A stretch of DNA of 64,000 bases from Anaerolineae bacterium. GTDB taxonomy: Bacteria > Chloroflexota > Anaerolineae > Aggregatilineales > UBA3940. Position numbers and translations under genes: made by a program. Positions 1-64,000 of the stretch are shown here, piece after piece. The notes below the pieces were generated by a model. That model saw only the letters and a list, made by a program, of their open reading frames with translations, was not told the origin of the DNA and searched no databases. The stretch is from NCBI GenBank assembly GCA_034435035.1, contig DAOTXW010000060.1, positions 1,586 to 65,585 on the forward strand, written 5' to 3'. Numbering within the stretch: the stretch's first letter is position 1; each line of letters starts with the position of its first letter.

Positions 1-2
1 CC

Positions 3-1061
3 GTGACCGTGCAGACGATCGATCTGTTTGAGCGCCTGCAGGGATCGCTGAACGAGGCGACCCATCTGTACAACACGGCGCTGGCGCTGAACACGGCCCA
101 CAGCGCCGATGACGTCATCAACACGGCGCTGGCCGAGATCGCACAGGTCAGCGGCGCGGCCCGGATGATGCTCTACCTGGCTGGCCCCGATCCGCGGGGC
201 AGGGTAGCCTACTACACGGAGGTCGTGGCGGGTTGGAACAATGGGACCCTGCGTCGGGTCAGCACCAACCGCCGCCGCCCCGCTGAAGTGCCCCTGCTGA
301 CTCAGTTCCCTCAGCCGCGGGCCAACCTGATTTTCAACAACCTGACCGATCCGCGGCTGACCGAGGAGGTGCGGGCGGCGCTGGCCAGCGAGGAGGCCAC
401 CGGGCTGATGGTCATCCCCCTCACTGCCGGCGCGGCCTGGCTGGGCGTGCTGGCGGTTGAGGCGCAGGCGGAGCAGCAGTTCACCAGCGACCAGGCGCGG
501 CTGTGCCGCACGATCGCCGATCAGGCGGCGCTGGTGCTGGATTCCCAGTTGCTGCTGCAGCGGGCCGAACAGGCTGCCCGCCGGGAGCAGGCGCTGCGCC
601 AGATCACGGAGCGCATCCGCACGGCGGATACACCCGAGGGGGTGGTCGAGATGGCACATGTCGAGCTCCGGCAGGCGCTGGGCCGCACCCCTGAGGAGCT
701 GGAACGCCTGCAGTGGCGTGATGAACAGGCCCTGAGCGCTGAGGAGTGGGACCTGGTGGAGCAGGTCGGCCATCAGGTGGATCTGGCCATCGCCAACCTG
801 CAGCTGATGGCGGCCACCCGGCAGACAGCCCAGCATGAGCAGACCGTTGGCCTGATGGTATCCGAACTGCAGCGGGCCGTGACGGTTGAGGATGTGCTGG
901 AGACGGCGGCCCGCACCCTGCGTGACGTGCTGGGGGATTACGAGGTATCCGTCCGGCTGAGGACGGACCTGCCGGATGGCGCCCGCCTGGTCCTGACGGA
1001 CAGCTACGAGGATGGCGGGCGCAGCCAGGATGAACGAGCAGGTCATTCCGCGGAGGGCTGA
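3..1061 (+). CDS. GAF-domain signalling protein, probably 5'-truncated by the window edge. It is the first visible member of the GAF paralog array.
   Basis: The frame is open from the window edge. It has a GAF-like core (..LMVIPLTAGAAWLGVLAVEAQ.., ..ADQAALVLDSQLLLQRAE..), then a helical linker and a second GAF-like tail (..TAARTLRDVLGDYEVSVRL). Its stop overlaps the next start (TGATG at 1059-1063). Confidence 0.7.
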   Translation: MTVQTIDLFERLQGSLNEATHLYNTALALNTAHSADDVINTALAEIAQVSGAARMMLYLAGPDPRGRVAYYTEVVAGWNNGTLRRVSTNRRRPAEVPLLTQFPQPRANLIFNNLTDPRLTEEVRAALASEEATGLMVIPLTAGAAWLGVLAVEAQAEQQFTSDQARLCRTIADQAALVLDSQLLLQRAEQAARREQALRQITERIRTADTPEGVVEMAHVELRQALGRTPEELERLQWRDEQALSAEEWDLVEQVGHQVDLAIANLQLMAATRQTAQHEQTVGLMVSELQRAVTVEDVLETAARTLRDVLGDYEVSVRLRTDLPDGARLVLTDSYEDGGRSQDERAGHSAEG

Positions 1062-2722
1062 TGGCCCCCGCTCCGGGTGGTATAAAGCGCATGAAAGTTG
1101 AACAGGCCGTACCTCGACCCTTCTGGAACACGCTGACTGAGCCGCACGCTGCCCTCACCGGGCCGGTGGAACGGCGGCGCGCCCGCGTACTGTCCGGCAT
1201 CAGCCTGGCGCTGCTGGCTGGCGCGGCGGCGCTGGCGGTCTGGGCCTTCACGCGCAGCCCCGGCGCCGGGTACGCGGCTCTGCCACCGGCGGCCCTGTTC
1301 CTGGTTGTCTATGCGCTCAGCCGCACCCCCCGCGCACCTCAGGGGGCGCTGCTGCTGGTGCTGGGCCTGCTGATCGGTAATTTCGTGGTGATCCTGCGCG
1401 AGCCGGATGCAGCGCAGGTGGCAGAGGATATCCCCTTCCTGCTGCTGCCGATCCTGCTGGCGGCGCTGCTGCTCAACGCCCGGCTGGCCGGGGCGCTGGC
1501 GGCGGCTGTCGTGATCGGGCTGCTGGCGCTCCCGCTGGCCCTGCCGTGGCTGTCGCTGGCGGATTATCTGCCGGGGTTTGCGGCCAACGCGATCGTGGCG
1601 ATCCTGGCCGCGCTCATGGCCTTCCTGCGGGAGCGGGACATGGCGCTGATCCAGAATCAGACCGCCGATCTCACCCGCTACACCCGGACGCTGGAGGCCG
1701 AAGTCCGCAACGTCATCACCACCGCGCAGGTTGGCCAGGCGATCACCGGGATGCGCAACCTGAGCGACCTGCTGCGCCAGATCGTCACGCTGATCGTCGA
1801 ACGGTTCGACTTCTATCACGCGCAGGTCTTTCTGCTGGATGACGCCCGCGAGTTCGCCGTCCTGCGCGAAAGCACCGGCGAGCCGGGGCGCGAGCTGCTG
1901 GCCCGCGGCCACCGGCTCCCCGTTGGCTCGCAGTCGGTGATCGGGCAGGTGGCCGCGCAGGGCAAGCCGCTGATTGTGCTGGATACGGATACCAACCCGG
2001 TGCACCGCCGCAACGATCTGCTGCCCAACACTCGCTCGGAGATGGCGCTGCCGCTGGTGGCGGGCGGGCAGCTGATCGGGGTGTTGGATATTCAGAGCGC
2101 CCGGCCCAACGCCTTCAGCGAATCCGACCTGCGCGTCTTTCAGACGATGGCCGACCAGCTGGCGGTCGCCATCGAGAACGCGCGGCTGTTTGAGCGCACG
2201 CAGCGCGATCTGGACGAGATCGAAAAGCTCAACCGCCGGCTGACCGGCGAAGGCTGGATGCGCTATCAGGCCAGCCGGCCCGGCGGCGCGGCTATCGGCT
2301 ACCAGGCTGGCCCGGACGGTGCGCGCCCGATCCGCCCCGGCGAGCTGCCGGCGGGCGATGGGCAGGAAGCCGGCGCGCTCAGCCTGCCGCTGATGGTGCG
2401 CGGCGAGCCGATCGGCGTGCTGGATGTGCGCTCGCGCAGCGGGGAGCCGCTGGATGAGCAGGCTCAGGCGGTGCTCCAGGCGGTGGCTGAGCGGGTGGCG
2501 CTGGCGTTGGACAGCACCCGGCTGGGCGACAGCGCCCTGCGTCAGGTGGAGCGCGAGCAGCTGCTGGGCCGCCTTTCCGCTGAGCTGCAGGCGACCACCG
2601 ATCTGGATGTCATCCTGCATATCGCGGCGCGGGAAGCCAGCCGGGCGCTGGGCACGCCGCGCGGGTTCGTGCATCTGGCGATGAAGCCGCGTGATGAACC
2701 GGCTCCGCCCGAGCAGGGGTAG
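1061..2722 (+). CDS. Polytopic membrane GAF sensor protein with no recognisable output domain (array paralog)
   Basis: The N-terminal ~190 aa are hydrophobic with several TM helices. An array-type GAF follows (FDFYHAQVFLLDD..STGEPGRELLARGHRLPVGSQSVIGQ..TRSEMALPL..IGVLDIQS..MADQLAVAIENARLFE). Next comes the linker LNRRLTGEGW and a second GAF-like half (LPLMVRGEPIGVLDV..). GGAGGG lies upstream of the ATG. Confidence 0.85.
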   Translation: MAPAPGGIKRMKVEQAVPRPFWNTLTEPHAALTGPVERRRARVLSGISLALLAGAAALAVWAFTRSPGAGYAALPPAALFLVVYALSRTPRAPQGALLLVLGLLIGNFVVILREPDAAQVAEDIPFLLLPILLAALLLNARLAGALAAAVVIGLLALPLALPWLSLADYLPGFAANAIVAILAALMAFLRERDMALIQNQTADLTRYTRTLEAEVRNVITTAQVGQAITGMRNLSDLLRQIVTLIVERFDFYHAQVFLLDDAREFAVLRESTGEPGRELLARGHRLPVGSQSVIGQVAAQGKPLIVLDTDTNPVHRRNDLLPNTRSEMALPLVAGGQLIGVLDIQSARPNAFSESDLRVFQTMADQLAVAIENARLFERTQRDLDEIEKLNRRLTGEGWMRYQASRPGGAAIGYQAGPDGARPIRPGELPAGDGQEAGALSLPLMVRGEPIGVLDVRSRSGEPLDEQAQAVLQAVAERVALALDSTRLGDSALRQVEREQLLGRLSAELQATTDLDVILHIAAREASRALGTPRGFVHLAMKPRDEPAPPEQG

Positions 2723-2890
2723 GGTATCCCCGCCCGTGCCGGCGCCGGATTATGACTATAATGAGGGCAGCCGTGGGGGCTGGCCGGCTCAGAGCAGCCG
2801 GCGCGTTGCAGGCATGGGGGCCGTGGAGGCCCCTCCCGTGTATGAGGGCCTGAGGGGGAATCCCGGGATCAGGATAGGCGATACAAGCTT

Positions 2891-4699
2891 ATGAGCCAGA
2901 ATACACCATACACCTCAACCGCCCCGACGGGGCGCCTGGGCTGGCTGACCCACGTGGCGGCCCGCGACAGCGCCGCCGCCCGCCGGGGGGCAACCACGGC
3001 TGTGCTGCTGGTGATCGCCGCCGCGGCGACCCTCGTCGTCCTGACCGTGCAGGCGGTGACGGGCATCTTCACGGTGCCCGGCGCCCTGCTGCGCATGCTG
3101 ATCACGCTGGCGGTGGCGGGTGGGCTGTTCATGGCCAACCGCCTCGGCTATACCCGCGCGACCGGCACGGCCATGGCCCTGCTGATCCTGCTGCTGAACT
3201 TCGCCGTGCTGGACATGACCGGCCGCGAGCTGCCGGGCCCGGCGGTGCAGATCGTGCCGATCCTGGTCGCTGGGCTGCTGGGGACGCCTGCCTCCGCGCT
3301 CATTATGACCCTGCTGGCAGTTGCCGGGCACCTGATCGTCAACCTGCAGGCCGACCCCAATTACCTCACCGGGGCGGGCAGCGCGATCAGCGGCCTGCTG
3401 AACCTGTATGCTCAGTTCACCGTCGTTGGCATCGCCTCCTGGCTGTTTTCGCGGGTCAGCGCTCAGGCGCTGGAGGAAAGCAGCCGTTACAGCCTGACGC
3501 TCTCCAGCCGCCAGCTTGAGCTGGAGCAGCGCTTCGATGCCCAGAACCGCTATCTTCAGGCCACCACCGCCATCGCCCGCGCCATCGTCGGCGTGCGCGA
3601 CATCGATCGTCTGCTGGAGCAGGCCGTCGGGCTGGTGCGCGAGACATTCAACTACTATCATGTGCAGGTATTCCTGGTGGACGATGATCGCGAGTATGCG
3701 GTGCTGCGCCAGAGCACCGGCGAGGCCGGCCAGCAGCTGCTGGCCAGCGGCCATCGCCTGCCCGTCGGCAGCCTGAGCGTGATCGGGCAGGTCACGGCCA
3801 CCGGGCGCCCGGTGGTGGCCCGCGATACCGATGTCGATGCCATCCACCGCCGCAACAGGCTGCTGCCCCTGACGCGCTCTGAGATGGCGCTGCCGCTGGT
3901 GTCAGGCGACCAGGTGATCGGCGCGCTCGACCTGCAGAGCACCGAGCCGGACGCCTTCACGCCCGACGTGCTGCCGACCCTGCAGGCTATGGCCGACCAG
4001 CTGGCGATCGCGATTGAGAATGCGCGCCTCTACAGCCAGGCGCAGGACAACCTGCGGCAGCTCCAGAAGCTGTACAGCGAGGTCACCGAGCGATCCTGGA
4101 CCGACTTTCTGGCCTCGGCGGACGATGTTGACCGCCGGCAGGTCTACGGGCCGGAGCCGGCCGCGCTGCGGGCGCAGCGGAGCGATGTGGTGCGCCGCGT
4201 GCTGAACGCCGGCACGGTGCTGGTCTCGTCGGGGCAGGATGGACGCCCCGCCTACCTCGCGGCCCCGATCCTGGTGCGGGGTGAGGTGGTCGGCGTGATC
4301 GGCGTCGAGCCTGAGCGCAGCCGCGACTGGACGCAGGACGATGTGCAGCTCCTCCAGAGCGTGGCGGAGCGCACAGCGCTGGCTGTGGAGAACGCCCGAC
4401 TCTACCTGCAGGCGCAGCGCGCCGCCGACCGCGAGCGCCTGGTCAATACCATCGCCTCGCGCCTGCAGCGCGCGCCCAACCTGGCGATGCTGCTGGAAAG
4501 CGCGGCTCAGGAGCTGGCCAGCGCGCTGGGCACCGATAATGTGTATGCGGAAATCAGCCTTGATCAGCCGCTGCCCCGCCGGGAGGCCGGCGAAGGGTCG
4601 GACCGCGAGGCCGTCGAGGGGGCAGCCCGTCAGCATGACGGCTCGCTGCCGCCGGAGAGCGCCCGCGACGAGGCTGAGGAAGCGAGGGCCAAATCATGA
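2891..4699 (+). CDS. Polytopic membrane GAF sensor protein with no recognisable output domain (array paralog)
   Basis: Multi-TM N-terminus. Array-type GAF (FNYYHVQVFLVDDDREYAVLRQSTGEAGQQLLASGHRLPVGSLSVIGQ..TRSEMALPLVSGDQVIGALDLQS..MADQLAIAIENARLY). Second GAF-like half (APILVRGEVVGVIGVE..AVENARLYLQ). Acidic disordered tail. Confidence 0.85.
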   Translation: MSQNTPYTSTAPTGRLGWLTHVAARDSAAARRGATTAVLLVIAAAATLVVLTVQAVTGIFTVPGALLRMLITLAVAGGLFMANRLGYTRATGTAMALLILLLNFAVLDMTGRELPGPAVQIVPILVAGLLGTPASALIMTLLAVAGHLIVNLQADPNYLTGAGSAISGLLNLYAQFTVVGIASWLFSRVSAQALEESSRYSLTLSSRQLELEQRFDAQNRYLQATTAIARAIVGVRDIDRLLEQAVGLVRETFNYYHVQVFLVDDDREYAVLRQSTGEAGQQLLASGHRLPVGSLSVIGQVTATGRPVVARDTDVDAIHRRNRLLPLTRSEMALPLVSGDQVIGALDLQSTEPDAFTPDVLPTLQAMADQLAIAIENARLYSQAQDNLRQLQKLYSEVTERSWTDFLASADDVDRRQVYGPEPAALRAQRSDVVRRVLNAGTVLVSSGQDGRPAYLAAPILVRGEVVGVIGVEPERSRDWTQDDVQLLQSVAERTALAVENARLYLQAQRAADRERLVNTIASRLQRAPNLAMLLESAAQELASALGTDNVYAEISLDQPLPRREAGEGSDREAVEGAARQHDGSLPPESARDEAEEARAKS

Positions 4700-6942
4700 G
4701 CACGCGTTCACGAAGCGCCCGCGCCATCAATCTGCTGTCGCTGCCGATCGCGGTCAAGCTGGCGATCGGCCTCGGCGCGGTGCTGCTGATCACCGCCCTG
4801 GTCACCAACCAGCTGGTCAGCCAGGTGGTCACCGACGCGCAGCAGCAGGTGGTGCTCCAGGACCTGGAGACGCTCAGCCGCTCCAATGCCTTCCGGGTGG
4901 TTGACGTGCTGGGGCAGGAAATCATCACGCTGAACAACCTCGCCACCACCGCGCTCATCCAGCAGCAGCTGCGTCTGCTGTCCCAGTCTGACGCCGTTTT
5001 CCCGGCTGACGAAGAGACGGTGATCCTGCCCGATGCCCTGCTGACGCAGGAGGTCGTGGCCTTCCTGCAGACGCACCGCGAGTTCAGCACGGTGGCGATC
5101 GTCGATGAAAAGGGCATCGTCCGCGCGGTCGATCCGCTGCCGTTCGAGACCCGCCTCGACCCGGATAACTGGCGCTGGTACGAAGGCGCGCTGCTGGAAG
5201 GCACCTACATTCACGAGCCGGATGAAGACTTCCTGACCGGCGTCAACGGCATCCAGCTGGCCCTGCAGATCCCGGATACCGTCGAACCGGATCGCGCCCT
5301 GGGCGTGGTCTACGCCGTCTGGAACATGAGCAACGTGCTGGATGTCACCCTGGTAGGCACCAGCCGCGAGGGCACGGTGGTCGAGCTGGATGGCTCAGTG
5401 CTGATCTCCGGCACCGAGCCGCTGGGCAGCCTGCTCAACCGCCGCCTGTATGAGCGGGTGCGCGAAGCGCCTGCCGGATCGTTCCGGTTCACCGATGATC
5501 AGGGCCGCGAGTGGCTGTATGGCTTCGTCAACATGAGCACCCTGAATCTCGGCGATGAGCGCATCCGCAACCTGCGCTGGATCTTCCTGACCCGCCAGCC
5601 CCTCTCGGCCATCGAGGCCAACGTGAACCTGCTGGCCGGGCGGCTCCGGCTGGCCGTCGGTGCCAGCGCGCTGGTCGTCACGCTGGCGGTGGCCGGGTTC
5701 GCCACGCTGCTGCTGCGCCCGCTGCGCCGTCTGACCGACGCCGCGGCGCAGATCCGGCGCGGCAACCTGAGCGCGCCGATCCCCGATCTGCCCACTGATG
5801 AGGTGGGGCAGCTGGCCGGGGTGCTGCGCGGCCTGGTCGAGCAGCTGCTGGAGCGTGTGTCTGAGCTGCGTGCGGCTGTGCAGGTCTCCCATGCGGCGGT
5901 GCTGACGCTGGACCTTTCCACCATGCTCGAAGATGTGGTGCGCTCGCTGACCACCCAGTTCGGCTACCCGGATGTGCGCGTCTATCTGGTCAACCCGGCG
6001 GGCAACCGCGCCGTCATTCAGGCGGCAGCCGGCGCCGAGGGCGAGCGCCTGCTGCGTGCCGGTCACCGGGTGCCGGTCGATGAAACCACGCTGATCGGGC
6101 GGGCCATCCTGCTCGGCGAGCCGCAGATCGGCTCGGAGCGCGAGCGCCTGCGCGAGGCGGGCCTGATGACCGGGCGAGCCGAGCTGGCCATCCCGTTGCA
6201 GTCAGGCTCCCGCCCGCTGGGGGTCCTCTATCTGCTGGCCCGCCGCCTGGGCGCCTTCGAGGCGGAAGATGTGGACCTGCTGCGCCTGATCGCCGACCAG
6301 GTGAGCGCGACCATCGCCAACGCCCGCCTGTTTGAGCAGTCCGCGGCTAACCTGGCGGAAATTGAAGCCCTGAACCGCCGCCTGACCCGCGGCGGCTGGG
6401 AAGAGTACCTCGGCGAGGGCGGCGTCATCCGCCATACACCGGACCCGGAGCGGCGCTGGCCGGCGCTGGCGGCGGGCGAAGGCGGCAGCGCGGCCGCTGT
6501 CCAGGCCGCCACCTATGTCGAACCGGACGGCCGGATCGTGCTGGCCGCGCCGGTGCTGCTGCGCGGCGAGGTGATCGGCACGCTGGCCGCGACGCGCCCG
6601 GCGGGCGCTCGCTGGTCGCGCGATGAAGTGGCCCTGATGGAATCGGTCGCCGCCCGTATGGCGATGATCGCCGAAAGCATCCGCCTGGTTGACGAGTCGA
6701 GCCGACGCGCCCAGCGTGAGCAGCGCGTCAACGAGGTCTCCGCCAGCCTGTTGCAGCGGGCCACCAGCGTGGATGCCGTGCTGCGCGGGGCGCTGGATGA
6801 ACTGAACGAGGTGCTGGGCTCCGACCGTATTGCGCTGCGGCTGGGCCCGGCCGCGCCGGATGGCGACCGCCAGCCAGGGGCAGAGCGCGACGCCGGGGAT
6901 GAGGAGCGCCGGGGCCAGGGCGTCAATGGGGACAGGGAGTAG
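4696..6942 (+). CDS. Membrane sensor with TM, Cache-like extracytoplasmic domain, TM, HAMP and a divergent GAF; no output domain (array paralog)
   Basis: ATGA start/stop overlap with the upstream gene at 4696-4699. A HAMP-like segment follows the second TM (RPLRRLTDAAAQIRRGNLSAPIPDLPTDEVGQLAGVLRGLVEQL). The GAF is a more divergent copy (FGYPDVRVYLVNPAGNRAV..AELAIPLQSGSRPLGVLYL..IANARLFEQ). The LNRRLTRGGW linker is present. Confidence 0.85.
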   Translation: MSTRSRSARAINLLSLPIAVKLAIGLGAVLLITALVTNQLVSQVVTDAQQQVVLQDLETLSRSNAFRVVDVLGQEIITLNNLATTALIQQQLRLLSQSDAVFPADEETVILPDALLTQEVVAFLQTHREFSTVAIVDEKGIVRAVDPLPFETRLDPDNWRWYEGALLEGTYIHEPDEDFLTGVNGIQLALQIPDTVEPDRALGVVYAVWNMSNVLDVTLVGTSREGTVVELDGSVLISGTEPLGSLLNRRLYERVREAPAGSFRFTDDQGREWLYGFVNMSTLNLGDERIRNLRWIFLTRQPLSAIEANVNLLAGRLRLAVGASALVVTLAVAGFATLLLRPLRRLTDAAAQIRRGNLSAPIPDLPTDEVGQLAGVLRGLVEQLLERVSELRAAVQVSHAAVLTLDLSTMLEDVVRSLTTQFGYPDVRVYLVNPAGNRAVIQAAAGAEGERLLRAGHRVPVDETTLIGRAILLGEPQIGSERERLREAGLMTGRAELAIPLQSGSRPLGVLYLLARRLGAFEAEDVDLLRLIADQVSATIANARLFEQSAANLAEIEALNRRLTRGGWEEYLGEGGVIRHTPDPERRWPALAAGEGGSAAAVQAATYVEPDGRIVLAAPVLLRGEVIGTLAATRPAGARWSRDEVALMESVAARMAMIAESIRLVDESSRRAQREQRVNEVSASLLQRATSVDAVLRGALDELNEVLGSDRIALRLGPAAPDGDRQPGAERDAGDEERRGQGVNGDRE

Positions 6943-6948
6943 CCGCCG

Positions 6949-8730
6949 ATGTCCGATCGTGTAGAAACTGTTTCGCAGGGAGCGGGGCCGCGCGGGCTGC
7001 TGATTGCGCTGCGCCGTCTGGGGCGGCGCCTGTTTAGCATCCGCTACCGCTATGAGGATGTGCTCGACCGGCAGCGGGCTTCGGCGCTGGGCGTTATGTG
7101 CCTGCTGTTTGGCCTGATGGGCATGCTGGGCACACTGGCGCTGATCCTTTTCTTCCCGGAGGTTGCGCCCCGCCGCATGGCGATCCCGAATGTCGTCATG
7201 GGCCTTCTCTACCTGCTGCTGGTGCAGCAGGTGCAGACGGGCCGCCTGAGGCGGGCCAGCTTCGGCTTCATCGCGCTGGCTTTAGCCGTCCCCACCATCC
7301 TGAACCTGGCTTTCCAGTTCATCCCCTCGCAGGCGGCCTTCCTGAGTCTGTCGATCCCGGTGGTGGCTGCTTCCCTGCTGCTGGGGCCGCTGTGGTCCTT
7401 TGCGGCTGCCGGCCTGGCGATGCTCAGCGTGGCGGGCATCAGCCTGATGGAGTATCAGCGGCTGGCCGCGGCGCTGGGCGCGGATGCCCTGGCCGGCGAG
7501 GCGGCCCGGCTGCGCCTGGTCGCGCTGATCGTCGCCTTCCTGATGAGCATGCTTGCGCTGTTCGCCTGGCTGCTGACCACCAGCCTGACGCGCTGGGCGG
7601 AAAGCGCTCAGCGTCGCGCCCGCCAGCTGGAAGCCGCCGCCGTCATTAACGAGACGGCAGCGGTGACTGTTAACTTAAGCACGCTGCTGAATGTCGTGGT
7701 GGAGCGTATCCGCGACGCGTTCGGCTTCTACCACGCGCAGGTGTTCCTGATCGACCCGGAGGGACGTCTGGCCCGCCTGCAGGCCAGCACGGGCCGCGCC
7801 GGCCTGGCGCTGCTGGCGCGCGGCCACGCGCTGCGTGTCGGCTCGCAGTCGATGGTCGGGCAGTGTGCCTTCCTGGGCGAACCGATCGTGGTCAATGACA
7901 CCAGCCTCAGTTCCGTCTGGCGGCCCAACGAACTCCTGCCCGACACCCGCGCCGAGCTGTCGCTGCCGCTGCGGGTGGGCGACAATGTGATCGGGGTGCT
8001 GGATGTGCAGTCCACCACGCCCGGCGTCTTTGAGCCGGACGACGTGCGCTCGCTCAGCATCATGGCCCAGCAGCTCGCCACGACGATTGAGAAGACGCGT
8101 CTGCTGGACGCGCTGCAGGCGCGCGCTGAGGAGAACCAGCGCCTGTACGAAGAGTCGCAGTCCAGCCTGAGGCAGATCGAGGACCTGAACCGCCGCCTGA
8201 CCCGCGAAGGCTGGAGTGACTACCTGGCCGCGCGGCGGGCCGGCGGCACGCTGGGCTACACGCTGGCTCAGGGCGCGATCGAGGCGGACTCGAGCTGGAC
8301 GGCGCCGATGCGGCAGGCTTACCAGGGCGAACACAGCGTGATCGTCAGGCAGGATCAGAATGCGCATATCGCGGCGGTTCCCCTGCGCGTCCGTGGTGAG
8401 GTGATCGGCGTGCTGGAGATGGAGCGCGGGGGCAACCGCCCGTGGACCGATGAAGACCTGGAGATCGCCGAGACGCTGGTTGACCGCCTGTCGGTCGCCA
8501 TCGAGAACGCACGCCTGTTTGAGCAGGCGACGCAGGCCACCGAACGCGAGCATGTCATCAACCAGATCGCGCAGGATGTCCAGTCGGCGCAGACGGTGGA
8601 CGACATCCTCCAGTCCGCGCTGGCAGACCTGCGGTCGGTGCTGGGCGCGTCGCGCGGCATTGTGCAGATCAGCCCCCGGGCCGAGACCCGGTCGCGTACC
8701 GGTCACACCGGGCCGCTGGGGCGGTCGTAA
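6949..8730 (+). CDS. Polytopic membrane GAF sensor protein with no recognisable output domain (array paralog)
   Basis: Only a 6-nt gap from the upstream stop. Multi-TM N-terminus. Array-type GAF (FGFYHAQVFLIDPEGRLARLQASTGRAGLALLARGHALRVGSQSMVGQ..IGVLDVQS). LNRRLTREGW linker. Second GAF-like half (VPLRVRGEVIGVLEME..AIENARLFEQ). Confidence 0.85.
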   Translation: MSDRVETVSQGAGPRGLLIALRRLGRRLFSIRYRYEDVLDRQRASALGVMCLLFGLMGMLGTLALILFFPEVAPRRMAIPNVVMGLLYLLLVQQVQTGRLRRASFGFIALALAVPTILNLAFQFIPSQAAFLSLSIPVVAASLLLGPLWSFAAAGLAMLSVAGISLMEYQRLAAALGADALAGEAARLRLVALIVAFLMSMLALFAWLLTTSLTRWAESAQRRARQLEAAAVINETAAVTVNLSTLLNVVVERIRDAFGFYHAQVFLIDPEGRLARLQASTGRAGLALLARGHALRVGSQSMVGQCAFLGEPIVVNDTSLSSVWRPNELLPDTRAELSLPLRVGDNVIGVLDVQSTTPGVFEPDDVRSLSIMAQQLATTIEKTRLLDALQARAEENQRLYEESQSSLRQIEDLNRRLTREGWSDYLAARRAGGTLGYTLAQGAIEADSSWTAPMRQAYQGEHSVIVRQDQNAHIAAVPLRVRGEVIGVLEMERGGNRPWTDEDLEIAETLVDRLSVAIENARLFEQATQATEREHVINQIAQDVQSAQTVDDILQSALADLRSVLGASRGIVQISPRAETRSRTGHTGPLGRS

Positions 8731-8742
8731 AGGAGGGCGAGG

Positions 8743-10956
8743 GTGCAGCGCCTCTTCAGTCGTTTAGCCTGGAATGAGCTTTCTATTCGCGCCAAGATCG
8801 GCGTGGTGGTGGTGCTGCTGGTGGCGGTGATCATCGTCTTCACGCTGATTGCCATCAGCTCGGTCACTGCGCTGGGCAGCCAGGTGCGGGCGGGCGTCAA
8901 CACCGCGGTCGAGGTCCGATCCGCCTCGCAGGAAGTGCTGGTCTCCATTGAGACGCTGCAGCGGATTCAGGGGCGGGCTGTGGATGACCTGCGCAACCCC
9001 GCGTTCAACCCTGAAACCGTGCCGCTGCGCGATGAATACCAGCGGGAGCTGGCACGCCTGAACGATGACCTGCTGCCGCGCCTGCGCCTGTTGATGCTGG
9101 AGGTCGCCACCGAGGAGCAGGCGGAGGCGCTGGCGGTGGATTTCGGCAACCTGGCGACGGCACTGGCCGAAAGCGAAGCCGCGTTCGAACGCACCTATCA
9201 GATCATCACCCTGCTGGCGGCGCCGGAGACGGGCGAACTGGCCCTGCTGACGGCCAGCGGGGATGACCTGGAAGCGGGCATTGCCAGTCTTTCCTCGCCG
9301 GGCTTTTCCGAGCAAATGACGCTGATCCGCAGCCTGGAAGGCAGCTTCGTGCGGACAGGTTCCACGGAGGACCTGCTGGCGCTGCGTCAGGCCATCGAGG
9401 CATTCCGCACCGACTATGAGACGCGCGTCGGGCGGCCCTTCCAGCTCAGCCAGACCCTGCAGGATATTGATGCCTATGAACAGCAGGTCGATGCTGTGGC
9501 GAATCTCCTGCCCCAGGTTGACCTGTCAAACAGTGCCGCCCTGACCAGCCTGGAACGGACTCGCAGCACAGCCCTGCGGATTGCCGCCATCGCTGCCCAG
9601 CAGGCGGATGATCAGGTCTTCAACATCGAGGCCATCACGACAACGGCCGCCCGCCCGCTGGCGCTGTCGGCGCTCGGCCAGATCCTGTTGATCGGCCTGC
9701 TGATGGGCCTGTTTGCCCGCAGCCTGGTGCGCAGCCTGCAGAATCTGCTGGAGACGTCTCGCCGCTTCGAGCAGGGCAACTTCCGTGCCCGCGCCCGGGT
9801 GGAAGGGGGCGATGAGTTCAGCCAGCTGGGCCGCAGCTTCAATTCGATGGCCTCGCAGCTTGATATGCTGGTGGGCGGCCTGGAGGCCCGCGTCGCGGAG
9901 CGTACTCGCGACCTGAGCATCACGGCGGAGATCGGACGCGCCGTGCTGGCGGCCCGCGATCCTCAGGTGCTGATGCAGGAAGTGGTCGAGCTGATTCGCC
10001 AGCGTTTTGACTTCTATCATGCCCAGGTGTTCCTGGTCGATGAAGAAGGCCGCTACGCCCGCCTCGCGGCCAGCACCGGCGCGGTCGGGCGCGAGCTGCT
10101 GGCCCGCCGCCACGCGCTGGGGGTGGGATCGCAGTCGGTCATCGGGCAGGTCACGGCGACCGGTGAGCCAGTGATTGCGCTGGATACAGACACCAGCGCG
10201 GTGCACCGCCGCAACGAACTGCTGCCCGACACGCGCTCGGAGATGGCGCTGCCCATGCGCATCGGCGATCAGGTCATCGGCGCCCTGGATGTGCAGAGTG
10301 TGGCGCCCAACGCCTTCGACCAGGATACGGTCGCCGTGTTCCAGATCATGGCCGACCAGCTGGCGATCGCGCTGGACAATGCGCGGCTGGCCGACCGGCT
10401 GCGCCAGGCGGTGGCCGATCTGGAGAATGTCGAGCGGCGCGTGACGGCGGAAATGTGGCGGGCCTATCAGCAGGCACGCCAGCCCGCCGGCGTACTGGGA
10501 TACGAGATGCAGGGCGAGGTGCTGCTGCCAAGCACCGGCGAGGCGCCGCCTGAGGCCCTGCAGGAAGCGATCCGCACCGGGCAGTCGGTCGTTCGCGGCA
10601 ACGGTGAGGGGGAATATCAGGTAGCGCTTCCGATCCGGGTGCGCGGCGAGGTGATCGGGGCCTTCGGCTTCGGCGGAGAGACGCTCCGCAGCCTCACGGG
10701 CGACGATGTGGCTCTGCTGGAAGCGGTGATCGACCGGGTGGGCCTGGCTCTGGAGAACATGCGCCTGGTTGAGCAGACCGCCCGCCGCGCGGAATATGAG
10801 CAGATCGTCAATGAGATCACGGCCAAGATCGTGGGTTCGACGGATGTCAATTTCATCCTGCAAACCACGGTGAAGGAGCTGGGGCGTGCCCTGCGCGCTC
10901 CGCAGACCAGCCTCCAGCTCCGCAGTGAGAATAGGGTGGAAGGCGGCCATGAGTAG
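8743..10956 (+). CDS. Membrane sensor with TM, helical extracytoplasmic domain, TM, HAMP and GAF; no output domain (array paralog)
   Basis: GTG start with AGGAGG 7 nt upstream. HAMP-like segment (RSLVRSLQNLLETSRRFEQGNFRARARVEGGDEFSQLGRSFNSMASQL). Array-type GAF (FDFYHAQVFLVDEEGRYARLAASTGAVGRELLARRHALGVGSQSVIGQ..IGALDVQS..MADQLAIALDNARL). Second GAF-like half (LPIRVRGEVIGAFGF..). Confidence 0.85.
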   Translation: MQRLFSRLAWNELSIRAKIGVVVVLLVAVIIVFTLIAISSVTALGSQVRAGVNTAVEVRSASQEVLVSIETLQRIQGRAVDDLRNPAFNPETVPLRDEYQRELARLNDDLLPRLRLLMLEVATEEQAEALAVDFGNLATALAESEAAFERTYQIITLLAAPETGELALLTASGDDLEAGIASLSSPGFSEQMTLIRSLEGSFVRTGSTEDLLALRQAIEAFRTDYETRVGRPFQLSQTLQDIDAYEQQVDAVANLLPQVDLSNSAALTSLERTRSTALRIAAIAAQQADDQVFNIEAITTTAARPLALSALGQILLIGLLMGLFARSLVRSLQNLLETSRRFEQGNFRARARVEGGDEFSQLGRSFNSMASQLDMLVGGLEARVAERTRDLSITAEIGRAVLAARDPQVLMQEVVELIRQRFDFYHAQVFLVDEEGRYARLAASTGAVGRELLARRHALGVGSQSVIGQVTATGEPVIALDTDTSAVHRRNELLPDTRSEMALPMRIGDQVIGALDVQSVAPNAFDQDTVAVFQIMADQLAIALDNARLADRLRQAVADLENVERRVTAEMWRAYQQARQPAGVLGYEMQGEVLLPSTGEAPPEALQEAIRTGQSVVRGNGEGEYQVALPIRVRGEVIGAFGFGGETLRSLTGDDVALLEAVIDRVGLALENMRLVEQTARRAEYEQIVNEITAKIVGSTDVNFILQTTVKELGRALRAPQTSLQLRSENRVEGGHE

Positions 10957-13900
10957 CAGACCCTCCCCGGTATCTCGTTGGTTTGCCCGGCAGCGCCGGC
11001 TGGGCGCGCTGCTGCTGGCGTTGTTCGTGCTGCTGGCGCTGGCGCCGACCGGCGCGCTGACGATCGTGTCAACGGTGCGCGACAACCAGAGTGCACGCGA
11101 ATCGGCCACGGCCCTGCTGAGCGCCTATGCCGATACCGGCGTTCGCGCCCTTGACCAGTGGGTCGTGGATACCCTTAACATCATCCGCTTCCAGCTTCAG
11201 GACAGAGAGGCGCGCCAGCTGATGATCGCGCTGGTAGCAGGCCCGCCGGAAGAATCGGGCCGGACGGCCCTGACCGCGGAGGCGGAGTTCACGCAGGATG
11301 TGCGCGATCTGGTCAACAGCACGGATTTCGATTACCTCGTCCTGCTGGACAGCCGCGGAATCGTGCGCGGCAGCAGCGATGCGCAGCTCCTCGGGCGCGA
11401 TCTCAGCAGCGAGCTGTGGTTCCGGTCGGCCCTCCAGAACCCGGAGGAAGCCCGGCTGTTCGGCCCGCTGCGCGATGGTGTCAGCGGCCAGCAGGGCCTG
11501 TTCTTCGCCGGGGCGCTGTCTTCCCCGGAGGGTGGCGCTCCGCTGGGCGTGCTGGGCGGCCGCGTGGGCTTCAGCCCGCTGGCCACGCTGCTGAGTCAGA
11601 ACCTGCCCGGCGGCGTCCTGGGCGCCACCGGCGATTACTTCCTGGTGCGCGAGGGGCAGCAGTACGTGACGCCGCCCCGCTTCGCGCCCGGCGCCGCGCT
11701 GGCGCTGGATGAGATCCTCCCCACGGCGCTGGCGGGCGTCGATGGCTCCGGCGAGTGGATCGACTACCGCGGTGAGCCGGTGCTGGGTGTTTATCGCTCG
11801 ATCGAACCACTGGGCATGACGCTGATCGTCAAGCAGGACGTGGCCGACGCTCTGGTGGCGACCCGGCAGCGCACGCAGTCTAACCTGGCGCTGGGGGGCG
11901 GCATCGGCCTGATCGCGCTGGTGCTGGGCTTCCTGGCGGCGCGCAGCGTCACCCGCCCGCTCAGCCAGCTGAGCCAGACGGCTGTCGATATCTCGCGCGG
12001 GGACCTGTCCGTGCAGATCCCGGAGTTCGCCATTACCGAACTGGGGCAGGTGGCGCACTCGCTCAATACGATGACCCGCCAGATCAGGAGCCTGCTGGAA
12101 TCCCAGGAAGCGACGATCCGCGCCCGCACGCGGCAGCTCCAGATCACGGCCCAGATCGGCCGCGCCATCGCGGCGGAGACCGATCTCGATCGCCTGCTGA
12201 ATGTAACCATCAACAGCATTTGCGAGCAGCTGGGTTACTATCACGCGCAGGTCTTTCTGATCGATGACCTGCGACAGTACGCTGTCCTGCGGGCCAGTAT
12301 GGGTGAAGCGGGCGCCGCGATGATCGAGCGCAGCCACAAGCTGCCGGTCGGTTCGCGCTCGGTGATCGGCCAGGCGACCTCAATCGGCGAGCCTGTGCTG
12401 GCCAGTGACACCATGCGGGCTGAATACTGGATGCCGAACCCGCTGCTGCCCGATACGCGCTCCGAGCTGGCTGTCCCGATCCGCATCGGCGATCAGGTCA
12501 TCGGGGCGCTGGATGTGCAGTCCGACCGCGTCGACGCCTTCGATGAAGAGACGATCGCAGCCCTCCAGACCGTGGCCGACCAGCTCGCCGTCGCGCTGCG
12601 CAACGCCCAGCTTTTTGACGAAAAGGAGGGCCTGATCTCCGCCTCCGTGCAGCTGACGCAGATGCTCACCCGGGATAACTGGGACTCCTACCTGCGCGGA
12701 CAGCGCTCGCCGCAGGGGGCGCTGGGCTACCGCTACGATCTCAGCAGCGTGCAGCCCGTGACCGGCGAGGGCGAGGGCGACAACGGCTACGGCGTGCGGG
12801 TTCCGATCGCGCTGCGCGGCCAGGTGATCGGCGAGCTGGCCGCCGAGCTGCCGGATGGCGAGGTCCTGGGCGATCAGGAGCGGCAGCTGGTGGGCGAGGT
12901 GCTGGATCGCGTCGCGCTGGCTCTGGAAAACGCCCGCCTGTTTGAGCAGACGCAGCTTTCGCTGCAGGAATCAAACCGCCTCTATCAGGCCAGCCGCCGC
13001 ATCACCGACGCGGACACGGCGGAGATGCTGGCTCAGGAGCTGGTCGAGCTGGCGGCCGTCGAGAACGCGGAGCGTGTGGCGCTCTTCCTGCTGGATGATC
13101 CCGATATGCCCCCCGGCGATCGGTGGGTGACGATGGCGAGCCTGTGGAGCCGTTCTCCTGATGATCCGGTGGCGCGGTTGGCCGTCCGGCTGCGGACCGG
13201 CCAGCCGCCCCTGCTGGGGATCGAGGGCACGCCGCCGGAAGGCCGGCTGGTGCATGACGTGGAAACCGATCCTGAACTGTCGGCGGCGGCCCGCGATAAC
13301 CTCCGCCAGTTGAATGTGCGCTCGGCGGCCACGTTCCCGCTGATTACGGGCCGCCGCACCGTGGGCTGGCTGGTCGTGCACAGCCTCAGCCAGCCGGGAG
13401 CCTTCGGGGAAAGTGTCGTGCGTTTCTACCGCACCCTGGCCGATCAGGCCGCCACGGCCCTGGAAGGGCTGCGTCTCCTGGAGCAGGCCCAGAGCCGCGC
13501 CCGCCGTCTGCAGGCCACTAACGAGGTGTCCCGCGCGGCTTCCTCCATCCTGAACCCCGACATCCTGCTGCCGCTGGTGGTCAGCCAGATCAGCGAGGCC
13601 TTCGGCTACTATCATGTGCAGATCTTCCTGCTGGATGAGATGGGCGAATGGGCGGTCCTGCGGGCCTCCACCGGCGAGGTGGGCAAGCAGCTGCTGGCCC
13701 GCGACCACCGCCTGCAGGTCGGCTCCCAGTCGGTGATCGGGCAGGTCACCAGCACCGGCCAGCCCTTCATCGTCCGCGATACGGATACTGACCCGGTACA
13801 CCGCCGCAACGAACTGCTGCCGCAGACGCGCTCAGAGATGGCCATCCCGCTCAAGACGGGCGACCGGGTGGTGGGGGTGCTGGATGTGCAGAGCACCCAG

Positions 13901-16540
13901 ATCAACGCCTTCGACAGCGAGGCGCAGGCGATCCTCCAGTCGCTGGCCGGCGAGCTGGCGGTCACGATGGAGAACGCGCAGCTCTTCCAGGAGATTCAGG
14001 ACCGTGTGGCCGAGCTGACCACCATCAACCTGGTGTCGCAGGCTGTGTCGCGGGCCAATACCCTGGACGAGGTCTATGAGGCCGTCGGCACGCAGCTGAC
14101 ACGGACGTTCGGCGCGCGCTCCGGCTTTCTGGCTGTGCTGCGGCCCGATCAGGCGATGATCGACGTGCCCATCTTCATCGATCAGGGCATGATCATCACG
14201 GACATCCCGCCCCAGCCGCTGGGGACCGGCCTCACCAGCCACGTCATCCGCACGCGCCAGCCGCTGCTGATCAACGAGAACCTGATGGAGGAGGCAGCCC
14301 GGCTGGGAGCTGTCGTCATCGGCGAGGCCAGCAAGAGCCTGCTGGCAGTCCCGCTGCTGATGGGCGAGGACGTGGTGGGGGCGATCAGCATTCAGGATCA
14401 GGAGCAGGAGCACGCCTACACCGAGGCCCACCTCCGCCAGCTCACCACCCTGGCCGCCTATATCGCGGTCAAGATCCGCAACGCCGAGCTGCTGGAGCAG
14501 GCGCAGACCAGCGCCGGCGAGCTGGGCTTCCTGTTCAATGTCACCCGCGCCGCAGTCGGCGCCAGCGACCTGGATACCTCGCTGATCGGCGTGGCGGACA
14601 TCCTGCGCAGCGAGATCGCCGGCGCTGAGGCGGCGGTGATCTACCTCCTGTCTGAAGATACCCGGCAGCTTGAAGCGCACGCGGCTGCGGGTTACGGCGG
14701 CAGCCTGTCCTACCGCAGTCCGGTGAACCGCGATGAGGGCCTGATCGGCCAGGTGGCCAGGAGCGCCCGCTCGCTGGTGGTGGAAGACACCCGGACCCAT
14801 GAGCTGGGCGCCGATGCCGCTGCGGCTGGCGTCCGTGCCGCTGTGCTGGTGCCGCTGCTCACCCCGGCCGGGCTGATCGGCGTGCTGGTTGTCCAGAGCA
14901 CCCGCCCCGGCGTCTTTGACGAAAATGACCTGCGCTTGCTGGAGACCGCCTCCGGCACGCTGACGGCCATCATCCAGAACGCGCGGCTGCTGGATGAGAT
15001 CAGCCGCGCCAATGAGCAGCTCAAAGAACTGGACCGCCTGAAGACGCAGTTCCTGGCCAACATGAGCCACGAGCTGCGTACCCCCCTGAACTCGATCATC
15101 GGCTTCTCGCGCGTCATGCTCAAGGGGATTGACGGCGAGCTCAACGATATGCAGACGCAGGACCTCTCCACGATCTATAACTCCGGCCAGCATCTGCTCG
15201 GCCTGATCAATAACATCCTGGACCTGTCCAAGATCGAAGCCCGCATGATGGAGATCCAGCCCGAATACATGGAGCTGGGCGAGATCGTGGACAGCGTGCT
15301 GGCCGCTGCCAAGGGCCTGACCAAGGACCAGCCCATCGAGCTGTACCGCGACCTTGAGCCGGGCCTGCCGCAGGTCTGGGGCGACCCGCAGCGCATCCGT
15401 CAGGTGCTGCTCAATCTGGTTTCCAACGCCGCCAAGTTCACCCAGGAAGGCAGCATCACCGTGCGTGCCTTCCGCCGCGACGGCGACCCGGAGACCGGCG
15501 CGGCGCCGTGCGTGCAGGTGGACGTGATCGATACCGGGATCGGCATCCCGGCTGATAAGCTGGACACCATCTTCGAGGCGTTCCAGCAGGTCGATGGCTC
15601 GACCACGCGCCAGTACGAAGGCACCGGGTTGGGCCTGCCGATCTCCAAGAACTTCATCGACCTGCACGGCGGGCAGATGTGGGTCACCAGCCAGGTCGGA
15701 GTCGGCTCGACCTTCAGCTTCACGGTGCCGCTGCACCCGGCGGTGACGGAGGCGTCGGAGACGGTGGCCAGGGCCGAGGGCGATACGCGCCCGCTGGTGC
15801 TGGCCGTTGACGATGAACCGGGCGTGATCGACCTGTACAGCCGCTACCTGGAGAAGGAAGGCTATGCCGTCCTGGGCCTGAGCCATGCCCTCGATCTGGT
15901 GCGGCAGGCGCAGGAGCTGCAGCCGCAGGCGATCCTGCTCGACCTCAACCTGCCGGGCAAGAATGGCTGGCTGGCCATCGCCGACCTCAGGCAGAACCTG
16001 GCGACCCGCGACATCCCGGTCATCGTATGCAGCATCGAAGAAGACCGCGAGCGGGCGGCTCAGGCTGGCGTGGCGGGCTACCTGATCAAGCCGATCATCG
16101 AGGACGACCTGATCGGCGCGCTGCGGCAGGTGTCCATGCCGGCGCCGGTTGCCCACCAGAGCGTGCTGGTGATCGACCCCTATGCCGATCACGCCGAGTA
16201 CATCAGGGCCGCCCTGGAATCGACCGGGCTTTACCGGGTCCGGATCGTCGGGGCCGGGCTGGAGGGGCTGCAGACGCTGCAGGAAGGCCGGCCCGATGCG
16301 CTGGTGCTGGACTTTGACCTGCCGGACATGGATGGCTATGGCCTGCTGGTATCCCTGCGCTCCCAGGCCGAGACCCGCCATCTGCCGGTGGTGGTGCTCA
16401 CCGCCCGCCCGGTCAGTGAGGAAGAGCGGGCGCGGCTGGGCGGCGACGGCGTGGCCTTCCTGAGCAAGCATGACTACGATGCCGTGCGCCTGATCGAGAG
16501 TATGGCGGCCGCGGTCGCCCACCACGGTGACGCTGGCTGA
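10949..16540 (+). CDS. Giant hybrid sensor histidine kinase: TM, Cache-like domain, TM, HAMP, about six GAF-like modules, HisKA, HATPase and two REC domains
   Basis: The ATG at 10949 overlaps the upstream stop (ATGAGTAG), so the ORF-track start at 10886 is probably too far upstream. HAMP (RPLSQLSQTAVDISRGDLSVQIPEF). Two array-type GAF copies (LGYYHAQVFLIDD.., FGYYHVQIFLLDE..). H-box NMSHELRTPLNSI with the His codon at 15068-15070. ATPase G-box GTGLGLPISKNFIDLHGG. REC acceptor regions ..AILLDLNLPGKNG.. and ..ALVLDFDLPDMDG... Confidence 0.9.
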   Translation: MSSRPSPVSRWFARQRRLGALLLALFVLLALAPTGALTIVSTVRDNQSARESATALLSAYADTGVRALDQWVVDTLNIIRFQLQDREARQLMIALVAGPPEESGRTALTAEAEFTQDVRDLVNSTDFDYLVLLDSRGIVRGSSDAQLLGRDLSSELWFRSALQNPEEARLFGPLRDGVSGQQGLFFAGALSSPEGGAPLGVLGGRVGFSPLATLLSQNLPGGVLGATGDYFLVREGQQYVTPPRFAPGAALALDEILPTALAGVDGSGEWIDYRGEPVLGVYRSIEPLGMTLIVKQDVADALVATRQRTQSNLALGGGIGLIALVLGFLAARSVTRPLSQLSQTAVDISRGDLSVQIPEFAITELGQVAHSLNTMTRQIRSLLESQEATIRARTRQLQITAQIGRAIAAETDLDRLLNVTINSICEQLGYYHAQVFLIDDLRQYAVLRASMGEAGAAMIERSHKLPVGSRSVIGQATSIGEPVLASDTMRAEYWMPNPLLPDTRSELAVPIRIGDQVIGALDVQSDRVDAFDEETIAALQTVADQLAVALRNAQLFDEKEGLISASVQLTQMLTRDNWDSYLRGQRSPQGALGYRYDLSSVQPVTGEGEGDNGYGVRVPIALRGQVIGELAAELPDGEVLGDQERQLVGEVLDRVALALENARLFEQTQLSLQESNRLYQASRRITDADTAEMLAQELVELAAVENAERVALFLLDDPDMPPGDRWVTMASLWSRSPDDPVARLAVRLRTGQPPLLGIEGTPPEGRLVHDVETDPELSAAARDNLRQLNVRSAATFPLITGRRTVGWLVVHSLSQPGAFGESVVRFYRTLADQAATALEGLRLLEQAQSRARRLQATNEVSRAASSILNPDILLPLVVSQISEAFGYYHVQIFLLDEMGEWAVLRASTGEVGKQLLARDHRLQVGSQSVIGQVTSTGQPFIVRDTDTDPVHRRNELLPQTRSEMAIPLKTGDRVVGVLDVQSTQINAFDSEAQAILQSLAGELAVTMENAQLFQEIQDRVAELTTINLVSQAVSRANTLDEVYEAVGTQLTRTFGARSGFLAVLRPDQAMIDVPIFIDQGMIITDIPPQPLGTGLTSHVIRTRQPLLINENLMEEAARLGAVVIGEASKSLLAVPLLMGEDVVGAISIQDQEQEHAYTEAHLRQLTTLAAYIAVKIRNAELLEQAQTSAGELGFLFNVTRAAVGASDLDTSLIGVADILRSEIAGAEAAVIYLLSEDTRQLEAHAAAGYGGSLSYRSPVNRDEGLIGQVARSARSLVVEDTRTHELGADAAAAGVRAAVLVPLLTPAGLIGVLVVQSTRPGVFDENDLRLLETASGTLTAIIQNARLLDEISRANEQLKELDRLKTQFLANMSHELRTPLNSIIGFSRVMLKGIDGELNDMQTQDLSTIYNSGQHLLGLINNILDLSKIEARMMEIQPEYMELGEIVDSVLAAAKGLTKDQPIELYRDLEPGLPQVWGDPQRIRQVLLNLVSNAAKFTQEGSITVRAFRRDGDPETGAAPCVQVDVIDTGIGIPADKLDTIFEAFQQVDGSTTRQYEGTGLGLPISKNFIDLHGGQMWVTSQVGVGSTFSFTVPLHPAVTEASETVARAEGDTRPLVLAVDDEPGVIDLYSRYLEKEGYAVLGLSHALDLVRQAQELQPQAILLDLNLPGKNGWLAIADLRQNLATRDIPVIVCSIEEDRERAAQAGVAGYLIKPIIEDDLIGALRQVSMPAPVAHQSVLVIDPYADHAEYIRAALESTGLYRVRIVGAGLEGLQTLQEGRPDALVLDFDLPDMDGYGLLVSLRSQAETRHLPVVVLTARPVSEEERARLGGDGVAFLSKHDYDAVRLIESMAAAVAHHGDAG

Positions 16541-16579
16541 TCGACCGGTCCGAGGCCCGATACCTGAAAGCGATAGTCC

Positions 16580-18244
16580 ATGTCTTCTGTCGATATCCTG
16601 ATCAGCTGCCCGGCCTGCCAGCACAGCATGCCGTTCACCCGCCCGCTGGCCAGCTGCCCGGCCTGCGGGGGAGGCAACCTCGATGCCGCCTACCGGGTGG
16701 CCGAAAGGCTCCCCTGGCCGGAGGCGCTCCGGGATCGCCCGCGCACCATGTGGCGCTACCACGAACTGCTGCCCCTGCGCAGCAGCGCCTCCCGGGTGAC
16801 GCTGGGTGAGGGCGGCACGCCGCTGATCCGCTGCGACAACCTCGGCGCCATGCTGGGGCTGCGCCATCTGTATGTCAAGGATGAGCGTCAGGGGCCTACC
16901 GGCTCGTTCAAGGATCGGCAGGCATCGCTGGCCATTTCGGCGGTGCGCGAGATGGGCATCTCCGAGATGGTCGTCGCCAGCACCGGCAATGTCGCTATCG
17001 CCTATTCGGCCTATGCGGCTCGCGCCGGCATCAAGCTCTGGGTGTTCACCATCTCCAGCGTCCCCGGCGACAAGATGCGCGAGGTGACGCTGTACGGCAC
17101 CGAGCTGATCAAGGTGACCGGCACCTATGACCAGGCCAAGCAGATCGCCGAACGCTTCGCCCAGACCAAGGGCCTGTTCCTCGACCGCGGCATCAAGAGC
17201 ATCGCGGCCAAAGAGAGCATGAAGACTCTGGCCTTCGAGATCGCCGAAGACCTGGCCATGATCTACGGCCCGTCGCCCTCCGGCGCGCCGTGGCGCGCTC
17301 CGCACTGGTACATTCAGGCCGTCAGCGGCGGGCTGGGGCCAGTCGGCGTGATCAAGGGCTTCGCCGAACTGGAGGGGTTGGGCCTCTCACAGGGCACCCC
17401 CCGGCTGGGGCTGATCCAGTCTTCCGGCTGTGATCCGATGGTGCGCGGCTTCCAGGCCGATCAGGAGGAAGCCGCTCCGATCCTGCACCCCAAGACGCGC
17501 ATCGCCACCGTGGCGACCGGCACGCCGGGCGTGGCCTATAAGATCCTGCGGCGGCATGTGCTGGAGTATGGCGGGACGTTCGAATCCGTCAGCGACGAGG
17601 ATGCCTACCGGGCGCTCAAGACGGTGGCGCAGCTGGAAGGCATCTCCGTGGAGCCGGCCACGGCGCTGGCCTTCGCCGGGCTGTTCAAGATGGCCCGCCA
17701 GCGGCTGATCGACCCCGATGAGATCGTCGTCGTCAACTGCTCCGGGCACACCTTCCCGGTCGAGAAGCACATCCTGGGCGATGAACTGGGCCGTGATGTC
17801 GATGTGACCGAGGCTTCGACCGACATCCCGCAGGAGGGCCTGCTCTCCGCCCTCCAGACGGTCGATAAGCGGGTGAGTCGGGTGGTGGTGATCGAAGATG
17901 ACCGCAACGCTTCGATGCTGATGAAGCGCATCCTCCAGGCGCACGGCATCAAGGAAGTGTACCAGGCTTTTGACGGACAGGAGGGCATTGAGGCGGTCGA
18001 GCGCGTCACCCCGGATCTGATCGTGCTCGACCTGATGATGCCGCACGTGGACGGTTTCGGTGTCCTGGACGCCCTCAAGATGGATGAGCGGCTGCGCGAT
18101 GTGCCGGTGGTGGTCGTGACGGCCAAAGACCTCACCGCTGATGAGCGCGCCCGACTCAGCGGGCAGGTACAGTCCCTGCTGCTGAAGGGATCCTTTGTGG
18201 ATGATGACGCGCTCCAGGCGCTGCTGGAACAGAAGCTGAGCTGA
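16580..18244 (+). CDS. Threonine-synthase-like PLP-dependent enzyme fused to a C-terminal response-regulator receiver (REC) domain
   Basis: N-terminal Zn-ribbon-like CPAC..CPAC. ThrC/PALP-type lysine motif GPTGSFKDRQASLAIS. TLGEGGTPLIRC. The C-terminal ~120 aa form a complete REC (VVVIEDD.., ..DLIVLDLMMPHVDG.., ..PVVVVTAKD.., ..LLLKG). Confidence 0.85.
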   Translation: MSSVDILISCPACQHSMPFTRPLASCPACGGGNLDAAYRVAERLPWPEALRDRPRTMWRYHELLPLRSSASRVTLGEGGTPLIRCDNLGAMLGLRHLYVKDERQGPTGSFKDRQASLAISAVREMGISEMVVASTGNVAIAYSAYAARAGIKLWVFTISSVPGDKMREVTLYGTELIKVTGTYDQAKQIAERFAQTKGLFLDRGIKSIAAKESMKTLAFEIAEDLAMIYGPSPSGAPWRAPHWYIQAVSGGLGPVGVIKGFAELEGLGLSQGTPRLGLIQSSGCDPMVRGFQADQEEAAPILHPKTRIATVATGTPGVAYKILRRHVLEYGGTFESVSDEDAYRALKTVAQLEGISVEPATALAFAGLFKMARQRLIDPDEIVVVNCSGHTFPVEKHILGDELGRDVDVTEASTDIPQEGLLSALQTVDKRVSRVVVIEDDRNASMLMKRILQAHGIKEVYQAFDGQEGIEAVERVTPDLIVLDLMMPHVDGFGVLDALKMDERLRDVPVVVVTAKDLTADERARLSGQVQSLLLKGSFVDDDALQALLEQKLS

Positions 18245-18286
18245 TCACCATGACCCTCGCTGGACAGGAGAAATGTTGAGGCGAGC

Positions 18287-19351
18287 GTGACTTACCCACC
18301 GCAGGCGCGCGGAGGACTCCGCGCCGGGCTGCTGGCCGGGCTGCTGACCCCGGTCTTCATGGGGATGGCGCCGATCTTCGGTAAGCTGGCAATCCGCTCT
18401 GGCCTGGATCCCTACACGCTGGCAGCGATCCGCACCGCAGCGGCCGCCGCGGTCCTGTGGGTAGTCTACCTGATCTTCTTCCGCCGGTTCATCTATATCT
18501 TCCCGGCCGGCCTGCTGGGCACGGCGGCGGTGGGGGCCGTCAACGGGCTGGGATCGCTGCTGTATTATAACGGCCTGCTCCTGCTGGATGACGCCTCGCT
18601 GGCCCAGCTGCTGAACATGCTGTATGTGGTCTTCGTCATGCTGCTGACGCGCATTTACGGCGGCCATATCTCACGGATCAGCCTGCTGCGCGGCGCCCTG
18701 GCTTTCCTGGCCGTCTACCTGCTGACGGGCTTCGACGGGGCGGGCCGCGGCGCGGTGCACTGGCTGGGCGTCGGGCTGATGATCGGTTCGGCCTTCACGT
18801 ATGCCTACCATGTCGTCATCGGCCAGCGCGGGATGTTCGAGATGCCCGCGCCGACCATGGCGCTGTACGCCCTGACGTGGATGGCGGTGACGGTGGTGCT
18901 GGGGCGTCTGCTGCTGGGCCGCTACCTGATGGGGTCGTGGGCGCCGGTGGTGCCGGCTGGCTGGCTGTTCGTGATCGGCCTGACGGCGGTCACCGCCCTG
19001 TCCCGGGTGACCCTGTTCGCTGGCGTGCGGAACCTGGGCGCGCTGCAGACCCTGCTGCTCAGCGCTGCCGAGATCGGCGTGACCCTGCTGGCGGCCTTTC
19101 TGATGCTGGGCGAGAGCCTGGCGCTGCCCCAGTGGATCGGCGTGCTGGTGCTGCTGGCGAGTGTGGCGCTCTCGCGCTGGGATTCCGATATCCGCGATGC
19201 GGCCTACCGCCCGCTGCTGGTGCCCAGCCCGCTGGGCGGCCTGCCGCTGGGCAGCACGCCCCTGACGCCCAACCGCTTCTCCACCATCTCCCGTCTGTAC
19301 CGCCGCCGCCCGCGCTCCAAGCTGGCCGATGCGCCGCCCGGCCCCACCTAG
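18287..19351 (+). CDS. EamA/DMT-family transporter (10-TM drug/metabolite exporter type)
   Basis: Two-fold repeated 5-TM hydrophobic pattern. The N-terminus ..GMAPIFGKLAIRSGLDPYTLAAIR.. is typical of EamA domains. Its stop shares a CTAG palindrome with the convergent gene. Confidence 0.75.
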   Translation: MTYPPQARGGLRAGLLAGLLTPVFMGMAPIFGKLAIRSGLDPYTLAAIRTAAAAAVLWVVYLIFFRRFIYIFPAGLLGTAAVGAVNGLGSLLYYNGLLLLDDASLAQLLNMLYVVFVMLLTRIYGGHISRISLLRGALAFLAVYLLTGFDGAGRGAVHWLGVGLMIGSAFTYAYHVVIGQRGMFEMPAPTMALYALTWMAVTVVLGRLLLGRYLMGSWAPVVPAGWLFVIGLTAVTALSRVTLFAGVRNLGALQTLLLSAAEIGVTLLAAFLMLGESLALPQWIGVLVLLASVALSRWDSDIRDAAYRPLLVPSPLGGLPLGSTPLTPNRFSTISRLYRRRPRSKLADAPPGPT

Positions 19352-20163
19352 CCGATCGCGTAACCCGCGAACCGGTCGGGGATCAGCACCGCTGTCTCCG
19401 GGCTGAGTGCGCGCACCCGGCTGGCGAAGGCCGCCAGATCGATCCGCCGCAGCGTCGGGATCAGCCCCGCCGGCGGGACGATCATCGGCCGCACGGGCCG
19501 ATCCAGCGGCTGGAACATGTCGTCCCAGTGATTGGGCAGCACCAGCCGGGGCCGGCAGCCCGCCAGGATGGCCCCCAGCCGCGCCGGGGACGCGTCCGCG
19601 CCGATCAGCAGCACGTCAGCCTGAACCGCCGGCTCCGCCTCGATCCCGCTGGCCACCAGCACGCTGACTCCCTCCGCCTCCACCCGGAACGAGAGCAGAC
19701 TGTCCATCCGGTAATCGCGGGCTTGCAGCGGCGGCCGCAGGCCGGGGCGCAGCGGGCCGGTGTACGGGATGCGCCCGAAGATGCGGCGGTGACGCGAGCG
19801 GTAGACCGTCACCCGGAACGGGCCGCAGGCCAGCGCATCGCCCGGCCCGATGCCGCGCAGCCGATCCGCGGGGACGCCCAGCAGCGCCAGCAGAGCGCAG
19901 CCCTGCGGGGAAGCGTAGATCGACGCGCCGGTCAGACGGGCGGCCTCCGGCACGTCCATCAGGTGATCGTAGTGGGCGTGCGTCACCAGCAGATGCCCGG
20001 CAGGCGGGGTATGGTGAGCAATCGCGGCCGCGTCCGGGATGGCCCGCCCCAGCGCCACCTGCCGCAGCGGCAGCCGCGTGAAGTACGGGTCGATCAGCAG
20101 CCGTCCGTCCGGGTGCTCAAAGTGCCAGCCGGCGGCCCCCAGGTAGCGCAGCGTGATCGCCAT
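19348..20163 (-). CDS. MBL-fold metallo-hydrolase
   Basis: LRYLGAAGW..IDPYF.. beginning and an HxHxDH motif (LLVTHAHYDHLMD). Confidence 0.8.
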   Translation of the reverse strand: MAITLRYLGAAGWHFEHPDGRLLIDPYFTRLPLRQVALGRAIPDAAAIAHHTPPAGHLLVTHAHYDHLMDVPEAARLTGASIYASPQGCALLALLGVPADRLRGIGPGDALACGPFRVTVYRSRHRRIFGRIPYTGPLRPGLRPPLQARDYRMDSLLSFRVEAEGVSVLVASGIEAEPAVQADVLLIGADASPARLGAILAGCRPRLVLPNHWDDMFQPLDRPVRPMIVPPAGLIPTLRRIDLAAFASRVRALSPETAVLIPDRFAGYAIG

Positions 20164-20166
20164 GCT

Positions 20167-21468
20167 TCAGACGATGCCGCTCAGCAGGGCGATCTCGGCG
20201 TGGTCGAGCGGCTCGTCGGCCATCGTCTTGCGGGCGATCTCCTGCGGGGTCACCAGGCTGCCCGGCTCGGCGGCCCGCATCGGCAGATCGGCCTGTACCA
20301 CATCCTCCAGCCGCCGCACCAGCCCCGCCGGCTCGGCGCCCTCCACCCAGGCCTGGATGGCGTCGATCACGGTGCGCTCCAGCACCAGCTCGGTATGCAC
20401 CTCGTTGACGTAATAGGCGGGCCGCCCCGGCAGCACGGCGGAGGCGATCGCTACGGTGCCGTCGCCGGTGTCGCTGCCCTCCCACATGCGGCGCAGCATC
20501 CCCATCAGCCCGCCCTCCAGCCGCACCGGCGTGTTATAGAGTGCGCCGGCAACGCAGTAGACCGGCGTCTGCGGGTCGGCGGCGGCGACCTGATCATGAT
20601 GGGCGCGGGCGCGCTCCAGATGGCCGGTATGGATCGGCACACCCTGCTGCGCCCAGGTCTGGGCATCCCAGATGTCCGAGCCGGGCACCGGGTCCCAGCC
20701 CGGATACAGGCCGCGCGGGGCCGGCAGGATCTGGTACAGGCTGGGCAGGGTCCGCAGCAGGCGCAGGGCGTCATTCTGCGGGTTGAGCGCCTCGATGATG
20801 GCGATCTTGGCATCGCCCGCGCCGCCGCGGGTGAGGAAGGTGACGGCGGGCAGCGCCCCGCGGAAGGGCGCGCCAAGCATGATCGCCCGCTTCACGCGGC
20901 GTTCGGCATGGGCGCGGGTGCGCTCGCCGGTCAGGTAGTCGAGCGCCAGCAGCCCGCCCAGGCTGTGCCCCACCAGCGTGACCTGTTCGAAGCCCGTCTC
21001 AGCCGTCTTTTCATCGATGAAGGCCCGCAGCGCGTCGGCCATGTCCCACGTCGCCAGCCGCCAGTCGTAGGGGAAGGTGGTCACCGCGTAGCGGGGCTGC
21101 AGGCCCAGCAGCAGCCGCGCGTAGACGATCCAGACCAGGCCCCGGGGCCGGACGCGCACCCCGGCCTGCGCCGCCGACCGCCCATCCGGGGCCAGATCGA
21201 GCCGGTTCAGATGGCCGCGCACGTAGGCCAGCGGGTTGATCCACAGCAGCTGGGGATCGTCGCCGGCGTCCTCCAGCGTGGAACCCATGAGGCCCGGCAG
21301 CAGCACGATCAGGGAATCGCCGCGCTTGCGGGCGGCTTCGGGCAGCCGCGCCAGGGCGCGCACCTCGGCGGCCCGCTGGCCCCAGAAGCAGGTCAGGTCG
21401 GCGTCGCTGGCCTGATGCGCGACGAACTGCCTCAGCTCATGCTCGCTCAGCCCGCTGATGCGGTTCAT
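20167..21468 (-). CDS. Lipase / LCAT-like alpha/beta hydrolase
   Basis: Nucleophile elbow VTLVGHSLGGLLA within an LCAT/PGAP1-like context (..YDWRL..). I prefer the ATG at 21468 (MNRISGL..). The upstream part of the ORF-track frame overlaps the preceding gene. Confidence 0.7.
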   Translation of the reverse strand: MNRISGLSEHELRQFVAHQASDADLTCFWGQRAAEVRALARLPEAARKRGDSLIVLLPGLMGSTLEDAGDDPQLLWINPLAYVRGHLNRLDLAPDGRSAAQAGVRVRPRGLVWIVYARLLLGLQPRYAVTTFPYDWRLATWDMADALRAFIDEKTAETGFEQVTLVGHSLGGLLALDYLTGERTRAHAERRVKRAIMLGAPFRGALPAVTFLTRGGAGDAKIAIIEALNPQNDALRLLRTLPSLYQILPAPRGLYPGWDPVPGSDIWDAQTWAQQGVPIHTGHLERARAHHDQVAAADPQTPVYCVAGALYNTPVRLEGGLMGMLRRMWEGSDTGDGTVAIASAVLPGRPAYYVNEVHTELVLERTVIDAIQAWVEGAEPAGLVRRLEDVVQADLPMRAAEPGSLVTPQEIARKTMADEPLDHAEIALLSGIV

Positions 21469-22345
21469 CTGAGACGTGGTATTCACGACGGTCGCTCCTT
21501 GGGCGTGAGAGAAACTCCTGCACGATGGCGTTGAACGCCTCCGGCTCTTCCAGCATTGGCATGTGCGCGCTGCGCGGCAGGACCTCGACCTGTGCGCCGG
21601 GGATGCGCCGGCTCCCCGCGGCGCAGGGATCGATCGGCAGCATGGCATCCTGCTGCCCCCAGATGATCAGGGCGGGGGGCTCCAGCGCCGCCAGCTCATT
21701 GAAGAAACGGCGCCGGCGTTTGTCCGGCAGGAAGTCGGCGGCCAGCATGCGCAGCCCCGGCCACCAGACCAGCAGCCCGCGGGCCAGGTTCACCTCGGAG
21801 ACCCGGATGATCGGCTCCCGCGCCGCTCCCCACGGATCGACAATCGCCAGCCCCTCCAGGGAGCGCAGCACGTAGGGGTCGGCGCGGCGCGTGGCAGCCG
21901 CTGCCAGCAGATAAGGCGTCCGCGGCAGCATCCGCGCCGCGGTGCCCCAGGGGAAGCTCTCGCTCAGCCCCACCGGGTTGACCAGCACCACCCGCGACAC
22001 CCGGCCCGGATGCGTCAGCGCCCAGGCGATGCTGAGCGCGCCGCCCAGCGAGTTGCCCATCAGCGTGACCGGCGGCAGCTCCAGCGCATCCAGCAGCCCG
22101 GTCAGCCAGCGGCAGTAGAAGGCCAGCTCGTAGGGCCAGCGCCCGCCCGCCGAGCGCCCGTGCCCCGGCAGGTCGGGGGCGATGACGGTGAAGCGGCCGC
22201 GCAGCGCCTCCACCGTATAGGTCCAGCACTCCGAGCTTGCGGCCCAGCCGTGCAGCAGGATAACCGGCGGCCCGTGCCCCTCGATGCGCACATGGGTGAG
22301 GATTCCATCCACGGGGATCATCTGGCCTGTGTCCATGGCGCCCAT
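21437..22345 (-). CDS. Alpha/beta-fold hydrolase
   Basis: HGPPVILLHGWAASS.., ..APDLPGHGRS.., GxSxG elbow LMGNSLGGALS. The start is uncertain (22345, 22336 or 22396). Confidence 0.75.
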   Translation of the reverse strand: MGAMDTGQMIPVDGILTHVRIEGHGPPVILLHGWAASSECWTYTVEALRGRFTVIAPDLPGHGRSAGGRWPYELAFYCRWLTGLLDALELPPVTLMGNSLGGALSIAWALTHPGRVSRVVLVNPVGLSESFPWGTAARMLPRTPYLLAAAATRRADPYVLRSLEGLAIVDPWGAAREPIIRVSEVNLARGLLVWWPGLRMLAADFLPDKRRRRFFNELAALEPPALIIWGQQDAMLPIDPCAAGSRRIPGAQVEVLPRSAHMPMLEEPEAFNAIVQEFLSRPRSDRREYHVSDEPHQRAERA

Positions 22346-22423
22346 TATGGCCCGGAGGGCGGGCCGGCGAAAGTCGGGCGCGGAGCGGCCTCGCACGGGG
22401 GCGGCGTCCCGCCGGAACCCGAC

Positions 22424-22451
22424 TTGATCTGTCAGGAATTATCGCTATACT
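22424..22451 (+). promoter_or_regulatory. Sigma-70-type promoter candidate for the cysK-cysE leader (TTGATC-16 nt-TATACT)
   Basis: TTGATC at 22424-22429 and TATACT at 22446-22451, in an intergenic region about 280 nt upstream of cysK. Confidence 0.45.
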
Positions 22452-22461
22452 CTCCTTCCGT

Positions 22462-22527
22462 ATGAACACCGCGATTGATGCGCCACTCTGGATGGGGGCC
22501 TGCATGTGTCCGGGGCGGGGCCGATAG
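22462..22527 (+). CDS. Candidate 21-codon upstream ORF (MNTAIDAPLWMGACMCPGRGR) in the cysK leader
   Basis: The ATG lies 10 nt after the putative -10 element, so the transcript would be near-leaderless. It has no SD sequence. It contains a Cys-Met-Cys run. It is too short for the ORF track and was read by hand. Confidence 0.25.
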   Translation: MNTAIDAPLWMGACMCPGRGR

Positions 22528-22734
22528 CCACCGCCGCGTCACGGGACTCCCTGCGCTAAGCGCCCGTTTGTTCCCTCAAGCAGCCAGCTGACGACGACCG
22601 GTGAACGGCCCCGCGGCGAAAGCCCCGCAGCCGCGTGCTGCCTGATGCGTGCATCGCGCCGGACTGCGCCGTTTTTGGCTGGCTGCTTGGCTGCTGGATC
22701 GTCGGCTGCACTGACCCGGACCTCTGGAGGGATC

Positions 22735-23670
22735 ATGAGAATCGCCAAGGATGTCACTGAACTGATCGGCAATACCCCGCTGGTGCGTCTGCGCCGGGTG
22801 ACCGAAGGCGCCGTCGCCGAGGTGGTTGCCAAGCTGGAGTTCTTCAACCCGGCCCACAGCGTCAAGGATCGCATCGGTGTGGCCATGCTGGATGCCGCCG
22901 AGCAGGCGGGCCGGCTGACGCCCGACACGGTGATCGTCGAGCCGACCAGCGGCAACACCGGCATCGCCCTGGCGTTTGTGGCGGCGGCCCGCGGCTACCG
23001 CTGCATCCTGACCATGCCGGAGACGATGAGCAAGGAGCGCCGCGCCCTGCTGCGGGCCTACGGCGCGGAACTGGTTCTCACCCCCGGCCCGGAAGGCATG
23101 GCCGGGGCGATCAGGAAGGCGGAGGAAATCGCCGCCGCCGACCCGCACAGGTACTTCATCCCGCAGCAGTTCGAGAACCCGGCTAACCCGGAGATCCACC
23201 GCCGCACCACCGCCGAGGAGATCTGGCGTGATACGGACGGCCAGGTGGATATCCTGGTCTCCGGCGTGGGCACCGGCGGCACGATCACCGGGGTGGGCGA
23301 GGTGATCAAGGCGCGCAAGCCCTCGTTCCGGGCCGTAGCCGTCGAGCCGGATGCCTCGCCGGTGCTGTCCGGCGGGCAGAAGGGGCCGCACCCCATCCAG
23401 GGCATCGGCGCGGGCTTCGTGCCCGGCGTACTCAATACGTCGATCTACGACGAGATCATCCGTGTCCGGGCCGATGATGCCTTCGCCACCGCGCGGCGCA
23501 TGGCCCGTGAGGAAGGGCTGCTGGTCGGCATCTCGTCCGGCGCGGCGGTCTGGGCCGCGCTGGAGGTAGCCCGCCGCCCGGAGAACGCCGGCAGGCTGAT
23601 CGTGGTGATCATCCCCTCGTTCGGGGAGCGGTATCTCAGCACGGCGCTGTTCGCCGATCTGATGGAATGA
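22735..23670 (+). CDS. cysK: Cysteine synthase A (O-acetylserine sulfhydrylase)
   Basis: [14 protein letters not shown]-lysine motif [33 protein letters not shown]. The ATG at 22735 is preceded by GGAGGG. The longer ORF-track start is unlikely. Confidence 0.93.
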
Positions 23671-23687
23671 CGGGAGGGGGCGAAGGT

Positions 23688-24419
23688 ATGTTCAGGACAC
23701 TCCGGCAGGACCTTGACGCCGTTTTTGAGCGCGACCCGGCGGCACGCAGCGTGCTGGAGGTCGTGTTGACCTATCCCGGCCTGCATGCGCTGTGGGGGCA
23801 TCGCGCCGCGCACTGGCTCTGGCGGCATGGCCTCAAGCTGCCGGGCCGCCTGCTCTCGCACCTGATGCGCGGCCTGACCGGGATCGAAATCCATCCCGGC
23901 GCACGCATCGGCCCCGGCTTCTTCATCGATCATGGCATGGGCGTGGTCATCGGCGAGACGGCTGAGGTTGGCGCGAATGTCACGCTGTACCACGGGGTGA
24001 CGCTGGGCGGCACCACGCATGAGAAGGGCAAACGCCATCCCACGCTGGGCGATCATGTGGTGGTGGGCGCGGGGGCCAAGATTCTGGGCGCGATTGCCAT
24101 CGGCGATCACAGTCGCATCGGGGCCAATGCGGTGGTTGTCAAACCGGTGCCGCCGCATTCAGTGGTAGTGGGCGTGCCGGGGCATGTCGTCCGCCAGAAG
24201 CATCCCGCCGGCGCTGCCGGGACGGACCTCAACCACAACGTGCTGCCGGATGTGATGACCGCCCGTATCAACCTGCTGCAGGCCCGTGTGGAGCAGCTGG
24301 AGCGTCTGCTGGCGGCAACGCACGGGAGCGGCAACGGCGATGGCCACCGGCATCAGGAGGAGGTGGCGGATCAACTGGCCAGCCTGGCCGGTGGGGAGGT
24401 CGATGCGTTCCAGATCTGA
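23688..24419 (+). CDS. cysE: Serine O-acetyltransferase
   Basis: [20 protein letters not shown].. N-domain and left-handed beta-helix hexapeptide repeats ([28 protein letters not shown]..). An alternative start at 23667 forms an ATGA overlap with the cysK stop. Confidence 0.9.
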
Positions 24420-24444
24420 CGCGCACCCCGCCGCCGCGACTGTC

Positions 24445-24473
24445 TTTACACACTGCCGGCTGTGTGCTAAAAT
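24445..24473 (+). promoter_or_regulatory. Near-consensus sigma-70 promoter (TTTACA-17 nt-TAAAAT)
   Basis: TTTACA at 24445-24450 and TAAAAT at 24468-24473 with exact 17-nt spacing. It stands out in GC-rich DNA. Confidence 0.6.
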
Positions 24474-24479
24474 ACTTTC

Positions 24480-24578
24480 GCACAACGTCGTGCGAACACG
24501 AACTGAGCGTAGCTCAGTTCGTTGTGCCTGTCTCCGGATAGCCGCTACCCCGATCGCCTGTTTGGGGCGGTTTTTTTT
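24480..24578 (+). ncRNA. About 100-nt structured leader or small RNA ending in an intrinsic terminator, immediately upstream of greA
   Basis: Hairpins TTCGCAC/GTGCGAA (24477-24496) and CGAACTGAGC-gta-GCTCAGTTCG (24499-24521). These are followed by a GC stem (CCGC..CCCC/GGGGCGG) and a T8 run at 24571-24578. The greA ATG is 26 nt further on. Confidence 0.5.
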
Positions 24579-24604
24579 GATCAGTGCACAGAGATTGAGG
24601 CTCC

Positions 24605-25093
24605 ATGGACGACCAGATCGTACATCTGACCCGGGAAGGCTACCAGCGTTTCGAGTCCGAGCTGAACTACCTGCGCGGGGTGCGCCGCAGCGAGGTAGCG
24701 GATCGGCTTCGCCAGGCGCTCGAAGAGGGTGGCGACCTGGTGGAAAACGCCGAATACGAAGATGCCAAGAACGAGCAGGCATTTGTCGAAGGCCGCATCC
24801 AGGAGCTGGAGATGCTGCTCAGCCGGGCGCGTATCATCGAGGCCGCCCTGCACAACGGCCCGATGGACACGGTTGCGCTCAACAGCATCGTGACTGTGCA
24901 GACGGCGGGCGAAGACCCGGAGAAGTTTCATATCGTCGGGGCGGCGGAAGCCAACCCGCTGGAGGGCCGCATCAGCGATGTGTCGCCGCTGGGCCGCGCC
25001 CTGATCGGCCGCCGCGTCGGGGACGAAGTCACCGTCAGCGCGCCGGACGGCGCGTTCACCTACCGCATCCTGTCCATCGAATCCGCCGAGTGA
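24605..25093 (+). CDS. greA: Transcription elongation factor GreA
   Basis: LTREGYQRFESELNYLR..RSEVADRLRQALEEGGDLVENAEYEDAKNEQAFVEGRIQELE coiled-coil and a C-terminal globular domain. GAGG lies upstream of the ATG. Confidence 0.93.
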   Translation: MDDQIVHLTREGYQRFESELNYLRGVRRSEVADRLRQALEEGGDLVENAEYEDAKNEQAFVEGRIQELEMLLSRARIIEAALHNGPMDTVALNSIVTVQTAGEDPEKFHIVGAAEANPLEGRISDVSPLGRALIGRRVGDEVTVSAPDGAFTYRILSIESAE

Positions 25094-25176
25094 TCGATCC
25101 GCCGGGGCGAGCGTGCCCGGTCACCGCCCCGGCGTGTACTTCCTGAACTCATTCCGCAGCCAGCGAAAGATCTCCT

Positions 25177-26712
25177 GTGTGGCAGCCTGAGAACAACGTC
25201 GAACGCGAACGTAAAGAGAAGCTCGATCGGCTGCGCGCGCGCGGCGTGGATCCCTATCCGCACCGCAGCGCGCGCACACATACCATCGCGCAGGCCGTCG
25301 CTGCCTACGAAGCCGCCGAAAGCCGCGCGCCCGCCGGCGCTGAGCCCGACCCGATCCCGGTCTGCGTGGCGGGCCGCATCGTCTCCCACCGGCCCAAGGG
25401 CAGGATGTCGTTTGGGCACATTGAGGATGGCACGGGCCGCGTGCAGATCTGGCTGAAGGAAGATGGGGTCGGCGGCGAGGCCCTGGCCCTGTTTAACGAG
25501 GATCTCGACCTGTTCGACTTCATCGAGGTGCAGGGCACGATGACGCGCACCCGCCGCGGCGAGGTGAGCGTGCTGGCCGGGTCGCTGCGCCTGCTGGCCA
25601 AGGCGCTCAGCCCGCTGCCGGTCATCAAGGAACGCACGCTGGAGGACGGCACAGTTCAGCGCTACGGGGAGTTCAGCGACCCGGAAGAACGCTACCGTCA
25701 GCGCTATGCCGATCTGGCCGTCAACCCGGAGGTGCGGCAGGTGTTCGTCACCCGCGCCCGCACCCTCAGTGCCCTGCGCCGCTTCTTCGACGGCGAGGGC
25801 TTTCTGGAGGTCGAAACCCCGATCCTGCAGCCGCTGTATGGCGGCGCGGCGGCCCGGCCCTTCATCACGTTCCACAACCAGCTCAAGCAGGACCTCTATC
25901 TGCGGATCAGCTTCGAGCTGTACCTCAAGCGGCTGCTGGTGGGCATGTTCGACGGGGTGTATGAGATCGGGCGGGACTTCCGCAACGAGGGGGTGGATCG
26001 CACCCACAACCCTGAGTTCACCCAGATCGAGTGGTACCGGGCGTATATCGACTATCACGGCGTGATGGCGATCACCGAGCGCATGATGCGCCAGGTGGCC
26101 GGGGACGTGCTGGGGGATACCGCCTTCAGCTTTCAGGGCCACCGGGTCGATGTCTCCCGTCCGTGGGAGCGCGTCACCCTGCGCGACGCCATCCTGGAGT
26201 TCAGCGGCATCGACTACATGCAGTATCCGGATGCCGACTCGCTGGCGCGGGTGATGCGCGAGCGCGGCAAACAGCCCCGGCCGGACAGCACCTGGGGCAA
26301 GCTGGTCGATTCGCTGCTGGCTGCGGATGTCGAGCCGCACCTGATCCAGCCCACCTTCATCATCGACTACCCCCGCGACATCAGCCCGCTGGCCAAGATG
26401 ACGCCGGACGATCCGCTGCATGTGGAGCGCTTCGAGTTCTTCATCGCCGGCATGGAGATGGGCAACGCCTTCACCGAGATCAACGACCCGCTGGATCAGG
26501 AGCAGCGCTTCCTGGACATGGGCCGCCTCTACGCGCCCGACAGCGAGGAGACGCACCCGGTGGACGAGGATTACCTGCGGGCGATGCGCTACGGGATGCC
26601 GCCCAACGGCGGCTTCGGTATGGGGGTTGACCGGCTGGTGATGCTGCTGGCTGACCGCCCCTCCATCCGCGAGGTGCTGCTGTTCCCGGCCCTGCGCACC
26701 CGCGAGGAGTAG
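25177..26712 (+). CDS. lysS: Lysyl-tRNA synthetase, class II
   Basis: N-terminal OB anticodon-binding domain (..VCVAGRIVSHRPKGRMSFGHIEDGTGRVQIW..). Class II motifs (..EVETPILQP.., ..YEIGRDFRNEG..THNPEFT.., ..GGFGMGVDRLVM..). GTG start. Confidence 0.93.
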   Translation: MWQPENNVERERKEKLDRLRARGVDPYPHRSARTHTIAQAVAAYEAAESRAPAGAEPDPIPVCVAGRIVSHRPKGRMSFGHIEDGTGRVQIWLKEDGVGGEALALFNEDLDLFDFIEVQGTMTRTRRGEVSVLAGSLRLLAKALSPLPVIKERTLEDGTVQRYGEFSDPEERYRQRYADLAVNPEVRQVFVTRARTLSALRRFFDGEGFLEVETPILQPLYGGAAARPFITFHNQLKQDLYLRISFELYLKRLLVGMFDGVYEIGRDFRNEGVDRTHNPEFTQIEWYRAYIDYHGVMAITERMMRQVAGDVLGDTAFSFQGHRVDVSRPWERVTLRDAILEFSGIDYMQYPDADSLARVMRERGKQPRPDSTWGKLVDSLLAADVEPHLIQPTFIIDYPRDISPLAKMTPDDPLHVERFEFFIAGMEMGNAFTEINDPLDQEQRFLDMGRLYAPDSEETHPVDEDYLRAMRYGMPPNGGFGMGVDRLVMLLADRPSIREVLLFPALRTREE

Positions 26713-26728
26713 GCCCCGCTCGGGCAGC

Positions 26729-26757
26729 TTGATCCCGTTCGCGAGGTGCGGTACGCT
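26729..26757 (+). promoter_or_regulatory. Promoter candidate (TTGATC-17 nt-TACGCT) for the SCO/PCuAC genes
   Basis: Hexamers at 26729-26734 and 26752-26757, about 40 nt upstream of the GTG start at 26799. Confidence 0.35.
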
Positions 26758-26798
26758 CCTGTTGAAGCATTGCGCAGGCGCCTTACTGGAGAATCCCC

Positions 26799-27434
26799 GT
26801 GAGGACTGAAGAACCCCGCCTGACGCGGCGGACGCTACTGATCGGCGGTGGGCTGCTGGCGCTGGGCGTGATCATCGCCCTGGGCATCCCCCTCGTCCTG
26901 TTGGCGATCACGCCGCATTTCGAAGGCTCCGCCTACGATGATCCGCCGATCGTCGAGGATTTCAGCCTGAGCCGCGCCGACGGCGGCACCTTCCGCCTGA
27001 GCGACTACCGGGGCCGGGTCGTGGCGCTGTACTTCGGTTACACCTCCTGCCCGGATGTCTGCCCGACTACGCTCTACGACCTGCGCCGGACGCTGGAGGC
27101 GCTGGGGCCCGATGCCGGCGAGGTGACGGTCGCCTTTGTGACGGTCGATCCGGCCACCGACACCCCGGAGCGAATGACGGACTACCTCTCATACTTTCAT
27201 CCGGCTTTCATCGGCTTACTGGGGACGCCCGCGGAGCTGCAGGCCGTCTACGATCGCTTCGGCGTGCAGGTGCTGCAGCCGGAGGAGACGGCCGGCGGCT
27301 ACGGGCTGGCGCATACAACCTCGGTGTTTGTTCTGGATCGCGCGGGCCGGCTGCGGCTGAGGCTGCACTACGGGGCCTCGCCGGAGAGCATGGCCCGCGA
27401 TCTGCGCATTCTTATCAAGGAGAGAGGATCGTGA
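26799..27434 (+). CDS. SCO1/SenC-family copper chaperone (thioredoxin fold)
   Basis: Signal anchor, then ..ALYFGYTSCPDVCPTTL.. (CxxxC) and ..HTTSVFVLD... Confidence 0.88.
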   Translation: MRTEEPRLTRRTLLIGGGLLALGVIIALGIPLVLLAITPHFEGSAYDDPPIVEDFSLSRADGGTFRLSDYRGRVVALYFGYTSCPDVCPTTLYDLRRTLEALGPDAGEVTVAFVTVDPATDTPERMTDYLSYFHPAFIGLLGTPAELQAVYDRFGVQVLQPEETAGGYGLAHTTSVFVLDRAGRLRLRLHYGASPESMARDLRILIKERGS

Positions 27435-27868
27435 AACGCTGGATGAGCCTGATTTTGATCGCGGTGGCCCTGGCCGGCTGCGCAGCCGGCGGAGGCGGCG
27501 GGGGTATCAGCATCGAGGGCGCGTGGGCGCGGCCCTCGCCGATGGAGCAGGGCAACGGGGCGGTGTACATGGTCATCCGCAACAACGGCGCGGAGGATGA
27601 TACGCTGGTAGCTGCCCGCGCTGACATCGCCGCGGTCGTGGAAGTTCACGAGACGGTGGAGATGGAAGGCGGCATGATGGGCATGCGGCCGGTGGAGGGC
27701 GGCATCCCGATCCCCGCGGGCGGCAGCGCCGAGCTGAAGCCCGGCGGCTACCACATCATGCTGATCAATATGACGGGGCAGCTTGAGCCGGGCACGACCA
27801 TCCCGGTGACGCTGGTATTCGAGAAGGCCGGCGAGATCCCCATTGAGGCGGAGGTGCGGGCCGAGTAA
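27431..27868 (+). CDS. Copper chaperone PCu(A)C, lipoprotein
   Basis: Lipobox LAGC. ..AWARPSP..GNGAVYMVIRNNG.. and ..H..M..MMGM.. Cu-binding His/Met motif. ..GGYHIMLI... GTGA overlap with the SCO stop. Confidence 0.85.
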   Translation: MKRWMSLILIAVALAGCAAGGGGGGISIEGAWARPSPMEQGNGAVYMVIRNNGAEDDTLVAARADIAAVVEVHETVEMEGGMMGMRPVEGGIPIPAGGSAELKPGGYHIMLINMTGQLEPGTTIPVTLVFEKAGEIPIEAEVRAE

Positions 27869-28035
27869 ATCGGGCCGCGCTTTCCCCTGCCGATGCAGGG
27901 CTGACCCCCACCGGGAGTCCCGGCTGTGCTGGACTCCCGGTGGGCGTTCTGCTTTCTGCCAGCCGGCGCGGCTGGTCAAAACCCGCCGGGTGCGGTAAGG
28001 TTTGGCCGAGATTCCCGGCAGGAGAAGTGGCAGGA

Positions 28036-29193
28036 ATGGCCAACAACAACGGCCGACCCGGCAGCCCGTCCCCATCCCTGAAGCGCCCGCTGCGTCAGAA
28101 TGTCGCGATCGCGGTGGACGGCGGCGGCATCCGCGGCGTGATCGCGGCGCGGGCGCTGATGCGTCTGGAGGAGGCGCTCGGGCGGCCCATCACCGAGGTG
28201 GCGCGGCTGACAGCCGGCACCTCGACGGGCGCGATCATCCTGGCCGCCATCGCGATGGGGATGGATGCCCGCACCATCCACGGCCTGTACGAGGAGTGGG
28301 GCCCCAGGATCTTCCCGCGGTCGTGGCGCACCAACACGCTTCTCCGCTACACGGTGCGCTACCGCTACAGCGATGCGCCGCTGCGGCATGTCCTGCGGGA
28401 GCAGTGGGGCGACATCACCATGGGGGAGCTGCATCGCCAGCGGCCCGACTTCCACATGGTGCTGACGGCCACCGACATCCTGGCCAACACCACCCGCTTC
28501 ATCAAGCTGTACAAGAAGCGCTACGCCGACTGGCTGCTGCGCGATGTGGTGATGGCCTCCTCCACGCTGCCGAGCATCTTCCCGGTCTTTGTGCATGACT
28601 ACAACGGCTCGCCCTACGATCCGCCGGAGGAGCGCTGGCTGCCGCGCCGCCGCTACTGGGTGGACGGCGGCGTCGGGCTGTACAGCAACCCGTGCTACAC
28701 GGCGGCCTATGAGGTCGCCTTCTGCCTGCGCTCCCAGGGCTGGCGGCTGGATAACACCACGCTGATCAGCATCGGCACCGGCAAACTGCCGATGGAAGAA
28801 GTCTGGGGGCGGCGGCTGCGCGGCTGGCGCGGGCGGGTGCGCTCCCCGCGCATGATGTTCGCCCCCGAGTGGGTCTTCCCCTCCATCGATACCTTTGTGC
28901 AGGATTCGAACCGCCAGCAGGTGCGGCTGGTGCGCCATTTCTTCGGCGATGCGGTGGCCGAGCGTGCCGGCGACCCGGCGGCGGGCCTCGACTTCCGCCG
29001 CTATAACATCATGCTGGAGAGGCCGATCGAGATGGACGACGCCCGCGCCATCCCGGACCTGACGCGCTACGGCGAGCAGCTGGGCGAGATGATCGTCAAC
29101 GACGAGCAGGAGGAGATCGGCGGCTTCGCCTGCGGCGGGCCGTTCACCTTCGCCATGCGCGGCGAGCAGGAAGATCGGATCGCAGCCATTTAG
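28036..29193 (+). CDS. Patatin-like phospholipase
   Basis: Oxyanion/glycine-rich motif AVDGGGIRGV, nucleophile GTSTGAI (GxSxG), and a later DGG (WVDGGVGLYSNP). ATG at 28036 preferred. Confidence 0.85.
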   Translation: MANNNGRPGSPSPSLKRPLRQNVAIAVDGGGIRGVIAARALMRLEEALGRPITEVARLTAGTSTGAIILAAIAMGMDARTIHGLYEEWGPRIFPRSWRTNTLLRYTVRYRYSDAPLRHVLREQWGDITMGELHRQRPDFHMVLTATDILANTTRFIKLYKKRYADWLLRDVVMASSTLPSIFPVFVHDYNGSPYDPPEERWLPRRRYWVDGGVGLYSNPCYTAAYEVAFCLRSQGWRLDNTTLISIGTGKLPMEEVWGRRLRGWRGRVRSPRMMFAPEWVFPSIDTFVQDSNRQQVRLVRHFFGDAVAERAGDPAAGLDFRRYNIMLERPIEMDDARAIPDLTRYGEQLGEMIVNDEQEEIGGFACGGPFTFAMRGEQEDRIAAI

Positions 29194-29274
29194 CCTCCAT
29201 CTCCGGTTTGGCGCAACTTGTGCCATGCCGCTGCGTACCATCCATTGCCGCAGCGATCATTAAGGAGATAACTC

Positions 29275-30360
29275 ATGGCTAACGAAACCCCTCCCCCGGC
29301 GCAGCCGGAGCCGCGCGGATACCGGTCGCTCTTCTGGCCGGTCGTGCTGATCGGCGGCGGGCTGATCTGGCTGCTGATCAATCTCGGAGTCCTCCAGCCC
29401 GGCAGCCTGATCACCCTGTTCCGCCTGTGGCCCCTGCTGCTCATCCTGCTGGGCGTTGACCTGATCATCGGCCGCCGCTCGCCCGTGCTCAGCGCGGGGA
29501 TCGGCCTGGCCACGGTGGCGCTGGGGATCGCCCTGCTGTTCGCCATCCCGCCGGAGAGCCTGCCCGGCAACCCGGGCGTCCGGAGCGGTGAGTTCAGCGA
29601 GCCGGTTGACGGCGCGGAGCGCGCGGTCGTCGAGCTCGACCTCAGCCAGTGGCGGACCACGGTCGAGGCCCTGCCCGCCGGCTCGGACTCGCTGATCGAG
29701 GCCGACCTGGACTACGTGGGCGACATTGTGTTCGAGGCGACGGGGTCGGAGACCCGCACGGTCACCCTGGCCGAACACGGCGACCTGCTGATGCCGGGGC
29801 TGATAGACTGGGCGGCCTACGGCTGGGAGATCGGCCTGAGCCGTGAGGTGCCGCTGGAACTGACCGTCAGCGGCGGGTCGGGCAGCTCGCAGCTCGACCT
29901 GTCGGACCTGCTGATCACCGGCCTGGCCTATGACGGCGGCTCGGGCAGGGCGGATATCATCCTGCCGGCGACCGGCGATCAGTATGAGGCGGCGGTGTCG
30001 GGCGGATCGGGCAGCGTGACTATTGACATCGCCGGGGGCGCGGAGGTGGCGCTCACCACCGACAGCGGCTCGGGTTCATTCACCATCAATGTGAACGATG
30101 GCGCGGTCCTGGAGGCGTCGTCTTCCAGCGGCTCCGGCAGCGTCACATTCAACCTGCCCGCCGACGCCGGGGCGCGGGTGGAGGTGCTGTCCTCGGGCAG
30201 CGGATCGATCCGCGTGGCGGGCCGCTTCGACCGGGTCAGCGACGGCGGCGATGACGATGACGACACCGGAGTCTGGGAGACGCCGGGCTTCGGCGGCGCC
30301 GAGGCGCCGATCGTGATCCGCATCCGGGATGCCGGCTCAGGCAGCGTGACCATCAATTGA
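29275..30360 (+). CDS. Membrane protein with an N-terminal LiaF/DUF5668-like TM region and a C-terminal toastrack/DUF4097-like beta-repeat domain
   Basis: Three or four TM helices. These are followed by seven periodic repeats centred on (S/D)GSGS (..GGSGSSQLDLS.., ..SGGSGSVTIDI.., ..DSGSGSFTINV.., ..SSGSGSVTFNL.., ..DAGSGSVTIN). Confidence 0.7.
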   Translation: MANETPPPAQPEPRGYRSLFWPVVLIGGGLIWLLINLGVLQPGSLITLFRLWPLLLILLGVDLIIGRRSPVLSAGIGLATVALGIALLFAIPPESLPGNPGVRSGEFSEPVDGAERAVVELDLSQWRTTVEALPAGSDSLIEADLDYVGDIVFEATGSETRTVTLAEHGDLLMPGLIDWAAYGWEIGLSREVPLELTVSGGSGSSQLDLSDLLITGLAYDGGSGRADIILPATGDQYEAAVSGGSGSVTIDIAGGAEVALTTDSGSGSFTINVNDGAVLEASSSSGSGSVTFNLPADAGARVEVLSSGSGSIRVAGRFDRVSDGGDDDDDTGVWETPGFGGAEAPIVIRIRDAGSGSVTIN

Positions 30361-30385
30361 GCGCGCCGCTGCGCCGCCGAAGCAG

Positions 30386-30419
30386 ACCGGGAGCCTCTGG
30401 CAGGGCTCCCGGTTTTTTG
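30386..30419. terminator. Bidirectional intrinsic terminator between convergent genes
   Basis: ACCGGGAGCC-tctggcag-GGCTCCCGGT followed by TTTTTT. Confidence 0.7.
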
Positions 30420-30429
30420 TCAGGCGCGG

Positions 30430-30945
30430 CTAGCGATCGCTGCGGCTGGTGCGGGTTTCGTCGATGACCGCGATCAGCCGCTCGATGTTCGGCGGCGCGT
30501 GGGGGTTCTCCGGGGTTTCCACGTAGCGCACCTTCCCCTCCGGATCAAGGTACAGCACCGAGGGCTGCTCCCGGTGCTCACCGGGCCCGTCGAACCCCAG
30601 ATGCTGCTTCACCGAGGGGGTGCTGTCGGGCAGCATGGCGAAGCGCGGCGCAGGCACGGCTGCCAGCTGGTAGGTGGCGATGTTGACCGGCTGATCGGCC
30701 AGCACCCACGCCAGGGAGACACGGTGATGGTGCAGCGCTTCTGCGAAGCGGTTGGCCCGCTGGAGCTGCTGCACGCACTGCGGGCAGTAGGTGCCGTGCA
30801 TGAAGCCGATGACGATGCCGTCCTGCCCGGCCAGATCCCGCAGGCGCACGGGTTTCCCTTCGGCGGTCTGGAGCGTGATCCCGCTGAGGTCGGCGGGGGA
30901 ATCGGCGGCCGGCTGGCCGGCGGTCTGAGTCGATGATGTGTCCAT
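30430..30945 (-). CDS. Redoxin/AhpC-TSA-like thioredoxin-fold protein
   Basis: ..VIGFMHGTYCPQCVQQL.. CxxC in a peroxiredoxin-like context. Confidence 0.7.
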   Translation of the reverse strand: MDTSSTQTAGQPAADSPADLSGITLQTAEGKPVRLRDLAGQDGIVIGFMHGTYCPQCVQQLQRANRFAEALHHHRVSLAWVLADQPVNIATYQLAAVPAPRFAMLPDSTPSVKQHLGFDGPGEHREQPSVLYLDPEGKVRYVETPENPHAPPNIERLIAVIDETRTSRSDR

Positions 30946-31083
30946 GAGCCTCTACCTGTCCTGTCACAGAACGGAGCGTACCGGAACCATGCTCATTGGA
31001 CAGCGGGGCCGCCGGCGATCTTACGCAGAAGGGGCATGGCTGCCCGGCCATGCCCCTTCGGATTCGCTGCGCCCCCGCCGGGG

Positions 31084-31761
31084 TTATTCGGCGGAGGAAG
31101 CTTCGGCCGCTTCCACCGGCGGCCCCTTGCGGCGGATGCCGTGGGTCACATGGCGGTAGATGTAGTAGCCCATCCCGCCCAGGATCGCCAGCGCGATCGG
31201 GATGTCGAAGGGCCGCATGATCGCCCGCAGCTCCTCCCAGTTGGCGCCGAAGAAGTAGCCGCCCAGCGCCAGCGCCCCGCACCAGAGGAAGGAGCCGGCG
31301 AACGACAGGGCCGTGAAGTGCCAGAAGCGCACCTTCATGACACCGGCCGGGAAGGAGATGAACGTGCGGACGATCGGCAGCAGGCGCGACAGGAACGAGG
31401 TCCAGTCCCCCCAGCGTGCGAACCATTTGTCCGCGCGCTCGATGTCCTCCGGGTTGATCATCAGGTACTTGCCGTAGCGCTCCACCAGCGGGCGGCCGCC
31501 GTAATAGCCCAGGGCATAGTTGAGGATGCTGCCGATCGTGCAGCCGATTCCGCCCCACAGCCCGCCCAGCAGGAGCGCCTGCAGCCACGTGCCGCCGCGA
31601 TCTTCCACCAGCAGCCAGCCGGCCAGCGGCATGGTGACCTCGGATGGGATCGGGATGTTGGCGCTTTCGAGCGCCATGATGACCACCACGCCGAACCAGT
31701 CGATAGTCTGGAAGAGGGTGGTCAGAAACTGGACAATTGCCTGCTCCCACGCATGGGGCAT
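31084..31761 (-). CDS. DedA-family membrane protein
   Basis: ..ALESANIPIPSEVTMPLAG.., ..GRPLVERYGKY.., ..FLSRLLPIVRTFISFPAGV.. are typical DedA/SNARE-associated motifs. Confidence 0.85.
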   Translation of the reverse strand: MPHAWEQAIVQFLTTLFQTIDWFGVVVIMALESANIPIPSEVTMPLAGWLLVEDRGGTWLQALLLGGLWGGIGCTIGSILNYALGYYGGRPLVERYGKYLMINPEDIERADKWFARWGDWTSFLSRLLPIVRTFISFPAGVMKVRFWHFTALSFAGSFLWCGALALGGYFFGANWEELRAIMRPFDIPIALAILGGMGYYIYRHVTHGIRRKGPPVEAAEASSAE

Positions 31762-31907
31762 CGCCGTTTTACCTCGCTGTTGAAAACGAATGAGCCGGGC
31801 AGGGCCCGGCGCTGCCGCTGAATTGAACGCGCCGGAGTATAACAGCCCCGCTCCGACCGGTCAAGCGGTGGGGCGGGGCGCTCAGCGTGCGGGAGGCTGC
31901 GCCGGAG

Positions 31908-32516
31908 CTAGCCGGTCAGCCGTGGGAAGAACCGCCCGGTGCGCTGCATGTAGGCGCGGTAGGCATCGCCGAAGCGCTCCACCAGCATCGCTTCCTCCCG
32001 GCGGGTGCGGATGATCAGCGGGACGGCCAGCACGGCCATCAGCGCGGCGAAGAACCAGGTGGCAGCCACCAGGCTCAGCGCCGCGAAGAAGATGATCCCA
32101 GAGGTGTACAGGGGGTGACGAATCCAGCGGTACGGGCCGGTGGTCACCAGGCTGTGCTCGCCTTTGGTCACCACGGTCCGGGTGACGTTGCCGCCCAGAT
32201 GCCGCTGCGCCCACAGGATCAGGAAGGGCACGACGGCGGCTGCCCCGACTCCGCACCAGCGGAGCCAGGCCGGCAGCGGCAGCGCGGCCCGGGCCAGGAT
32301 CGGCGGGTAGATGGCGTAGGCGATCCCGCCCAGCCACAGCAGCGGGCCCAGCACGCGCAGCAGCAGGTAGATCAGGGGACCTTCCTGCGCAAAGGCGGCG
32401 CGGGGGGAGACGCGTCCCCCGATGGGCTCAGCCCGGCGCCGGTAGGAGCCGGCGATGAACAGGCTGGAGAAGAACAGCACGGCAAACGCGATCTGGAAAG
32501 GGGTATTCTCGGCCAT
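31908..32516 (-). CDS. Isoprenylcysteine carboxyl methyltransferase (ICMT)/phospholipid methyltransferase-family membrane protein
   Basis: ..LVTTGPYRWIRHPLYTSGIIFF.. and ..RTRREEAMLVERFGDAYRAYMQRTGRF... Confidence 0.8.
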   Translation of the reverse strand: MAENTPFQIAFAVLFFSSLFIAGSYRRRAEPIGGRVSPRAAFAQEGPLIYLLLRVLGPLLWLGGIAYAIYPPILARAALPLPAWLRWCGVGAAAVVPFLILWAQRHLGGNVTRTVVTKGEHSLVTTGPYRWIRHPLYTSGIIFFAALSLVAATWFFAALMAVLAVPLIIRTRREEAMLVERFGDAYRAYMQRTGRFFPRLTG

Positions 32517-32539
32517 GAAATCGGTGCCCTCAGTAAATA

Positions 32540-32584
32540 TTTAGGAATACCTAAAATAATATTTTATTTATCGCTAAATGTCAA
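32540..32584 (-). promoter_or_regulatory. Consensus sigma-70 promoter (TTGACA-17 nt-TATTAT on the minus strand) with a palindromic operator TTTAGG-nnnn-CCTAAA at the predicted transcription start
   Basis: On the plus strand, TGTCAA lies at 32579-32584 and ATAATA at 32556-32561. The palindrome lies at 32540-32555. All sit in a ~50-bp AT-rich island directly upstream of the ICMT-family gene. Confidence 0.6.
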
Positions 32585-32653
32585 GGCCCTGACTGGCGGA
32601 AAAAGCAGTGCCGCCCCCGGAGGAGGGGCGGCAGGTCGGCGCATGGCCGGGAC

Positions 32654-33163
32654 CTACTGAGTCTGGGTTTCGCAGTTGGAAAAGGTATCGGTGCCGGCCT
32701 GCCCCAGGCAGGTATCCGTCTGGTTGCCGCCGTTCAGCGTATCGTCGCCGGCGCCGCCGTACAGGGTATCGCTGTTGTTGCCGCCCAGCAGCCAGTCCGC
32801 TCCGGCGTCGCCCAGGATCACATCGCTGCCGTTGCCGCCGAGGATGATGTCGTTGCCGTTGCCGCCGACGATGCAGTCATCGCCATTCTGTGCGTTGATC
32901 AGGTCGCCGCCCGGGGTGCCCAGGATCAGATCGTTACCGTTGGTGGGCGCGCCCACCCCGATCTGCACCACACTGGTCAGGTTCAGGGAAGCGCACTCGG
33001 TCGGCTTCAGGTCATTGGCCGTGATGGCGCGGCTGGAATCCTCCGCGCCGCTTTCATCGACGGTGTTGGCCGCGGCCAGCGCCGAGATGACGCCGGCCAG
33101 GATCAGGGCCAGCAGGGCGATCAGCGCGAGGCGAACGGCTATTGTGATCCGCTGGATGTCCAT
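32654..33163 (-). CDS. Secreted calcium-binding-repeat (GGxGxD, RTX-like) protein with a SipW-operon-type signal peptide
   Basis: The ATG at 33163 is preceded by GGGAGG. N-terminal TM/signal ..LILAGVISALAAANTVDESGAE... C-terminal repeats GGNGNDIILGGNGSDVILGDAGADWLLGGNNSDTLYGGAGDDTLNGGN. Confidence 0.8.
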   Translation of the reverse strand: MDIQRITIAVRLALIALLALILAGVISALAAANTVDESGAEDSSRAITANDLKPTECASLNLTSVVQIGVGAPTNGNDLILGTPGGDLINAQNGDDCIVGGNGNDIILGGNGSDVILGDAGADWLLGGNNSDTLYGGAGDDTLNGGNQTDTCLGQAGTDTFSNCETQTQ

Positions 33164-33185
33164 TTGACCTCCCGCCGTGTGACAC

Positions 33186-35600
33186 CTACGGCGCCGCGTC
33201 GATGGAGGCGGCGCAGCGGAAGCCAAGCCCCGCGATGCGCAGATCGGGTTCGAAGCCGGCGCGGGCCGTCGCGCGGATGGCCGTCAGCGGCACGCCCCAG
33301 GCTCCACCCCGCAGCACCCGCAGCGTCCCGTCCTCCGGGCCGGCCGGATCTTCCGCCGGGGAATCGGCGTAGTAGTCGGCGTCGTACCAGTCGGCCACCC
33401 ACTCGGCCACGTTGCCCAGCATGTCCAGGGCGCCCACGGGGCTGGCCCCCGCCGGGTAGCTGCCGACCGGCGCGGTCTGCGTCCAGCCGTCATCAAAGGA
33501 CCGGTCGGCCTGATCCAGCGGGCAGCCGGCGTCGCAGAAATTGAGAAGGGCCGGATCCTGCTGATCCCCCCACGGGTAGGTGGTCACCTGCCCGGTGCGG
33601 GGATTCCAGCGGGCGGCCATCTCCCATTCCGCCTCAGTGGGCAGACGGGCGCCCCGCCAGCGGCAGTAGGCGTCGGCGTCCTGCCAGCTGACGAAGATGA
33701 CAGGGTAGTCGGCAAACACATCCGTCCCGTAGTAGGGTTCGCCCAGGTAATCTGTGGTCGGGGAGGGCTGACGGCAGGCGCCGGCGGCCACGCAGACGGC
33801 GTACTGCGCGTTGGTCACCTCAGTGCGATCGATGGCGTAAGCGGACAGGGTGACGGAGTGAATCGGGCCTTCCGGTGCGCCGCGCTCCGAGCCCATCTCA
33901 AACGTCCCGCCGGGCACGGGCACCATGTCCGCGTCCCGCTGGACGATCGGACTGGCCGCCGCGGTAAGCTCCGCCGGGGCGGTCGCCGCCGTCGGTGGGG
34001 TGGCTGAGTCCCCGGTGGGCGTGATCGGGACGGCGGTGGGGATCGTCGTCGAAGCCCGCGTCGGGGCCGGGGTGTTGGCGGCGTCCGGCGTCCCCGTTGG
34101 AAGCGGGGCGAGAAGCTCGCTCAGCGGCCGCTGGCCGGTCAGCCAGACGACGGCCACCGCCGCCGCGATCAGGGCGGCGGCGCCGCCCAGCACCAGCAGG
34201 ATGACCAGCAGGGTGCGCGGCGCCCTGGCGGGCCTGCTCGCCGGAACCGCCGGGAGCGGCGCCCCGCCTCCAGCCTGAGTCGCATCCGGGTCGTAGGCAG
34301 GCGCAGGAAGGGCCTGCGCGGATGACAGCCAGCCCGCGACTCCGGCCGTCACCATGATGAGCGCAACGATCAGCCCGCCTGCCGACAGCCAGCGGGCCGT
34401 GCCGACGGGCACCTGCTGCCCCAGGATGGTCAGCGTGGCGGGCACCGTGACCTCGCGGGCCAGGAAGCGATCAGCGGCGGGCTGCACAGGCGAGCCCTCT
34501 TCGCCGGGATCGGTGACCAGCGCCATCTGCTGATCGTCCAGCAGGAAATCGATCTGCGGCTCGAAGTCATCGGACAGCAGATCGCCGCCCAGCCAGCCCT
34601 CGACATGCACCGGCGCGATGATGGACAGGGTGTACTGCCCGCGCTGGATGCCGGTGCGCGTTTCGAGCTGGGCGATCAGGCCCGTCACCTCATCCAGGTC
34701 CAGGACGCCGCTCGCAGTGATCGCGCTGCCTGCGAAGGTGCGGTCGGGCTGCAGCTCCAGCGTGCGCGTCCAGCCGCTGTTGGTGTCGGTGAGGCGGGCC
34801 AGCAGCCCGTAGGTGGTGCTCAGCCCGGCGGGCGCCTCGGAGGTAAACCGGTAGTCGAACTGGAACGTCACTTCGTCGGTGAGGGCGATGAAGACCGGGT
34901 CGCCGGTTGTCACCGCATCGGTGTCGTAGATGCCGTCCGGCGCGGGCGCTGAGTAGGTAAAGACGCCGCTGTGACGGTAGGGCACCTGCTCGGTCGCCCG
35001 CGTGCGCAGCGGCTGACGGAAGGCCGCCAGCCCCAGCACGATGCAGGCTGCCGCCAGCATCAGCCCCAGCAGGAGGATATCCGCTGCTGCCTGGCGCCGG
35101 GATGCCGGCTCAGGATTCGAAGTGGATCGGGTCTGTCTGTCCATCCGGATTGTGCTCACAATCAGCAGCCCCAGAATCGCGGCCAGGGCTGCCACTCCCA
35201 CCGGCGACTGAAGCCGCCGCACATAACCGCCCACCCCCGGCAGACGCAGCCACAGCTTGCCGATGATCTCGTCCCGGGTGGGCTGGTGCGAGTCCGTCCA
35301 GTGGTTGTTGTCCCCCTTGAGGAGGAACCGCTCCCCCTGCTGATCGATGATGCGGTGGATCACCGGCCCGTAGCGCGGGTCGCGGTAGGTCACCACCTCG
35401 CCGATCTGGTAGCTGTCGCCGGCCCGCAGGACAGCCAGATCGCCGCGGGACAGCACGGGCTCCATGCTGCTGCCGGTGACGATCACATACGCGGCCTGCC
35501 CGCCGAACCCGACCGGCGCAAAAGTGATCCAGGCGGCGGCGGTGGCCACCAGCAGCACGATGGGCCAGAACAGCCTTCTGCGAGCAGGGTCGAATCCCAT
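33186..35600 (-). CDS. Fusion protein: archaeal/SipW-type signal peptidase I, TM segments, an extracytoplasmic domain of unknown function, Pro/Thr-rich linkers, and a C-terminal FGE/SUMF1-type domain
   Basis: Peptidase motifs ..VIVTGSSMEPVLSRGDL.. and ..LLKGDNNHWTDSH... At least four TM helices. The FGE-sulfatase-type C-terminus has ..VPGGTFEMGS.., ..VTNAQYAVCV.., ..RLPTEAEWEMAAR.., ..LDMLGNVAEWVADWY.., ..RVLRGGAWG... Confidence 0.85.
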   Translation of the reverse strand: MGFDPARRRLFWPIVLLVATAAAWITFAPVGFGGQAAYVIVTGSSMEPVLSRGDLAVLRAGDSYQIGEVVTYRDPRYGPVIHRIIDQQGERFLLKGDNNHWTDSHQPTRDEIIGKLWLRLPGVGGYVRRLQSPVGVAALAAILGLLIVSTIRMDRQTRSTSNPEPASRRQAAADILLLGLMLAAACIVLGLAAFRQPLRTRATEQVPYRHSGVFTYSAPAPDGIYDTDAVTTGDPVFIALTDEVTFQFDYRFTSEAPAGLSTTYGLLARLTDTNSGWTRTLELQPDRTFAGSAITASGVLDLDEVTGLIAQLETRTGIQRGQYTLSIIAPVHVEGWLGGDLLSDDFEPQIDFLLDDQQMALVTDPGEEGSPVQPAADRFLAREVTVPATLTILGQQVPVGTARWLSAGGLIVALIMVTAGVAGWLSSAQALPAPAYDPDATQAGGGAPLPAVPASRPARAPRTLLVILLVLGGAAALIAAAVAVVWLTGQRPLSELLAPLPTGTPDAANTPAPTRASTTIPTAVPITPTGDSATPPTAATAPAELTAAASPIVQRDADMVPVPGGTFEMGSERGAPEGPIHSVTLSAYAIDRTEVTNAQYAVCVAAGACRQPSPTTDYLGEPYYGTDVFADYPVIFVSWQDADAYCRWRGARLPTEAEWEMAARWNPRTGQVTTYPWGDQQDPALLNFCDAGCPLDQADRSFDDGWTQTAPVGSYPAGASPVGALDMLGNVAEWVADWYDADYYADSPAEDPAGPEDGTLRVLRGGAWGVPLTAIRATARAGFEPDLRIAGLGFRCAASIDAAP

Positions 35601-35651
35601 CGGCTTGGGTCCAGGGCTTCTCGATCCGGGCGTCTCTGCTTATCTTACAGC

Positions 35652-35688
35652 AGGGGCACAGCCAACCGCCAGCGGTCGCTGTGCCCCT
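35652..35688 (-). terminator. Intercistronic GC-rich stem-loop (possible partial terminator or RNA stabiliser) between the small secreted-protein gene and the peptidase gene
   Basis: AGGGGCACAG (35652-35661) pairs with CTGTGCCCCT (35679-35688), a 10-bp perfect stem with a 17-nt loop. There is no U-tract. Confidence 0.35.
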
Positions 35689-35735
35689 CTCAGAGTGTCG
35701 GTGGCGCGGCCCGGCGCCGCGTCAGGCGGCTGCAG

Positions 35736-36125
35736 CTACTGGGCCGCCACGACTCTCAGATTGTCAGCCGAGAGAACCGTCACGCCGGTCACGGCGCAGT
35801 CCCAGGTCGTGCCGGCCACCGGGCTGCAGGCGATCCAGGTGCCCGTGCCGTTGAGCTCGATGTAGACGTTGTTGGGGGCCTGGGCGCCCGCGGTCGGCGC
35901 GATGTCGAAGGTCACCAGGTCGATGTCGGTGGGGTCGCCGTCGGTGTAGAAATCATAGGTGATGTTGCTGACGGTGTACCCGCTGATGGTGCCCTGACCA
36001 TCGCCGGCCCCGCTCTCGGGGACGACATTGGCGGCGGCATAGGCATAGGCGACGGCGGCCAGGATCAATACGAAAATGAGGACGGCCAGCGTGCGGAAGT
36101 TGAACAGACGGCGAGTGATAGGCAT
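35736..36125 (-). CDS. Small secreted protein (129 aa) with a SipW-operon-type signal peptide; candidate fibre or pilin-like subunit
   Basis: The ATG at 36125 is preceded by GAGGAG. N-terminus MPITRRLFNFRTLAVLIFVLILAAVAYAYAAANVVPESGAGDG. The mature part is Thr/Gly/Val-rich and predicted beta-rich. Confidence 0.75.
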   Translation of the reverse strand: MPITRRLFNFRTLAVLIFVLILAAVAYAYAAANVVPESGAGDGQGTISGYTVSNITYDFYTDGDPTDIDLVTFDIAPTAGAQAPNNVYIELNGTGTWIACSPVAGTTWDCAVTGVTVLSADNLRVVAAQ

Positions 36126-36642
36126 TAAATAGCTCCTCGGTAGCTTAAAAATGATGCGCGGCCAATGATACAGGGCGGCGCCCGGCCTCACAGGTAGGGA
36201 ATCCCTGTAGATCGGTGTTTCATCCGCGCCTGCGCCTGGCGATGAAAGACCAGATGTTCTACTGACCGCCGCTGTCTTCGAGCCCCGGTGATTTTCTTAA
36301 CATTCCGGGCGCCGGCCCGGATGCAGCCCCGGTCGGCGGGTCGGCCCCTGCCTCTGGCGGTCTGCGTCCGGCGCCGGCGGGAGTCGATCAGGCAAACTCT
36401 ATGCAAACAATTTTACAAACCGGCCACCTTAAAGAATGGAACTTTTTAAGGCGCGGGCATTGTTTTGACGCCCCGGACTCTGCTAAGATGGGGTTGCCAG
36501 CCGCACTCTGGACGCTTCTGTGCGCTGACACCCGTTTCACCGGCAACCCGATCCATAATCCGGACAGCCCGCATGCCCTGTGGGGGCTGCTGAGGCGCCG
36601 CTTGATTCTGAGAGACAGCGAACGGGCATCGTGACCACTGCT

Positions 36643-38067
36643 ATGAGCGATCCGCCGCCGAGCGCGCAGACCATCTGGGATACCGCCTACGGACAGCTCC
36701 AGCTCCAGATGCCGCGGGAGACGTTCGATACCTGGCTGCGCGGCACCCGCCTGATCGCGCATGAGGACGGCACTTATATCCTGGGCGTGCCGAACATCTA
36801 CGCCCGCGAGTGGCTGGAGCACCGGCTCAAGAGCATCATCCTGCGCACGCTCGGCCAGATCGCCCGGCGCAGCGTCGAAGTGCGCTTCATCCTGTGGGCG
36901 GAGCAGGCGGCGCAGCCCCTGCACGATGCCGGGCCGCTGCTGGCCGACCTGGAGCCGCCGCAGGAGGCCGCGCCGGCCTTTGAGCCGGCCCACGCCGGTG
37001 AAACCGGCCTCAACCCGCGCTACACCTTCGAGGTCTACGCCCCCGGCCCCTCCAACCGGCTGGCGCTGGCGGCCGCCCGGGCGGTCGTCGAGGCGCCGGG
37101 GACGCAGTTCAACCCTCTGCTGGTGCATGCCGATGTCGGGCTGGGCAAGACGCACCTGCTGCAGGCGATCGGGCATGCCTGCGCCGATGCCGGCCTGCGG
37201 GTGCGCTTCGTCCCCGCCGAGACCTTCACCAATGACCTGGTGGCCGCCATCCGGGGCCGTCGCATGGAGGCCTTCCGCGACAAGTACCGTGCGCTGGATG
37301 TCCTGCTGATCGATGACCTGCAGTTCATCGCAGGCAAGGACTCGACTCAGGAGGAGTTCTACCATACCTTCAACGCGCTGGCAGACGGGGAAGGCCAGAT
37401 CGTGGCGGCGGCCAGCGGCCCCCCCGGACAGCTGCCCCGGCTGGACGTGCGCCTGGTCTCCCGCTTCGAGGGCGGGCTGGGGGTGGAGATCGAGCCGCCT
37501 GATTTCGAGACGCGGCTGGCGATCCTGGGCATCAAGGCCCGGCTGCGCGGCTTCGACGGCCGCATCCCGCTGGAAGTGCTGGAGCTGATCGCGGAGGAAA
37601 CGCCGGGCAGCGTGCGCGATCTGGAGGGTGCGCTCAACCGCCTCATCGCGGCGGCGATGCTCACCGGCGAAGTGCCCGGGCTGAGGCTGGCCGAGCGGGC
37701 CATCGAGCAGATCGGGCGGGAGCGCCCGCCGGAAGGGCACCTCGCGCTCGCCGATCTCATCGCCGCTGCTGCCGAGTATTACGGCGTTAGCCCGGACGCG
37801 CTGGCCGGGCGCGATCGCTCCCGCGAGGTCTCGGCGGCGCGCCAGGTGGTGATGTACCTGGCCCGCGAAGTCGCCGGCGCCTCCCTGGCCGAGATCGGCG
37901 AGGCGCTGGGCGGGCGCAACCACAGCACGGTGCTGTACGCCATCGAGCGCGTGGCCGACCTGGTGGCCGCCGATTCCGAGGTGCGCCGTCAGGTGCAGGC
38001 GCTGCTGCGCAGCCTGAGCGCCGGGCAGCGCCTCCCCGTGCCGCAGCCGCGCGCCCGCCGCCGCTGA
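36643..38067 (+). CDS. dnaA: Chromosomal replication initiator protein DnaA
   Basis: Domain I (..WDTAYGQLQLQMPRETFDTWL..), Walker A (..GLGKTHLLQAIG..), Walker B (..LLIDDLQF..), and domain IV (..SREVSAARQVVMYLARE..LAEIGEALGGRNHSTVLYA..). An alternative GTG start lies at 36631. Confidence 0.93.
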   Translation: MSDPPPSAQTIWDTAYGQLQLQMPRETFDTWLRGTRLIAHEDGTYILGVPNIYAREWLEHRLKSIILRTLGQIARRSVEVRFILWAEQAAQPLHDAGPLLADLEPPQEAAPAFEPAHAGETGLNPRYTFEVYAPGPSNRLALAAARAVVEAPGTQFNPLLVHADVGLGKTHLLQAIGHACADAGLRVRFVPAETFTNDLVAAIRGRRMEAFRDKYRALDVLLIDDLQFIAGKDSTQEEFYHTFNALADGEGQIVAAASGPPGQLPRLDVRLVSRFEGGLGVEIEPPDFETRLAILGIKARLRGFDGRIPLEVLELIAEETPGSVRDLEGALNRLIAAAMLTGEVPGLRLAERAIEQIGRERPPEGHLALADLIAAAAEYYGVSPDALAGRDRSREVSAARQVVMYLAREVAGASLAEIGEALGGRNHSTVLYAIERVADLVAADSEVRRQVQALLRSLSAGQRLPVPQPRARRR

Positions 38068-38094
38068 ACCCCGCCGCGCCGGGACGAAACGAAA

Positions 38095-38117
38095 ACGCCG
38101 CGCTCCACACGCGGCGT
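38095..38117. terminator. Stem-loop after dnaA (ACGCCGCG-ctccaca-CGCGGCGT)
   Basis: 8-bp GC stem 28 nt after the dnaA stop, between convergent genes. The T-tract is weak. Confidence 0.4.
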
Positions 38118-38156
38118 CGTGGCTTTCCCGCGACGGGCATCAGCCCGCGACGGGCA

Positions 38157-38768
38157 TCAGCCCGGCCCGGAATAGCGCTGCTCCCGGAACGGGTCGGCAT
38201 CGTTGTGGTAGCCGGCCTGCTCCCAGAAGCCGGGGCGATCCCGGTCGGTGAACTCCAGCGCCCGCAGCCACTTGGCGCTCTTCCAGAAGTACCGGCTGGG
38301 CACCAGCGACCGCAGCGGGTAGCCGTGATCCGGCTCCAGCGGCTGGCCGTTGTAGCGGTAGGCCAGCAGGACATCATCCCCCAGCATGATCTCCAGCGGC
38401 ACGTTGGTGGTGTAGCCGTACTCGCAGTGGGCGATCACGAACTTCGCCTCCGGCCTGACCCCGACCAGCCCGGCGATGTCCCGGAAGCGCACCCCTTCCC
38501 AGACGGTATCAAACTTGCTCCACCGGGTGACGCAGTGGATGTCGCAGGTGATCTGCGTGGTGGGCAGGGCGGTGAACTCCTCCCACGACCAGGTCATCTC
38601 GCGCTCCACCAGCCCGAAGGCCCGCAGCGTCCACGTCGCCAGGTCGGTGCGCGGCACCGGGCCGTAGTGCAGCACCGGGAACTTGAGCGTCAGCGACTGC
38701 CCCGGCGGCAGCCGCCCTTCCTTGGCCATCTGCGCTTCCAGCCGCGCGCGCTCTGTGTCGAATAGCAT
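38157..38768 (-). CDS. Sulfite-oxidase-family molybdopterin-binding oxidoreductase (YedY/MsrP-like catalytic domain)
   Basis: ..[14 protein letters not shown].. (conserved Mo-ligand Cys context), ..[20 protein letters not shown].., ..GFWEQAGYH... The ATG at 38768 is preceded by GGAGGG. Confidence 0.8.
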
Positions 38769-38918
38769 CCTATCCCTCCGCTGCCTCTGCCTGCCGGAGC
38801 GCGCAAGCGCCCCGGTCTGAACAGGAGTGTAGCGGCTGGCCGGGCCCCCGGCAAGCATCCGGTCCGGATTCCCGGCCCGAAGCGGCGCCGCCAGGGGCGG
38901 GGGGATCGGGCTGGCGGC

Positions 38919-39983
38919 TTACAGGGGCCGCCAGGGCAGCGGCTCGTTGCGGTCGCGGCCCGGCACGTAGTGGAGCCGCTCCTGCATCGGGCGGGTGAGC
39001 GCACGGTTGATGGCGCACAGCGGGATGTTCTGCGGGCAGGTGGCCTGGCACATGCCGCAGGCCGAGCAGCTCATCAGCCGCTGGCTGTGCTGAATCAGCG
39101 CGGCGATGAAGCTCGTCTGCCCCTGGCCCAGCGCCGCCGAAAGCTCCTCGCTGCACATCGGGCATGCCTGCAGGCACTCCCCGCACAGGTTACACTGGCT
39201 CAGGTAGCCGAGGATCGCGCCCAGGCTGGCATCCCGCAGCCCCAGGGATTCCAGTTTGCGGTCGGCGGCCTCCTGCCGCTGCTCGCTGAGCCGCCAGACG
39301 GCTACCTCGCGCTCCACCGTCTCGCGCTCGGTCGCCAGCCGGTCGGTGAGGGCGGCCAGCCGGAAACGGGCATCGTCGCGTTCGCTGGCGATCACCAGCA
39401 GCTTCTGGCGGGCGTCCAGCCCGATCAGGCCGACGAGGATATCCGCCGCCAGGTAATCGGCGCTGGGGCGGTCGCACAGCTGGCAGGCGGCGCGGTAGCG
39501 GTAGGGCGCGATCTGGCCGCGCTCCGCGAAGCGCAGCGATTCGTGCATCAGCCACAGCGGGTCTTCAGGGTGCCCGGCGCTGACTTCGTGATAGAAATCC
39601 TCGTCATAGGTGCCGAGACAGTCCACGCCGATCAGCACCACGCGGCCCAGGTCGATCTGGCCGCGCTTGGCCAGCTCGATGACGGCGCGGACCTCGCAGG
39701 GCCGCAGCAGAGCCGCAAAGGTCAGGCCCGGTTCAGCGCCGAGGGCCTGGCGCAGCGCCAGCGCGGCGTTCTCGGTCATCAGGGGCACCAGCGGGTTGAT
39801 CCGCTGCGCGCCTTCCCGGTCCCCCAGCGACTGGGCGCGGGCCACAGGCAGCCCATCCTGCAGCAGCTCCACCGGCGCGAACAGCCGGTCGGCGATGCCT
39901 TCGGCCAGCATCTTCCCGGCGAAGCGGCGCAGCGCAGCCACCGTATCATTGTTCTGTACGTCCACTACCCGGCTGATCCACAT
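38919..39983 (-). CDS. FrhB/FdhB-like flavin/Fe-S protein with two C-terminal [4Fe-4S] motifs
   Basis: ..LLRPCEVRAVIEL.. resembles the FrhB PCQ region. CNLCGECLQACP and CSACGMCQATCP are present. The ATG at 39983 is preceded by GGGGAGGA, 14 nt after the upstream stop. Confidence 0.65.
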   Translation of the reverse strand: MWISRVVDVQNNDTVAALRRFAGKMLAEGIADRLFAPVELLQDGLPVARAQSLGDREGAQRINPLVPLMTENAALALRQALGAEPGLTFAALLRPCEVRAVIELAKRGQIDLGRVVLIGVDCLGTYDEDFYHEVSAGHPEDPLWLMHESLRFAERGQIAPYRYRAACQLCDRPSADYLAADILVGLIGLDARQKLLVIASERDDARFRLAALTDRLATERETVEREVAVWRLSEQRQEAADRKLESLGLRDASLGAILGYLSQCNLCGECLQACPMCSEELSAALGQGQTSFIAALIQHSQRLMSCSACGMCQATCPQNIPLCAINRALTRPMQERLHYVPGRDRNEPLPWRPL

Positions 39984-39997
39984 GGTATCCTCCCCGG

Positions 39998-41587
39998 TCA
40001 CCGGGCTGGCGCCGCGGCCGGCAGGGCTTCGACGACCAGCTCCATGATATCGCGCACGACGAGCCGATCCTGCACGCCCATCATGCGCACTGCGTCCTCC
40101 AGCATGTTCATGCAGAATGGGCAGGCGGTAGCCAGCACATCTGCCCCGGTTTCCAGCGCCTCGCGGACGCGCTCCGGCGCGGAGCGGGCCTCCGGGTTGG
40201 TGCCCTCGAACCACATTCGGCCGCCCCCGCCGCCGCAGCACAGCCCGGCGTCGCGGGCATGCGCCATCTCGACCAGCTCCACGCCGGGGATGCTGGCCAG
40301 CACCGCCCGCGGCTCGTCGTAGATGCCGTTCTGCTTGCCCAGGTAGCACGGATCGTGATAGGTGACCCGGTGGCTGGCCCCGCCCCCGTTGAAGGTGAGC
40401 TTCCCCCCGGCGATCAGCGCGGCCATCGCCTGGGTATAGTGCTGCACCGGGTAGCCCGGGGTGGTGTAGCGGTGGCTGAGCGCGTCGAAGCAGTGCGGGG
40501 AGAGGGCGATCAGCGCCTCGGTCTGCACCGCGGCGAGCTTCTCATTGCCTTCCTCCACCAGCATCTCCATCAACCCTTCTTCGCCCAGCCGGGCCACCTC
40601 GCTGCCGCAGCAGGTTTCCTCGCCGGCCAGCGTGCCGGGGTTGATGCCGGCGGCCCGCAGGCCGGCCACCAGCGCCCGCGCGATCTGCTGGCCGCGCGGG
40701 TCGTAGGCGGCCTGGCAGCAGATCTGCAGCGCGGCATCGACCGGCCCCTCCAGGGCGTTGGGCAGCGCCAGGTCGGCCATCCACGCCCCGCGGTCGGCCC
40801 GCGCCAGCTCGAAGGGGTTGCCCTGCCGGAAGATGCTGGTCAGCGCCACACCCAGCGGGCGCGGGGTCTTGCCTTCTTCCACCAGCTGCGCCCGCAGCGC
40901 GGGCACGATGGCCGCCGGGCTGAGGTCTTTGGGGCAGCGCACCGTGCAGGAGTAGCAGGTGGTGCAGTCCCACACGCCGTCCTGCAGATCGGCCATGCGC
41001 TCGGCGCGGGCCGTGTCGCGCGGGTCGTTCAGGCGCAGGAAGCGCTTGAGCAGGCCGTGCGGCCCGGGGAAAGCCGGGTCCAGCCCGGACATCTGACAGG
41101 AGGAGTAGCACGCGCCGCACATGATGCACGTCTCGGCGTTGTGGATCGCCGCTACCGCCTCCGGGCTGACGCGGAACTCGCGCTCCGGCAGGGTATCCGG
41201 CGGGATCAGCCACGGCTTGGCGGCCACGTACTGGTTCCAGAAGGGCGCGCGGTCTACCACCAGGTCCTTGATGACGGGCAGGTAGCGCAGCGGCCCGACC
41301 GTCACCTGACCCTCGGGGCCGGCGGCGTCGGCCAGCGGGGTCTCGCACATCAGCATGTGGCGCCCGTTGATCTCGGCGGCGCAGCTGCCGCAGATCGCAT
41401 GCCGGCAGGAGCGCCGGAAGGTCACGCTGCCATCGACCGTCGCCTTGATGTCCTGCAGCGCATCCAGCACAGTCATGCCGGGCTGCGCCTCTACCTCGAA
41501 CGCCTCCAGATGCGGCTCGCTGTCCACATCCGGGTTGAAGCGCTGGATGCGGACGGTAATGGATCGGGGATGTCCGTTGTTAGCCAT
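39998..41587 (-). CDS. sdhB: Succinate dehydrogenase/fumarate reductase Fe-S subunit fused to two CCG (HdrD/GlpC-like) domains (TfrB-like)
   Basis: [2Fe-2S] ..RRSCRHAICGSCAAEINGRHMLMC... Ferredoxin motifs CIMCGACYSSC and CTTCYSCTVRCP. CCG motifs ..EETCCGSE.. and ..GLCCGGGGG... Confidence 0.85.
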   Translation of the reverse strand: MANNGHPRSITVRIQRFNPDVDSEPHLEAFEVEAQPGMTVLDALQDIKATVDGSVTFRRSCRHAICGSCAAEINGRHMLMCETPLADAAGPEGQVTVGPLRYLPVIKDLVVDRAPFWNQYVAAKPWLIPPDTLPEREFRVSPEAVAAIHNAETCIMCGACYSSCQMSGLDPAFPGPHGLLKRFLRLNDPRDTARAERMADLQDGVWDCTTCYSCTVRCPKDLSPAAIVPALRAQLVEEGKTPRPLGVALTSIFRQGNPFELARADRGAWMADLALPNALEGPVDAALQICCQAAYDPRGQQIARALVAGLRAAGINPGTLAGEETCCGSEVARLGEEGLMEMLVEEGNEKLAAVQTEALIALSPHCFDALSHRYTTPGYPVQHYTQAMAALIAGGKLTFNGGGASHRVTYHDPCYLGKQNGIYDEPRAVLASIPGVELVEMAHARDAGLCCGGGGGRMWFEGTNPEARSAPERVREALETGADVLATACPFCMNMLEDAVRMMGVQDRLVVRDIMELVVEALPAAAPAR

Positions 41588-41645
41588 AGGTTGCTCCTGA
41601 ACGCTTTTCCCCCCGCCGCCGCCGGCGGCCGGGGGGCGGCGCAGT

Positions 41646-43436
41646 CTAGTACTTGCGCTCCTGCGGCGGATACCGGTCGTAATCGATCACCACCGGGCGA
41701 TAGCTCAGCGCCGGGCCCTCCGCGGTCTGCGTGACCAGCGTATGTTTGAGCCAGTCCGTATCATTCCGCGCCGGGTAGTCCGTGCGGGCGTGCGCGCCGC
41801 GGCTCTCCGTGCGGGCCAGCGCGCTGACGGTGATCGCCTCGCCGAGGGCCAGCAGGTAGTCGGTCTCCAGCGCCCCCAGCAGATCGGTGTTGAAGCGGCT
41901 GGAGCGATCCATGATGCCGGCGTGCGCAAAACGCGCCTGCAGCCCGTGGATCGTCTCCAGCGCTGCGGCCATCTTCTCGCCGCTGCGGTAGATGCCGACC
42001 TGATCGGTCATGGTCGCCTTCAGAGCCTGCGCGATCGGTTCGACGCGCTCATCGCCGCCGTCCATCAGCCGCTCGATGCGCTCACAGCTGCGCTGCGTGG
42101 GGTCGCCGGCGAGGGGCAGCAGCGGCGCGCCGCCCTGTACGAAGGCGGCCATCGCCAGCCCGGCCCGCCGCCCGAAGACCGAGGCATCCAGCAGGCTGTT
42201 GGTGCCCAGCCGGTTGGCCCCGTGGACGCTGATGCAGGCGCATTCGCCCGCTGCGTACAGGCCGGGGATCGGCGTGCCCTGCGCATCGGCGATCACCTGC
42301 CCGTTGACATCGGCGGGGATGCCGCCCATGCTGTAGTGGGTGGTGGGCTGGATCGGGCACGGGTCGTCGATCACATCCACCCCGGTGAAGGTCAGGGCGA
42401 TATCGCGCACCTGCGGCAGACGCTCCAGGATCTTCGCGCGGCCCAGATGGCGCAGATCCAGGTAGATGCCCTGCCCGTCCGGCCCGATGCCGCGCCCTTC
42501 GTCGATCTCGGTCTGCTCGGATCGGCTGACCAGGTCGCGCGGGGCCAGTTCCATCTTGGCGGGGGCGTACTTCTCCATGAACCGCTCGCCGAGCGCGTTC
42601 AGCAGATAGCCGCCTTCGCCGCGGCAGGCTTCGCTCATCAGGATGCCGTGCCGGTAGATGCCGGTGGGGTGGAACTGGACGAACTCCATGTCCATCAGCG
42701 GGACGCCCGCCCGGTAGGCGATGGCGACGCCGTCGCCGGTGTTGGCGTGCGCGTTGGAGGTGATCTTATAGGTGCGGCCGTAGCCGCCGGTCGCCAGCAG
42801 CACGGCCCGGGCGCGGATCGTGAACAGCCGCCCGGTCAGGATGTCCATCGCCACCACGCCGCGGCAGGCGCCGTCCTCGATCAGCAGGTCGAGCAGGCTC
42901 CACTCGCTGTAGAACTGCACGCCGTGGCGGAGCGCCTGCTCGTGGACGGTGTGCAGCAGCACGTGGCCGGTCCAGTCGGCGGCGAAGCAGGCCCGCGGGG
43001 TGCTGTGCCCGCCGAAGCGCCGCTGGCCGATGCGCCCGTCGGCGGTGCGGCTGAATACGCAGCCCATGTGCTCGTATTCATACACCACGTCGATGGCGTC
43101 CTTGACCATGATCTCGATGGCGTCCTGGTCACCCAGCCAGTCCGACCCCTTGATGGTGTCGGCCATGTGCAGCTCCCAGGAGTCAGCCGCCGGGTCGCCG
43201 TCGGGGACCTGCTCCAGCGGGCCTTCCGGCCCCGTGCCGGCCACCGGGCGGGTGTTGCCCAGCGCCGCCGCGATGCCGCCCTGCGCCGCGCCGCTGTGCG
43301 ACCGCAGCGGGTGAATCTTGGACAGGACGGCGATGTCCTTCACGCCCTGGCGGCCCGCGGCCAGCGCCGCCCACGTGCCGGCCAGCCCGGCGCCGACGAT
43401 CACAATGTCATGGGTTAGCGTCTCTGCGTTCTGCAT
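41646..43436 (-). CDS. sdhA: Succinate dehydrogenase/fumarate reductase flavoprotein subunit
   Basis: [11 protein letters not shown].. FAD fold, ..[16 protein letters not shown].. (covalent-FAD His context), ..HPTG.., ..[10 protein letters not shown]... Confidence 0.92.
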
Positions 43437-43455
43437 GGTTCCTTCTTTCTGGCTG

Positions 43456-44001
43456 TCAATGCTGCGGCCTGCTCATCGCCTCGACGCTGGCGCGGGCGCG
43501 CGCCGCCAGCCGCCGGACATCGGCGACCCAGGCGCGGGTCTGCGGCAGCGTCTCCGGCAGGGAGTCTTCGGTGCGGGTCAGGTCCTCGACCAGCGCGGAC
43601 AGCTGCGGGGTGGTGTGCTCGCGCAGCACGTCCCGCGCCCGCTGCAGCCCCGGTAGATCGGCCAGGGCGGCCTGCAGGCCCGCCAGATCGCGCTCTGTCT
43701 CGGCGATCGCGGCGCTCTGCGCGTCCAGCCGCTCCTGCAGGGCGCGCGTCAGCGCCTCCCAGCGGCAGACCTCGCCGGAGCGGCGGCGCAGGGCCTGCGC
43801 CAGCAGCCCGTGGCTGATCGCCAGCCCGCCGCCCACCCAGATCAGCACCCAGATCGGCTGGCGCAGCCACAGGGTCAGCAGGGCCGCGCCGGCCAGCACG
43901 CCGGCCAGCGCCGCCGCGTTGATCCGCAGCGCCCGGCGCTGCACCCGGCACAGGGCCGGGGCGGGAGCCGTCCCGCCTCCGGAAGCAGCCTCATGCGTCA
44001 T
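43456..44001 (-). CDS. Hypothetical membrane protein (two TM helices plus a coiled coil) embedded in the respiratory cluster
   Basis: ..[37 protein letters not shown].. followed by a heptad-like helical region. It overlaps the upstream gene by 11 nt. I recognise no family motif. Confidence 0.55.
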
Positions 44002-45898
44002 GCGGCGTCTCGCCCTCCAGCCGGGCGGCCAGGATCTCCGCCACGTCCATGACGCGCACCCGGTCGCCCAGCCCGCGCGAGCGGATCGCGTCGTCCATCA
44101 TCAGCAGGCAGTACGGGCAGGCCGTGGCGACCACGTTCGCCCCGGTCTGCAATGCCTCGTCCAGCCGTCGGTGGTTGATGCGGGTCTCGGCGTCGGTCTC
44201 CATCCACATGCCGCCGCCGCCCCCGCCGCAGCAGAAGGTGTCGGCGCCGCGGCGATCCATCTCCACGCGGCTCACACCGGCTGCATCAAGCAGCTGGCGG
44301 GGCGCCCCGGTGATCCCGTTGTAGCGGGCCAGGTAGCATGAGTCGTGGAAGGTGACGATCTCGCCTGGCTGCCCGTTGGAGGCCCGCGGCGCGGCTCCGG
44401 GCAGGCCGGCCAGCAGCTCGCTGGCGTGCTGCACGCGGAACTCCCCGCCGAACTGCGGGTATTCGTTCTGGAGCGTGTTGTAGCAGTGCGGGCAGGCCGT
44501 CACGATGCGCTCGAAGCGGTATTCCTTGAGCGTCTCGATGTTCTGCTCGGCCAGCACCTGATAGTTGTATTCGTAGCCCAGCCGGCGGGCCGTCTCGCCG
44601 CAGCATACTTCCGCGTCGCCCAGCACGGCGAAGTCCACGCCGGCGGCCTTCAGCAGCCTCACCAGCGCGCGCCCGGCCTGCCGGTTGCGTTCGTCGAAGG
44701 CCATCGCGCAGCCGGTGAACAGCAGCACGTCAGTATGCTCGCCCGGCTCCAGCACGCGCACGTCCAGCCCGTCGGCCCAGGCCATGCGGTCGCCGGCGGG
44801 GATGCCCCACGGGTTGCCCTGCCGCTCGACGTTGCGCATCGTCTGGGCGATGGGCCGCGGCGCGGCGCCGGCGCTCAGCGCCTGGAAGCGCCGCAGATCG
44901 ACCACCGCGGCGGGCGGGTTGGTGAAGGCCGGGCACACCTTGAGGCAGGCCCCGCAGGTGGTGCAGTACCAGGGCAGCTCGGCGCCCAGCGCCTCGATCA
45001 GGGCGGGATCTTCGCGGTGGCCGTTGGTCTCCACCAGCGAGCCGACCATCACCCCGCGCAGGCTCTGGATCAGCGCCCGCGGCGAGTAGGGCATCCCGCT
45101 GATCGTCGCCGGGCACACGTCCTCGCAGCGCCCGCAGCGCACGCAGGCGTCAAAGGACAGCAGCTGCCAGGGTGTGAACTCGGCCACCTGGCCCACGCCC
45201 AGCGTCTCGGCCTCCTCGATGTTCTCGATGGGCGGCAGGGCGCTGTCCTTGCGGCGCGGCCGGGTGATGATGCTCAGCGGGGTGTTGATCAGGTGGCGCA
45301 GCTTGGTGAAGGGGATGCTCGCCACCAGCGCCAGCCCGGCCAGCATGTGCATCCAGTACAGGACGCTGTGCGCAGCCTGAGCGGTCTCCAGCGGCATCCC
45401 CCGCAGGGTGCTGGCGACCCAGCGGCCCACCGGCGACCAGGCGGCCCAGGGCGGATCTGTCGTGTAGAGGCGCAGGCCCTCGGTGGTGAAGCCCAGCAGG
45501 GGCACCAGGAACAGGAGGATCAGCGCATACCAGTCATCCCAGCGCGTCTCCAGCGACTTCGGGCGCAGGACCAGCCGCCGGAAGGCTGCCATCAGCACGC
45601 CGGCGCAGATCGCCAGCCCGGCCAGGTCCATCCCCAGCTCGAAGGCCAGGTACAGCCCGCCGCGCGGGAAGCCCAGCTCGATGAAGGGCACGAACAGCTG
45701 CATCTGCATCAGGATGATGATCGTGCCGAGGATCTGGATAGTCATGCCCCAGAAGATCAGCCCGTGCATGACGCCGGGGTAGATCTTCGCCCAGACGCGG
45801 CGCTGCAGGATGGCGTCAGCCAGGAAGTCGCGCGCGCTCAGCCCGATCTGCTGGAGGGTGACGCGCGGCGGGTGTGTGGTCACGGTCTGGGCGCTCAT
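43991..45898 (-). CDS. Membrane-bound HdrE/NarI-like (putative di-heme b) domain fused to an HdrD/DsrK-like Fe-S/CCG domain
   Basis: Five or six N-terminal TM helices with conserved His (..GVMHGLIFWG.., ..HSVLYWMHMLAGL..). CVRCGRCEDVCP and CTTCGACLKVCP. CCG motifs ..EVCCGET.. and ..TFCCGGGGGG... Confidence 0.8.
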   Translation of the reverse strand: MSAQTVTTHPPRVTLQQIGLSARDFLADAILQRRVWAKIYPGVMHGLIFWGMTIQILGTIIILMQMQLFVPFIELGFPRGGLYLAFELGMDLAGLAICAGVLMAAFRRLVLRPKSLETRWDDWYALILLFLVPLLGFTTEGLRLYTTDPPWAAWSPVGRWVASTLRGMPLETAQAAHSVLYWMHMLAGLALVASIPFTKLRHLINTPLSIITRPRRKDSALPPIENIEEAETLGVGQVAEFTPWQLLSFDACVRCGRCEDVCPATISGMPYSPRALIQSLRGVMVGSLVETNGHREDPALIEALGAELPWYCTTCGACLKVCPAFTNPPAAVVDLRRFQALSAGAAPRPIAQTMRNVERQGNPWGIPAGDRMAWADGLDVRVLEPGEHTDVLLFTGCAMAFDERNRQAGRALVRLLKAAGVDFAVLGDAEVCCGETARRLGYEYNYQVLAEQNIETLKEYRFERIVTACPHCYNTLQNEYPQFGGEFRVQHASELLAGLPGAAPRASNGQPGEIVTFHDSCYLARYNGITGAPRQLLDAAGVSRVEMDRRGADTFCCGGGGGGMWMETDAETRINHRRLDEALQTGANVVATACPYCLLMMDDAIRSRGLGDRVRVMDVAEILAARLEGETPHDA

Positions 45899-46323
45899 TC
45901 TTCCATCACTCCAATCGTGATCAGGCCGTCCTCGACGCTGACGGGCAGGGCCAGCAGCGGGGAGGGCGGCGGCCCGGAGATGACATGCCCATCGCCGGGG
46001 TCGAAGTAGCCCTCATGGCAGGGGCAGTCGATCTGCCCGGTGTCGGGGTTCCACTTGACGATGCAGCCGAAGTGCGTGCAGACCGCCGAGTAGGCTCGCA
46101 GCCCGTCCGGTGTGTGGATCACCAGCGCGGGCCAGCGCCCGTAAGGCACGGTGATGGACTGCCCGACCGGCAGCTCGTCCGGCGGGCCGACCGGCACCGG
46201 CTCGGAGGGCATTTCCTCCAGCTTCTTGGGGTAGAAATAGGCGATCATCGGGCCCAGCACAGCGACCCCGCCCAGGGCCAGCGCGGCCCGGTTCACCCAG
46301 CGCAGGAAAGTGCGGCGGTTCAT
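45895..46323 (-). CDS. Rieske [2Fe-2S] subunit of a cytochrome bc/b6f-type complex
   Basis: Tat-like N-terminus MNRRTFLRW... Rieske boxes CTHFGC and CPCHEG. Confidence 0.9.
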   Translation of the reverse strand: MNRRTFLRWVNRAALALGGVAVLGPMIAYFYPKKLEEMPSEPVPVGPPDELPVGQSITVPYGRWPALVIHTPDGLRAYSAVCTHFGCIVKWNPDTGQIDCPCHEGYFDPGDGHVISGPPPSPLLALPVSVEDGLITIGVMEE

Positions 46324-46325
46324 GG

Positions 46326-46727
46326 TTAGCTCAGCTCCCCCCAGATCGACAGCGCGATGGCGACGACCAGGAACACACCCACCCCGATCGCGCGGAGGCG
46401 CTGCGCCCGGTGCGAGTCGGGTTTACGGTCCAGGAACGGCCACAGGATCAGCGCGATCAGCCCCACGATGGGCACCATCACGCCGACCGTCTCCGGGACG
46501 AACTTCAGCAGCTGGTACAGCGCCAGGAAATACCATTCGGGCTTGACGTGCGCAGGCGTGTTCATCGGGTCGGCGGGGACGCCGGTCCCGACCGGGAAGG
46601 CCATCGCGATCGCCCCGACGACCAGCAGGATCACCGTGATGACGGCGGTGACACGCGCCTCGGTGCGGACATGATCCGGGTAAAAGGGGATGCTGTCCCC
46701 GTCGTAATGCTCAGCCTGTTCAGCCAT
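46326..46727 (-). CDS. Cytochrome bc/b6f subunit IV (C-terminal half of a split cytochrome b)
   Basis: ..NTPAHVKPEWYFLALYQLLKFVP.. (PEWY motif). Three TM helices. The ATG at 46727 is preceded by AAGGAG. The longer ORF-track start is unlikely. Confidence 0.88.
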   Translation of the reverse strand: MAEQAEHYDGDSIPFYPDHVRTEARVTAVITVILLVVGAIAMAFPVGTGVPADPMNTPAHVKPEWYFLALYQLLKFVPETVGVMVPIVGLIALILWPFLDRKPDSHRAQRLRAIGVGVFLVVAIALSIWGELS

Positions 46728-46750
46728 AGCGATGCTCCTTCGAGGCAGGT

Positions 46751-47722
46751 CTACAGCGGCCTGGCGATGCCCTGCCGCCGGATCATCAGGAAGTGCAGCC
46801 CCATCAGGGCCAGCAGGGCGATCGGCAGCACGATGACGTGGCCGGCGTAGAAACGGCTGAGGGTGGTGGCCGTGACGTTCCACCCGTCGCGCAAAAAGAC
46901 CATCACCAGCGTGCCGACATCGGGGACGCCGCCGGCGATCTCGGTGCCGACGGTGGTGGCCCAGTAAGCCCGCTGATCCCACGGCAGCAGGTAGCCGGTG
47001 AATCCGAAAGCCAGGGTGACGATCAGCAGCAGCATCCCGCCCACCCAGTTCAGTTCACGGGGGGCGCGGTAGGCGCCGGTGATGAACACGCGCATCATGT
47101 GGGCGATGCACATCACGATCATGCCGTTGGCGGCCCAGTGATGGATGCCGCGCACCGCCGCCCCGAAGCGCACCTCGTTTTCAATGTACTGGATGCTGGC
47201 GTAGGCGCTCTCCGGGGTGGGCGTGTAGTGGAAGGCCAGCATGATCCCGGTGATGGCCTGTACCACGAACAGGAAGGCGGTGATGCCGCCCAGGCAGTAG
47301 AACCAGCGCCGCGCGTAGTTCGGCACCGGCTTGCTGAGCGCCTTCTGCAGGGGGGCGACCACATCGTAGCGCTCATCGACCCAGTCCACGGCTCGCAGGG
47401 TCAGCGGGCGCCACGGCCTGCGTGTCACCCAGGCGCTGGCGCTGCGGTACATGCCGAAGGCCAGCGCCAGCCCGGCCAGCCCGAACGCCCCCCAGCGCGA
47501 GGGCGGCGTCCAGATATTGGTATCTTCGCCGGACAGGTGGCAGTGCAGGCAGGTATCCATCTCGACCGGGACCGGCCCGGCGGGGGCGGGCGCTTCCAGC
47601 GCGGCTGCGCTCACCGCGACGGTCCGCGTGGCGTGCGCCGGCAGCGGGATCACGGCGACCGTCACCAGCACAGCCAGGATGCCCAGCAGAATCAGAAACA
47701 GACGACGGGGTGGTGCAGACAT
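46751..47722 (-). CDS. Cytochrome b6-type subunit with an N-terminal membrane-anchored extension carrying a CxxCH heme-c motif
   Basis: Cytochrome b core (..FYCLGGITAFLFVVQAITGIMLAFHY.., ..RGIHHWAANGMIV.., ..GYLLPWDQRAYWAT..). The extension has a signal anchor, ..EMDTCLHCHLSGED.., and an extra TM helix. Confidence 0.88.
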   Translation of the reverse strand: MSAPPRRLFLILLGILAVLVTVAVIPLPAHATRTVAVSAAALEAPAPAGPVPVEMDTCLHCHLSGEDTNIWTPPSRWGAFGLAGLALAFGMYRSASAWVTRRPWRPLTLRAVDWVDERYDVVAPLQKALSKPVPNYARRWFYCLGGITAFLFVVQAITGIMLAFHYTPTPESAYASIQYIENEVRFGAAVRGIHHWAANGMIVMCIAHMMRVFITGAYRAPRELNWVGGMLLLIVTLAFGFTGYLLPWDQRAYWATTVGTEIAGGVPDVGTLVMVFLRDGWNVTATTLSRFYAGHVIVLPIALLALMGLHFLMIRRQGIARPL

Positions 47723-47927
47723 AGACTCATCTCCGGAGATGTGCAGCTGCACAGGGCCGGGGTCGATAGGAAAACGGCAGGCGCCCCGGCGAGGGTGTCT
47801 GTCTACAGGGTAACGGGAACAGTCCCGGCCCGTCTATCGGGCCGGGGGCTGAGATCGCGCAGGCGGGGGGCTGAAATCGCCGGGGAGCGGCTGGGTCTCC
47901 CCGTCAGGGTGATTTGGAGGGGTTCCC

Positions 47928-48005
47928 TGACCTCACCCCCGTCCTCGCCCCGCCCGGACTCCCCTGCTCCGCAAACGCGGAGCGGGGGACTGAGGGGGTG
48001 AGGTT
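47928..48005. repeat. Palindromic REP/MITE-like element, copy 1
   Basis: TGACCTCACCCCC..CTCCGCAAACGCGGAG..GGGGGTGAGGT. The outer 11-bp arms and an inner 6-bp hairpin are self-complementary. It is about 90% identical to the copy at 48761-48834. Confidence 0.8.
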
Positions 48006-48128
48006 CCCCCTGCGGCGATTCGCCTCGCCCGATACCCTGGTGCCGGGGATGGGCGGCCCGGCGGCGACTATTCCCACCCCCGCGCAAGTGGTACACTCTC
48101 TGATGCGGCAGCGCGCCGGGGCGGGTGA

Positions 48129-48415
48129 ATGACATATCAGAAGCTGGTCTTCCGTGTCCATGCCATCCAGCGCATGTTCGAGCGCAGCATCCAGGATGAG
48201 GATGTCCGTACTGTTCTGCGCCAGGGTGAGGTGATCGAGGCGTATCCGGACGATACGCCATATCCCAGCTACCTGATGCTGGGATGGGTGGGCGCCCCCT
48301 GCATGTCGTGGCCGCTGATGTGGCGCAGGACGGCCAGACGATTGTGATTACTGCCTACGAGCCGGATTCCCGGCTGTGGGAGGCGGACTTCAGGACCAGG
48401 AGGAGCCAGCCATGA
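48129..48415 (+). pseudogene. DUF4258-family toxin gene disrupted by a 1-nt frameshift near 48291-48293
   Basis: Frame 1 reads ..LVFRVHAIQRMFERSIQDEDVRTVLRQGEVIEAYPDDTPYPSYLMLGWVG, then becomes nonsense. Shifting one nucleotide restores RPLHVVAADVAQDGQTIVITAYEPDSRLWEADFRTRRSQP*, whose stop overlaps the antitoxin ATG (ATGA at 48412-48415). Confidence 0.7.
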
Positions 48416-48639
48416 AGTGCCTGATCTGCAAACACGGCGAGACAGCGTCGGGCACTGCCACTGTCACGCTGCAGCGCGGCGACCTGACGCTGGTAGTCAG
48501 GGGGGTGCCGGCGCAGATATGTGGCAACTGCCACGAAGAGTATGTGGACGAGGCCGTCGCCGCCTATCTGCTGCAGGCCGCGGAAGAAGCCGTTCGGGCC
48601 GGGGTTCAGGTAGAAGTGCGAGACTACCTGGCCGCCTGA
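48412..48639 (+). CDS. YgiT/MqsA-type zinc-finger antitoxin
   Basis: MKCLICKHGE..(x)..CGNCHEEYVDE is a CxxC..CxxC zinc ribbon. It has the usual partner position downstream of DUF4258. Confidence 0.75.
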   Translation: MKCLICKHGETASGTATVTLQRGDLTLVVRGVPAQICGNCHEEYVDEAVAAYLLQAAEEAVRAGVQVEVRDYLAA

Positions 48640-48760
48640 CTTCGCCTGCCCGGCAGATAACGTCGTGCCCGGCCCGGCAAATCCGCCGGCGTGGGATCGG
48701 TACGGGTACGCGCTCGGCAATCCAGTGCGCTGCGTCCGATCCGGGCGGCCCGGCGGCCAT

Positions 48761-48834
48761 TGACCTCACCCCCTCCTCGCTCCGCCCGGACTCCCCCTCC
48801 GCAAACCCGGAGAGGGGGACTGAGGGGGTGAGGT
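48761..48834. repeat. Palindromic REP/MITE-like element, copy 2
   Basis: TGACCTCACCCCC..CTCCGCAAACCCGGAG..GGGGGTGAGGT, in the same orientation as copy 1. Confidence 0.8.
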
Positions 48835-48871
48835 CTCCGGGCTGCCCCCCTTCTTCCCTGTTGGCTGATGG

Positions 48872-49279
48872 CTAGGGGCCGGGCACGAAGCGCAGCACGT
48901 CGCCGCCCGCGCCGGTGATCAGCAGCTGGCCGTCGCTCAGCGTGAAGGTCTGTGCGCTGCTCAGGATGCTCACATAAGCGGCCTCCTGATCCATGACGCC
49001 CGGCTCCGGGCAGGCCATCAGGGTAGTGGAGAGGTCGCTGGTGGTCAGGCGGTCGCCGCGCACCGTGTACACGCCGCCGTAGGAGTTGCAGCCGCTCGAT
49101 CCGCTGACCTGACCGTCGGCAAAGGATGCGGTGATCGGGCGGCCCGGCGTAACCGGCGAGTCGTCGATGGCGATCAGCCTCCACGAAGTCCCGGCCAGCG
49201 GGTCGCCGCCGGAGCCGCCACAGGCGGCCAGCAGGAGGCTCATGCAGGCGGCCAGCGCCGCGAGGCGAAAGGTGTTCAT
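48872..49279 (-). CDS. META-domain (HslJ-like) lipoprotein
   Basis: Lipobox LLAAC. ..LAGTSWRLIAID.. and ..SGSSGCNSYGGVYTV..L..TTLMAC.. match the META/DUF306 pattern. Confidence 0.8.
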   Translation of the reverse strand: MNTFRLAALAACMSLLLAACGGSGGDPLAGTSWRLIAIDDSPVTPGRPITASFADGQVSGSSGCNSYGGVYTVRGDRLTTSDLSTTLMACPEPGVMDQEAAYVSILSSAQTFTLSDGQLLITGAGGDVLRFVPGP

Positions 49280-49370
49280 GGGATCATCCTGTGTGGCGAT
49301 GAGTTGTCTGTAGAATCAAACGCCGCCGGAACCTGTCAGGTTCCGGCGGTGGGGAGGTGCGGGGGCGGCG

Positions 49371-50129
49371 TCAGCCGTCGGTGCGGGTCAGGCCGGTCAG
49401 GTGCTGGCGCAGGCGTTCGATGGCGGTATCCAGCAGGGCGCGGACGTTCTGGAGGTCGGTGGCGGCCTGCTCCGGATCGCGCAGGTTGAGCGTATGGAGC
49501 AGCAGGCCGGCCCCGTACATCGTTTGCAGCACGTCGTCCTGCAGCTGGGCGGCCAGCGCCTCGCGCTGCTGCAGCAGGGCGATCCGGTGCGCCTGCCGGT
49601 GGTACTGCAGCCCCTCGATCACCACGGCGGCGTGTCCGGCCAGCATCTCGACCAGGCGCTGATCGGTCTCCGAAAACTCACAGGCGTCGCGCTTATTGGC
49701 CAGATACAGATCGCCCAGAGTGCGCCCCCGGCTGTGGATGGGCACGCCCAGAAAGGAGCGCACGCCCGGATGCGCGTCCGGGTAGCCGGTGAAGGCGGGG
49801 TGCGCCTGCACATCCGCCAGCCGCAGGCTCTGCCCGCCCTCCAGCAGCAGGCCCAGCACGCCGCGCCCCAGCGGCGGGTGCCCGATCGGCAGTTTGCGTT
49901 CGGCGGGCAGGCCGGAAGTGTAGAAGTGGGCCATCGGCTGGCCCGGCTGGCCGGGGATGCCCAGGGCGCCCATCTCCGCCCCTGCGATCTCCCGGGCGGA
50001 ATCGACGATCAACTGCAGCGCCGAGTCTACGTCGTGCGCGTCGGAGACGGCGATCGCCACCCGGTACAGGTGCTCAAGCTGATCGGCCCAGCCAGTTTCG
50101 GCCATCATGCGCCCCGGGGCGGAATCCAT
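49371..50129 (-). CDS. GAF domain plus a degenerate HisKA_3-like dimerisation helix, with no ATPase domain and no phospho-acceptor His
   Basis: GAF (..GALGIPGQPGQPMAHFYTSG..RSFLGVPIHSRGRTLGDLYLANK..). The helix reads ..QREALAAQLQDDVLQTMYGAGLLL.., whereas the neighbouring kinase has ..IARELHDETSQSL... The ORF ends about 60 aa later. Confidence 0.75.
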   Translation of the reverse strand: MDSAPGRMMAETGWADQLEHLYRVAIAVSDAHDVDSALQLIVDSAREIAGAEMGALGIPGQPGQPMAHFYTSGLPAERKLPIGHPPLGRGVLGLLLEGGQSLRLADVQAHPAFTGYPDAHPGVRSFLGVPIHSRGRTLGDLYLANKRDACEFSETDQRLVEMLAGHAAVVIEGLQYHRQAHRIALLQQREALAAQLQDDVLQTMYGAGLLLHTLNLRDPEQAATDLQNVRALLDTAIERLRQHLTGLTRTDG

Positions 50130-50213
50130 AATGCCCTAATATGACAGGTAAGGTCGAAGTTTTCCAGTACAGGGTGTCATGCCCTGCGCGTGACAAAATG
50201 CGTGCCCGGCCCG

Positions 50214-50861
50214 TTATGGCGTGATGATCCCCTTCTGAATGGCGTACTTGATCAGCTCGCCGCGATCGTGCAGCGCCAGCTTCTGCATCAGATGCAGCCG
50301 GTGTGTCTTGACGGTCTTGATGCTGATGCTCAGCAGGGCGGCGATCTGGCGGTTGGTGTAGCCCTCGGCCACCAGCTGGAGCACCTCGCGCTCGCGGGCA
50401 GTCAGCTCGTCGGCGGGGGTGGGCGCTTCGTCGGCGCTGAGGCTCTCGACATAGGCATCCGCCAGCACGCGGGCCACCATCGGGGAGAAGAACGCGCCGC
50501 CGGCGGCCACGGCCCGGATGGCGGTGACCAGCTCATGGCCGGCTGCATGCTTGAGCACATAGCCGGCTGCGCCGGCGGCCAGCACCTGCTGCACATATTC
50601 CTCGTTCTGGTGCATGGTCAGGATCAGCACGCGGACGCCGGGGCAGTCGCGGGCGATCTGGCGGGTGGCCTCCAGGCCGTTCAGCAGCGGCATGGCGATG
50701 TCCATCAGCACCACATCCGGCTGCAGCGCGCGGGCCTGCTCCACCGCCAGACGGCCGTTATCGGCCTCGCCGACGACCTGCATGTCCGGCTCATCGCCCA
50801 GCAGGGCGCGGATGCCATCGCGCAGGATGGCATGGTCATCGGCCAGCAGGACGCGGATCAT
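50214..50861 (-). CDS. NarL/LuxR-family response regulator
   Basis: REC (MIRVLLADDH.., ..VVLMDIAMP.., ..LILTMH..) and a LuxR HTH (..LTAREREVLQLVAEGYTNRQIAALLSISIKTVKTHR..). An alternative GTG at 50879 overlaps the kinase stop. Confidence 0.9.
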   Translation of the reverse strand: MIRVLLADDHAILRDGIRALLGDEPDMQVVGEADNGRLAVEQARALQPDVVLMDIAMPLLNGLEATRQIARDCPGVRVLILTMHQNEEYVQQVLAAGAAGYVLKHAAGHELVTAIRAVAAGGAFFSPMVARVLADAYVESLSADEAPTPADELTAREREVLQLVAEGYTNRQIAALLSISIKTVKTHRLHLMQKLALHDRGELIKYAIQKGIITP

Positions 50862-50875
50862 CGCGGGGGGTTCCC

Positions 50876-51934
50876 TCACACCGGCAGCCGCATCTGGATG
50901 TGTGTGCCGGCGCCGGGCGTCGAGTCGATGGTCAGGCTGCCGCCCAGCGCAGCGGCCCGCTCGCGCATGCCGAACAGCCCGAAGTGCTGCCCGTTCCGGG
51001 CGGCCCCGCCCGGGTCGAAGCCCACGCCGTCATCCTCCACGGTCAGCTCGAGCGTGGCGTGCCATTCCGGGTGGCCCGGCGCGGGCAGGCCGGGCTGGCA
51101 GCACAGGCAGATCGTCACCTGGCTGGCATCGGCGTGTTTGACCACGTTGTTGATCGCCTCCTGCGCGATGCGGAAGAGCGCCGTCTCGGCGGGTGGGGGC
51201 AGCCGGGGCAGGTTGTCGGGCAGATGGAACTCCACGTCGATGCCCTGCGACTCCAGGTGCTGGCGGGCGTACCAGCGGATGGCGGGGATCAGCCCCAGAT
51301 CGTCCAGCAGCAGCGGGCGCAGATCGGCCACCAGCACGCGCAGGCCGTCCAGGGTCTCGGCGGCCAGCTCGCGGGCGGCCTGCAGCCGGCGCTTGAGGTC
51401 GCCCCGGTCCTCCGGGATGGCCCCGTCGATGCGCTCCAGCGCGATCAGCAGGCTGGCGAGCGACTGGCTGGTTTCGTCGTGCAGCTCGCGGGCGATGCGC
51501 TTGCGCTCCTCCTCCTGGGCGGTGATCACCTGAGCGGAGAGCGCCCGCAGCTGCTCGCGGTTGGCGTCGATGGTGGCGGTGTGGGCGGCCAGACGCTCCA
51601 GCATGGCGTTGAGGGCGTCGGTCAGGCGGGTGATGTCGGGATCCTGCGTGGCCGGGACAGGGGCGCGTGCCGCGAGGTGGCCATCGCGGATCTCATCCAC
51701 CGTGCTGGTGAGATCGGACAGCGGGCGCAGGGCGATGCGCAGCACGACGTAGTTCAGCGCCAGGCTCAGCGCCACGCCGGCAGCGGTGAAAATCACGGCC
51801 AGAGCGAAGGCCGACGCCTCCACCAGGGCTTTAGTCAGCAGGGTGCCGATGCTGGCTCCGACCACGACCACCAGCCCATTCGCGATCAGCAGGCGCGCCA
51901 GAATCGGCAGACGCCGCGGAGCAATCCAGCCCAT
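50876..51934 (-). CDS. Sensor histidine kinase, HisKA_3/NarX-DesK type (2 TM, HAMP-like, DHp, HATPase)
   Basis: ..ARELHDETSQSLASL.. H-box. ..INNVVKHADAS.. N-box. ..DDGVGFD.. and ..GLFGMRERAAALGGSL... Confidence 0.9.
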   Translation of the reverse strand: MGWIAPRRLPILARLLIANGLVVVVGASIGTLLTKALVEASAFALAVIFTAAGVALSLALNYVVLRIALRPLSDLTSTVDEIRDGHLAARAPVPATQDPDITRLTDALNAMLERLAAHTATIDANREQLRALSAQVITAQEEERKRIARELHDETSQSLASLLIALERIDGAIPEDRGDLKRRLQAARELAAETLDGLRVLVADLRPLLLDDLGLIPAIRWYARQHLESQGIDVEFHLPDNLPRLPPPAETALFRIAQEAINNVVKHADASQVTICLCCQPGLPAPGHPEWHATLELTVEDDGVGFDPGGAARNGQHFGLFGMRERAAALGGSLTIDSTPGAGTHIQMRLPV

Positions 51935-52057
51935 AAGGCCCTCGCAGCGGTTCCAACAGGCGTCGGAATACCCCTAGCGTAGCTGAAGTCCGCGCGGCGC
52001 CTCAGTATCAGATGTCATGAGACCCCCGGCGAATCGTCACCCCTCCGCGGGCGGCGG

Positions 52058-52573
52058 CTACTCCGCGTTCTCGCTGCTGGACGGAAGCTCCAGGAACTCG
52101 GCGACGCCCGTCGCCAGGTCAAGCAGACACACGGAGCGCGGCTCCACGCGCTTGCCGCCCAGCGCCCCCGGGTTGATCACCCGCGTGCCGCCCGTGGCCA
52201 GATCGCTGCGCTCGTGCGAATGGCCCCGGAAGATGTAGGCATGCCGCCCGGCGCGGATCAGTTCCTTCAGGCGGCGGCTGTCGTCGCCGTGGATGGCCGC
52301 CACCGACACCCCGGCGATCTGCCCGTGAAACTCGATGTTGATGCTCCCCTGCCGGATCACATCGCCGACGGCCCGCGCCAGCCCGCCCCGGTCGGCATCG
52401 ATGTTGCCAAAGACGAAGTCCACCTGCCAGCCCCGGAACAGCCGCACGATCTCCGGGCTGGTGATGTCCCCGCAGTGGATCAGCCGCTCCGCGCCGCGGC
52501 GGTGCAGCAGCGCCAGCGCTTCGCGGGTGTTGGTGGCATTGTTGTGGGTATCGGACAGGATGCCGAGTTTCAT
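52058..52573 (-). CDS. YfcE/MJ0936-family metallophosphoesterase
   Basis: MKLGILSDTHNN.., ..HCGDI.., ..GNID.., ..RGHSHE... Confidence 0.85.
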   Translation of the reverse strand: MKLGILSDTHNNATNTREALALLHRRGAERLIHCGDITSPEIVRLFRGWQVDFVFGNIDADRGGLARAVGDVIRQGSINIEFHGQIAGVSVAAIHGDDSRRLKELIRAGRHAYIFRGHSHERSDLATGGTRVINPGALGGKRVEPRSVCLLDLATGVAEFLELPSSSENAE

Positions 52574-52620
52574 GGCGTCCTCCGTGCAAGGATGCCTTAT
52601 TGTAGCCCGCCCGCGCTGCG

Positions 52621-52649
52621 TTGCCAGAGTGCCCCGCCCCGGTTACAAT
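52621..52649 (+). promoter_or_regulatory. Promoter candidate TTGCCA-17 nt-TACAAT, placing the transcription start at or next to the GNAT GTG codon
   Basis: TTGCCA at 52621-52626 and TACAAT at 52644-52649. The first plausible start codon (GTG at 52657) is 7 nt after the -10 hexamer. Confidence 0.45.
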
Positions 52650-52656
52650 CCCCGCC

Positions 52657-53211
52657 GTGACACCGGTAGAACCCTCCACCACCCTGACCGTGCGCTCGGC
52701 GATGCCCAGCGACTACGATATCTGCCTGACGCTCGATCACAGCGCCAGCACCGATTTCGTATGGCAGATGGTCAAGGAGGAACTGGACGGGGCGCTGCAG
52801 GTGGCCTTCCGACCGGCACGCCTGCCGCGCTCGATGAAAGTGCTTTATCCCCGGGCCGGCGATGTGCTGATCCAGTCGTGGCAGCAGCATGCCGCGTTTC
52901 TGGTGACGCAGTGGGGGCCGGACGTGGTAGGCTACCTGAACCTGCGCGAGGAGCCGGCCCAGGAAGCCGCCTGGGTGGCCGATCTGGTGATCGACCGCGG
53001 TTTCCGGATGCGCGGCCTGGGCACGGCGCTGCTGCGGGCCGCCCGGCAGTGGGCGGTGGAGCGCCGTCTGCGCCGGCTGATCGTGGAGACGCAGACCAAG
53101 AATTACCCCGCGATCCGCTTCCTGCAGAAGCGCGGGCTGGTCTTGGCGGGTTATAACGACCTGTACTATCCCAACCAGGACATCGCTGTCTTCTTCGGCC
53201 AAACTCTCTGA
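52657..53211 (+). CDS. GNAT-family N-acetyltransferase
   Basis: ..GYLNLREE..AWVADLVIDRGFRMRGLGTALLRAARQWA.. (acetyl-CoA motif A R-x-x-G-x-G/A). The start is uncertain: TTG 52621 in the ORF track, GTG 52657 preferred. Confidence 0.8.
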   Translation: MTPVEPSTTLTVRSAMPSDYDICLTLDHSASTDFVWQMVKEELDGALQVAFRPARLPRSMKVLYPRAGDVLIQSWQQHAAFLVTQWGPDVVGYLNLREEPAQEAAWVADLVIDRGFRMRGLGTALLRAARQWAVERRLRRLIVETQTKNYPAIRFLQKRGLVLAGYNDLYYPNQDIAVFFGQTL

Positions 53212-53222
53212 CCGCGACGCCT

Positions 53223-55175
53223 ATGGCACTGCTTTTCGCCCGGCTGGGGCCGCTGCTCAACGAGAGCCTGAGCGCAGCCATCGCCATTATCTCCGGCTCT
53301 TTCCTCCTGTACGGGGTGGTCAAGGACGTGCGCAACCAGGTGGCGCGTGCCTTCAGCATCCTGCTGCTGTTCGTCACCCTGACCTACATCGGCGATCTGG
53401 GGGTGGGCTTCGCCGGGGAGCGCCTGGAGTCCGCCGAGACGTGGCTGCGCTTCCAGTGGATCGGCATCGCCTTCACCCCGGCGGCCTACGTCCATGTCTC
53501 GGATGCCATCCTGGCGATGACCGGGCTGCCCTCGCGCGGGCGGCGGCGCTGGACCGTGCGGCTGCTGTATCTGGCGGCGGCGATCTTCCTGACGCTGGTG
53601 GTCGCCAGTGACGCGATCGTGCGCAGCCCCAGCGCCGAGCCGGCCCCGCACTTCCGGCCCGGCCCGGCCTTCGCGCTGTTTCTGATCTACTTCGTCGGCT
53701 CGGTCACGCTGAGCTTCTGGTTCATCCTGCGGGCGCGGCGGCGCACCCTCACCGAATCCACCCGCCGCCGGATGACTTACCTGCTGGCAACCTATGCCGC
53801 GCCCGCCCTGGCCGTCTTCCCCTTCCTGCTGGTCTCTGGCCGCGCCGAGCTGTCCGCCGGGCTGTTCTATGCCGTGCTGATGCTGGCCGATGCGGCGCTG
53901 GCGATCATGCTGACCTTCATGGCCTATGTCATGGCCTTCATGGGCACGCTCCAGCCCGACCGGCTGATCAAGTCCCAGATGCTTCAGTTCTTTCTGCGCG
54001 GGCCGGTGGTCGCCATCGCCACGCTCGCGGTGATCGTCTGGGTGCCGCGGGCCGGGCGTGTGGTGGGCCTGCCCGGTCAGGAAGTCATGCCGTTCCTGGC
54101 CGTCTTCACGATCCTCTTCCTGCAGTGGTCGATCACCATTCTGCGGCCGCCGCTGGAGCGGCTGCTGATCTACGCCCACGATCACCCGGAGATCCGCCGT
54201 ATTCAGGAAATGCAGGATCGCCTGCTGGCCACCGCCGATTTCACCCAGCTGCTGGATTCGATCCTGGCCGCGCTGTGCGACTATCTGCGCGTGCCCGCGG
54301 CTTTTGTGGCGTCCTTCTCGGATGGGCAGCCCCGCCTGGAGCGGACAGTGGGCCTGCAGGCCGGTTTCACTGCCGAGCTGGAGCAGGCCGCCGACCTCGC
54401 CTCGGAGGTGGTGAACGGCGACCGCCCGCAGCCGGTGAGCAGCGGCGAGGCCGCGGCGATGTTCGTCTGGCGGGGCTTCTGGCTGATCCCGCTGCATACC
54501 CGGTCTAATGGCCAGCCCCGGCTGATCGGCCTGCTGGGCGTGGCCCGGCCCGCCGATCCGATCTCGCCGGATCAGCCGGAGCGCTGGCGGGTGCTGATGG
54601 CATTGGCCGCCCGTGTCACTGAAGTGCTGGAAGACCGCCACCTGCAGAATGGCATCTTTGCGGCGCTCGAAGGGTTGATGCCGGAGATCCGGGCGATACA
54701 GCAGCTGCGCGGCGAGGCCCAGTACGGCGGTGTGGAGGCGCTGACCGCGCCCCGGGGGCAGCCGGCCGTCAGCCCGGACTTTGTGGGGCGCGTCAAGGAC
54801 GCCCTCAACCAGTACTGGGGCGGCCCCAAGCTGACCGACTCCGCCCTGATGCGGCTGGCGGTCGTCCAGCAGGCTCTGAATGAGAACGAGGGCAACCCTC
54901 AGCGGGCGATGCGCGCCGTGCTGCACCAGGCCATCGAGAACCTGCGCCCGGAAGGCCAGCGCAGCATGACCACCACCGAGTGGATCCTCTACAACATCCT
55001 GGAGATGCGCTTCATCCAGGGGCGCAAGGTGCGCGACGTGGCCATGCGGCTGGCGATGAGCGAATCCGACCTGTACCGCAAGCAGCGCGTGGCCATCGAA
55101 TCGGTCGCCGAGGTGATCGCCAAGATGGAGCAGGGCGCCAGCGATCCCGGCGAAGCCGCTCCGCCCACCCGGTAA
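53223..55175 (+). CDS. Polytopic (8-9 TM) membrane protein with a cytoplasmic GAF-like region and a C-terminal sigma-70 region-4-like HTH
   Basis: Hydrophobic N-terminal ~300 aa. ..FWLIPLHTRSNGQPRLIGLLGVARP.. is GAF-like. The C-terminus ..TTTEWILYNILEMRFIQGRKVRDVAMRLAMSESDLYRKQRVAIESVAEVI.. resembles an ECF-sigma/LuxR-type HTH. Confidence 0.7.
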   Translation: MALLFARLGPLLNESLSAAIAIISGSFLLYGVVKDVRNQVARAFSILLLFVTLTYIGDLGVGFAGERLESAETWLRFQWIGIAFTPAAYVHVSDAILAMTGLPSRGRRRWTVRLLYLAAAIFLTLVVASDAIVRSPSAEPAPHFRPGPAFALFLIYFVGSVTLSFWFILRARRRTLTESTRRRMTYLLATYAAPALAVFPFLLVSGRAELSAGLFYAVLMLADAALAIMLTFMAYVMAFMGTLQPDRLIKSQMLQFFLRGPVVAIATLAVIVWVPRAGRVVGLPGQEVMPFLAVFTILFLQWSITILRPPLERLLIYAHDHPEIRRIQEMQDRLLATADFTQLLDSILAALCDYLRVPAAFVASFSDGQPRLERTVGLQAGFTAELEQAADLASEVVNGDRPQPVSSGEAAAMFVWRGFWLIPLHTRSNGQPRLIGLLGVARPADPISPDQPERWRVLMALAARVTEVLEDRHLQNGIFAALEGLMPEIRAIQQLRGEAQYGGVEALTAPRGQPAVSPDFVGRVKDALNQYWGGPKLTDSALMRLAVVQQALNENEGNPQRAMRAVLHQAIENLRPEGQRSMTTTEWILYNILEMRFIQGRKVRDVAMRLAMSESDLYRKQRVAIESVAEVIAKMEQGASDPGEAAPPTR

Positions 55176-55202
55176 CGCAACGGGCGGCCTTCTGCTGCCC
55201 CC

Positions 55203-57230
<2,028 letters not shown>

Positions 57231-57389
57231 GGTGCCTCGCGGTTGACGGGTTCAACATCCGGGATTATCCGCTATCGCGCCCGGCGGCGCCAGCATGGCG
57301 GCTGCCGGCTATCCGATGGGTCCCGATATCGGCCAATATCATAACTTACCGCGCTGGCCGGCGCGGCCCTGCGCCCACCCGCGCGATGA

Positions 57390-57418
57390 TTGACGTTCCT
57401 CGCCGGGCGTGTTACGAT
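57390..57418 (+). promoter_or_regulatory. Promoter candidate TTGACG-17 nt-TACGAT for the T-box leader
   Basis: Hexamers at 57390-57395 and 57413-57418. The predicted transcription start is near 57425. Confidence 0.55.
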
Positions 57419-57424
57419 TGACGC

Positions 57425-57731
57425 AATCGATAAAGACAGGCTGTGACGGAAACGAGCAGGCGGCCCGCCGCCCTCCCAGCGAGCCCGGATCGGTGAGAGC
57501 CGGGCAGGCGGCCCCGCCGAATATCCTTCCGGAGCCGCCGGGCCGAAAGCGCCCCGTCCGGTCGGGGCGTCCACTAAGCCCTGCCGGGCCCACCGCCCGT
57601 TACCCCGGTGCGGCAGCCATCGCGCAGCCGGACGAGCGCTGCGGGCGGGCCACCGTCCGCAGAATCAGGGTGGTACCACGGGAGAGCTGCGCTCTCGTCC
57701 CTTGCGGGACGGGAGCGTTTCACGTTTAATT
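57425..57731 (+). promoter_or_regulatory. T-box riboswitch leader (Stem I, T-box sequence, terminator/antiterminator)
   Basis: - T-box sequence AGGGUGGUACCACG at 57667-57680.
- Terminator CTCTCGTCCC-ttgc-GGGACGGGAG at 57692-57715, followed by a T-rich tail.
- The alternative antiterminator pairs AGGG/CCCU and ACGGGAG/CUCUCGU around a UGGUACC bulge.
- Stem I has an AG bulge (AGCGA, 57478-57482) and a distal loop AUCGGUGAGAG closed by GCCCGG/CCGGGC (57483-57505).
- K-turn-like GGCU-GUGA-CGGAA / UUCCG-GA-GCC.
- The Specifier-loop 3' side reads GAAUAUCC (57519-57526). Confidence 0.8.
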
Positions 57732-57763
57732 GGATCAGGCTGGCGCACGGCAGGTGCCCGACA

Positions 57764-58498
57764 ATGACCGAACTGATCTACCAGACCGACAGCTACCAGC
57801 AGACCTTCAGCGCCCGCGTCACCGGCGTGGATGAAGTGAACCATGCGGTCCTGCTCGATCGCACGGCCTTCTACCCCGGCGGCGGCGGTCAGCCCTCCGA
57901 TCAGGGCTGGCTGACAGTCGAAGGCAAGCCTTACCGCGTGCTGAAGTGCGCGAAGGCCCCGGCAGGGGTGCTGCACCTCCTGGAGCGCGCGCCTGACGGC
58001 GGGCCGCGCCTGCCCCGGCTGGCTGCGGTGGCGGACGGCGCGATCGACTGGGAGCGCCGCTACCAGCTCATGCGCACCCATACCGCCATGCACATCCTGT
58101 GCGGCGTGATCTTCCGCGACTACGGCGCATCGGTCACCGGCGGGGAGATGGAACCGCTCAGGGGTCGTATGGACTTCGAGTTCGAGACGATGCGGCAGGA
58201 GTTTGTGCGCGAGATCGAGCAGAAGATCAACGTTGAGGTCGCGGCGGCCCGCCCCGTCGAGGCCCGCATCCTGCCCCGCGAGGAGGCTTTCCGGATCCCC
58301 GACCTGATCCGGACGAAGATCAACCTGCTGCCGGAGGGCATCGCGCAGGTGCGTGTCGTGGAAATCGTGGGCCTTGACCTGCAGGCAGACGGCGGCACCC
58401 ATGTCCGCAGCACAGCCGAGGTGGGCCGCCTGCGGGTGGTGGACTACAAGAGCAAGGGCCGGATCAACAAGCGCATCTATGTGGAGGTTGAAGCCTAG
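57764..58498 (+). CDS. AlaX-type (alanyl/threonyl-tRNA synthetase editing-domain) trans-editing protein
   Basis: ..DRTAFYPGGGGQPSDQG.. N-domain. HxxxH (THTAMHILCG). ..LQADGGTHVRSTAEVG.. has Asp where AlaRS/AlaX usually has the CxxxH Cys. ATG at 57764 preferred. Confidence 0.8.
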   Translation: MTELIYQTDSYQQTFSARVTGVDEVNHAVLLDRTAFYPGGGGQPSDQGWLTVEGKPYRVLKCAKAPAGVLHLLERAPDGGPRLPRLAAVADGAIDWERRYQLMRTHTAMHILCGVIFRDYGASVTGGEMEPLRGRMDFEFETMRQEFVREIEQKINVEVAAARPVEARILPREEAFRIPDLIRTKINLLPEGIAQVRVVEIVGLDLQADGGTHVRSTAEVGRLRVVDYKSKGRINKRIYVEVEA

Positions 58499-59208
58499 TG
58501 CGTGTGCTGCATGAGCCGCAGCCCGGAGAACAGCTGGTGGCCCGCGGACGCTACCGCTATCTGCGGCATAACCAGCCCACCGGACAGATCGAGACGTGGC
58601 AGATCAGCCGCCTGCCGGATGGATCGGAGGTGGTGCGGGCGGATGTAGATGGGCGGGGGGCCGCCGGTGCGCCCAGCCTGCTCAGCCACCTGCAGCGCCG
58701 TCCGACGCACCATCTGGACTGGCTGCGGCTGCGGCTCGAGAAGGGCGGCTTTGCGGCGGCGGCTCACTATACCTTTGAAGAGGCCCAGGTGAACACGGCC
58801 CGTCAGGCGCAGGACTTCCCGCGCCGCCAGGAGTCCCTGGAAATTGCCGCCAACTATGTGGTGGACTATCATCCTGTGATCGCGCATGATTATGTATGGC
58901 GCGGGTATCCACCCCAGGCGGAGGGCAAGGCCTGGTCGATCCCCGTCTTCAGCCCCGACCTGTGGGCGCCCGGCGAGGACGTGCTGGGCGGACGTGCGCT
59001 GCGCTTCACCATCACGCCGCTGCCGCCGGAGACCTGCGCGGTGCCTGCCGGGCAGTATCCGCAGGCCCTGCGCTACCGGATTGTCCTGAGCGACGGCGTG
59101 GTCGCTCTGGCGTGGTTCGATGCAGCGGGCATCCCGCTGCGCTGGCTGTACCCTGAGAAGGGATACGATTTCGTGCTGGAAGAATACATCAGGGAAGATC
59201 ATGTCTGA
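58498..59208 (+). CDS. Hypothetical protein
   Basis: The GTG start overlaps the AlaX stop (TAGTG). Codon usage is coherent. I recognise no family motif. Confidence 0.6.
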   Translation: MRVLHEPQPGEQLVARGRYRYLRHNQPTGQIETWQISRLPDGSEVVRADVDGRGAAGAPSLLSHLQRRPTHHLDWLRLRLEKGGFAAAAHYTFEEAQVNTARQAQDFPRRQESLEIAANYVVDYHPVIAHDYVWRGYPPQAEGKAWSIPVFSPDLWAPGEDVLGGRALRFTITPLPPETCAVPAGQYPQALRYRIVLSDGVVALAWFDAAGIPLRWLYPEKGYDFVLEEYIREDHV

Positions 59209-60007
59209 TTACAGCCAGCGGATGGCCCGGGCCAGCGCTCGAATCGCCGAACTGGAAACCCGGCTTGGCCAGGTATGTGGCCGATACGTTGAGATGATCC
59301 ATGTGATGGGCAAGTTTCTGATTCGCTACCGCGAAGAGATCGCGCCCTATCACCTGGCGCTGGCTCTGGTGCAGCGCGAGATTGCTGACGTCCGGGGTCT
59401 GCTGGGCGACCCGGAAGCGCTGGAGCGAGGCGAGGCGAATACCCCGCTGAGTCGTCTGCTGGCCGAGCAGCTGTCGCCTTCGGTTGAGGAGCAGTTCGAG
59501 CGCGTCTGGAGAGGCAAACCCGCGCCGAACCTGGGGATGCAGGAGGCGCTCGCGCCGCCCTCCGCCGAGGTCAGCGCGCTGTATGCGCGGGCTGTGGCGC
59601 TGACACATCCCAGCCTGGCGCCTGACCTGCAAAGCCGTCGGCAGCAGATCCGCCTGTTCAACGATGTGAACCGGGCCTATCTGCGCCGCGATGCTAACAC
59701 CCTGAGGCTGCTGGTGGAATCGCGCACGGCGCACAGCAACCTGCCGCAGTTCGTCGATGAGCAGACAGTGCGGACGCAGGAGGAGCGCGCCTACGCGCTG
59801 GAGCAGGTGATCGCTGAAATGGAAGCCCTGCTGGCGGATCTGAGCTACGGCGAGGCCGCCCGCCTGCAGGCGCAGGCCCGTCTGGAGAGCGAGTCAGGCC
59901 GCGATCTGCTCGTCGATCTCAACGCGGCGATCCGGGCTGAGCTGGCGACCGCAGAAAGAGAGCTGGCCGCGCTGAAGGCCCGGCTGGGCCCGCAGCAGCC
60001 GGGCTGA
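59201..60007 (+). CDS. Hypothetical coiled-coil protein with a degenerate J-domain-like segment (HPS instead of HPD)
   Basis: The ATG at 59201 overlaps the upstream stop (ATGTCTGA). The segment ..LYARAVALTHPSLAPDLQSRRQQIRLFNDVNRAYLRRD.. aligns by eye with J-domain helices II and III. Confidence 0.6.
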   Translation: MSDYSQRMARASARIAELETRLGQVCGRYVEMIHVMGKFLIRYREEIAPYHLALALVQREIADVRGLLGDPEALERGEANTPLSRLLAEQLSPSVEEQFERVWRGKPAPNLGMQEALAPPSAEVSALYARAVALTHPSLAPDLQSRRQQIRLFNDVNRAYLRRDANTLRLLVESRTAHSNLPQFVDEQTVRTQEERAYALEQVIAEMEALLADLSYGEAARLQAQARLESESGRDLLVDLNAAIRAELATAERELAALKARLGPQQPG

Positions 60008-60121
60008 CTGATCAAGGGGGTGATCCGATGATGCTGCGCCGCTCTGCCGCAGCCTGCTCGATTAGCGGGGGGACCCCACGCCCTCTCATGCGCCGCGGCT
60101 GACCGTCTGTCGCGGGGCTGG

Positions 60122-60155
60122 GAGGCGGCGCACTGCGCCGCCTCTGTGTTTGTCT
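60122..60155 (+). terminator. Intrinsic terminator or attenuator 37 nt upstream of ileS
   Basis: GAGGCGGCGC-act-GCGCCGCCTC, a 10-bp perfect stem followed by TGTGTTTGTCT. Confidence 0.65.
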
Positions 60156-60191
60156 GGCCTGGCCAGCGATCTGGCAGATTGAGGAGAAACC

Positions 60192-63383
<3,192 letters not shown>

Positions 63384-63394
63384 ATCAGCGTTGC

Positions 63395-63442
63395 CCGGCC
63401 TCCCCCCGTCCTGCGCCGCAGAGGCGGTGGGGGAGGCCGGGG
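63395..63442. terminator. Long GC-rich hairpin between convergent genes (ileS and a membrane protein)
   Basis: CCCGGCCTCCCCC .. GGGGGAGGCCGGG with an inner CTGCG-c-CGCAG hairpin. There is no T-tract. Confidence 0.4.
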
Positions 63443-63447
63443 GGCCA

Positions 63448-63999
63448 TCAGGCGCGGGTGAGCAGCCCGTATCCGAGCAGGATCTGCCCGATCCCGAAGC
63501 TGATGCCGATGCCCATCACGGCGACATGGCCGGCCTGGTTGGCGATCAGGGCGGCGGCGAAGCCCACCGGCACCGCGATCATGCACAGGATGATTCCGGC
63601 GCGGGGCAGCCGCCCGGCCCGCAGCAGCGCCAGCCCGAAGATCACCCAGCCGCCGAAGAACACGATCCACGAGATGCGCAGCGCCAGCACGAAGAACGGC
63701 TCCGTGCGGATGCCGTACCCCTCGGAGTAGCCGGTCGCGGCGAACCAGCCGTTGCCGATGAAGACGATCACGAAGCCGATCAGCCCCGGCCAGCCGAGGC
63801 GATCCCACTGGCGGGCCGCCAGGGCCACCGTCCCCAGCTGGATGAGATTCAGCGCCGCCGACTCGACGGAATGCCAGAAGATGTTGCCCAGCCCCAGATC
63901 CATGCCGCCGGGTTCGTGCAGCACGACGAAGACCACCAGCATCACGCCGCCCAGGATGCTGGCCGCACCCCCTGACCTGAGAATCCGCTGTGTGTTCAT
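63448..63999 (-). CDS. Hypothetical polytopic membrane protein (about 6 TM)
   Basis: Hydrophobic throughout. The start codon lies 1 nt from the window edge, so the true start could be outside the window. Confidence 0.55.
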   Translation of the reverse strand: MNTQRILRSGGAASILGGVMLVVFVVLHEPGGMDLGLGNIFWHSVESAALNLIQLGTVALAARQWDRLGWPGLIGFVIVFIGNGWFAATGYSEGYGIRTEPFFVLALRISWIVFFGGWVIFGLALLRAGRLPRAGIILCMIAVPVGFAAALIANQAGHVAVMGIGISFGIGQILLGYGLLTRA

Positions 64000-64000
64000 G

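Follow-up and report, generated by a model that had tools for sequence, protein, structure and literature searches.

A candidate mosaic operon combining a Rieske/cytochrome b unit with a fused succinate dehydrogenase in Anaerolineae-type Chloroflexota

We analyzed an eight-gene minus-strand operon in a 64,000-nucleotide stretch of DNA from an Anaerolineae bacterium (hereafter the window). Comparison with related loci divides these genes into unit A (cytochrome b, subunit IV, Rieske and NarI/HdrD genes, in most loci followed by an FdhB-like gene) and unit B (SdhA and SdhB/CCG genes). We give about an even chance to a mosaic reading, in which two redox units of Anaerolineae-type Chloroflexota, each conserved separately, are joined in the operon; their most likely meeting point would be the menaquinone pool, with no obligate complex between them.

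Organization of the operon

47723..48128, no strand: divergent intergenic region of ~400 nt upstream of cytochrome b, presumed promoter region (no coding frame with the genome's GC3 signature)
46751..47722, minus: cytochrome b6-type subunit, 323 aa (Pfam Cytochrome_B, 2.5e-51)
47537..47551, minus: CLHCH haem-c attachment motif, residues 58-62 of cytochrome b, outside loop of its extension (motif conservation)
46326..46727, minus: subunit IV, 133 aa, C-terminal half of the split cytochrome b (Pfam Cytochrom_B_C, 3e-16)
45895..46323, minus: Rieske [2Fe-2S] protein, 142 aa (Pfam Rieske, 9e-12)
43991..45898, minus: EMO/EtfD-family protein, 635 aa, NarI-like haem-b membrane domain and HdrD-like domain (match to PDB 9OJN)
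43456..44001, minus: 181-aa protein, two TM segments and a cytoplasmic helical tail (two hydrophobic segments)
41646..43436, minus: SdhA flavoprotein, 596 aa, cytoplasmic (TIGR01816; RSHS covalent-FAD histidine motif)
39998..41587, minus: SdhB fused to two CCG domains, 529 aa (Pfam Fer2_3, 5e-33; CCG twice, 1.2e-28)
38919..39983, minus: FdhB/ElpB-like flavin/Fe-S protein, 354 aa (profile against PDB)
38157..38768, minus: small sulfite-oxidase-fold molybdoprotein, 203 aa (Pfam Oxidored_molyb, 4.9e-45)
38094..38118, minus: terminator-like hairpin, 10-bp stem with 7 G-C pairs, then a T-rich tail (consensus match only)

Read 5' to 3', the eight minus-strand genes at 38919-47722 are spaced by 23, 2, -4, -11, 19, 58 and 14 nt, the overlaps being those of the Rieske and EMO/EtfD-family genes (4 nt) and of the latter with the gene of the 181-aa protein (11 nt). 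A previous sequence-only reading had described this order, with overlaps or gaps of at most 58 nt; both hold by measurement, and the public gene calls of the identical contig CAYVJV010000011.1 (MAG GCA_964451875.1) agree with ours. All of its domain assignments likewise passed HMM or profile tests. The ninth gene, encoding the molybdoprotein, follows after 150 nt and is probably the last of the transcription unit; it presents weak SoxC and MsrP matches far under the NCBIfam cut-offs and has not been kept in the related operon L169. Scanning the minus strand of 37900-49000 for the terminator consensus placed all matches (two overlapping calls) at 38118-38094, just behind the molybdoprotein gene, with no such site inside the operon. 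One palindromic repeat copy (47929-48004) lies in the intergenic stretch ahead of cytochrome b, where the sigma-70 consensus has no match. Operon status is suggested by gene spacing and one consensus terminator match only.

Components of unit A

At its N-terminus cytochrome b is extended by a signal/anchor helix, followed by a short loop on the outside and a further TM helix. NCBIfam scores it at 260 bits as cytochrome b6 and at 267 bits as ExtP-type cytochrome b, in both cases under the equivalog cut-off; the haem-b His pairs are present, as is FYCLGG with the haem-ci Cys, from residue 141. The CxxCH motif that had been read in the extension is indeed there, and the pattern CL[HS]CH..GE..G.WTP recurs in every full-length cytochrome b gene of the related operons, six in all (L084, L088, L092, L093, L168 and the window). 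Subunit IV presents the PEWY Qo motif at residue 63 and three hydrophobic segments, and the Rieske protein an RRTFL Tat-like N-terminus, one TM anchor, and CTHFGC and CPCH motifs. Unit A would be a b6-type Rieske/cytochrome b complex oxidizing menaquinol; its cytochrome b, split into b6 and subunit IV, retains both PEWY and the Cys for haem ci. The single haem-c site, predicted to face outside on the extra membrane-anchored segment of cytochrome b, would stand in place of the missing cytochrome c1/f.

The fused NarI-HdrD protein matches Pfam Nitrate_red_gam (9e-13), two 4Fe-4S motifs and CCG twice (2e-36), and possesses two cubane motifs and two complete CCG (non-cubane cluster) motifs, as the sequence-only reading had it. 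PDB 9OJN (EtfD of M. smegmatis) matches across the membrane and soluble parts (E = 8.4e-88). Residues H45, H184 and H202, invariant in 20 homologues, correspond to the three conserved haem ligands of EMO described in a published paper. On this sequence evidence the fusion is a member of the experimentally characterized EMO/EtfD family, whose structure was solved recently, and we rejected the possibility that it is an orphan. Characterized relatives pass electrons from a cytoplasmic flavoprotein to (methyl)menaquinone. With its NarI-like haem b, two cubane and two non-cubane clusters, the window protein would be fixed to the b6/Rieske complex.

The last of the eight genes had been described as FrhB/FdhB-like. 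The FdhB part of this label stands: the family profile matches FdhB/ElpB chains of the PDB over its full length (9T1S_M, 2.6e-41; 7BKB_E, 4.3e-38; 8RVU_E, 1.1e-33), and the AlphaFold (AF2) model (pLDDT 94.5) resembles ElpB and FdhB in Foldseek (TM 0.74 and 0.71). The FrhB part does not (TM ~0.49). In Pfam the protein matches FrhB_FdhB_C only, under the gathering score (6e-4 to 1.5e-3). With its conserved Cys it would bind about three [4Fe-4S] clusters. In this lineage the usual neighbor of the EMO-like protein is such an FdhB/ElpB-type protein and not ETF, and we infer that it is the cytoplasmic electron-input module. Homology points to F420H2 as its donor, but NAD(P)H or a different carrier may serve instead.

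Components of unit B

SdhA matches FAD_binding_2 (1.9e-111) and Succ_DH_flav_C (6.5e-41) in Pfam and passes TIGR01816 sdhA_forward (734.6 against a cut-off of 727.35). The enzyme had been called TfrAB-like, which holds for the architecture of SdhB; however, both proteins fail the equivalog cut-offs, SdhA with 434.5 against 718 for TfrA, and SdhB-CCG with 258 against 385 for TfrB, although the latter model is covered at positions 3-487 of 488. SdhB-CCG combines a [2Fe-2S] domain with two cubane motifs of the 4-Cys type and two motifs for non-cubane clusters; its C-terminal half matches EtfD 9OJN (1.2e-74) and HdrB (1e-10). The fused SdhB reads CTTCYSCTVRCP where unfused relatives have CHTIFNCIDACP. 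All 20 aligned fused sequences keep the 4-Cys motif, which is typical of type E/TfrB enzymes, whereas unfused relatives present a 3-Cys motif. The window SdhA is 72-77% identical to those of four sdhABCD operons (L010, L012, L016 and L018), in which a short SdhB with the 3-Cys motif precedes two Sdh_cyt genes. Judging from this comparison, CCG has replaced SdhCD in the fused form.

Neither SdhA, SdhB-CCG nor the FdhB-like protein has a TM segment, and the 64-kb window contains no ETF gene and, as the sequence-only reading had noticed, no Sdh_cyt-type anchor gene. Unit B would be the cell's complex II, its SdhB having exchanged the SdhC/SdhD anchor for a C-terminal EMO-like two-CCG domain. The predicted route of the electrons leads from succinate through FAD, [2Fe-2S], two [4Fe-4S] and the non-cubane clusters to menaquinone at the membrane surface, on the model of type E enzymes; reversed flow would serve fumarate reduction. 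Cofactor loading, the direction of flow and the immediate acceptor of SdhB-CCG are inferred, and access of its CCG domain to quinone, with quinone reduction there, is a prediction, which counts against the mosaic reading. So does the energetics: as is established in bioenergetics, menaquinone can accept electrons from succinate only against a potential difference of roughly 100 mV, and a haem-less peripheral enzyme could not draw on the proton-motive force for this step. Favored instead are fumarate reduction or cooperation with a haem-b protein, for which the EMO-like protein is one candidate; the latter may be the quinone-facing partner of SdhAB. Elsewhere in the MAG, outside the window, there may also be a canonical sdhCDAB, an etfAB or another FdhB-like gene.

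Conservation of unit A and mobility of unit B

EMO homologues at least 52% identical to the window protein are all found in Rieske-linked units (window, L084, L088-L098, L109, L168/9 and L173-L175). The Rieske gene lies directly upstream in 15/15 Anaerolineae-type loci with upstream DNA available, which upholds the earlier view that the complex-III-type module has dedicated Hdr-like partners; in the six loci that have gene calls, the two genes share 1-4 nt. Split cytochrome b6 and subunit IV genes precede them in 11 of 12 Rieske-linked units, and an FdhB/ElpB-like gene directly follows in 13 of 17. In contrast, homologues at most 44% identical adjoin EtfA (32 loci), EtfB (28 loci) and acyl-CoA dehydrogenase. 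Full-text literature searches found no description of this conserved Rieske/b6 and EMO-like unit.

The SdhA-SdhB/CCG pair stands alone in L085 and L177, is found with fumarase and convergent to unit A in L084 and L175, lies near an HdrABC-FlpD-FdhB-like cluster in L176, and is placed inside unit A in the window and one other lineage (L169). Across these loci, Rieske/b6 with the EMO-like protein is a conserved unit and succinate dehydrogenase an occasional insert. The gene order of the window, which the sequence-only reading had proposed to look for in relatives, recurs in part: unit A is kept and the insertion is found in L169, but elsewhere Sdh is separate.

Two further observations count against the mosaic reading. 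Sdh neighbors unit A in three lineages (window, L169 and L084/L175) among roughly ten unit-A loci with long flanks, which suggests more than pure chance. The window FdhB-like protein belongs to subfamily 1 (51-62% identical to copies in L169/L170) and is only 30-35% identical to the copies directly after NarI-HdrD in other loci; this subfamily-2 gene is missing in the window and L169, where the 2-TM protein, Sdh and the subfamily-1 gene are found instead, and the swap resembles a functional substitution more than a neutral insertion. The modules may also form a physical supercomplex. The earlier proposal that all eight genes form a single dedicated electron-transfer chain finds no support as stated, given the separate occurrences of SdhA-SdhB/CCG.

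The 181-aa protein, previously noted as a 2-TM hypothetical protein, has its two hydrophobic segments and no family match in Pfam or NCBIfam. A recognizable homologue (176 aa) is found at the equivalent position in L168/L169 only; on these loci the protein is lineage-specific and fills the slot of the FdhB-like gene in relatives.

Layout of the predicted operon

We recovered the eight minus-strand genes proposed in the sequence-only reading by ORF listing, by a GC3 filter and in public gene calls, the last of these on a contig (CAYVJV010000011.1 of MAG GCA_964451875.1) of which one part is identical to the window sequence. The same genes are present on two Logan contigs, and SRR10095373/4 carry the contig. 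The G+C content of the window is about 69%, and its proteins find their nearest homologues under the annotations Anaerolineae, Anaerolineales or Chloroflexota; we therefore regard the host as a Chloroflexota bacterium of Anaerolineae type. The genes are as tightly spaced as had been claimed, with intergenic gaps of 23, 2, -4, -11, 19, 58 and 14 nt, and Pfam bears out every domain that had been named. The features of the operon and its end are the following.

38919-47722 (-), the eight genes, beginning with cytochrome b, subunit IV and the Rieske protein
43991-45898 (-), EMO-like protein, a NarI-like membrane domain fused to an HdrD-like domain
43456-44001 (-), 2-TM protein of 181 aa
41646-43436 (-), SdhA
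39998-41587 (-), SdhB-CCG, an SdhB fused to two CCG domains
38919-39983 (-), FdhB-like protein, first called FrhB-like
38157-38768 (-), ninth gene, small molybdoprotein
38118-38094 (-), terminator-like hairpin

The ninth gene lies 150 nt beyond the eighth and is probably the last of the transcription unit. It encodes a 203-aa molybdoprotein of the sulfite-oxidase fold without a signal peptide, and the hairpin directly behind it is the sole terminator-like consensus match on the minus strand in 37.9-49 kb, which would be weak evidence that the operon ends there. The promoter scan gave no minus-strand sigma-70 match, the consensus being uninformative for this phylum, and an Rfam search over the whole window found nothing. 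ARAGORN called a 94-nt tRNA-Ala(cgc) at 39660-39753 (+), inside the FdhB-like gene on the opposite strand; this is almost certainly a false positive, since Rfam shows no tRNA there and the region is G+C-rich coding DNA. In a Desulfobacteraceae MAG (L027, 5831-6424), a homologue of the molybdoprotein (39% identical) adjoins a NarI-HdrD gene of 33% identity, and the molybdoprotein is not found in the sister operon L169. It is possible that this neighborhood represents a recurrent link between the two genes.

Rieske/cytochrome b6 module

Both Pfam and sequence motifs identify the cytochrome b as b6-type and split from subunit IV. The FYCLGG motif with the haem-ci cysteine starts at residue 141 of cytochrome b, PEWY at residue 63 of subunit IV, and CTHFGC and CPCH at residues 82 and 100 of the Rieske protein; the haem-b histidine pairs are H194/H208 and H295/H310. 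The split between b6 and subunit IV, the haem-ci cysteine, the PEWY motif and a Tat-type Rieske protein are shared with cyanobacterial b6f, Firmicutes QcrABC and heliobacterial bc complexes. Unlike these complexes, the window operon also carries EMO-like and FdhB-like genes, and its cytochrome b presents a single CxxCH on an extra TM hairpin at its N-terminus, in which ~45 residues with CLHCH form a loop between a signal/anchor helix and another TM helix. The motif CL[HS]CH..GE..G.WTP is kept in all six full-length cytochrome b sequences. From the known N-in topology of b6, we infer that the CxxCH faces the outside of the membrane. No separate c-type cytochrome (f, c1, di-haem c or subunit IV-c fusion) is encoded in the operon and, for this reason, the CxxCH likely stands in for cytochrome c1 or f, in which case it would be an unusually small replacement for these proteins.

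The NarI-HdrD fusion is related to EMO/EtfD

The fused protein matched the cryo-EM structure of M. smegmatis EtfD (9OJN) over both its membrane and soluble halves (E=8.4e-88; aligned residues 32-294 and 306-627). Mycobacteria and syntrophs use EtfD, or EMO, as their ETF:(methyl)menaquinone oxidoreductase, and in the characterised enzymes the electrons of the flavoprotein enter at the non-cubane-cluster domain. Pfam detected Nitrate_red_gam, Fer4 and two CCG domains in one polypeptide, which is the domain order of EMO/EtfD, and hydropathy, a crude method that does not resolve a fifth helix, gave four strong hydrophobic segments. Three histidines (H45, H184 and H202) are invariant in 20 homologues and correspond to H87, H233 and H251 of SaEMO, the Syntrophus aciditrophicus enzyme, which are conserved across the family and ligate the proximal and distal haem b; the spacing of 18 residues between H184 and H202 equals that between H233 and H251. 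The distal-haem histidine is kept, and H177 is also invariant within the Anaerolineae clade. As in the two characterised proteins, a single chain combines a NarI-like haem-b domain with two cubane and two CCG motifs. Mycobacterial EtfD has a CTG motif and a linear [3Fe-4S] cluster, whereas both CCG motifs of the EMO-like protein are complete (five cysteines each) as in Hdr, so that its distal cluster is expected to be Hdr-like rather than linear.

The genomic context sets the window protein apart from EMO/EtfD: it is not beside etfAB and is fixed behind a Rieske gene, with an FdhB/ElpB-like gene usually next. We found no etfAB genes in the window, nor at any locus with an EMO-like protein of the Anaerolineae type. 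In mycobacteria, etfD and etfAB are unlinked, and adjacency is therefore not obligatory. The coupling of a NarI-type cytochrome b to an HdrD-type CCG protein is also known from HdrDE, DsrMK and Tmc/Hmc. In the Dsr, Tmc and Hmc systems, the membrane Hdr-like module is joined to a second module that interacts with quinone or carries periplasmic haem c. Here, in contrast, both parts form one fused protein and the second module is a Rieske/cytochrome b6 complex; moreover, the EMO-like protein scores far under the NCBIfam cut-offs for DsrK, TmcB and HmcF.

Gene order across related genomes

We compared gene order using a metagenome scan, contig look-ups and tblastn searches with nine window proteins; loci (L-numbers) in related genomes and metagenome contigs were counted separately even when they are close relatives (L084 with L175, L087 with L169). 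Every EMO-like homologue with at least 52% identity was found inside a Rieske-linked unit, here named unit A (cytochrome b6, subunit IV, Rieske, EMO-like and often FdhB-like). The Rieske gene lies directly upstream of the EMO-like gene in all 15 loci with upstream sequence and, in the six of them for which genes were called, overlaps it by 1-4 nt; cytochrome b6 and subunit IV are upstream in 11 of 12 unit-A loci, and an FdhB-like gene is directly downstream in 13 of 17. The homologues with at most 44% identity have as neighbors ETF alpha (32 loci), ETF beta (28 loci) and acyl-CoA dehydrogenases, all confirmed with Pfam. Full-text searches on Rieske proteins with HdrD or EMO in Chloroflexi/Anaerolineae gave us no description of a Rieske-EMO-like/HdrD unit; for an Anaerolineae genome, Hug et al. 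(2013) speak only of 'PetAB complexes'.

One locus (L098, 9534-12924) presents the order Rieske-EMO-like-FdhB-like with no cytochrome b or subunit IV gene in 9.5 kb upstream, which suggests a closer link of the Rieske protein with the EMO-like protein than with cytochrome b; ahead of the Rieske gene there is an ORF of 414 aa that has no annotation. On a low-G+C metagenome contig (L157, 385-4273), genes for a 213-aa Rieske protein, a 445-aa cytochrome b that is not split and a NarI-HdrD protein (35% identical to that of the window) follow one another up to the contig end, indicating that the pairing of Rieske/cytochrome b with an EMO-like protein recurs in a distant lineage. In two unrelated contigs (L173, 3721-5121; L174, 11202-12599), a 465-aa pyridine-nucleotide-disulfide oxidoreductase (Pyr_redox_2/Pyr_redox_dim, Lpd-like) is encoded beside the five-gene unit, and 2-oxoacid dehydrogenase E1/E2 genes are nearby in L174.

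The link from beta-oxidation to menaquinone through EMO/EtfD was recently shown by biochemistry and cryo-EM. Because a large Anaerolineae clade of EMO-like proteins is wired to Rieske/b6 and FdhB/ElpB-like proteins instead of ETF, our comparison suggests that members of the family serve more generally as membrane sockets into which cytoplasmic flavoproteins plug. Unit A is also a concrete candidate, open to purification, for an unusual variant of complex III in a group that is very abundant and poorly cultivated.

The sequence-only reading had suggested that the eight genes form a dedicated chain or supercomplex; the comparison did not support a single dedicated chain. The gene order itself recurs in relatives, since L168 and L169 are arranged as the window with an extra short-chain dehydrogenase gene. 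However, the pair SdhA-SdhB/CCG (unit B) stands alone in L085 and L177; in L084 and L175 it is followed by a class I fumarase and is convergent with a complete five-gene unit; and in L176 a distance of 1.7 kb separates it from an HdrCBA-FlpD-FdhB-like-FdhB-like cluster. Sdh genes are lacking at most of the unit-A loci whose flanks are long (L091-L093, L098, L173, L174), and Sdh is therefore a facultative neighbor of unit A. Where Sdh is inserted, the FdhB-like gene of subfamily 2 (the copies directly after the EMO-like gene in unit A) is missing. Its slot is occupied by the lineage-specific 2-TM gene, which shares 11 nt with the EMO-like gene, and the operon closes with an FdhB-like gene of subfamily 1 (the Hdr/Sdh-associated copies, including that of the window). 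We ruled out the 2-TM protein as a general Sdh anchor, as it is absent wherever SdhAB-CCG occurs outside the arrangement of the window and L169.

A succinate dehydrogenase with a fused CCG module

The TfrB-type architecture attributed to SdhB-CCG was confirmed: SdhB is followed by two CCG domains, and the protein aligned with the TfrB model NF004898 from end to end (positions 3-487 of 488; E=1.4e-76). The absence of SdhC/SdhD anchors also stood, with no Sdh_cyt-like sequence in the 64-kb window, where ETF, HdrA and FlpD genes were not found either. SdhA and SdhB-CCG contain no hydrophobic segment, as in type E enzymes. The third Fe-S motif of the window SdhB, CTTCYSCTVRCP, has four cysteines, and these (C208/C211/C214/C218) are invariant in 20 fused proteins, all with the 4-Cys motif, whereas the short SdhB of unfused relatives has the classical 3-Cys motif CHTIFNCIDACP. 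A fourth cysteine at this position is a hallmark of type E enzymes and of TfrB. Thus, unit B is similar to the type E SQR of Sulfolobus/Acidianus (SdhABEF), cyanobacteria and Campylobacter (MfrABE) in having neither haem nor TM anchor, in replacing SdhCD with a CCG module and in this fourth cysteine. It differs in that the CCG module is fused to SdhB and not a separate SdhE, and in that the host is a probable menaquinone user, which would make succinate oxidation uphill. We recognised no SdhF-like gene and, from gene order, no small subunit conserved beside sdhAB in L084, L085, L169 and L177.

SdhA passed the 'forward' SdhA equivalog TIGR01816 (734.6 against a cut-off of 727.35) and is 72-77% identical to the SdhA of sdhABCD operons in Caldilineaceae, Promineifilaceae and Chloroflexia genomes (L010, L012, L016, L018), where it is followed by a short SdhB and two Sdh_cyt anchor genes. 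With nearly the same SdhA combined with either type of SdhB, the CCG fusion and the SdhCD anchor are alternative solutions on nearly the same catalytic core. This represents a natural experiment on complex II anchors, with the window in the CCG group, and it bears on the long-standing question of how haem-less CCG-type complex II reaches the quinone.

The CCG half of SdhB-CCG shares 40% identity with the soluble part of the window's own EMO-like protein and is much closer to EtfD (1.2e-74) than to HdrB (1e-10); its first CCG motif is one cysteine short (SPHC instead of CPxC). The SdhA-SdhB/CCG family reaches Bathyarchaeia and Nitrososphaeria at ~40% identity. We scanned genome contigs with a profile of the SdhB-CCG alignment; the matches listed were mostly 374-aa HdrD-like paralogues and included unfused sdhABCD relatives. 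Stand-alone HdrD-like proteins of 374 aa, 46-50% identical to residues 138-522 of SdhB-CCG, are encoded in L004, L005 and L007 (~10001-11100) and cluster with genes for FdhB-like and SdhA-like proteins (the latter 33-35% identical). The fused CCG domain may derive from such proteins.

We hold, with moderate confidence, that the operon combines two modules, unit A and a fused type-E-like complex II, sharing one menaquinone pool. Unit A would act as a menaquinol:haem-c oxidoreductase co-encoded with an EMO-type entry into the menaquinone pool, and unit B would exchange electrons with that pool as well; in this scheme, we infer which way the electrons flow and what the SdhB-CCG clusters interact with directly.

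The main rival, which we consider rather unlikely, is that the EMO-like protein is the haem-b membrane anchor and quinone site of SdhAB-CCG. By analogy with the docking of ETF to EMO, SdhA/SdhB-CCG would dock on the non-cubane-cluster domain of the EMO-like protein, with or without the 2-TM protein and the Fe-S chain of the FdhB-like protein as intermediaries. The NarI-like haems would take the electrons across the membrane dielectric to menaquinone, and the uphill step could then be powered by the proton-motive force, as it is in type B enzymes with two haems. This proposal is attractive because menaquinone makes succinate oxidation uphill and calls for a transmembrane haem pair, a thermodynamic argument for a haem-b partner that holds if the quinone is menaquinone. 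It is favored by the preservation of all three EMO haem ligands, that of the distal haem included, by electron entry at the non-cubane-cluster domain in characterised EMO/EtfD, and by the translational coupling (-11 nt) of the EMO-like gene to the 2-TM gene preceding sdhA. Sdh is also inserted exactly between the EMO-like and FdhB-like genes in two lineages (window and L169) and is adjacent in a third (L084/L175). However, SdhA-SdhB/CCG also occurs by itself (L085, L177), its family has members of ~40% identity in Bathyarchaeia and Nitrososphaeria whose gene neighbors may or may not include an EMO-like partner, and the 2-TM protein is not found in L084, L085, L175 and L177. In addition, CCG proteins of type E enzymes can attach complex II to the membrane with no need for haem.

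The FdhB-like protein

The label "FrhB/FdhB-like" given in the sequence-only reading had one weak point, FrhB_FdhB_C, which falls under the gathering threshold in the window protein (20.2 versus 23.3 bits); within the family, 29 of the 32 members gave hits to it with E<=0.01, the best being 3.8e-10. The homology to FdhB/ElpB, on the other hand, extends over the full length: a profile of 32 homologues matched 9T1S_M (2.6e-41), 7BKB_E (4.3e-38) and 8RVU_E (1.1e-33) in the PDB, and the predicted model (pLDDT 94.5) gave Foldseek TM scores of 0.71-0.74 on ElpB/FdhB and ~0.49 on FrhB. Profile match and fold together indicate a flavin/Fe-S protein of the FdhB/ElpB type. As in the FdhB/ElpB subunits of Fdh-Hdr and Elp-Hdr (7BKB, 8RVU, 9T1S), which are proven F420H2-oxidising input modules for Hdr, an FrhB-type core is joined to a C-terminal 2x[4Fe-4S] domain. 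Unlike ElpB, which has four [4Fe-4S] clusters, the window family has twelve invariant cysteines (4 + 8), enough for about three, and its partner would be a CCG-domain protein, either SdhB-CCG or the EMO-like protein.

Genes for FdhA/ElpA, MvhD and HdrA, the partners of FdhB/ElpB, are absent from the 64-kb window, and a literature search on F420 in Anaerolineae returned no usable evidence. In other Anaerolineae genomes (L170-L172, L176), subfamily 1 lies beside HdrA and an MvhD-like FlpD. There, the HdrA-FlpD-FdhB-like genes precede those for an SdhB-like Fe-S protein and an FAD_binding_2 flavoprotein. The window protein is 51-62% identical to the copies of L169 and L170 and 30-35% identical to the unit-A copies, which rules out that it is a displaced fifth gene of unit A. 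Three of the clusters (L170, 4839-14592; L172, 1-8453; L176, 8207-15394) encode a giant HdrA-like protein, FlpD and two FdhB-like paralogues, as well as a 225-aa Fer2/Fer4 protein resembling SdhB and a 549-aa FAD_binding_2 flavoprotein; together they look like a complex of the Elp/Fdh-Hdr type from bacteria that ends in a fumarate-reductase-like part.

These associations raise another alternative, which we judge unlikely: SdhA, SdhB-CCG and the FdhB-like protein may form a soluble fumarate reductase. The flavin of the FdhB-like protein would oxidise F420H2 or NAD(P)H and pass electrons through its Fe-S chain to the non-cubane clusters of SdhB-CCG and on to cytoplasmic fumarate, as a TfrAB-like enzyme with a flavoprotein donor instead of thiols; the assembly might even be part of an electron-bifurcating Hdr-type complex. 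All three proteins lack TM segments, ElpB/FdhB feed Hdr with electrons from F420H2, and the subfamily-1 gene, 14 nt behind SdhB-CCG in the window, also follows it in L087/L169. The same subfamily occurs in the HdrA-FlpD-FdhB-like-FdhB-like-[Fer2/Fer4]-[FAD_binding_2] clusters of L170-L172 and beside SdhAB-CCG in L176; clustering of HdrD-like, FdhB-like and SdhA-like genes in L004/L005/L007 and the fumarase genes after SdhB-CCG in L084/L175 are likewise consistent with it. However, no FdhB-like gene accompanies SdhAB-CCG in L085 and L177, the sole one nearby in L084/L175 belongs to unit A, and the window has no HdrA, FlpD or FdhA/ElpA gene. SdhA, moreover, is of the 'forward' type and closely related to the SdhA of anchored sdhABCD operons.

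Less probable readings: a quinol-splitting complex or a thiol-dependent enzyme

The constant association of the Rieske and EMO-like genes, usually translationally coupled, admits a bolder interpretation. It is improbable, in our view, that the Rieske, EMO/HdrDE-like and FdhB/ElpB-like proteins constitute an undescribed quinol-based bifurcation or confurcation complex into which Sdh is plugged in some lineages. If true, menaquinol would be oxidised at a Rieske-type site, and b haems and non-cubane clusters would couple this reaction to a flavin in the cytoplasm. More specifically, and still more doubtfully, Rieske, EMO-like and FdhB-like proteins (with or without b6) would form a new menaquinol-splitting complex. 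One electron would go to the Rieske cluster and the fused haem c, and the other would pass along the b haems and the Fe-S chain until it reached, at the flavin of the FdhB-like protein, a cytoplasmic acceptor of low potential; run in reverse, the complex would confurcate. A comparable proposal was made for the unusual Rieske/cytochrome b complexes of anammox bacteria. The adjacency of Rieske and EMO-like genes at every locus with upstream sequence, their overlaps, the tighter link to each other than to cytochrome b exemplified by L098, the repeated order in L157, the conserved distal-haem histidine and the invariant H177 all fit this proposal. However, its case consists of gene order, and a linear chain (donor to EMO-like protein to menaquinone; menaquinol to Rieske/b6 to haem c) accounts for the same order. 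In addition, unit A lacks the FdhB-like gene in L095 and L097, and the cytochrome b of L098 may be encoded elsewhere.

Finally, it is most improbable that SdhA/SdhB-CCG is a true TfrAB that oxidises a low-molecular-weight thiol pair at its CCG clusters: despite the alignment with NF004898, the presence of both CCG motifs and a B subunit with the same domain order as in methanogens, the curated cut-offs for TfrB (258.1 versus 385) and TfrA (434.5 versus 718) rule out membership, the first CCG motif is short of one cysteine, the CCG half is far nearer the non-catalytic EtfD domain than HdrB, SdhA is 'forward', and the host is a bacterium with no CoM/CoB cofactor genes or other thiol cofactor context seen in the window.

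Flanking genes and repeats

Several features of the flanking DNA were recorded.

36580-38067 (+), dnaA
47929-48004 and 48769-48835, two copies of a palindromic element
48129-48347 (+) and 48376-48639 (+), gene pair, the first with DUF4258
1-16540 (+), six successive paralogous GAF proteins and a hybrid histidine kinase
26766-27434 (+), SCO1/SenC copper chaperone

The dnaA gene is convergent with the operon and lies 90 nt past its last gene; the replication origin was not located in the window, as the cumulative GC skew shows no clear turning point there. Just upstream of the operon, the gene pair is flanked by the two copies of a G+C-rich, imperfect palindrome of ~76 nt, which are 93-95% identical over matched blocks; the element looks REP- or MITE-like. 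Some of the six GAF proteins carry HAMP; the gene after them encodes a hybrid histidine kinase of 1888 aa that has five GAF and two receiver domains. The SCO1/SenC gene hints that the organism assembles a haem-copper oxidase and can respire oxygen, which bears on the terminal acceptor of the Rieske/b6 module.

Follow-up and report, generated by a model that had tools for sequence, protein, structure and literature searches.

Isoleucine T-boxes upstream of ileS form the most widespread class of T-box and have been reported in Chloroflexi (Dehalococcoides), Deinococcus and Actinobacteria (PMC2494555; TBDB). Those that act on transcription, as in B. subtilis and S. aureus and in Dehalococcoides and Deinococcus (PMC2494555), match the leader analysed here in their long Stem I, which contains a K-turn, a Specifier loop, an AG bulge and a distal loop. 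They also have the same Stem II, Stem IIA/B element, F-box and Stem III, and the same AGGGUGGUACCNCG with a UGGU bulge and competing terminator and antiterminator. The translational ileS T-boxes of Actinobacteria, exemplified by M. tuberculosis and N. farcinica (PMC7583486), have a short Stem I, carry the specifier in an apical loop and sequester the Shine-Dalgarno sequence. A search of the literature for a link between T-boxes and AlaX returned no paper.

The leader described here lies on the forward strand of a 64,000-nucleotide stretch of DNA from an Anaerolineae bacterium, analysed as a whole and referred to below as the window. It stands in front of a gene for an AlaX-like editing-domain protein. 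An earlier note on this DNA had called it a T-box riboswitch, and every hallmark element listed there was found where it had been placed. The T-box is genuine: it aligns with the full length of the family model, its Stem I covaries among orthologs, AUC and UGGU are invariant, and the terminator and antiterminator helices are mutually exclusive. We propose, with a probability of about 0.85, that it acts by attenuating transcription, as a class-I T-box riboswitch with specificity for tRNA-Ile(GAU). The elements of the leader are as follows.

57390-57418, forward strand: sigma-70-like promoter, TTGACG, 17-nt spacer, TG-extended TACGAT
57440-57537, forward strand: Stem I, from the Rfam alignment and covariation on 20 leaders
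within 57440-57537, forward strand: K-turn in Stem I, GCUGUGAC.../...GGAGC
57448-57451 with 57527-57530, forward strand: lower stem of Stem I, closing the Specifier loop
57478-57482, forward strand: AG bulge AGCGA in Stem I
57483-57505, forward strand: distal stem-loop, with loop AUCGGUGAGAG around 57489-57499
57523-57525, forward strand: predicted specifier AUC (Ile), invariant in 20/20 leaders
57538-57612, forward strand: Stem II region including Stem IIA/B, from the Rfam alignment and elements common to the orthologous leaders
57597-57602, forward strand: F-box CCGUUA, in the Stem IIA/B element
57639-57662, forward strand: Stem III, CUGCGGGCGG-GCCA-CCGUCCGCAG, from the Rfam alignment and the minimum-free-energy fold
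57667-57680, forward strand: T-box sequence AGGGUGGUACCACG, 14 nt
57671-57677, forward strand: bulge UGGUACC, 7 nt, within the T-box sequence
57667-57702, forward strand: antiterminator with helices A1 AGGG/CCCU and A2 ACGGGAG/CUCUCGU, -11.1 kcal/mol for the designed structure
57689-57728, forward strand: intrinsic terminator, a 10-13 bp stem with a UUGC loop (57689-57718) and then CGUUUCACGUUU, -25.8 kcal/mol

The covariance model RF00230 matches positions 57434-57705 over its full length (model positions 1-219) at 51.4 bits, and this is the sole RNA-family match in the window. The match is significant (E = 2.4e-10 in a search of 601 nt; E = 2.5e-8 in the whole 64-kb window, both strands), though under the Rfam gathering score for this family, which is 93. 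A scan of the whole window at the gathering threshold accordingly returned no match, and the T-box surfaces only with E-value reporting.

Orthologs place the leader more firmly within the family. Taking one genome per species, we collected 80 loci that encode relatives of the AlaX-like protein at 62-72% identity; the relatives of the window belong to the class Anaerolineae of the Chloroflexota. At 19 of the 80, the motif GGUGGUACC(G/A)CG lies upstream of the alaX-like gene on the same strand. Seventeen of these leaders are directly upstream of that gene, at a distance of about 70-275 nt; at L060 a GNAT gene stands between leader and alaX-like, and at L055 about 1.9 kb separates the motif from the gene. 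All five ortholog loci submitted to Rfam gave a full-length RF00230 match (L023, 121.3 bits; L049, 112.9; L018, 87.3; L064, 84.9; L013, 56.7), the first two exceeding the gathering score. Because these loci match the model over its full length, the family assignment is secure despite the sub-threshold copy in the window. Every architectural feature of a T-box that could be checked is present, except for the purine 3' of the specifier and, in the window copy only, a score above the gathering threshold.

The promoter-like site is the single one in 1 kb and arose in 0 of 50 shuffles, and similar TTGAC-N17-(C/T)ATAAT boxes, equally far ahead of Stem I, are found in the orthologous leaders. We propose a model in which transcription would start just 3' of this site (57390-57418). 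Stem I (57440-57537) would offer AUC (57523-57525) to the anticodon, and the platform formed by the AG bulge and distal loop would touch the tRNA elbow. The 3' ACCA of an uncharged tRNA could pair with UGGU (57671-57674) and stabilise the weak antiterminator (57667-57702). Once formed, the antiterminator would block the much stronger terminator (57689-57718), allowing read-through into the alaX-like gene, the two overlapping open reading frames that follow and, most likely, ileS. Charged tRNA-Ile would be unable to stabilise the antiterminator, and transcription would stop at about 57720-57730. Binding of tRNA-Ile and read-through under isoleucine limitation are both what we infer from the sequence.

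The switch between the two helices is apparent in the leader itself. The 3' strand of the antiterminator is also the 5' arm of the terminator, with 57692-57702 as the common strand, and it is the terminator that appears when the complete leader is folded to minimum free energy. The two structures, which the earlier note had taken to be alternatives, are indeed mutually exclusive (-25.8 against -11.1 kcal/mol), and the same arrangement is found in 20/20 leaders. In all 19 orthologous leaders the antiterminator's 3' strand doubles as the 5' arm of a strong hairpin with a U-run behind it; these are T-boxes that attenuate transcription. Their U-tracts are clearer than that of the window. The U-tract of the window terminator (CGUUUCACGUUU) is weak.

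Covariation in Stem I was assessed on an alignment of 20 segments, from the window and its 19 orthologs, against an explicit T-box Stem I structure. In this alignment 96.3% of cells are paired, compared with 81.9% in shuffles, none of 500 being as high, and sliding the 3' partners out of register left at most 47% paired. Compensatory double changes occur in 13 of the 15 Stem I pairs, the lower stem contributing all four of its own, which supports the model with K-turn, AGCGA bulge and distal loop that the earlier note had drawn. RNAalifold on its own suggested a pairing between the specifier's UC and the GA, itself invariant, of CGAGUA; we rejected this pairing, which has no covariation and conflicts with T-box architecture. 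In Stem II, an S-turn-like GAA…ACUA is present in the window and reads AGUA in the orthologs.

Downstream of the leader the window contains the following features.

57764-58498, forward strand: alaX-M-like gene, 244 aa, with tRNA_SAD and the C-terminal part of tRNA-synt_2c
58498-59208, forward strand: open reading frame of 236 aa, its start overlapping the stop codon of the alaX-like gene
59201-60007, forward strand: open reading frame of 268 aa, overlapping the preceding one by 8 nt
60121-60145, forward strand: GC-rich 11-bp hairpin and then GUGUUUGUCU, in the 185-nt gap before ileS
60192-63383, forward strand: ileS (isoleucyl-tRNA synthetase), TIGR00392 at 940 bits, with a DUF5915 C-terminal domain

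For the two proteins encoded after alaX-like, which the earlier note had listed as unknown, searches of Pfam, NCBIfam and PDB with the 236-aa and 268-aa sequences gave no match. Homologs of the 236-aa protein occupy the same position in L001, L013 and L039, and homologs of the 268-aa protein are found in the same three loci. The gap between the second of these frames and ileS is 185 nt.

The linkage of ileS to the T-box extends well beyond this window. Using tblastn with the window's proteins, and setting aside three of the 19 T-box contigs that end too early, we found ileS downstream on the same strand at 16/16 T-box loci, as against 9/48 loci without a T-box (Fisher p = 4e-9, a value not corrected for phylogeny). 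At L064 and L018, ileS follows alaX-like directly, with gaps of 6 nt and 86 nt. The other T-box loci have one to four variable genes in between, which encode WD40-like proteins, PD-(D/E)XK and Mrr-type nucleases, IS200-like transposases, GNAT proteins and an amidase; flanked by two constant partners, the spacer has the look of a hot-spot for insertion. Divergent T-boxes were sought in loci with alaX-like and ileS that lack the motif, and none was found in any part of these loci (L014, L016, L041, L047, L065; L001, L002, L003, L005, L007). When the AlaX-like proteins were placed on a neighbour-joining tree, those from loci with a T-box grouped in a few coherent clades, and an ancestral unit of Ile T-box, alaX-like and ileS is the simplest reading.

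The downstream IleRS proteins form two divergent lineages, with 58-67% and 32-38% identity to that of the window. The DUF5915 C-terminal domain was present in 4/4 IleRS tested, two per lineage. We considered whether the ileS genes at about 36% identity could be of bacterial type 1, and rejected this, since all those tested carry that domain.

Because the T-box co-occurs with ileS in this way, the best reading of the leader is an Ile T-box belonging to an alaX-like…ileS cluster, rather than the riboswitch of an editing gene with unclear specificity. The suggestion in the earlier note that a nearby ileS makes AUC attractive was correct, and it is the central point.

How far the T-box reaches in this particular window is a matter of the gap before ileS. 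The hairpin at 60121-60145 has a tail (GUGUUUGUCU) much like that of the T-box terminator, and may itself act as a terminator, internal or partial. On account of this hairpin we regard co-transcription of ileS with alaX-like here as only somewhat more likely than not; ileS may be only partly under T-box control in the window, or not at all. It is possible that the Ile T-box governs only alaX-like and the two open reading frames, the hairpin ending the transcript and ileS being expressed separately. An 11-bp GC-rich stem with such a tail would suit that role, and the T-box with AUC is kept at L068 even with a convergent class IV aminotransferase gene between alaX-like and ileS. At L068 the Ile T-box can govern only alaX-like, which shows that a T-box can persist on alaX-like alone. 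However, the 185-nt gap of the window, including the 46 nt from the hairpin to the start of ileS, contained no promoter-like site, and a search in front of ileS, here and at all loci, turned up neither another T-box nor any other known leader. The gap is only 39 nt, without a counterpart of the hairpin, at L013, which has the same gene order, and ileS directly follows alaX-like at L064 and L018. Moreover, an Ile specifier without an Ile-related target would be left unexplained. We therefore consider a T-box restricted to the first three genes doubtful in this window, though it is the most serious of the alternatives, and presume that ileS is the ultimate target of the Ile T-box.

The first gene of the cluster is the least expected. 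AlaX-M proteins (NF040865; P. horikoshii AlaX-M, PDB 2e1b; AlaRS domains 2zze and 2ztg) have the same two-domain layout as the window protein, an N-terminal barrel and an editing core with tRNA_SAD, and the HxxxH and GGTH motifs are common to both. The window protein scores 266.5 bits against NF040865, under the equivalog cutoff of 300. Its HxxxH is kept (HTAMH), whereas CxxxH has become DGGTH: QADGGTH aligns with the QACGGTH of the archaeal AlaRS editing domains (2zze, 2ztg), with Asp in place of the zinc-ligand Cys. A free-standing AlaX-like protein with Asp at that position, as the earlier note had described it, is thus borne out by the domain matches and the alignment. The Asp is invariant in 25 close homologs. 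Of the best 150 representatives of 50%-identity clusters, 103 bear the motif, and 78 of these have the Asp, Cys returning in more distant ones. The change is family-wide and not peculiar to the window. A distant homolog with the Asp variant, P0123, is encoded by a gene that stands alone, no ileS or T-box adjoining it, and the linkage of alaX-like, ileS and T-box is for that reason taken as lineage-specific.

Most likely, the AlaX-like gene is simply a co-transcribed neighbour of ileS. It is tempting to speculate that the Asp-variant protein is instead a functional partner of IleRS or tRNA-Ile, for example in trans-editing or quality control when charging of tRNA-Ile is low. We think this improbable, and keep it in view because alaX-like is always the first gene, has been retained alongside two divergent IleRS lineages and despite insertions of selfish genes, and has the T-box to itself at L068. 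Such a partnership, if true, would explain why an Ile T-box keeps alaX-like first in several lineages of the class Anaerolineae.

It could also be argued that the leader is a decaying, non-functional T-box remnant, leaving either a constitutive terminator or read-through. Its RF00230 score is under the gathering threshold, its U-tract is weak, its S-turn reads ACUA for AGUA, and a C stands in place of the purine after the specifier. Decay has a precedent in a close relative: L001, the nearest relative with the same order of alaX-like and two open reading frames, has a homologous leader with the bulge UAGUAUU, a disrupted Stem I and no Rfam detection. That leader is a decayed T-box copy with its terminator kept, so decay does happen in this lineage. 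In the window, however, the T-box sequence, UGGUACC, both antiterminator helices, the K-turn, the AG bulge, the distal loop, the F-box and AUC are all intact. The low score goes with a leader stretch of 74% G+C and insertions relative to the RF00230 model, and L013, another ortholog of high G+C, also reaches only 57 bits. The earlier note had rightly remarked on the missing purine, which is C57526 in the window. Yet the nucleotide 3' of AUC is C in 19/20 leaders, including those above the gathering threshold, with A only in L057. The pyrimidine is thus a trait of the lineage rather than damage. The presence of Stem II, Stem IIA/B and the F-box in these leaders makes it plausible mechanistically; published data on ileS T-boxes with Stem II show that they can almost do without a purine in that position (PMC7583486). 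We consider decay of the window leader very improbable.

The specifier, in which the earlier note had seen an ambiguity between Tyr (UAU) and Ile (AUC), is clarified by comparison of the leaders. The 3' side of the Specifier loop consists of eight nucleotides, GAA-N-AUC-(C/A), bounded by the covarying lower stem; in the window it runs from G57519 through AAUAUCC to 57526, which gives GAA-U, AUC and then C57526. The nucleotide before AUC, the first base of UAU, is A in 16 of the 20 leaders, U in three (the window, L039 and L050) and G in one, and the UAU frame reads AAU in 16 and GAU in one. In the Rfam consensus GAAauuca the columns aligned with AUC are 'uuc', and AUC occupies the +0 frame, one nucleotide before the lower stem and at positions 2-4 when the bulge is counted from its 3' end. 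Because AUC is invariant, the UAU frame mostly reads AAU or GAU, and AUC is the +0 frame, the supposed ambiguity falls away: AUC is the predicted specifier and tRNA-Ile(GAU) the predicted ligand.

Other observations in that note on tRNA specificity hold. No alanine codon is present in the Specifier loop, and UGGU, found in 20/20 leaders, predicts a tRNA with A73. Bacterial tRNA-Ile carries A73, which fits UGGU, and tRNA-Tyr likewise has A73 and is compatible with it. The +1 frame, UCC, was rejected: it would need a tRNA-Ser with G73, which is incompatible with the UGGU of all 20 leaders. A tRNA-Ile gene with A73 and a GAU anticodon was sought in the window and the 80 loci, and none was found.

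That the leader senses tRNA-Tyr through a UAU placed right after the S-turn GAA is barely credible: UAU does follow GAA in the window, L039 and L050, and tRNA-Tyr would suit UGGU, but the frame conserves no amino acid among the orthologs (AAU in 16, GAU in one), it is the -1 frame relative to the lower stem defined by covariation, the cluster has ileS and no Tyr-related gene, and specifiers ending in U seldom have a matching tRNA. In the specifier rule of TBDB the "+0" frame has priority, and for U-ending specifiers a matching tRNA pair was found for only 8.6% (bioRxiv 10.1101/2020.06.17.157016).

Beyond this one locus, the analysis brings an AlaX-like editing-domain protein into the set of genes under T-box control. 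It also provides a clear candidate ligand, tRNA-Ile, and a regulon for a leader in a GC-rich genome that standard annotation misses, since its Rfam score is under the gathering threshold. For automated specifier calling there is a caution, as a codon taken directly after GAA would give the wrong amino acid here. Finally, these leaders constitute a lineage-wide T-box variant with a pyrimidine 3' of the specifier, which fits structural work in which Stem II relieves the need for a stacking purine.

In their capacity for more than one codon, the leaders resemble the overlapping-codon ('NT-box'-type) T-boxes of dual specificity mentioned in TBDB, as the Specifier bulge is likewise long enough for three frames. 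Unlike in that type, only AUC is both conserved and compatible with UGGU here; NAU and UCC either vary or need a G73 tRNA. With the translational ileS T-boxes of Actinobacteria (PMC7583486) the window leader has Ile (AUC) specificity in common. Also in common are a Stem II S-turn and pseudoknot, which stabilise the codon-anticodon duplex, so that the 3' purine matters less. The window leader differs from them in having a full-length Stem I, an elbow-binding platform and an intrinsic terminator. It is closest to the transcriptional ileS T-boxes, from which it differs in the C, not a purine, 3' of the specifier and in a score below the gathering threshold. With these it has the AUC specifier and control of ileS in common, but ileS is not first here: alaX-like always is, with zero to four variable genes between the two. 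The mechanism is thus an ordinary one, and only the first gene is unusual.

Two genes of 236 and 268 aa lie between the AlaX-like gene and ileS in the window, and loci encoding close relatives of the window's AlaX-like protein (L-numbers here) show how variable this interval and the leader ahead of it have been:
window 58498-60007 (+), two ORFs translationally coupled to the AlaX-like gene
window 60121-60145 (+), 11-bp GC-rich hairpin, GGAGGCGGCGC-ACU-GCGCCGCCUCU, followed by GUGUUUGUCU
L068 1424-2476 (-), class IV aminotransferase gene (branched-chain or D-amino-acid type), convergent to alaX-like
L042 6743-7189, L049 7448-8230, L051 6802-7359 and L055 6785-7387, selfish or defence-type genes in the alaX-like/ileS spacer

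Neither ORF has a match in Pfam, NCBIfam or PDB, and L001, L013 and L039 carry conserved counterparts of both at this position. The GC-rich hairpin ends 46 nt ahead of the ileS start codon and has no counterpart in L013, where the gap is just 39 nt. It may terminate or attenuate transcription internally, or else act as an RNA-stability element. At L068 the aminotransferase gene separates alaX-like from ileS and leaves only the former within reach of the Ile T-box in this genome. The spacer genes at the other four loci encode a PD-(D/E)XK nuclease, an Mrr-N/NOV_C protein and IS200-like transposases, and the spacer appears to behave as an insertion hot-spot within a T-box-controlled cluster.

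The leaders themselves have also changed:
L008 5680-5770, L068 270-400, L078 5700-5830 and 5900-6000, short-repeat insertions, tandem or inverted
L001 3730-4112, leader homologous to the window's T-box

In several orthologous leaders such insertions are located in or beside the Stem II region and past the terminator; L008, for instance, has repeats of GAGAUAGAGACUG, and L078 has arrays of ACGUAAA/UUUACG. Together with those in L068, they show that the middle region of the leader tolerates large inserts. The leader of L001, the closest relative sharing the window's gene order, is no longer picked up as a T-box by Rfam. Its T-box bulge is mutated to UAGUAUU, there is a large insertion in Stem I, and the specifier has changed from AUC to AUU, with the terminator hairpin still present; because of this combination it looks like a T-box in decay.

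Elsewhere in the window, ARAGORN calls a 94-nt 'tRNA-Ala (cgc)' at 39660-39753 (+). It looks atypical in length and sequence, Rfam finds no tRNA there, and the call is probably a false positive.

The AlaX-like protein differs from the CxxxH pattern at one zinc ligand:
window 58388-58402, QADGGTH motif, Asp at the zinc-ligand Cys position of CxxxH

Among the best 150 of the 50%-identity cluster representatives of AlaX-like homologs (P0121-P0270), Asp replaces this Cys in 78 of the 103 that bear the motif, and Cys is kept in more distant relatives. The Asp-for-Cys change defines a large AlaX-M-like subfamily.
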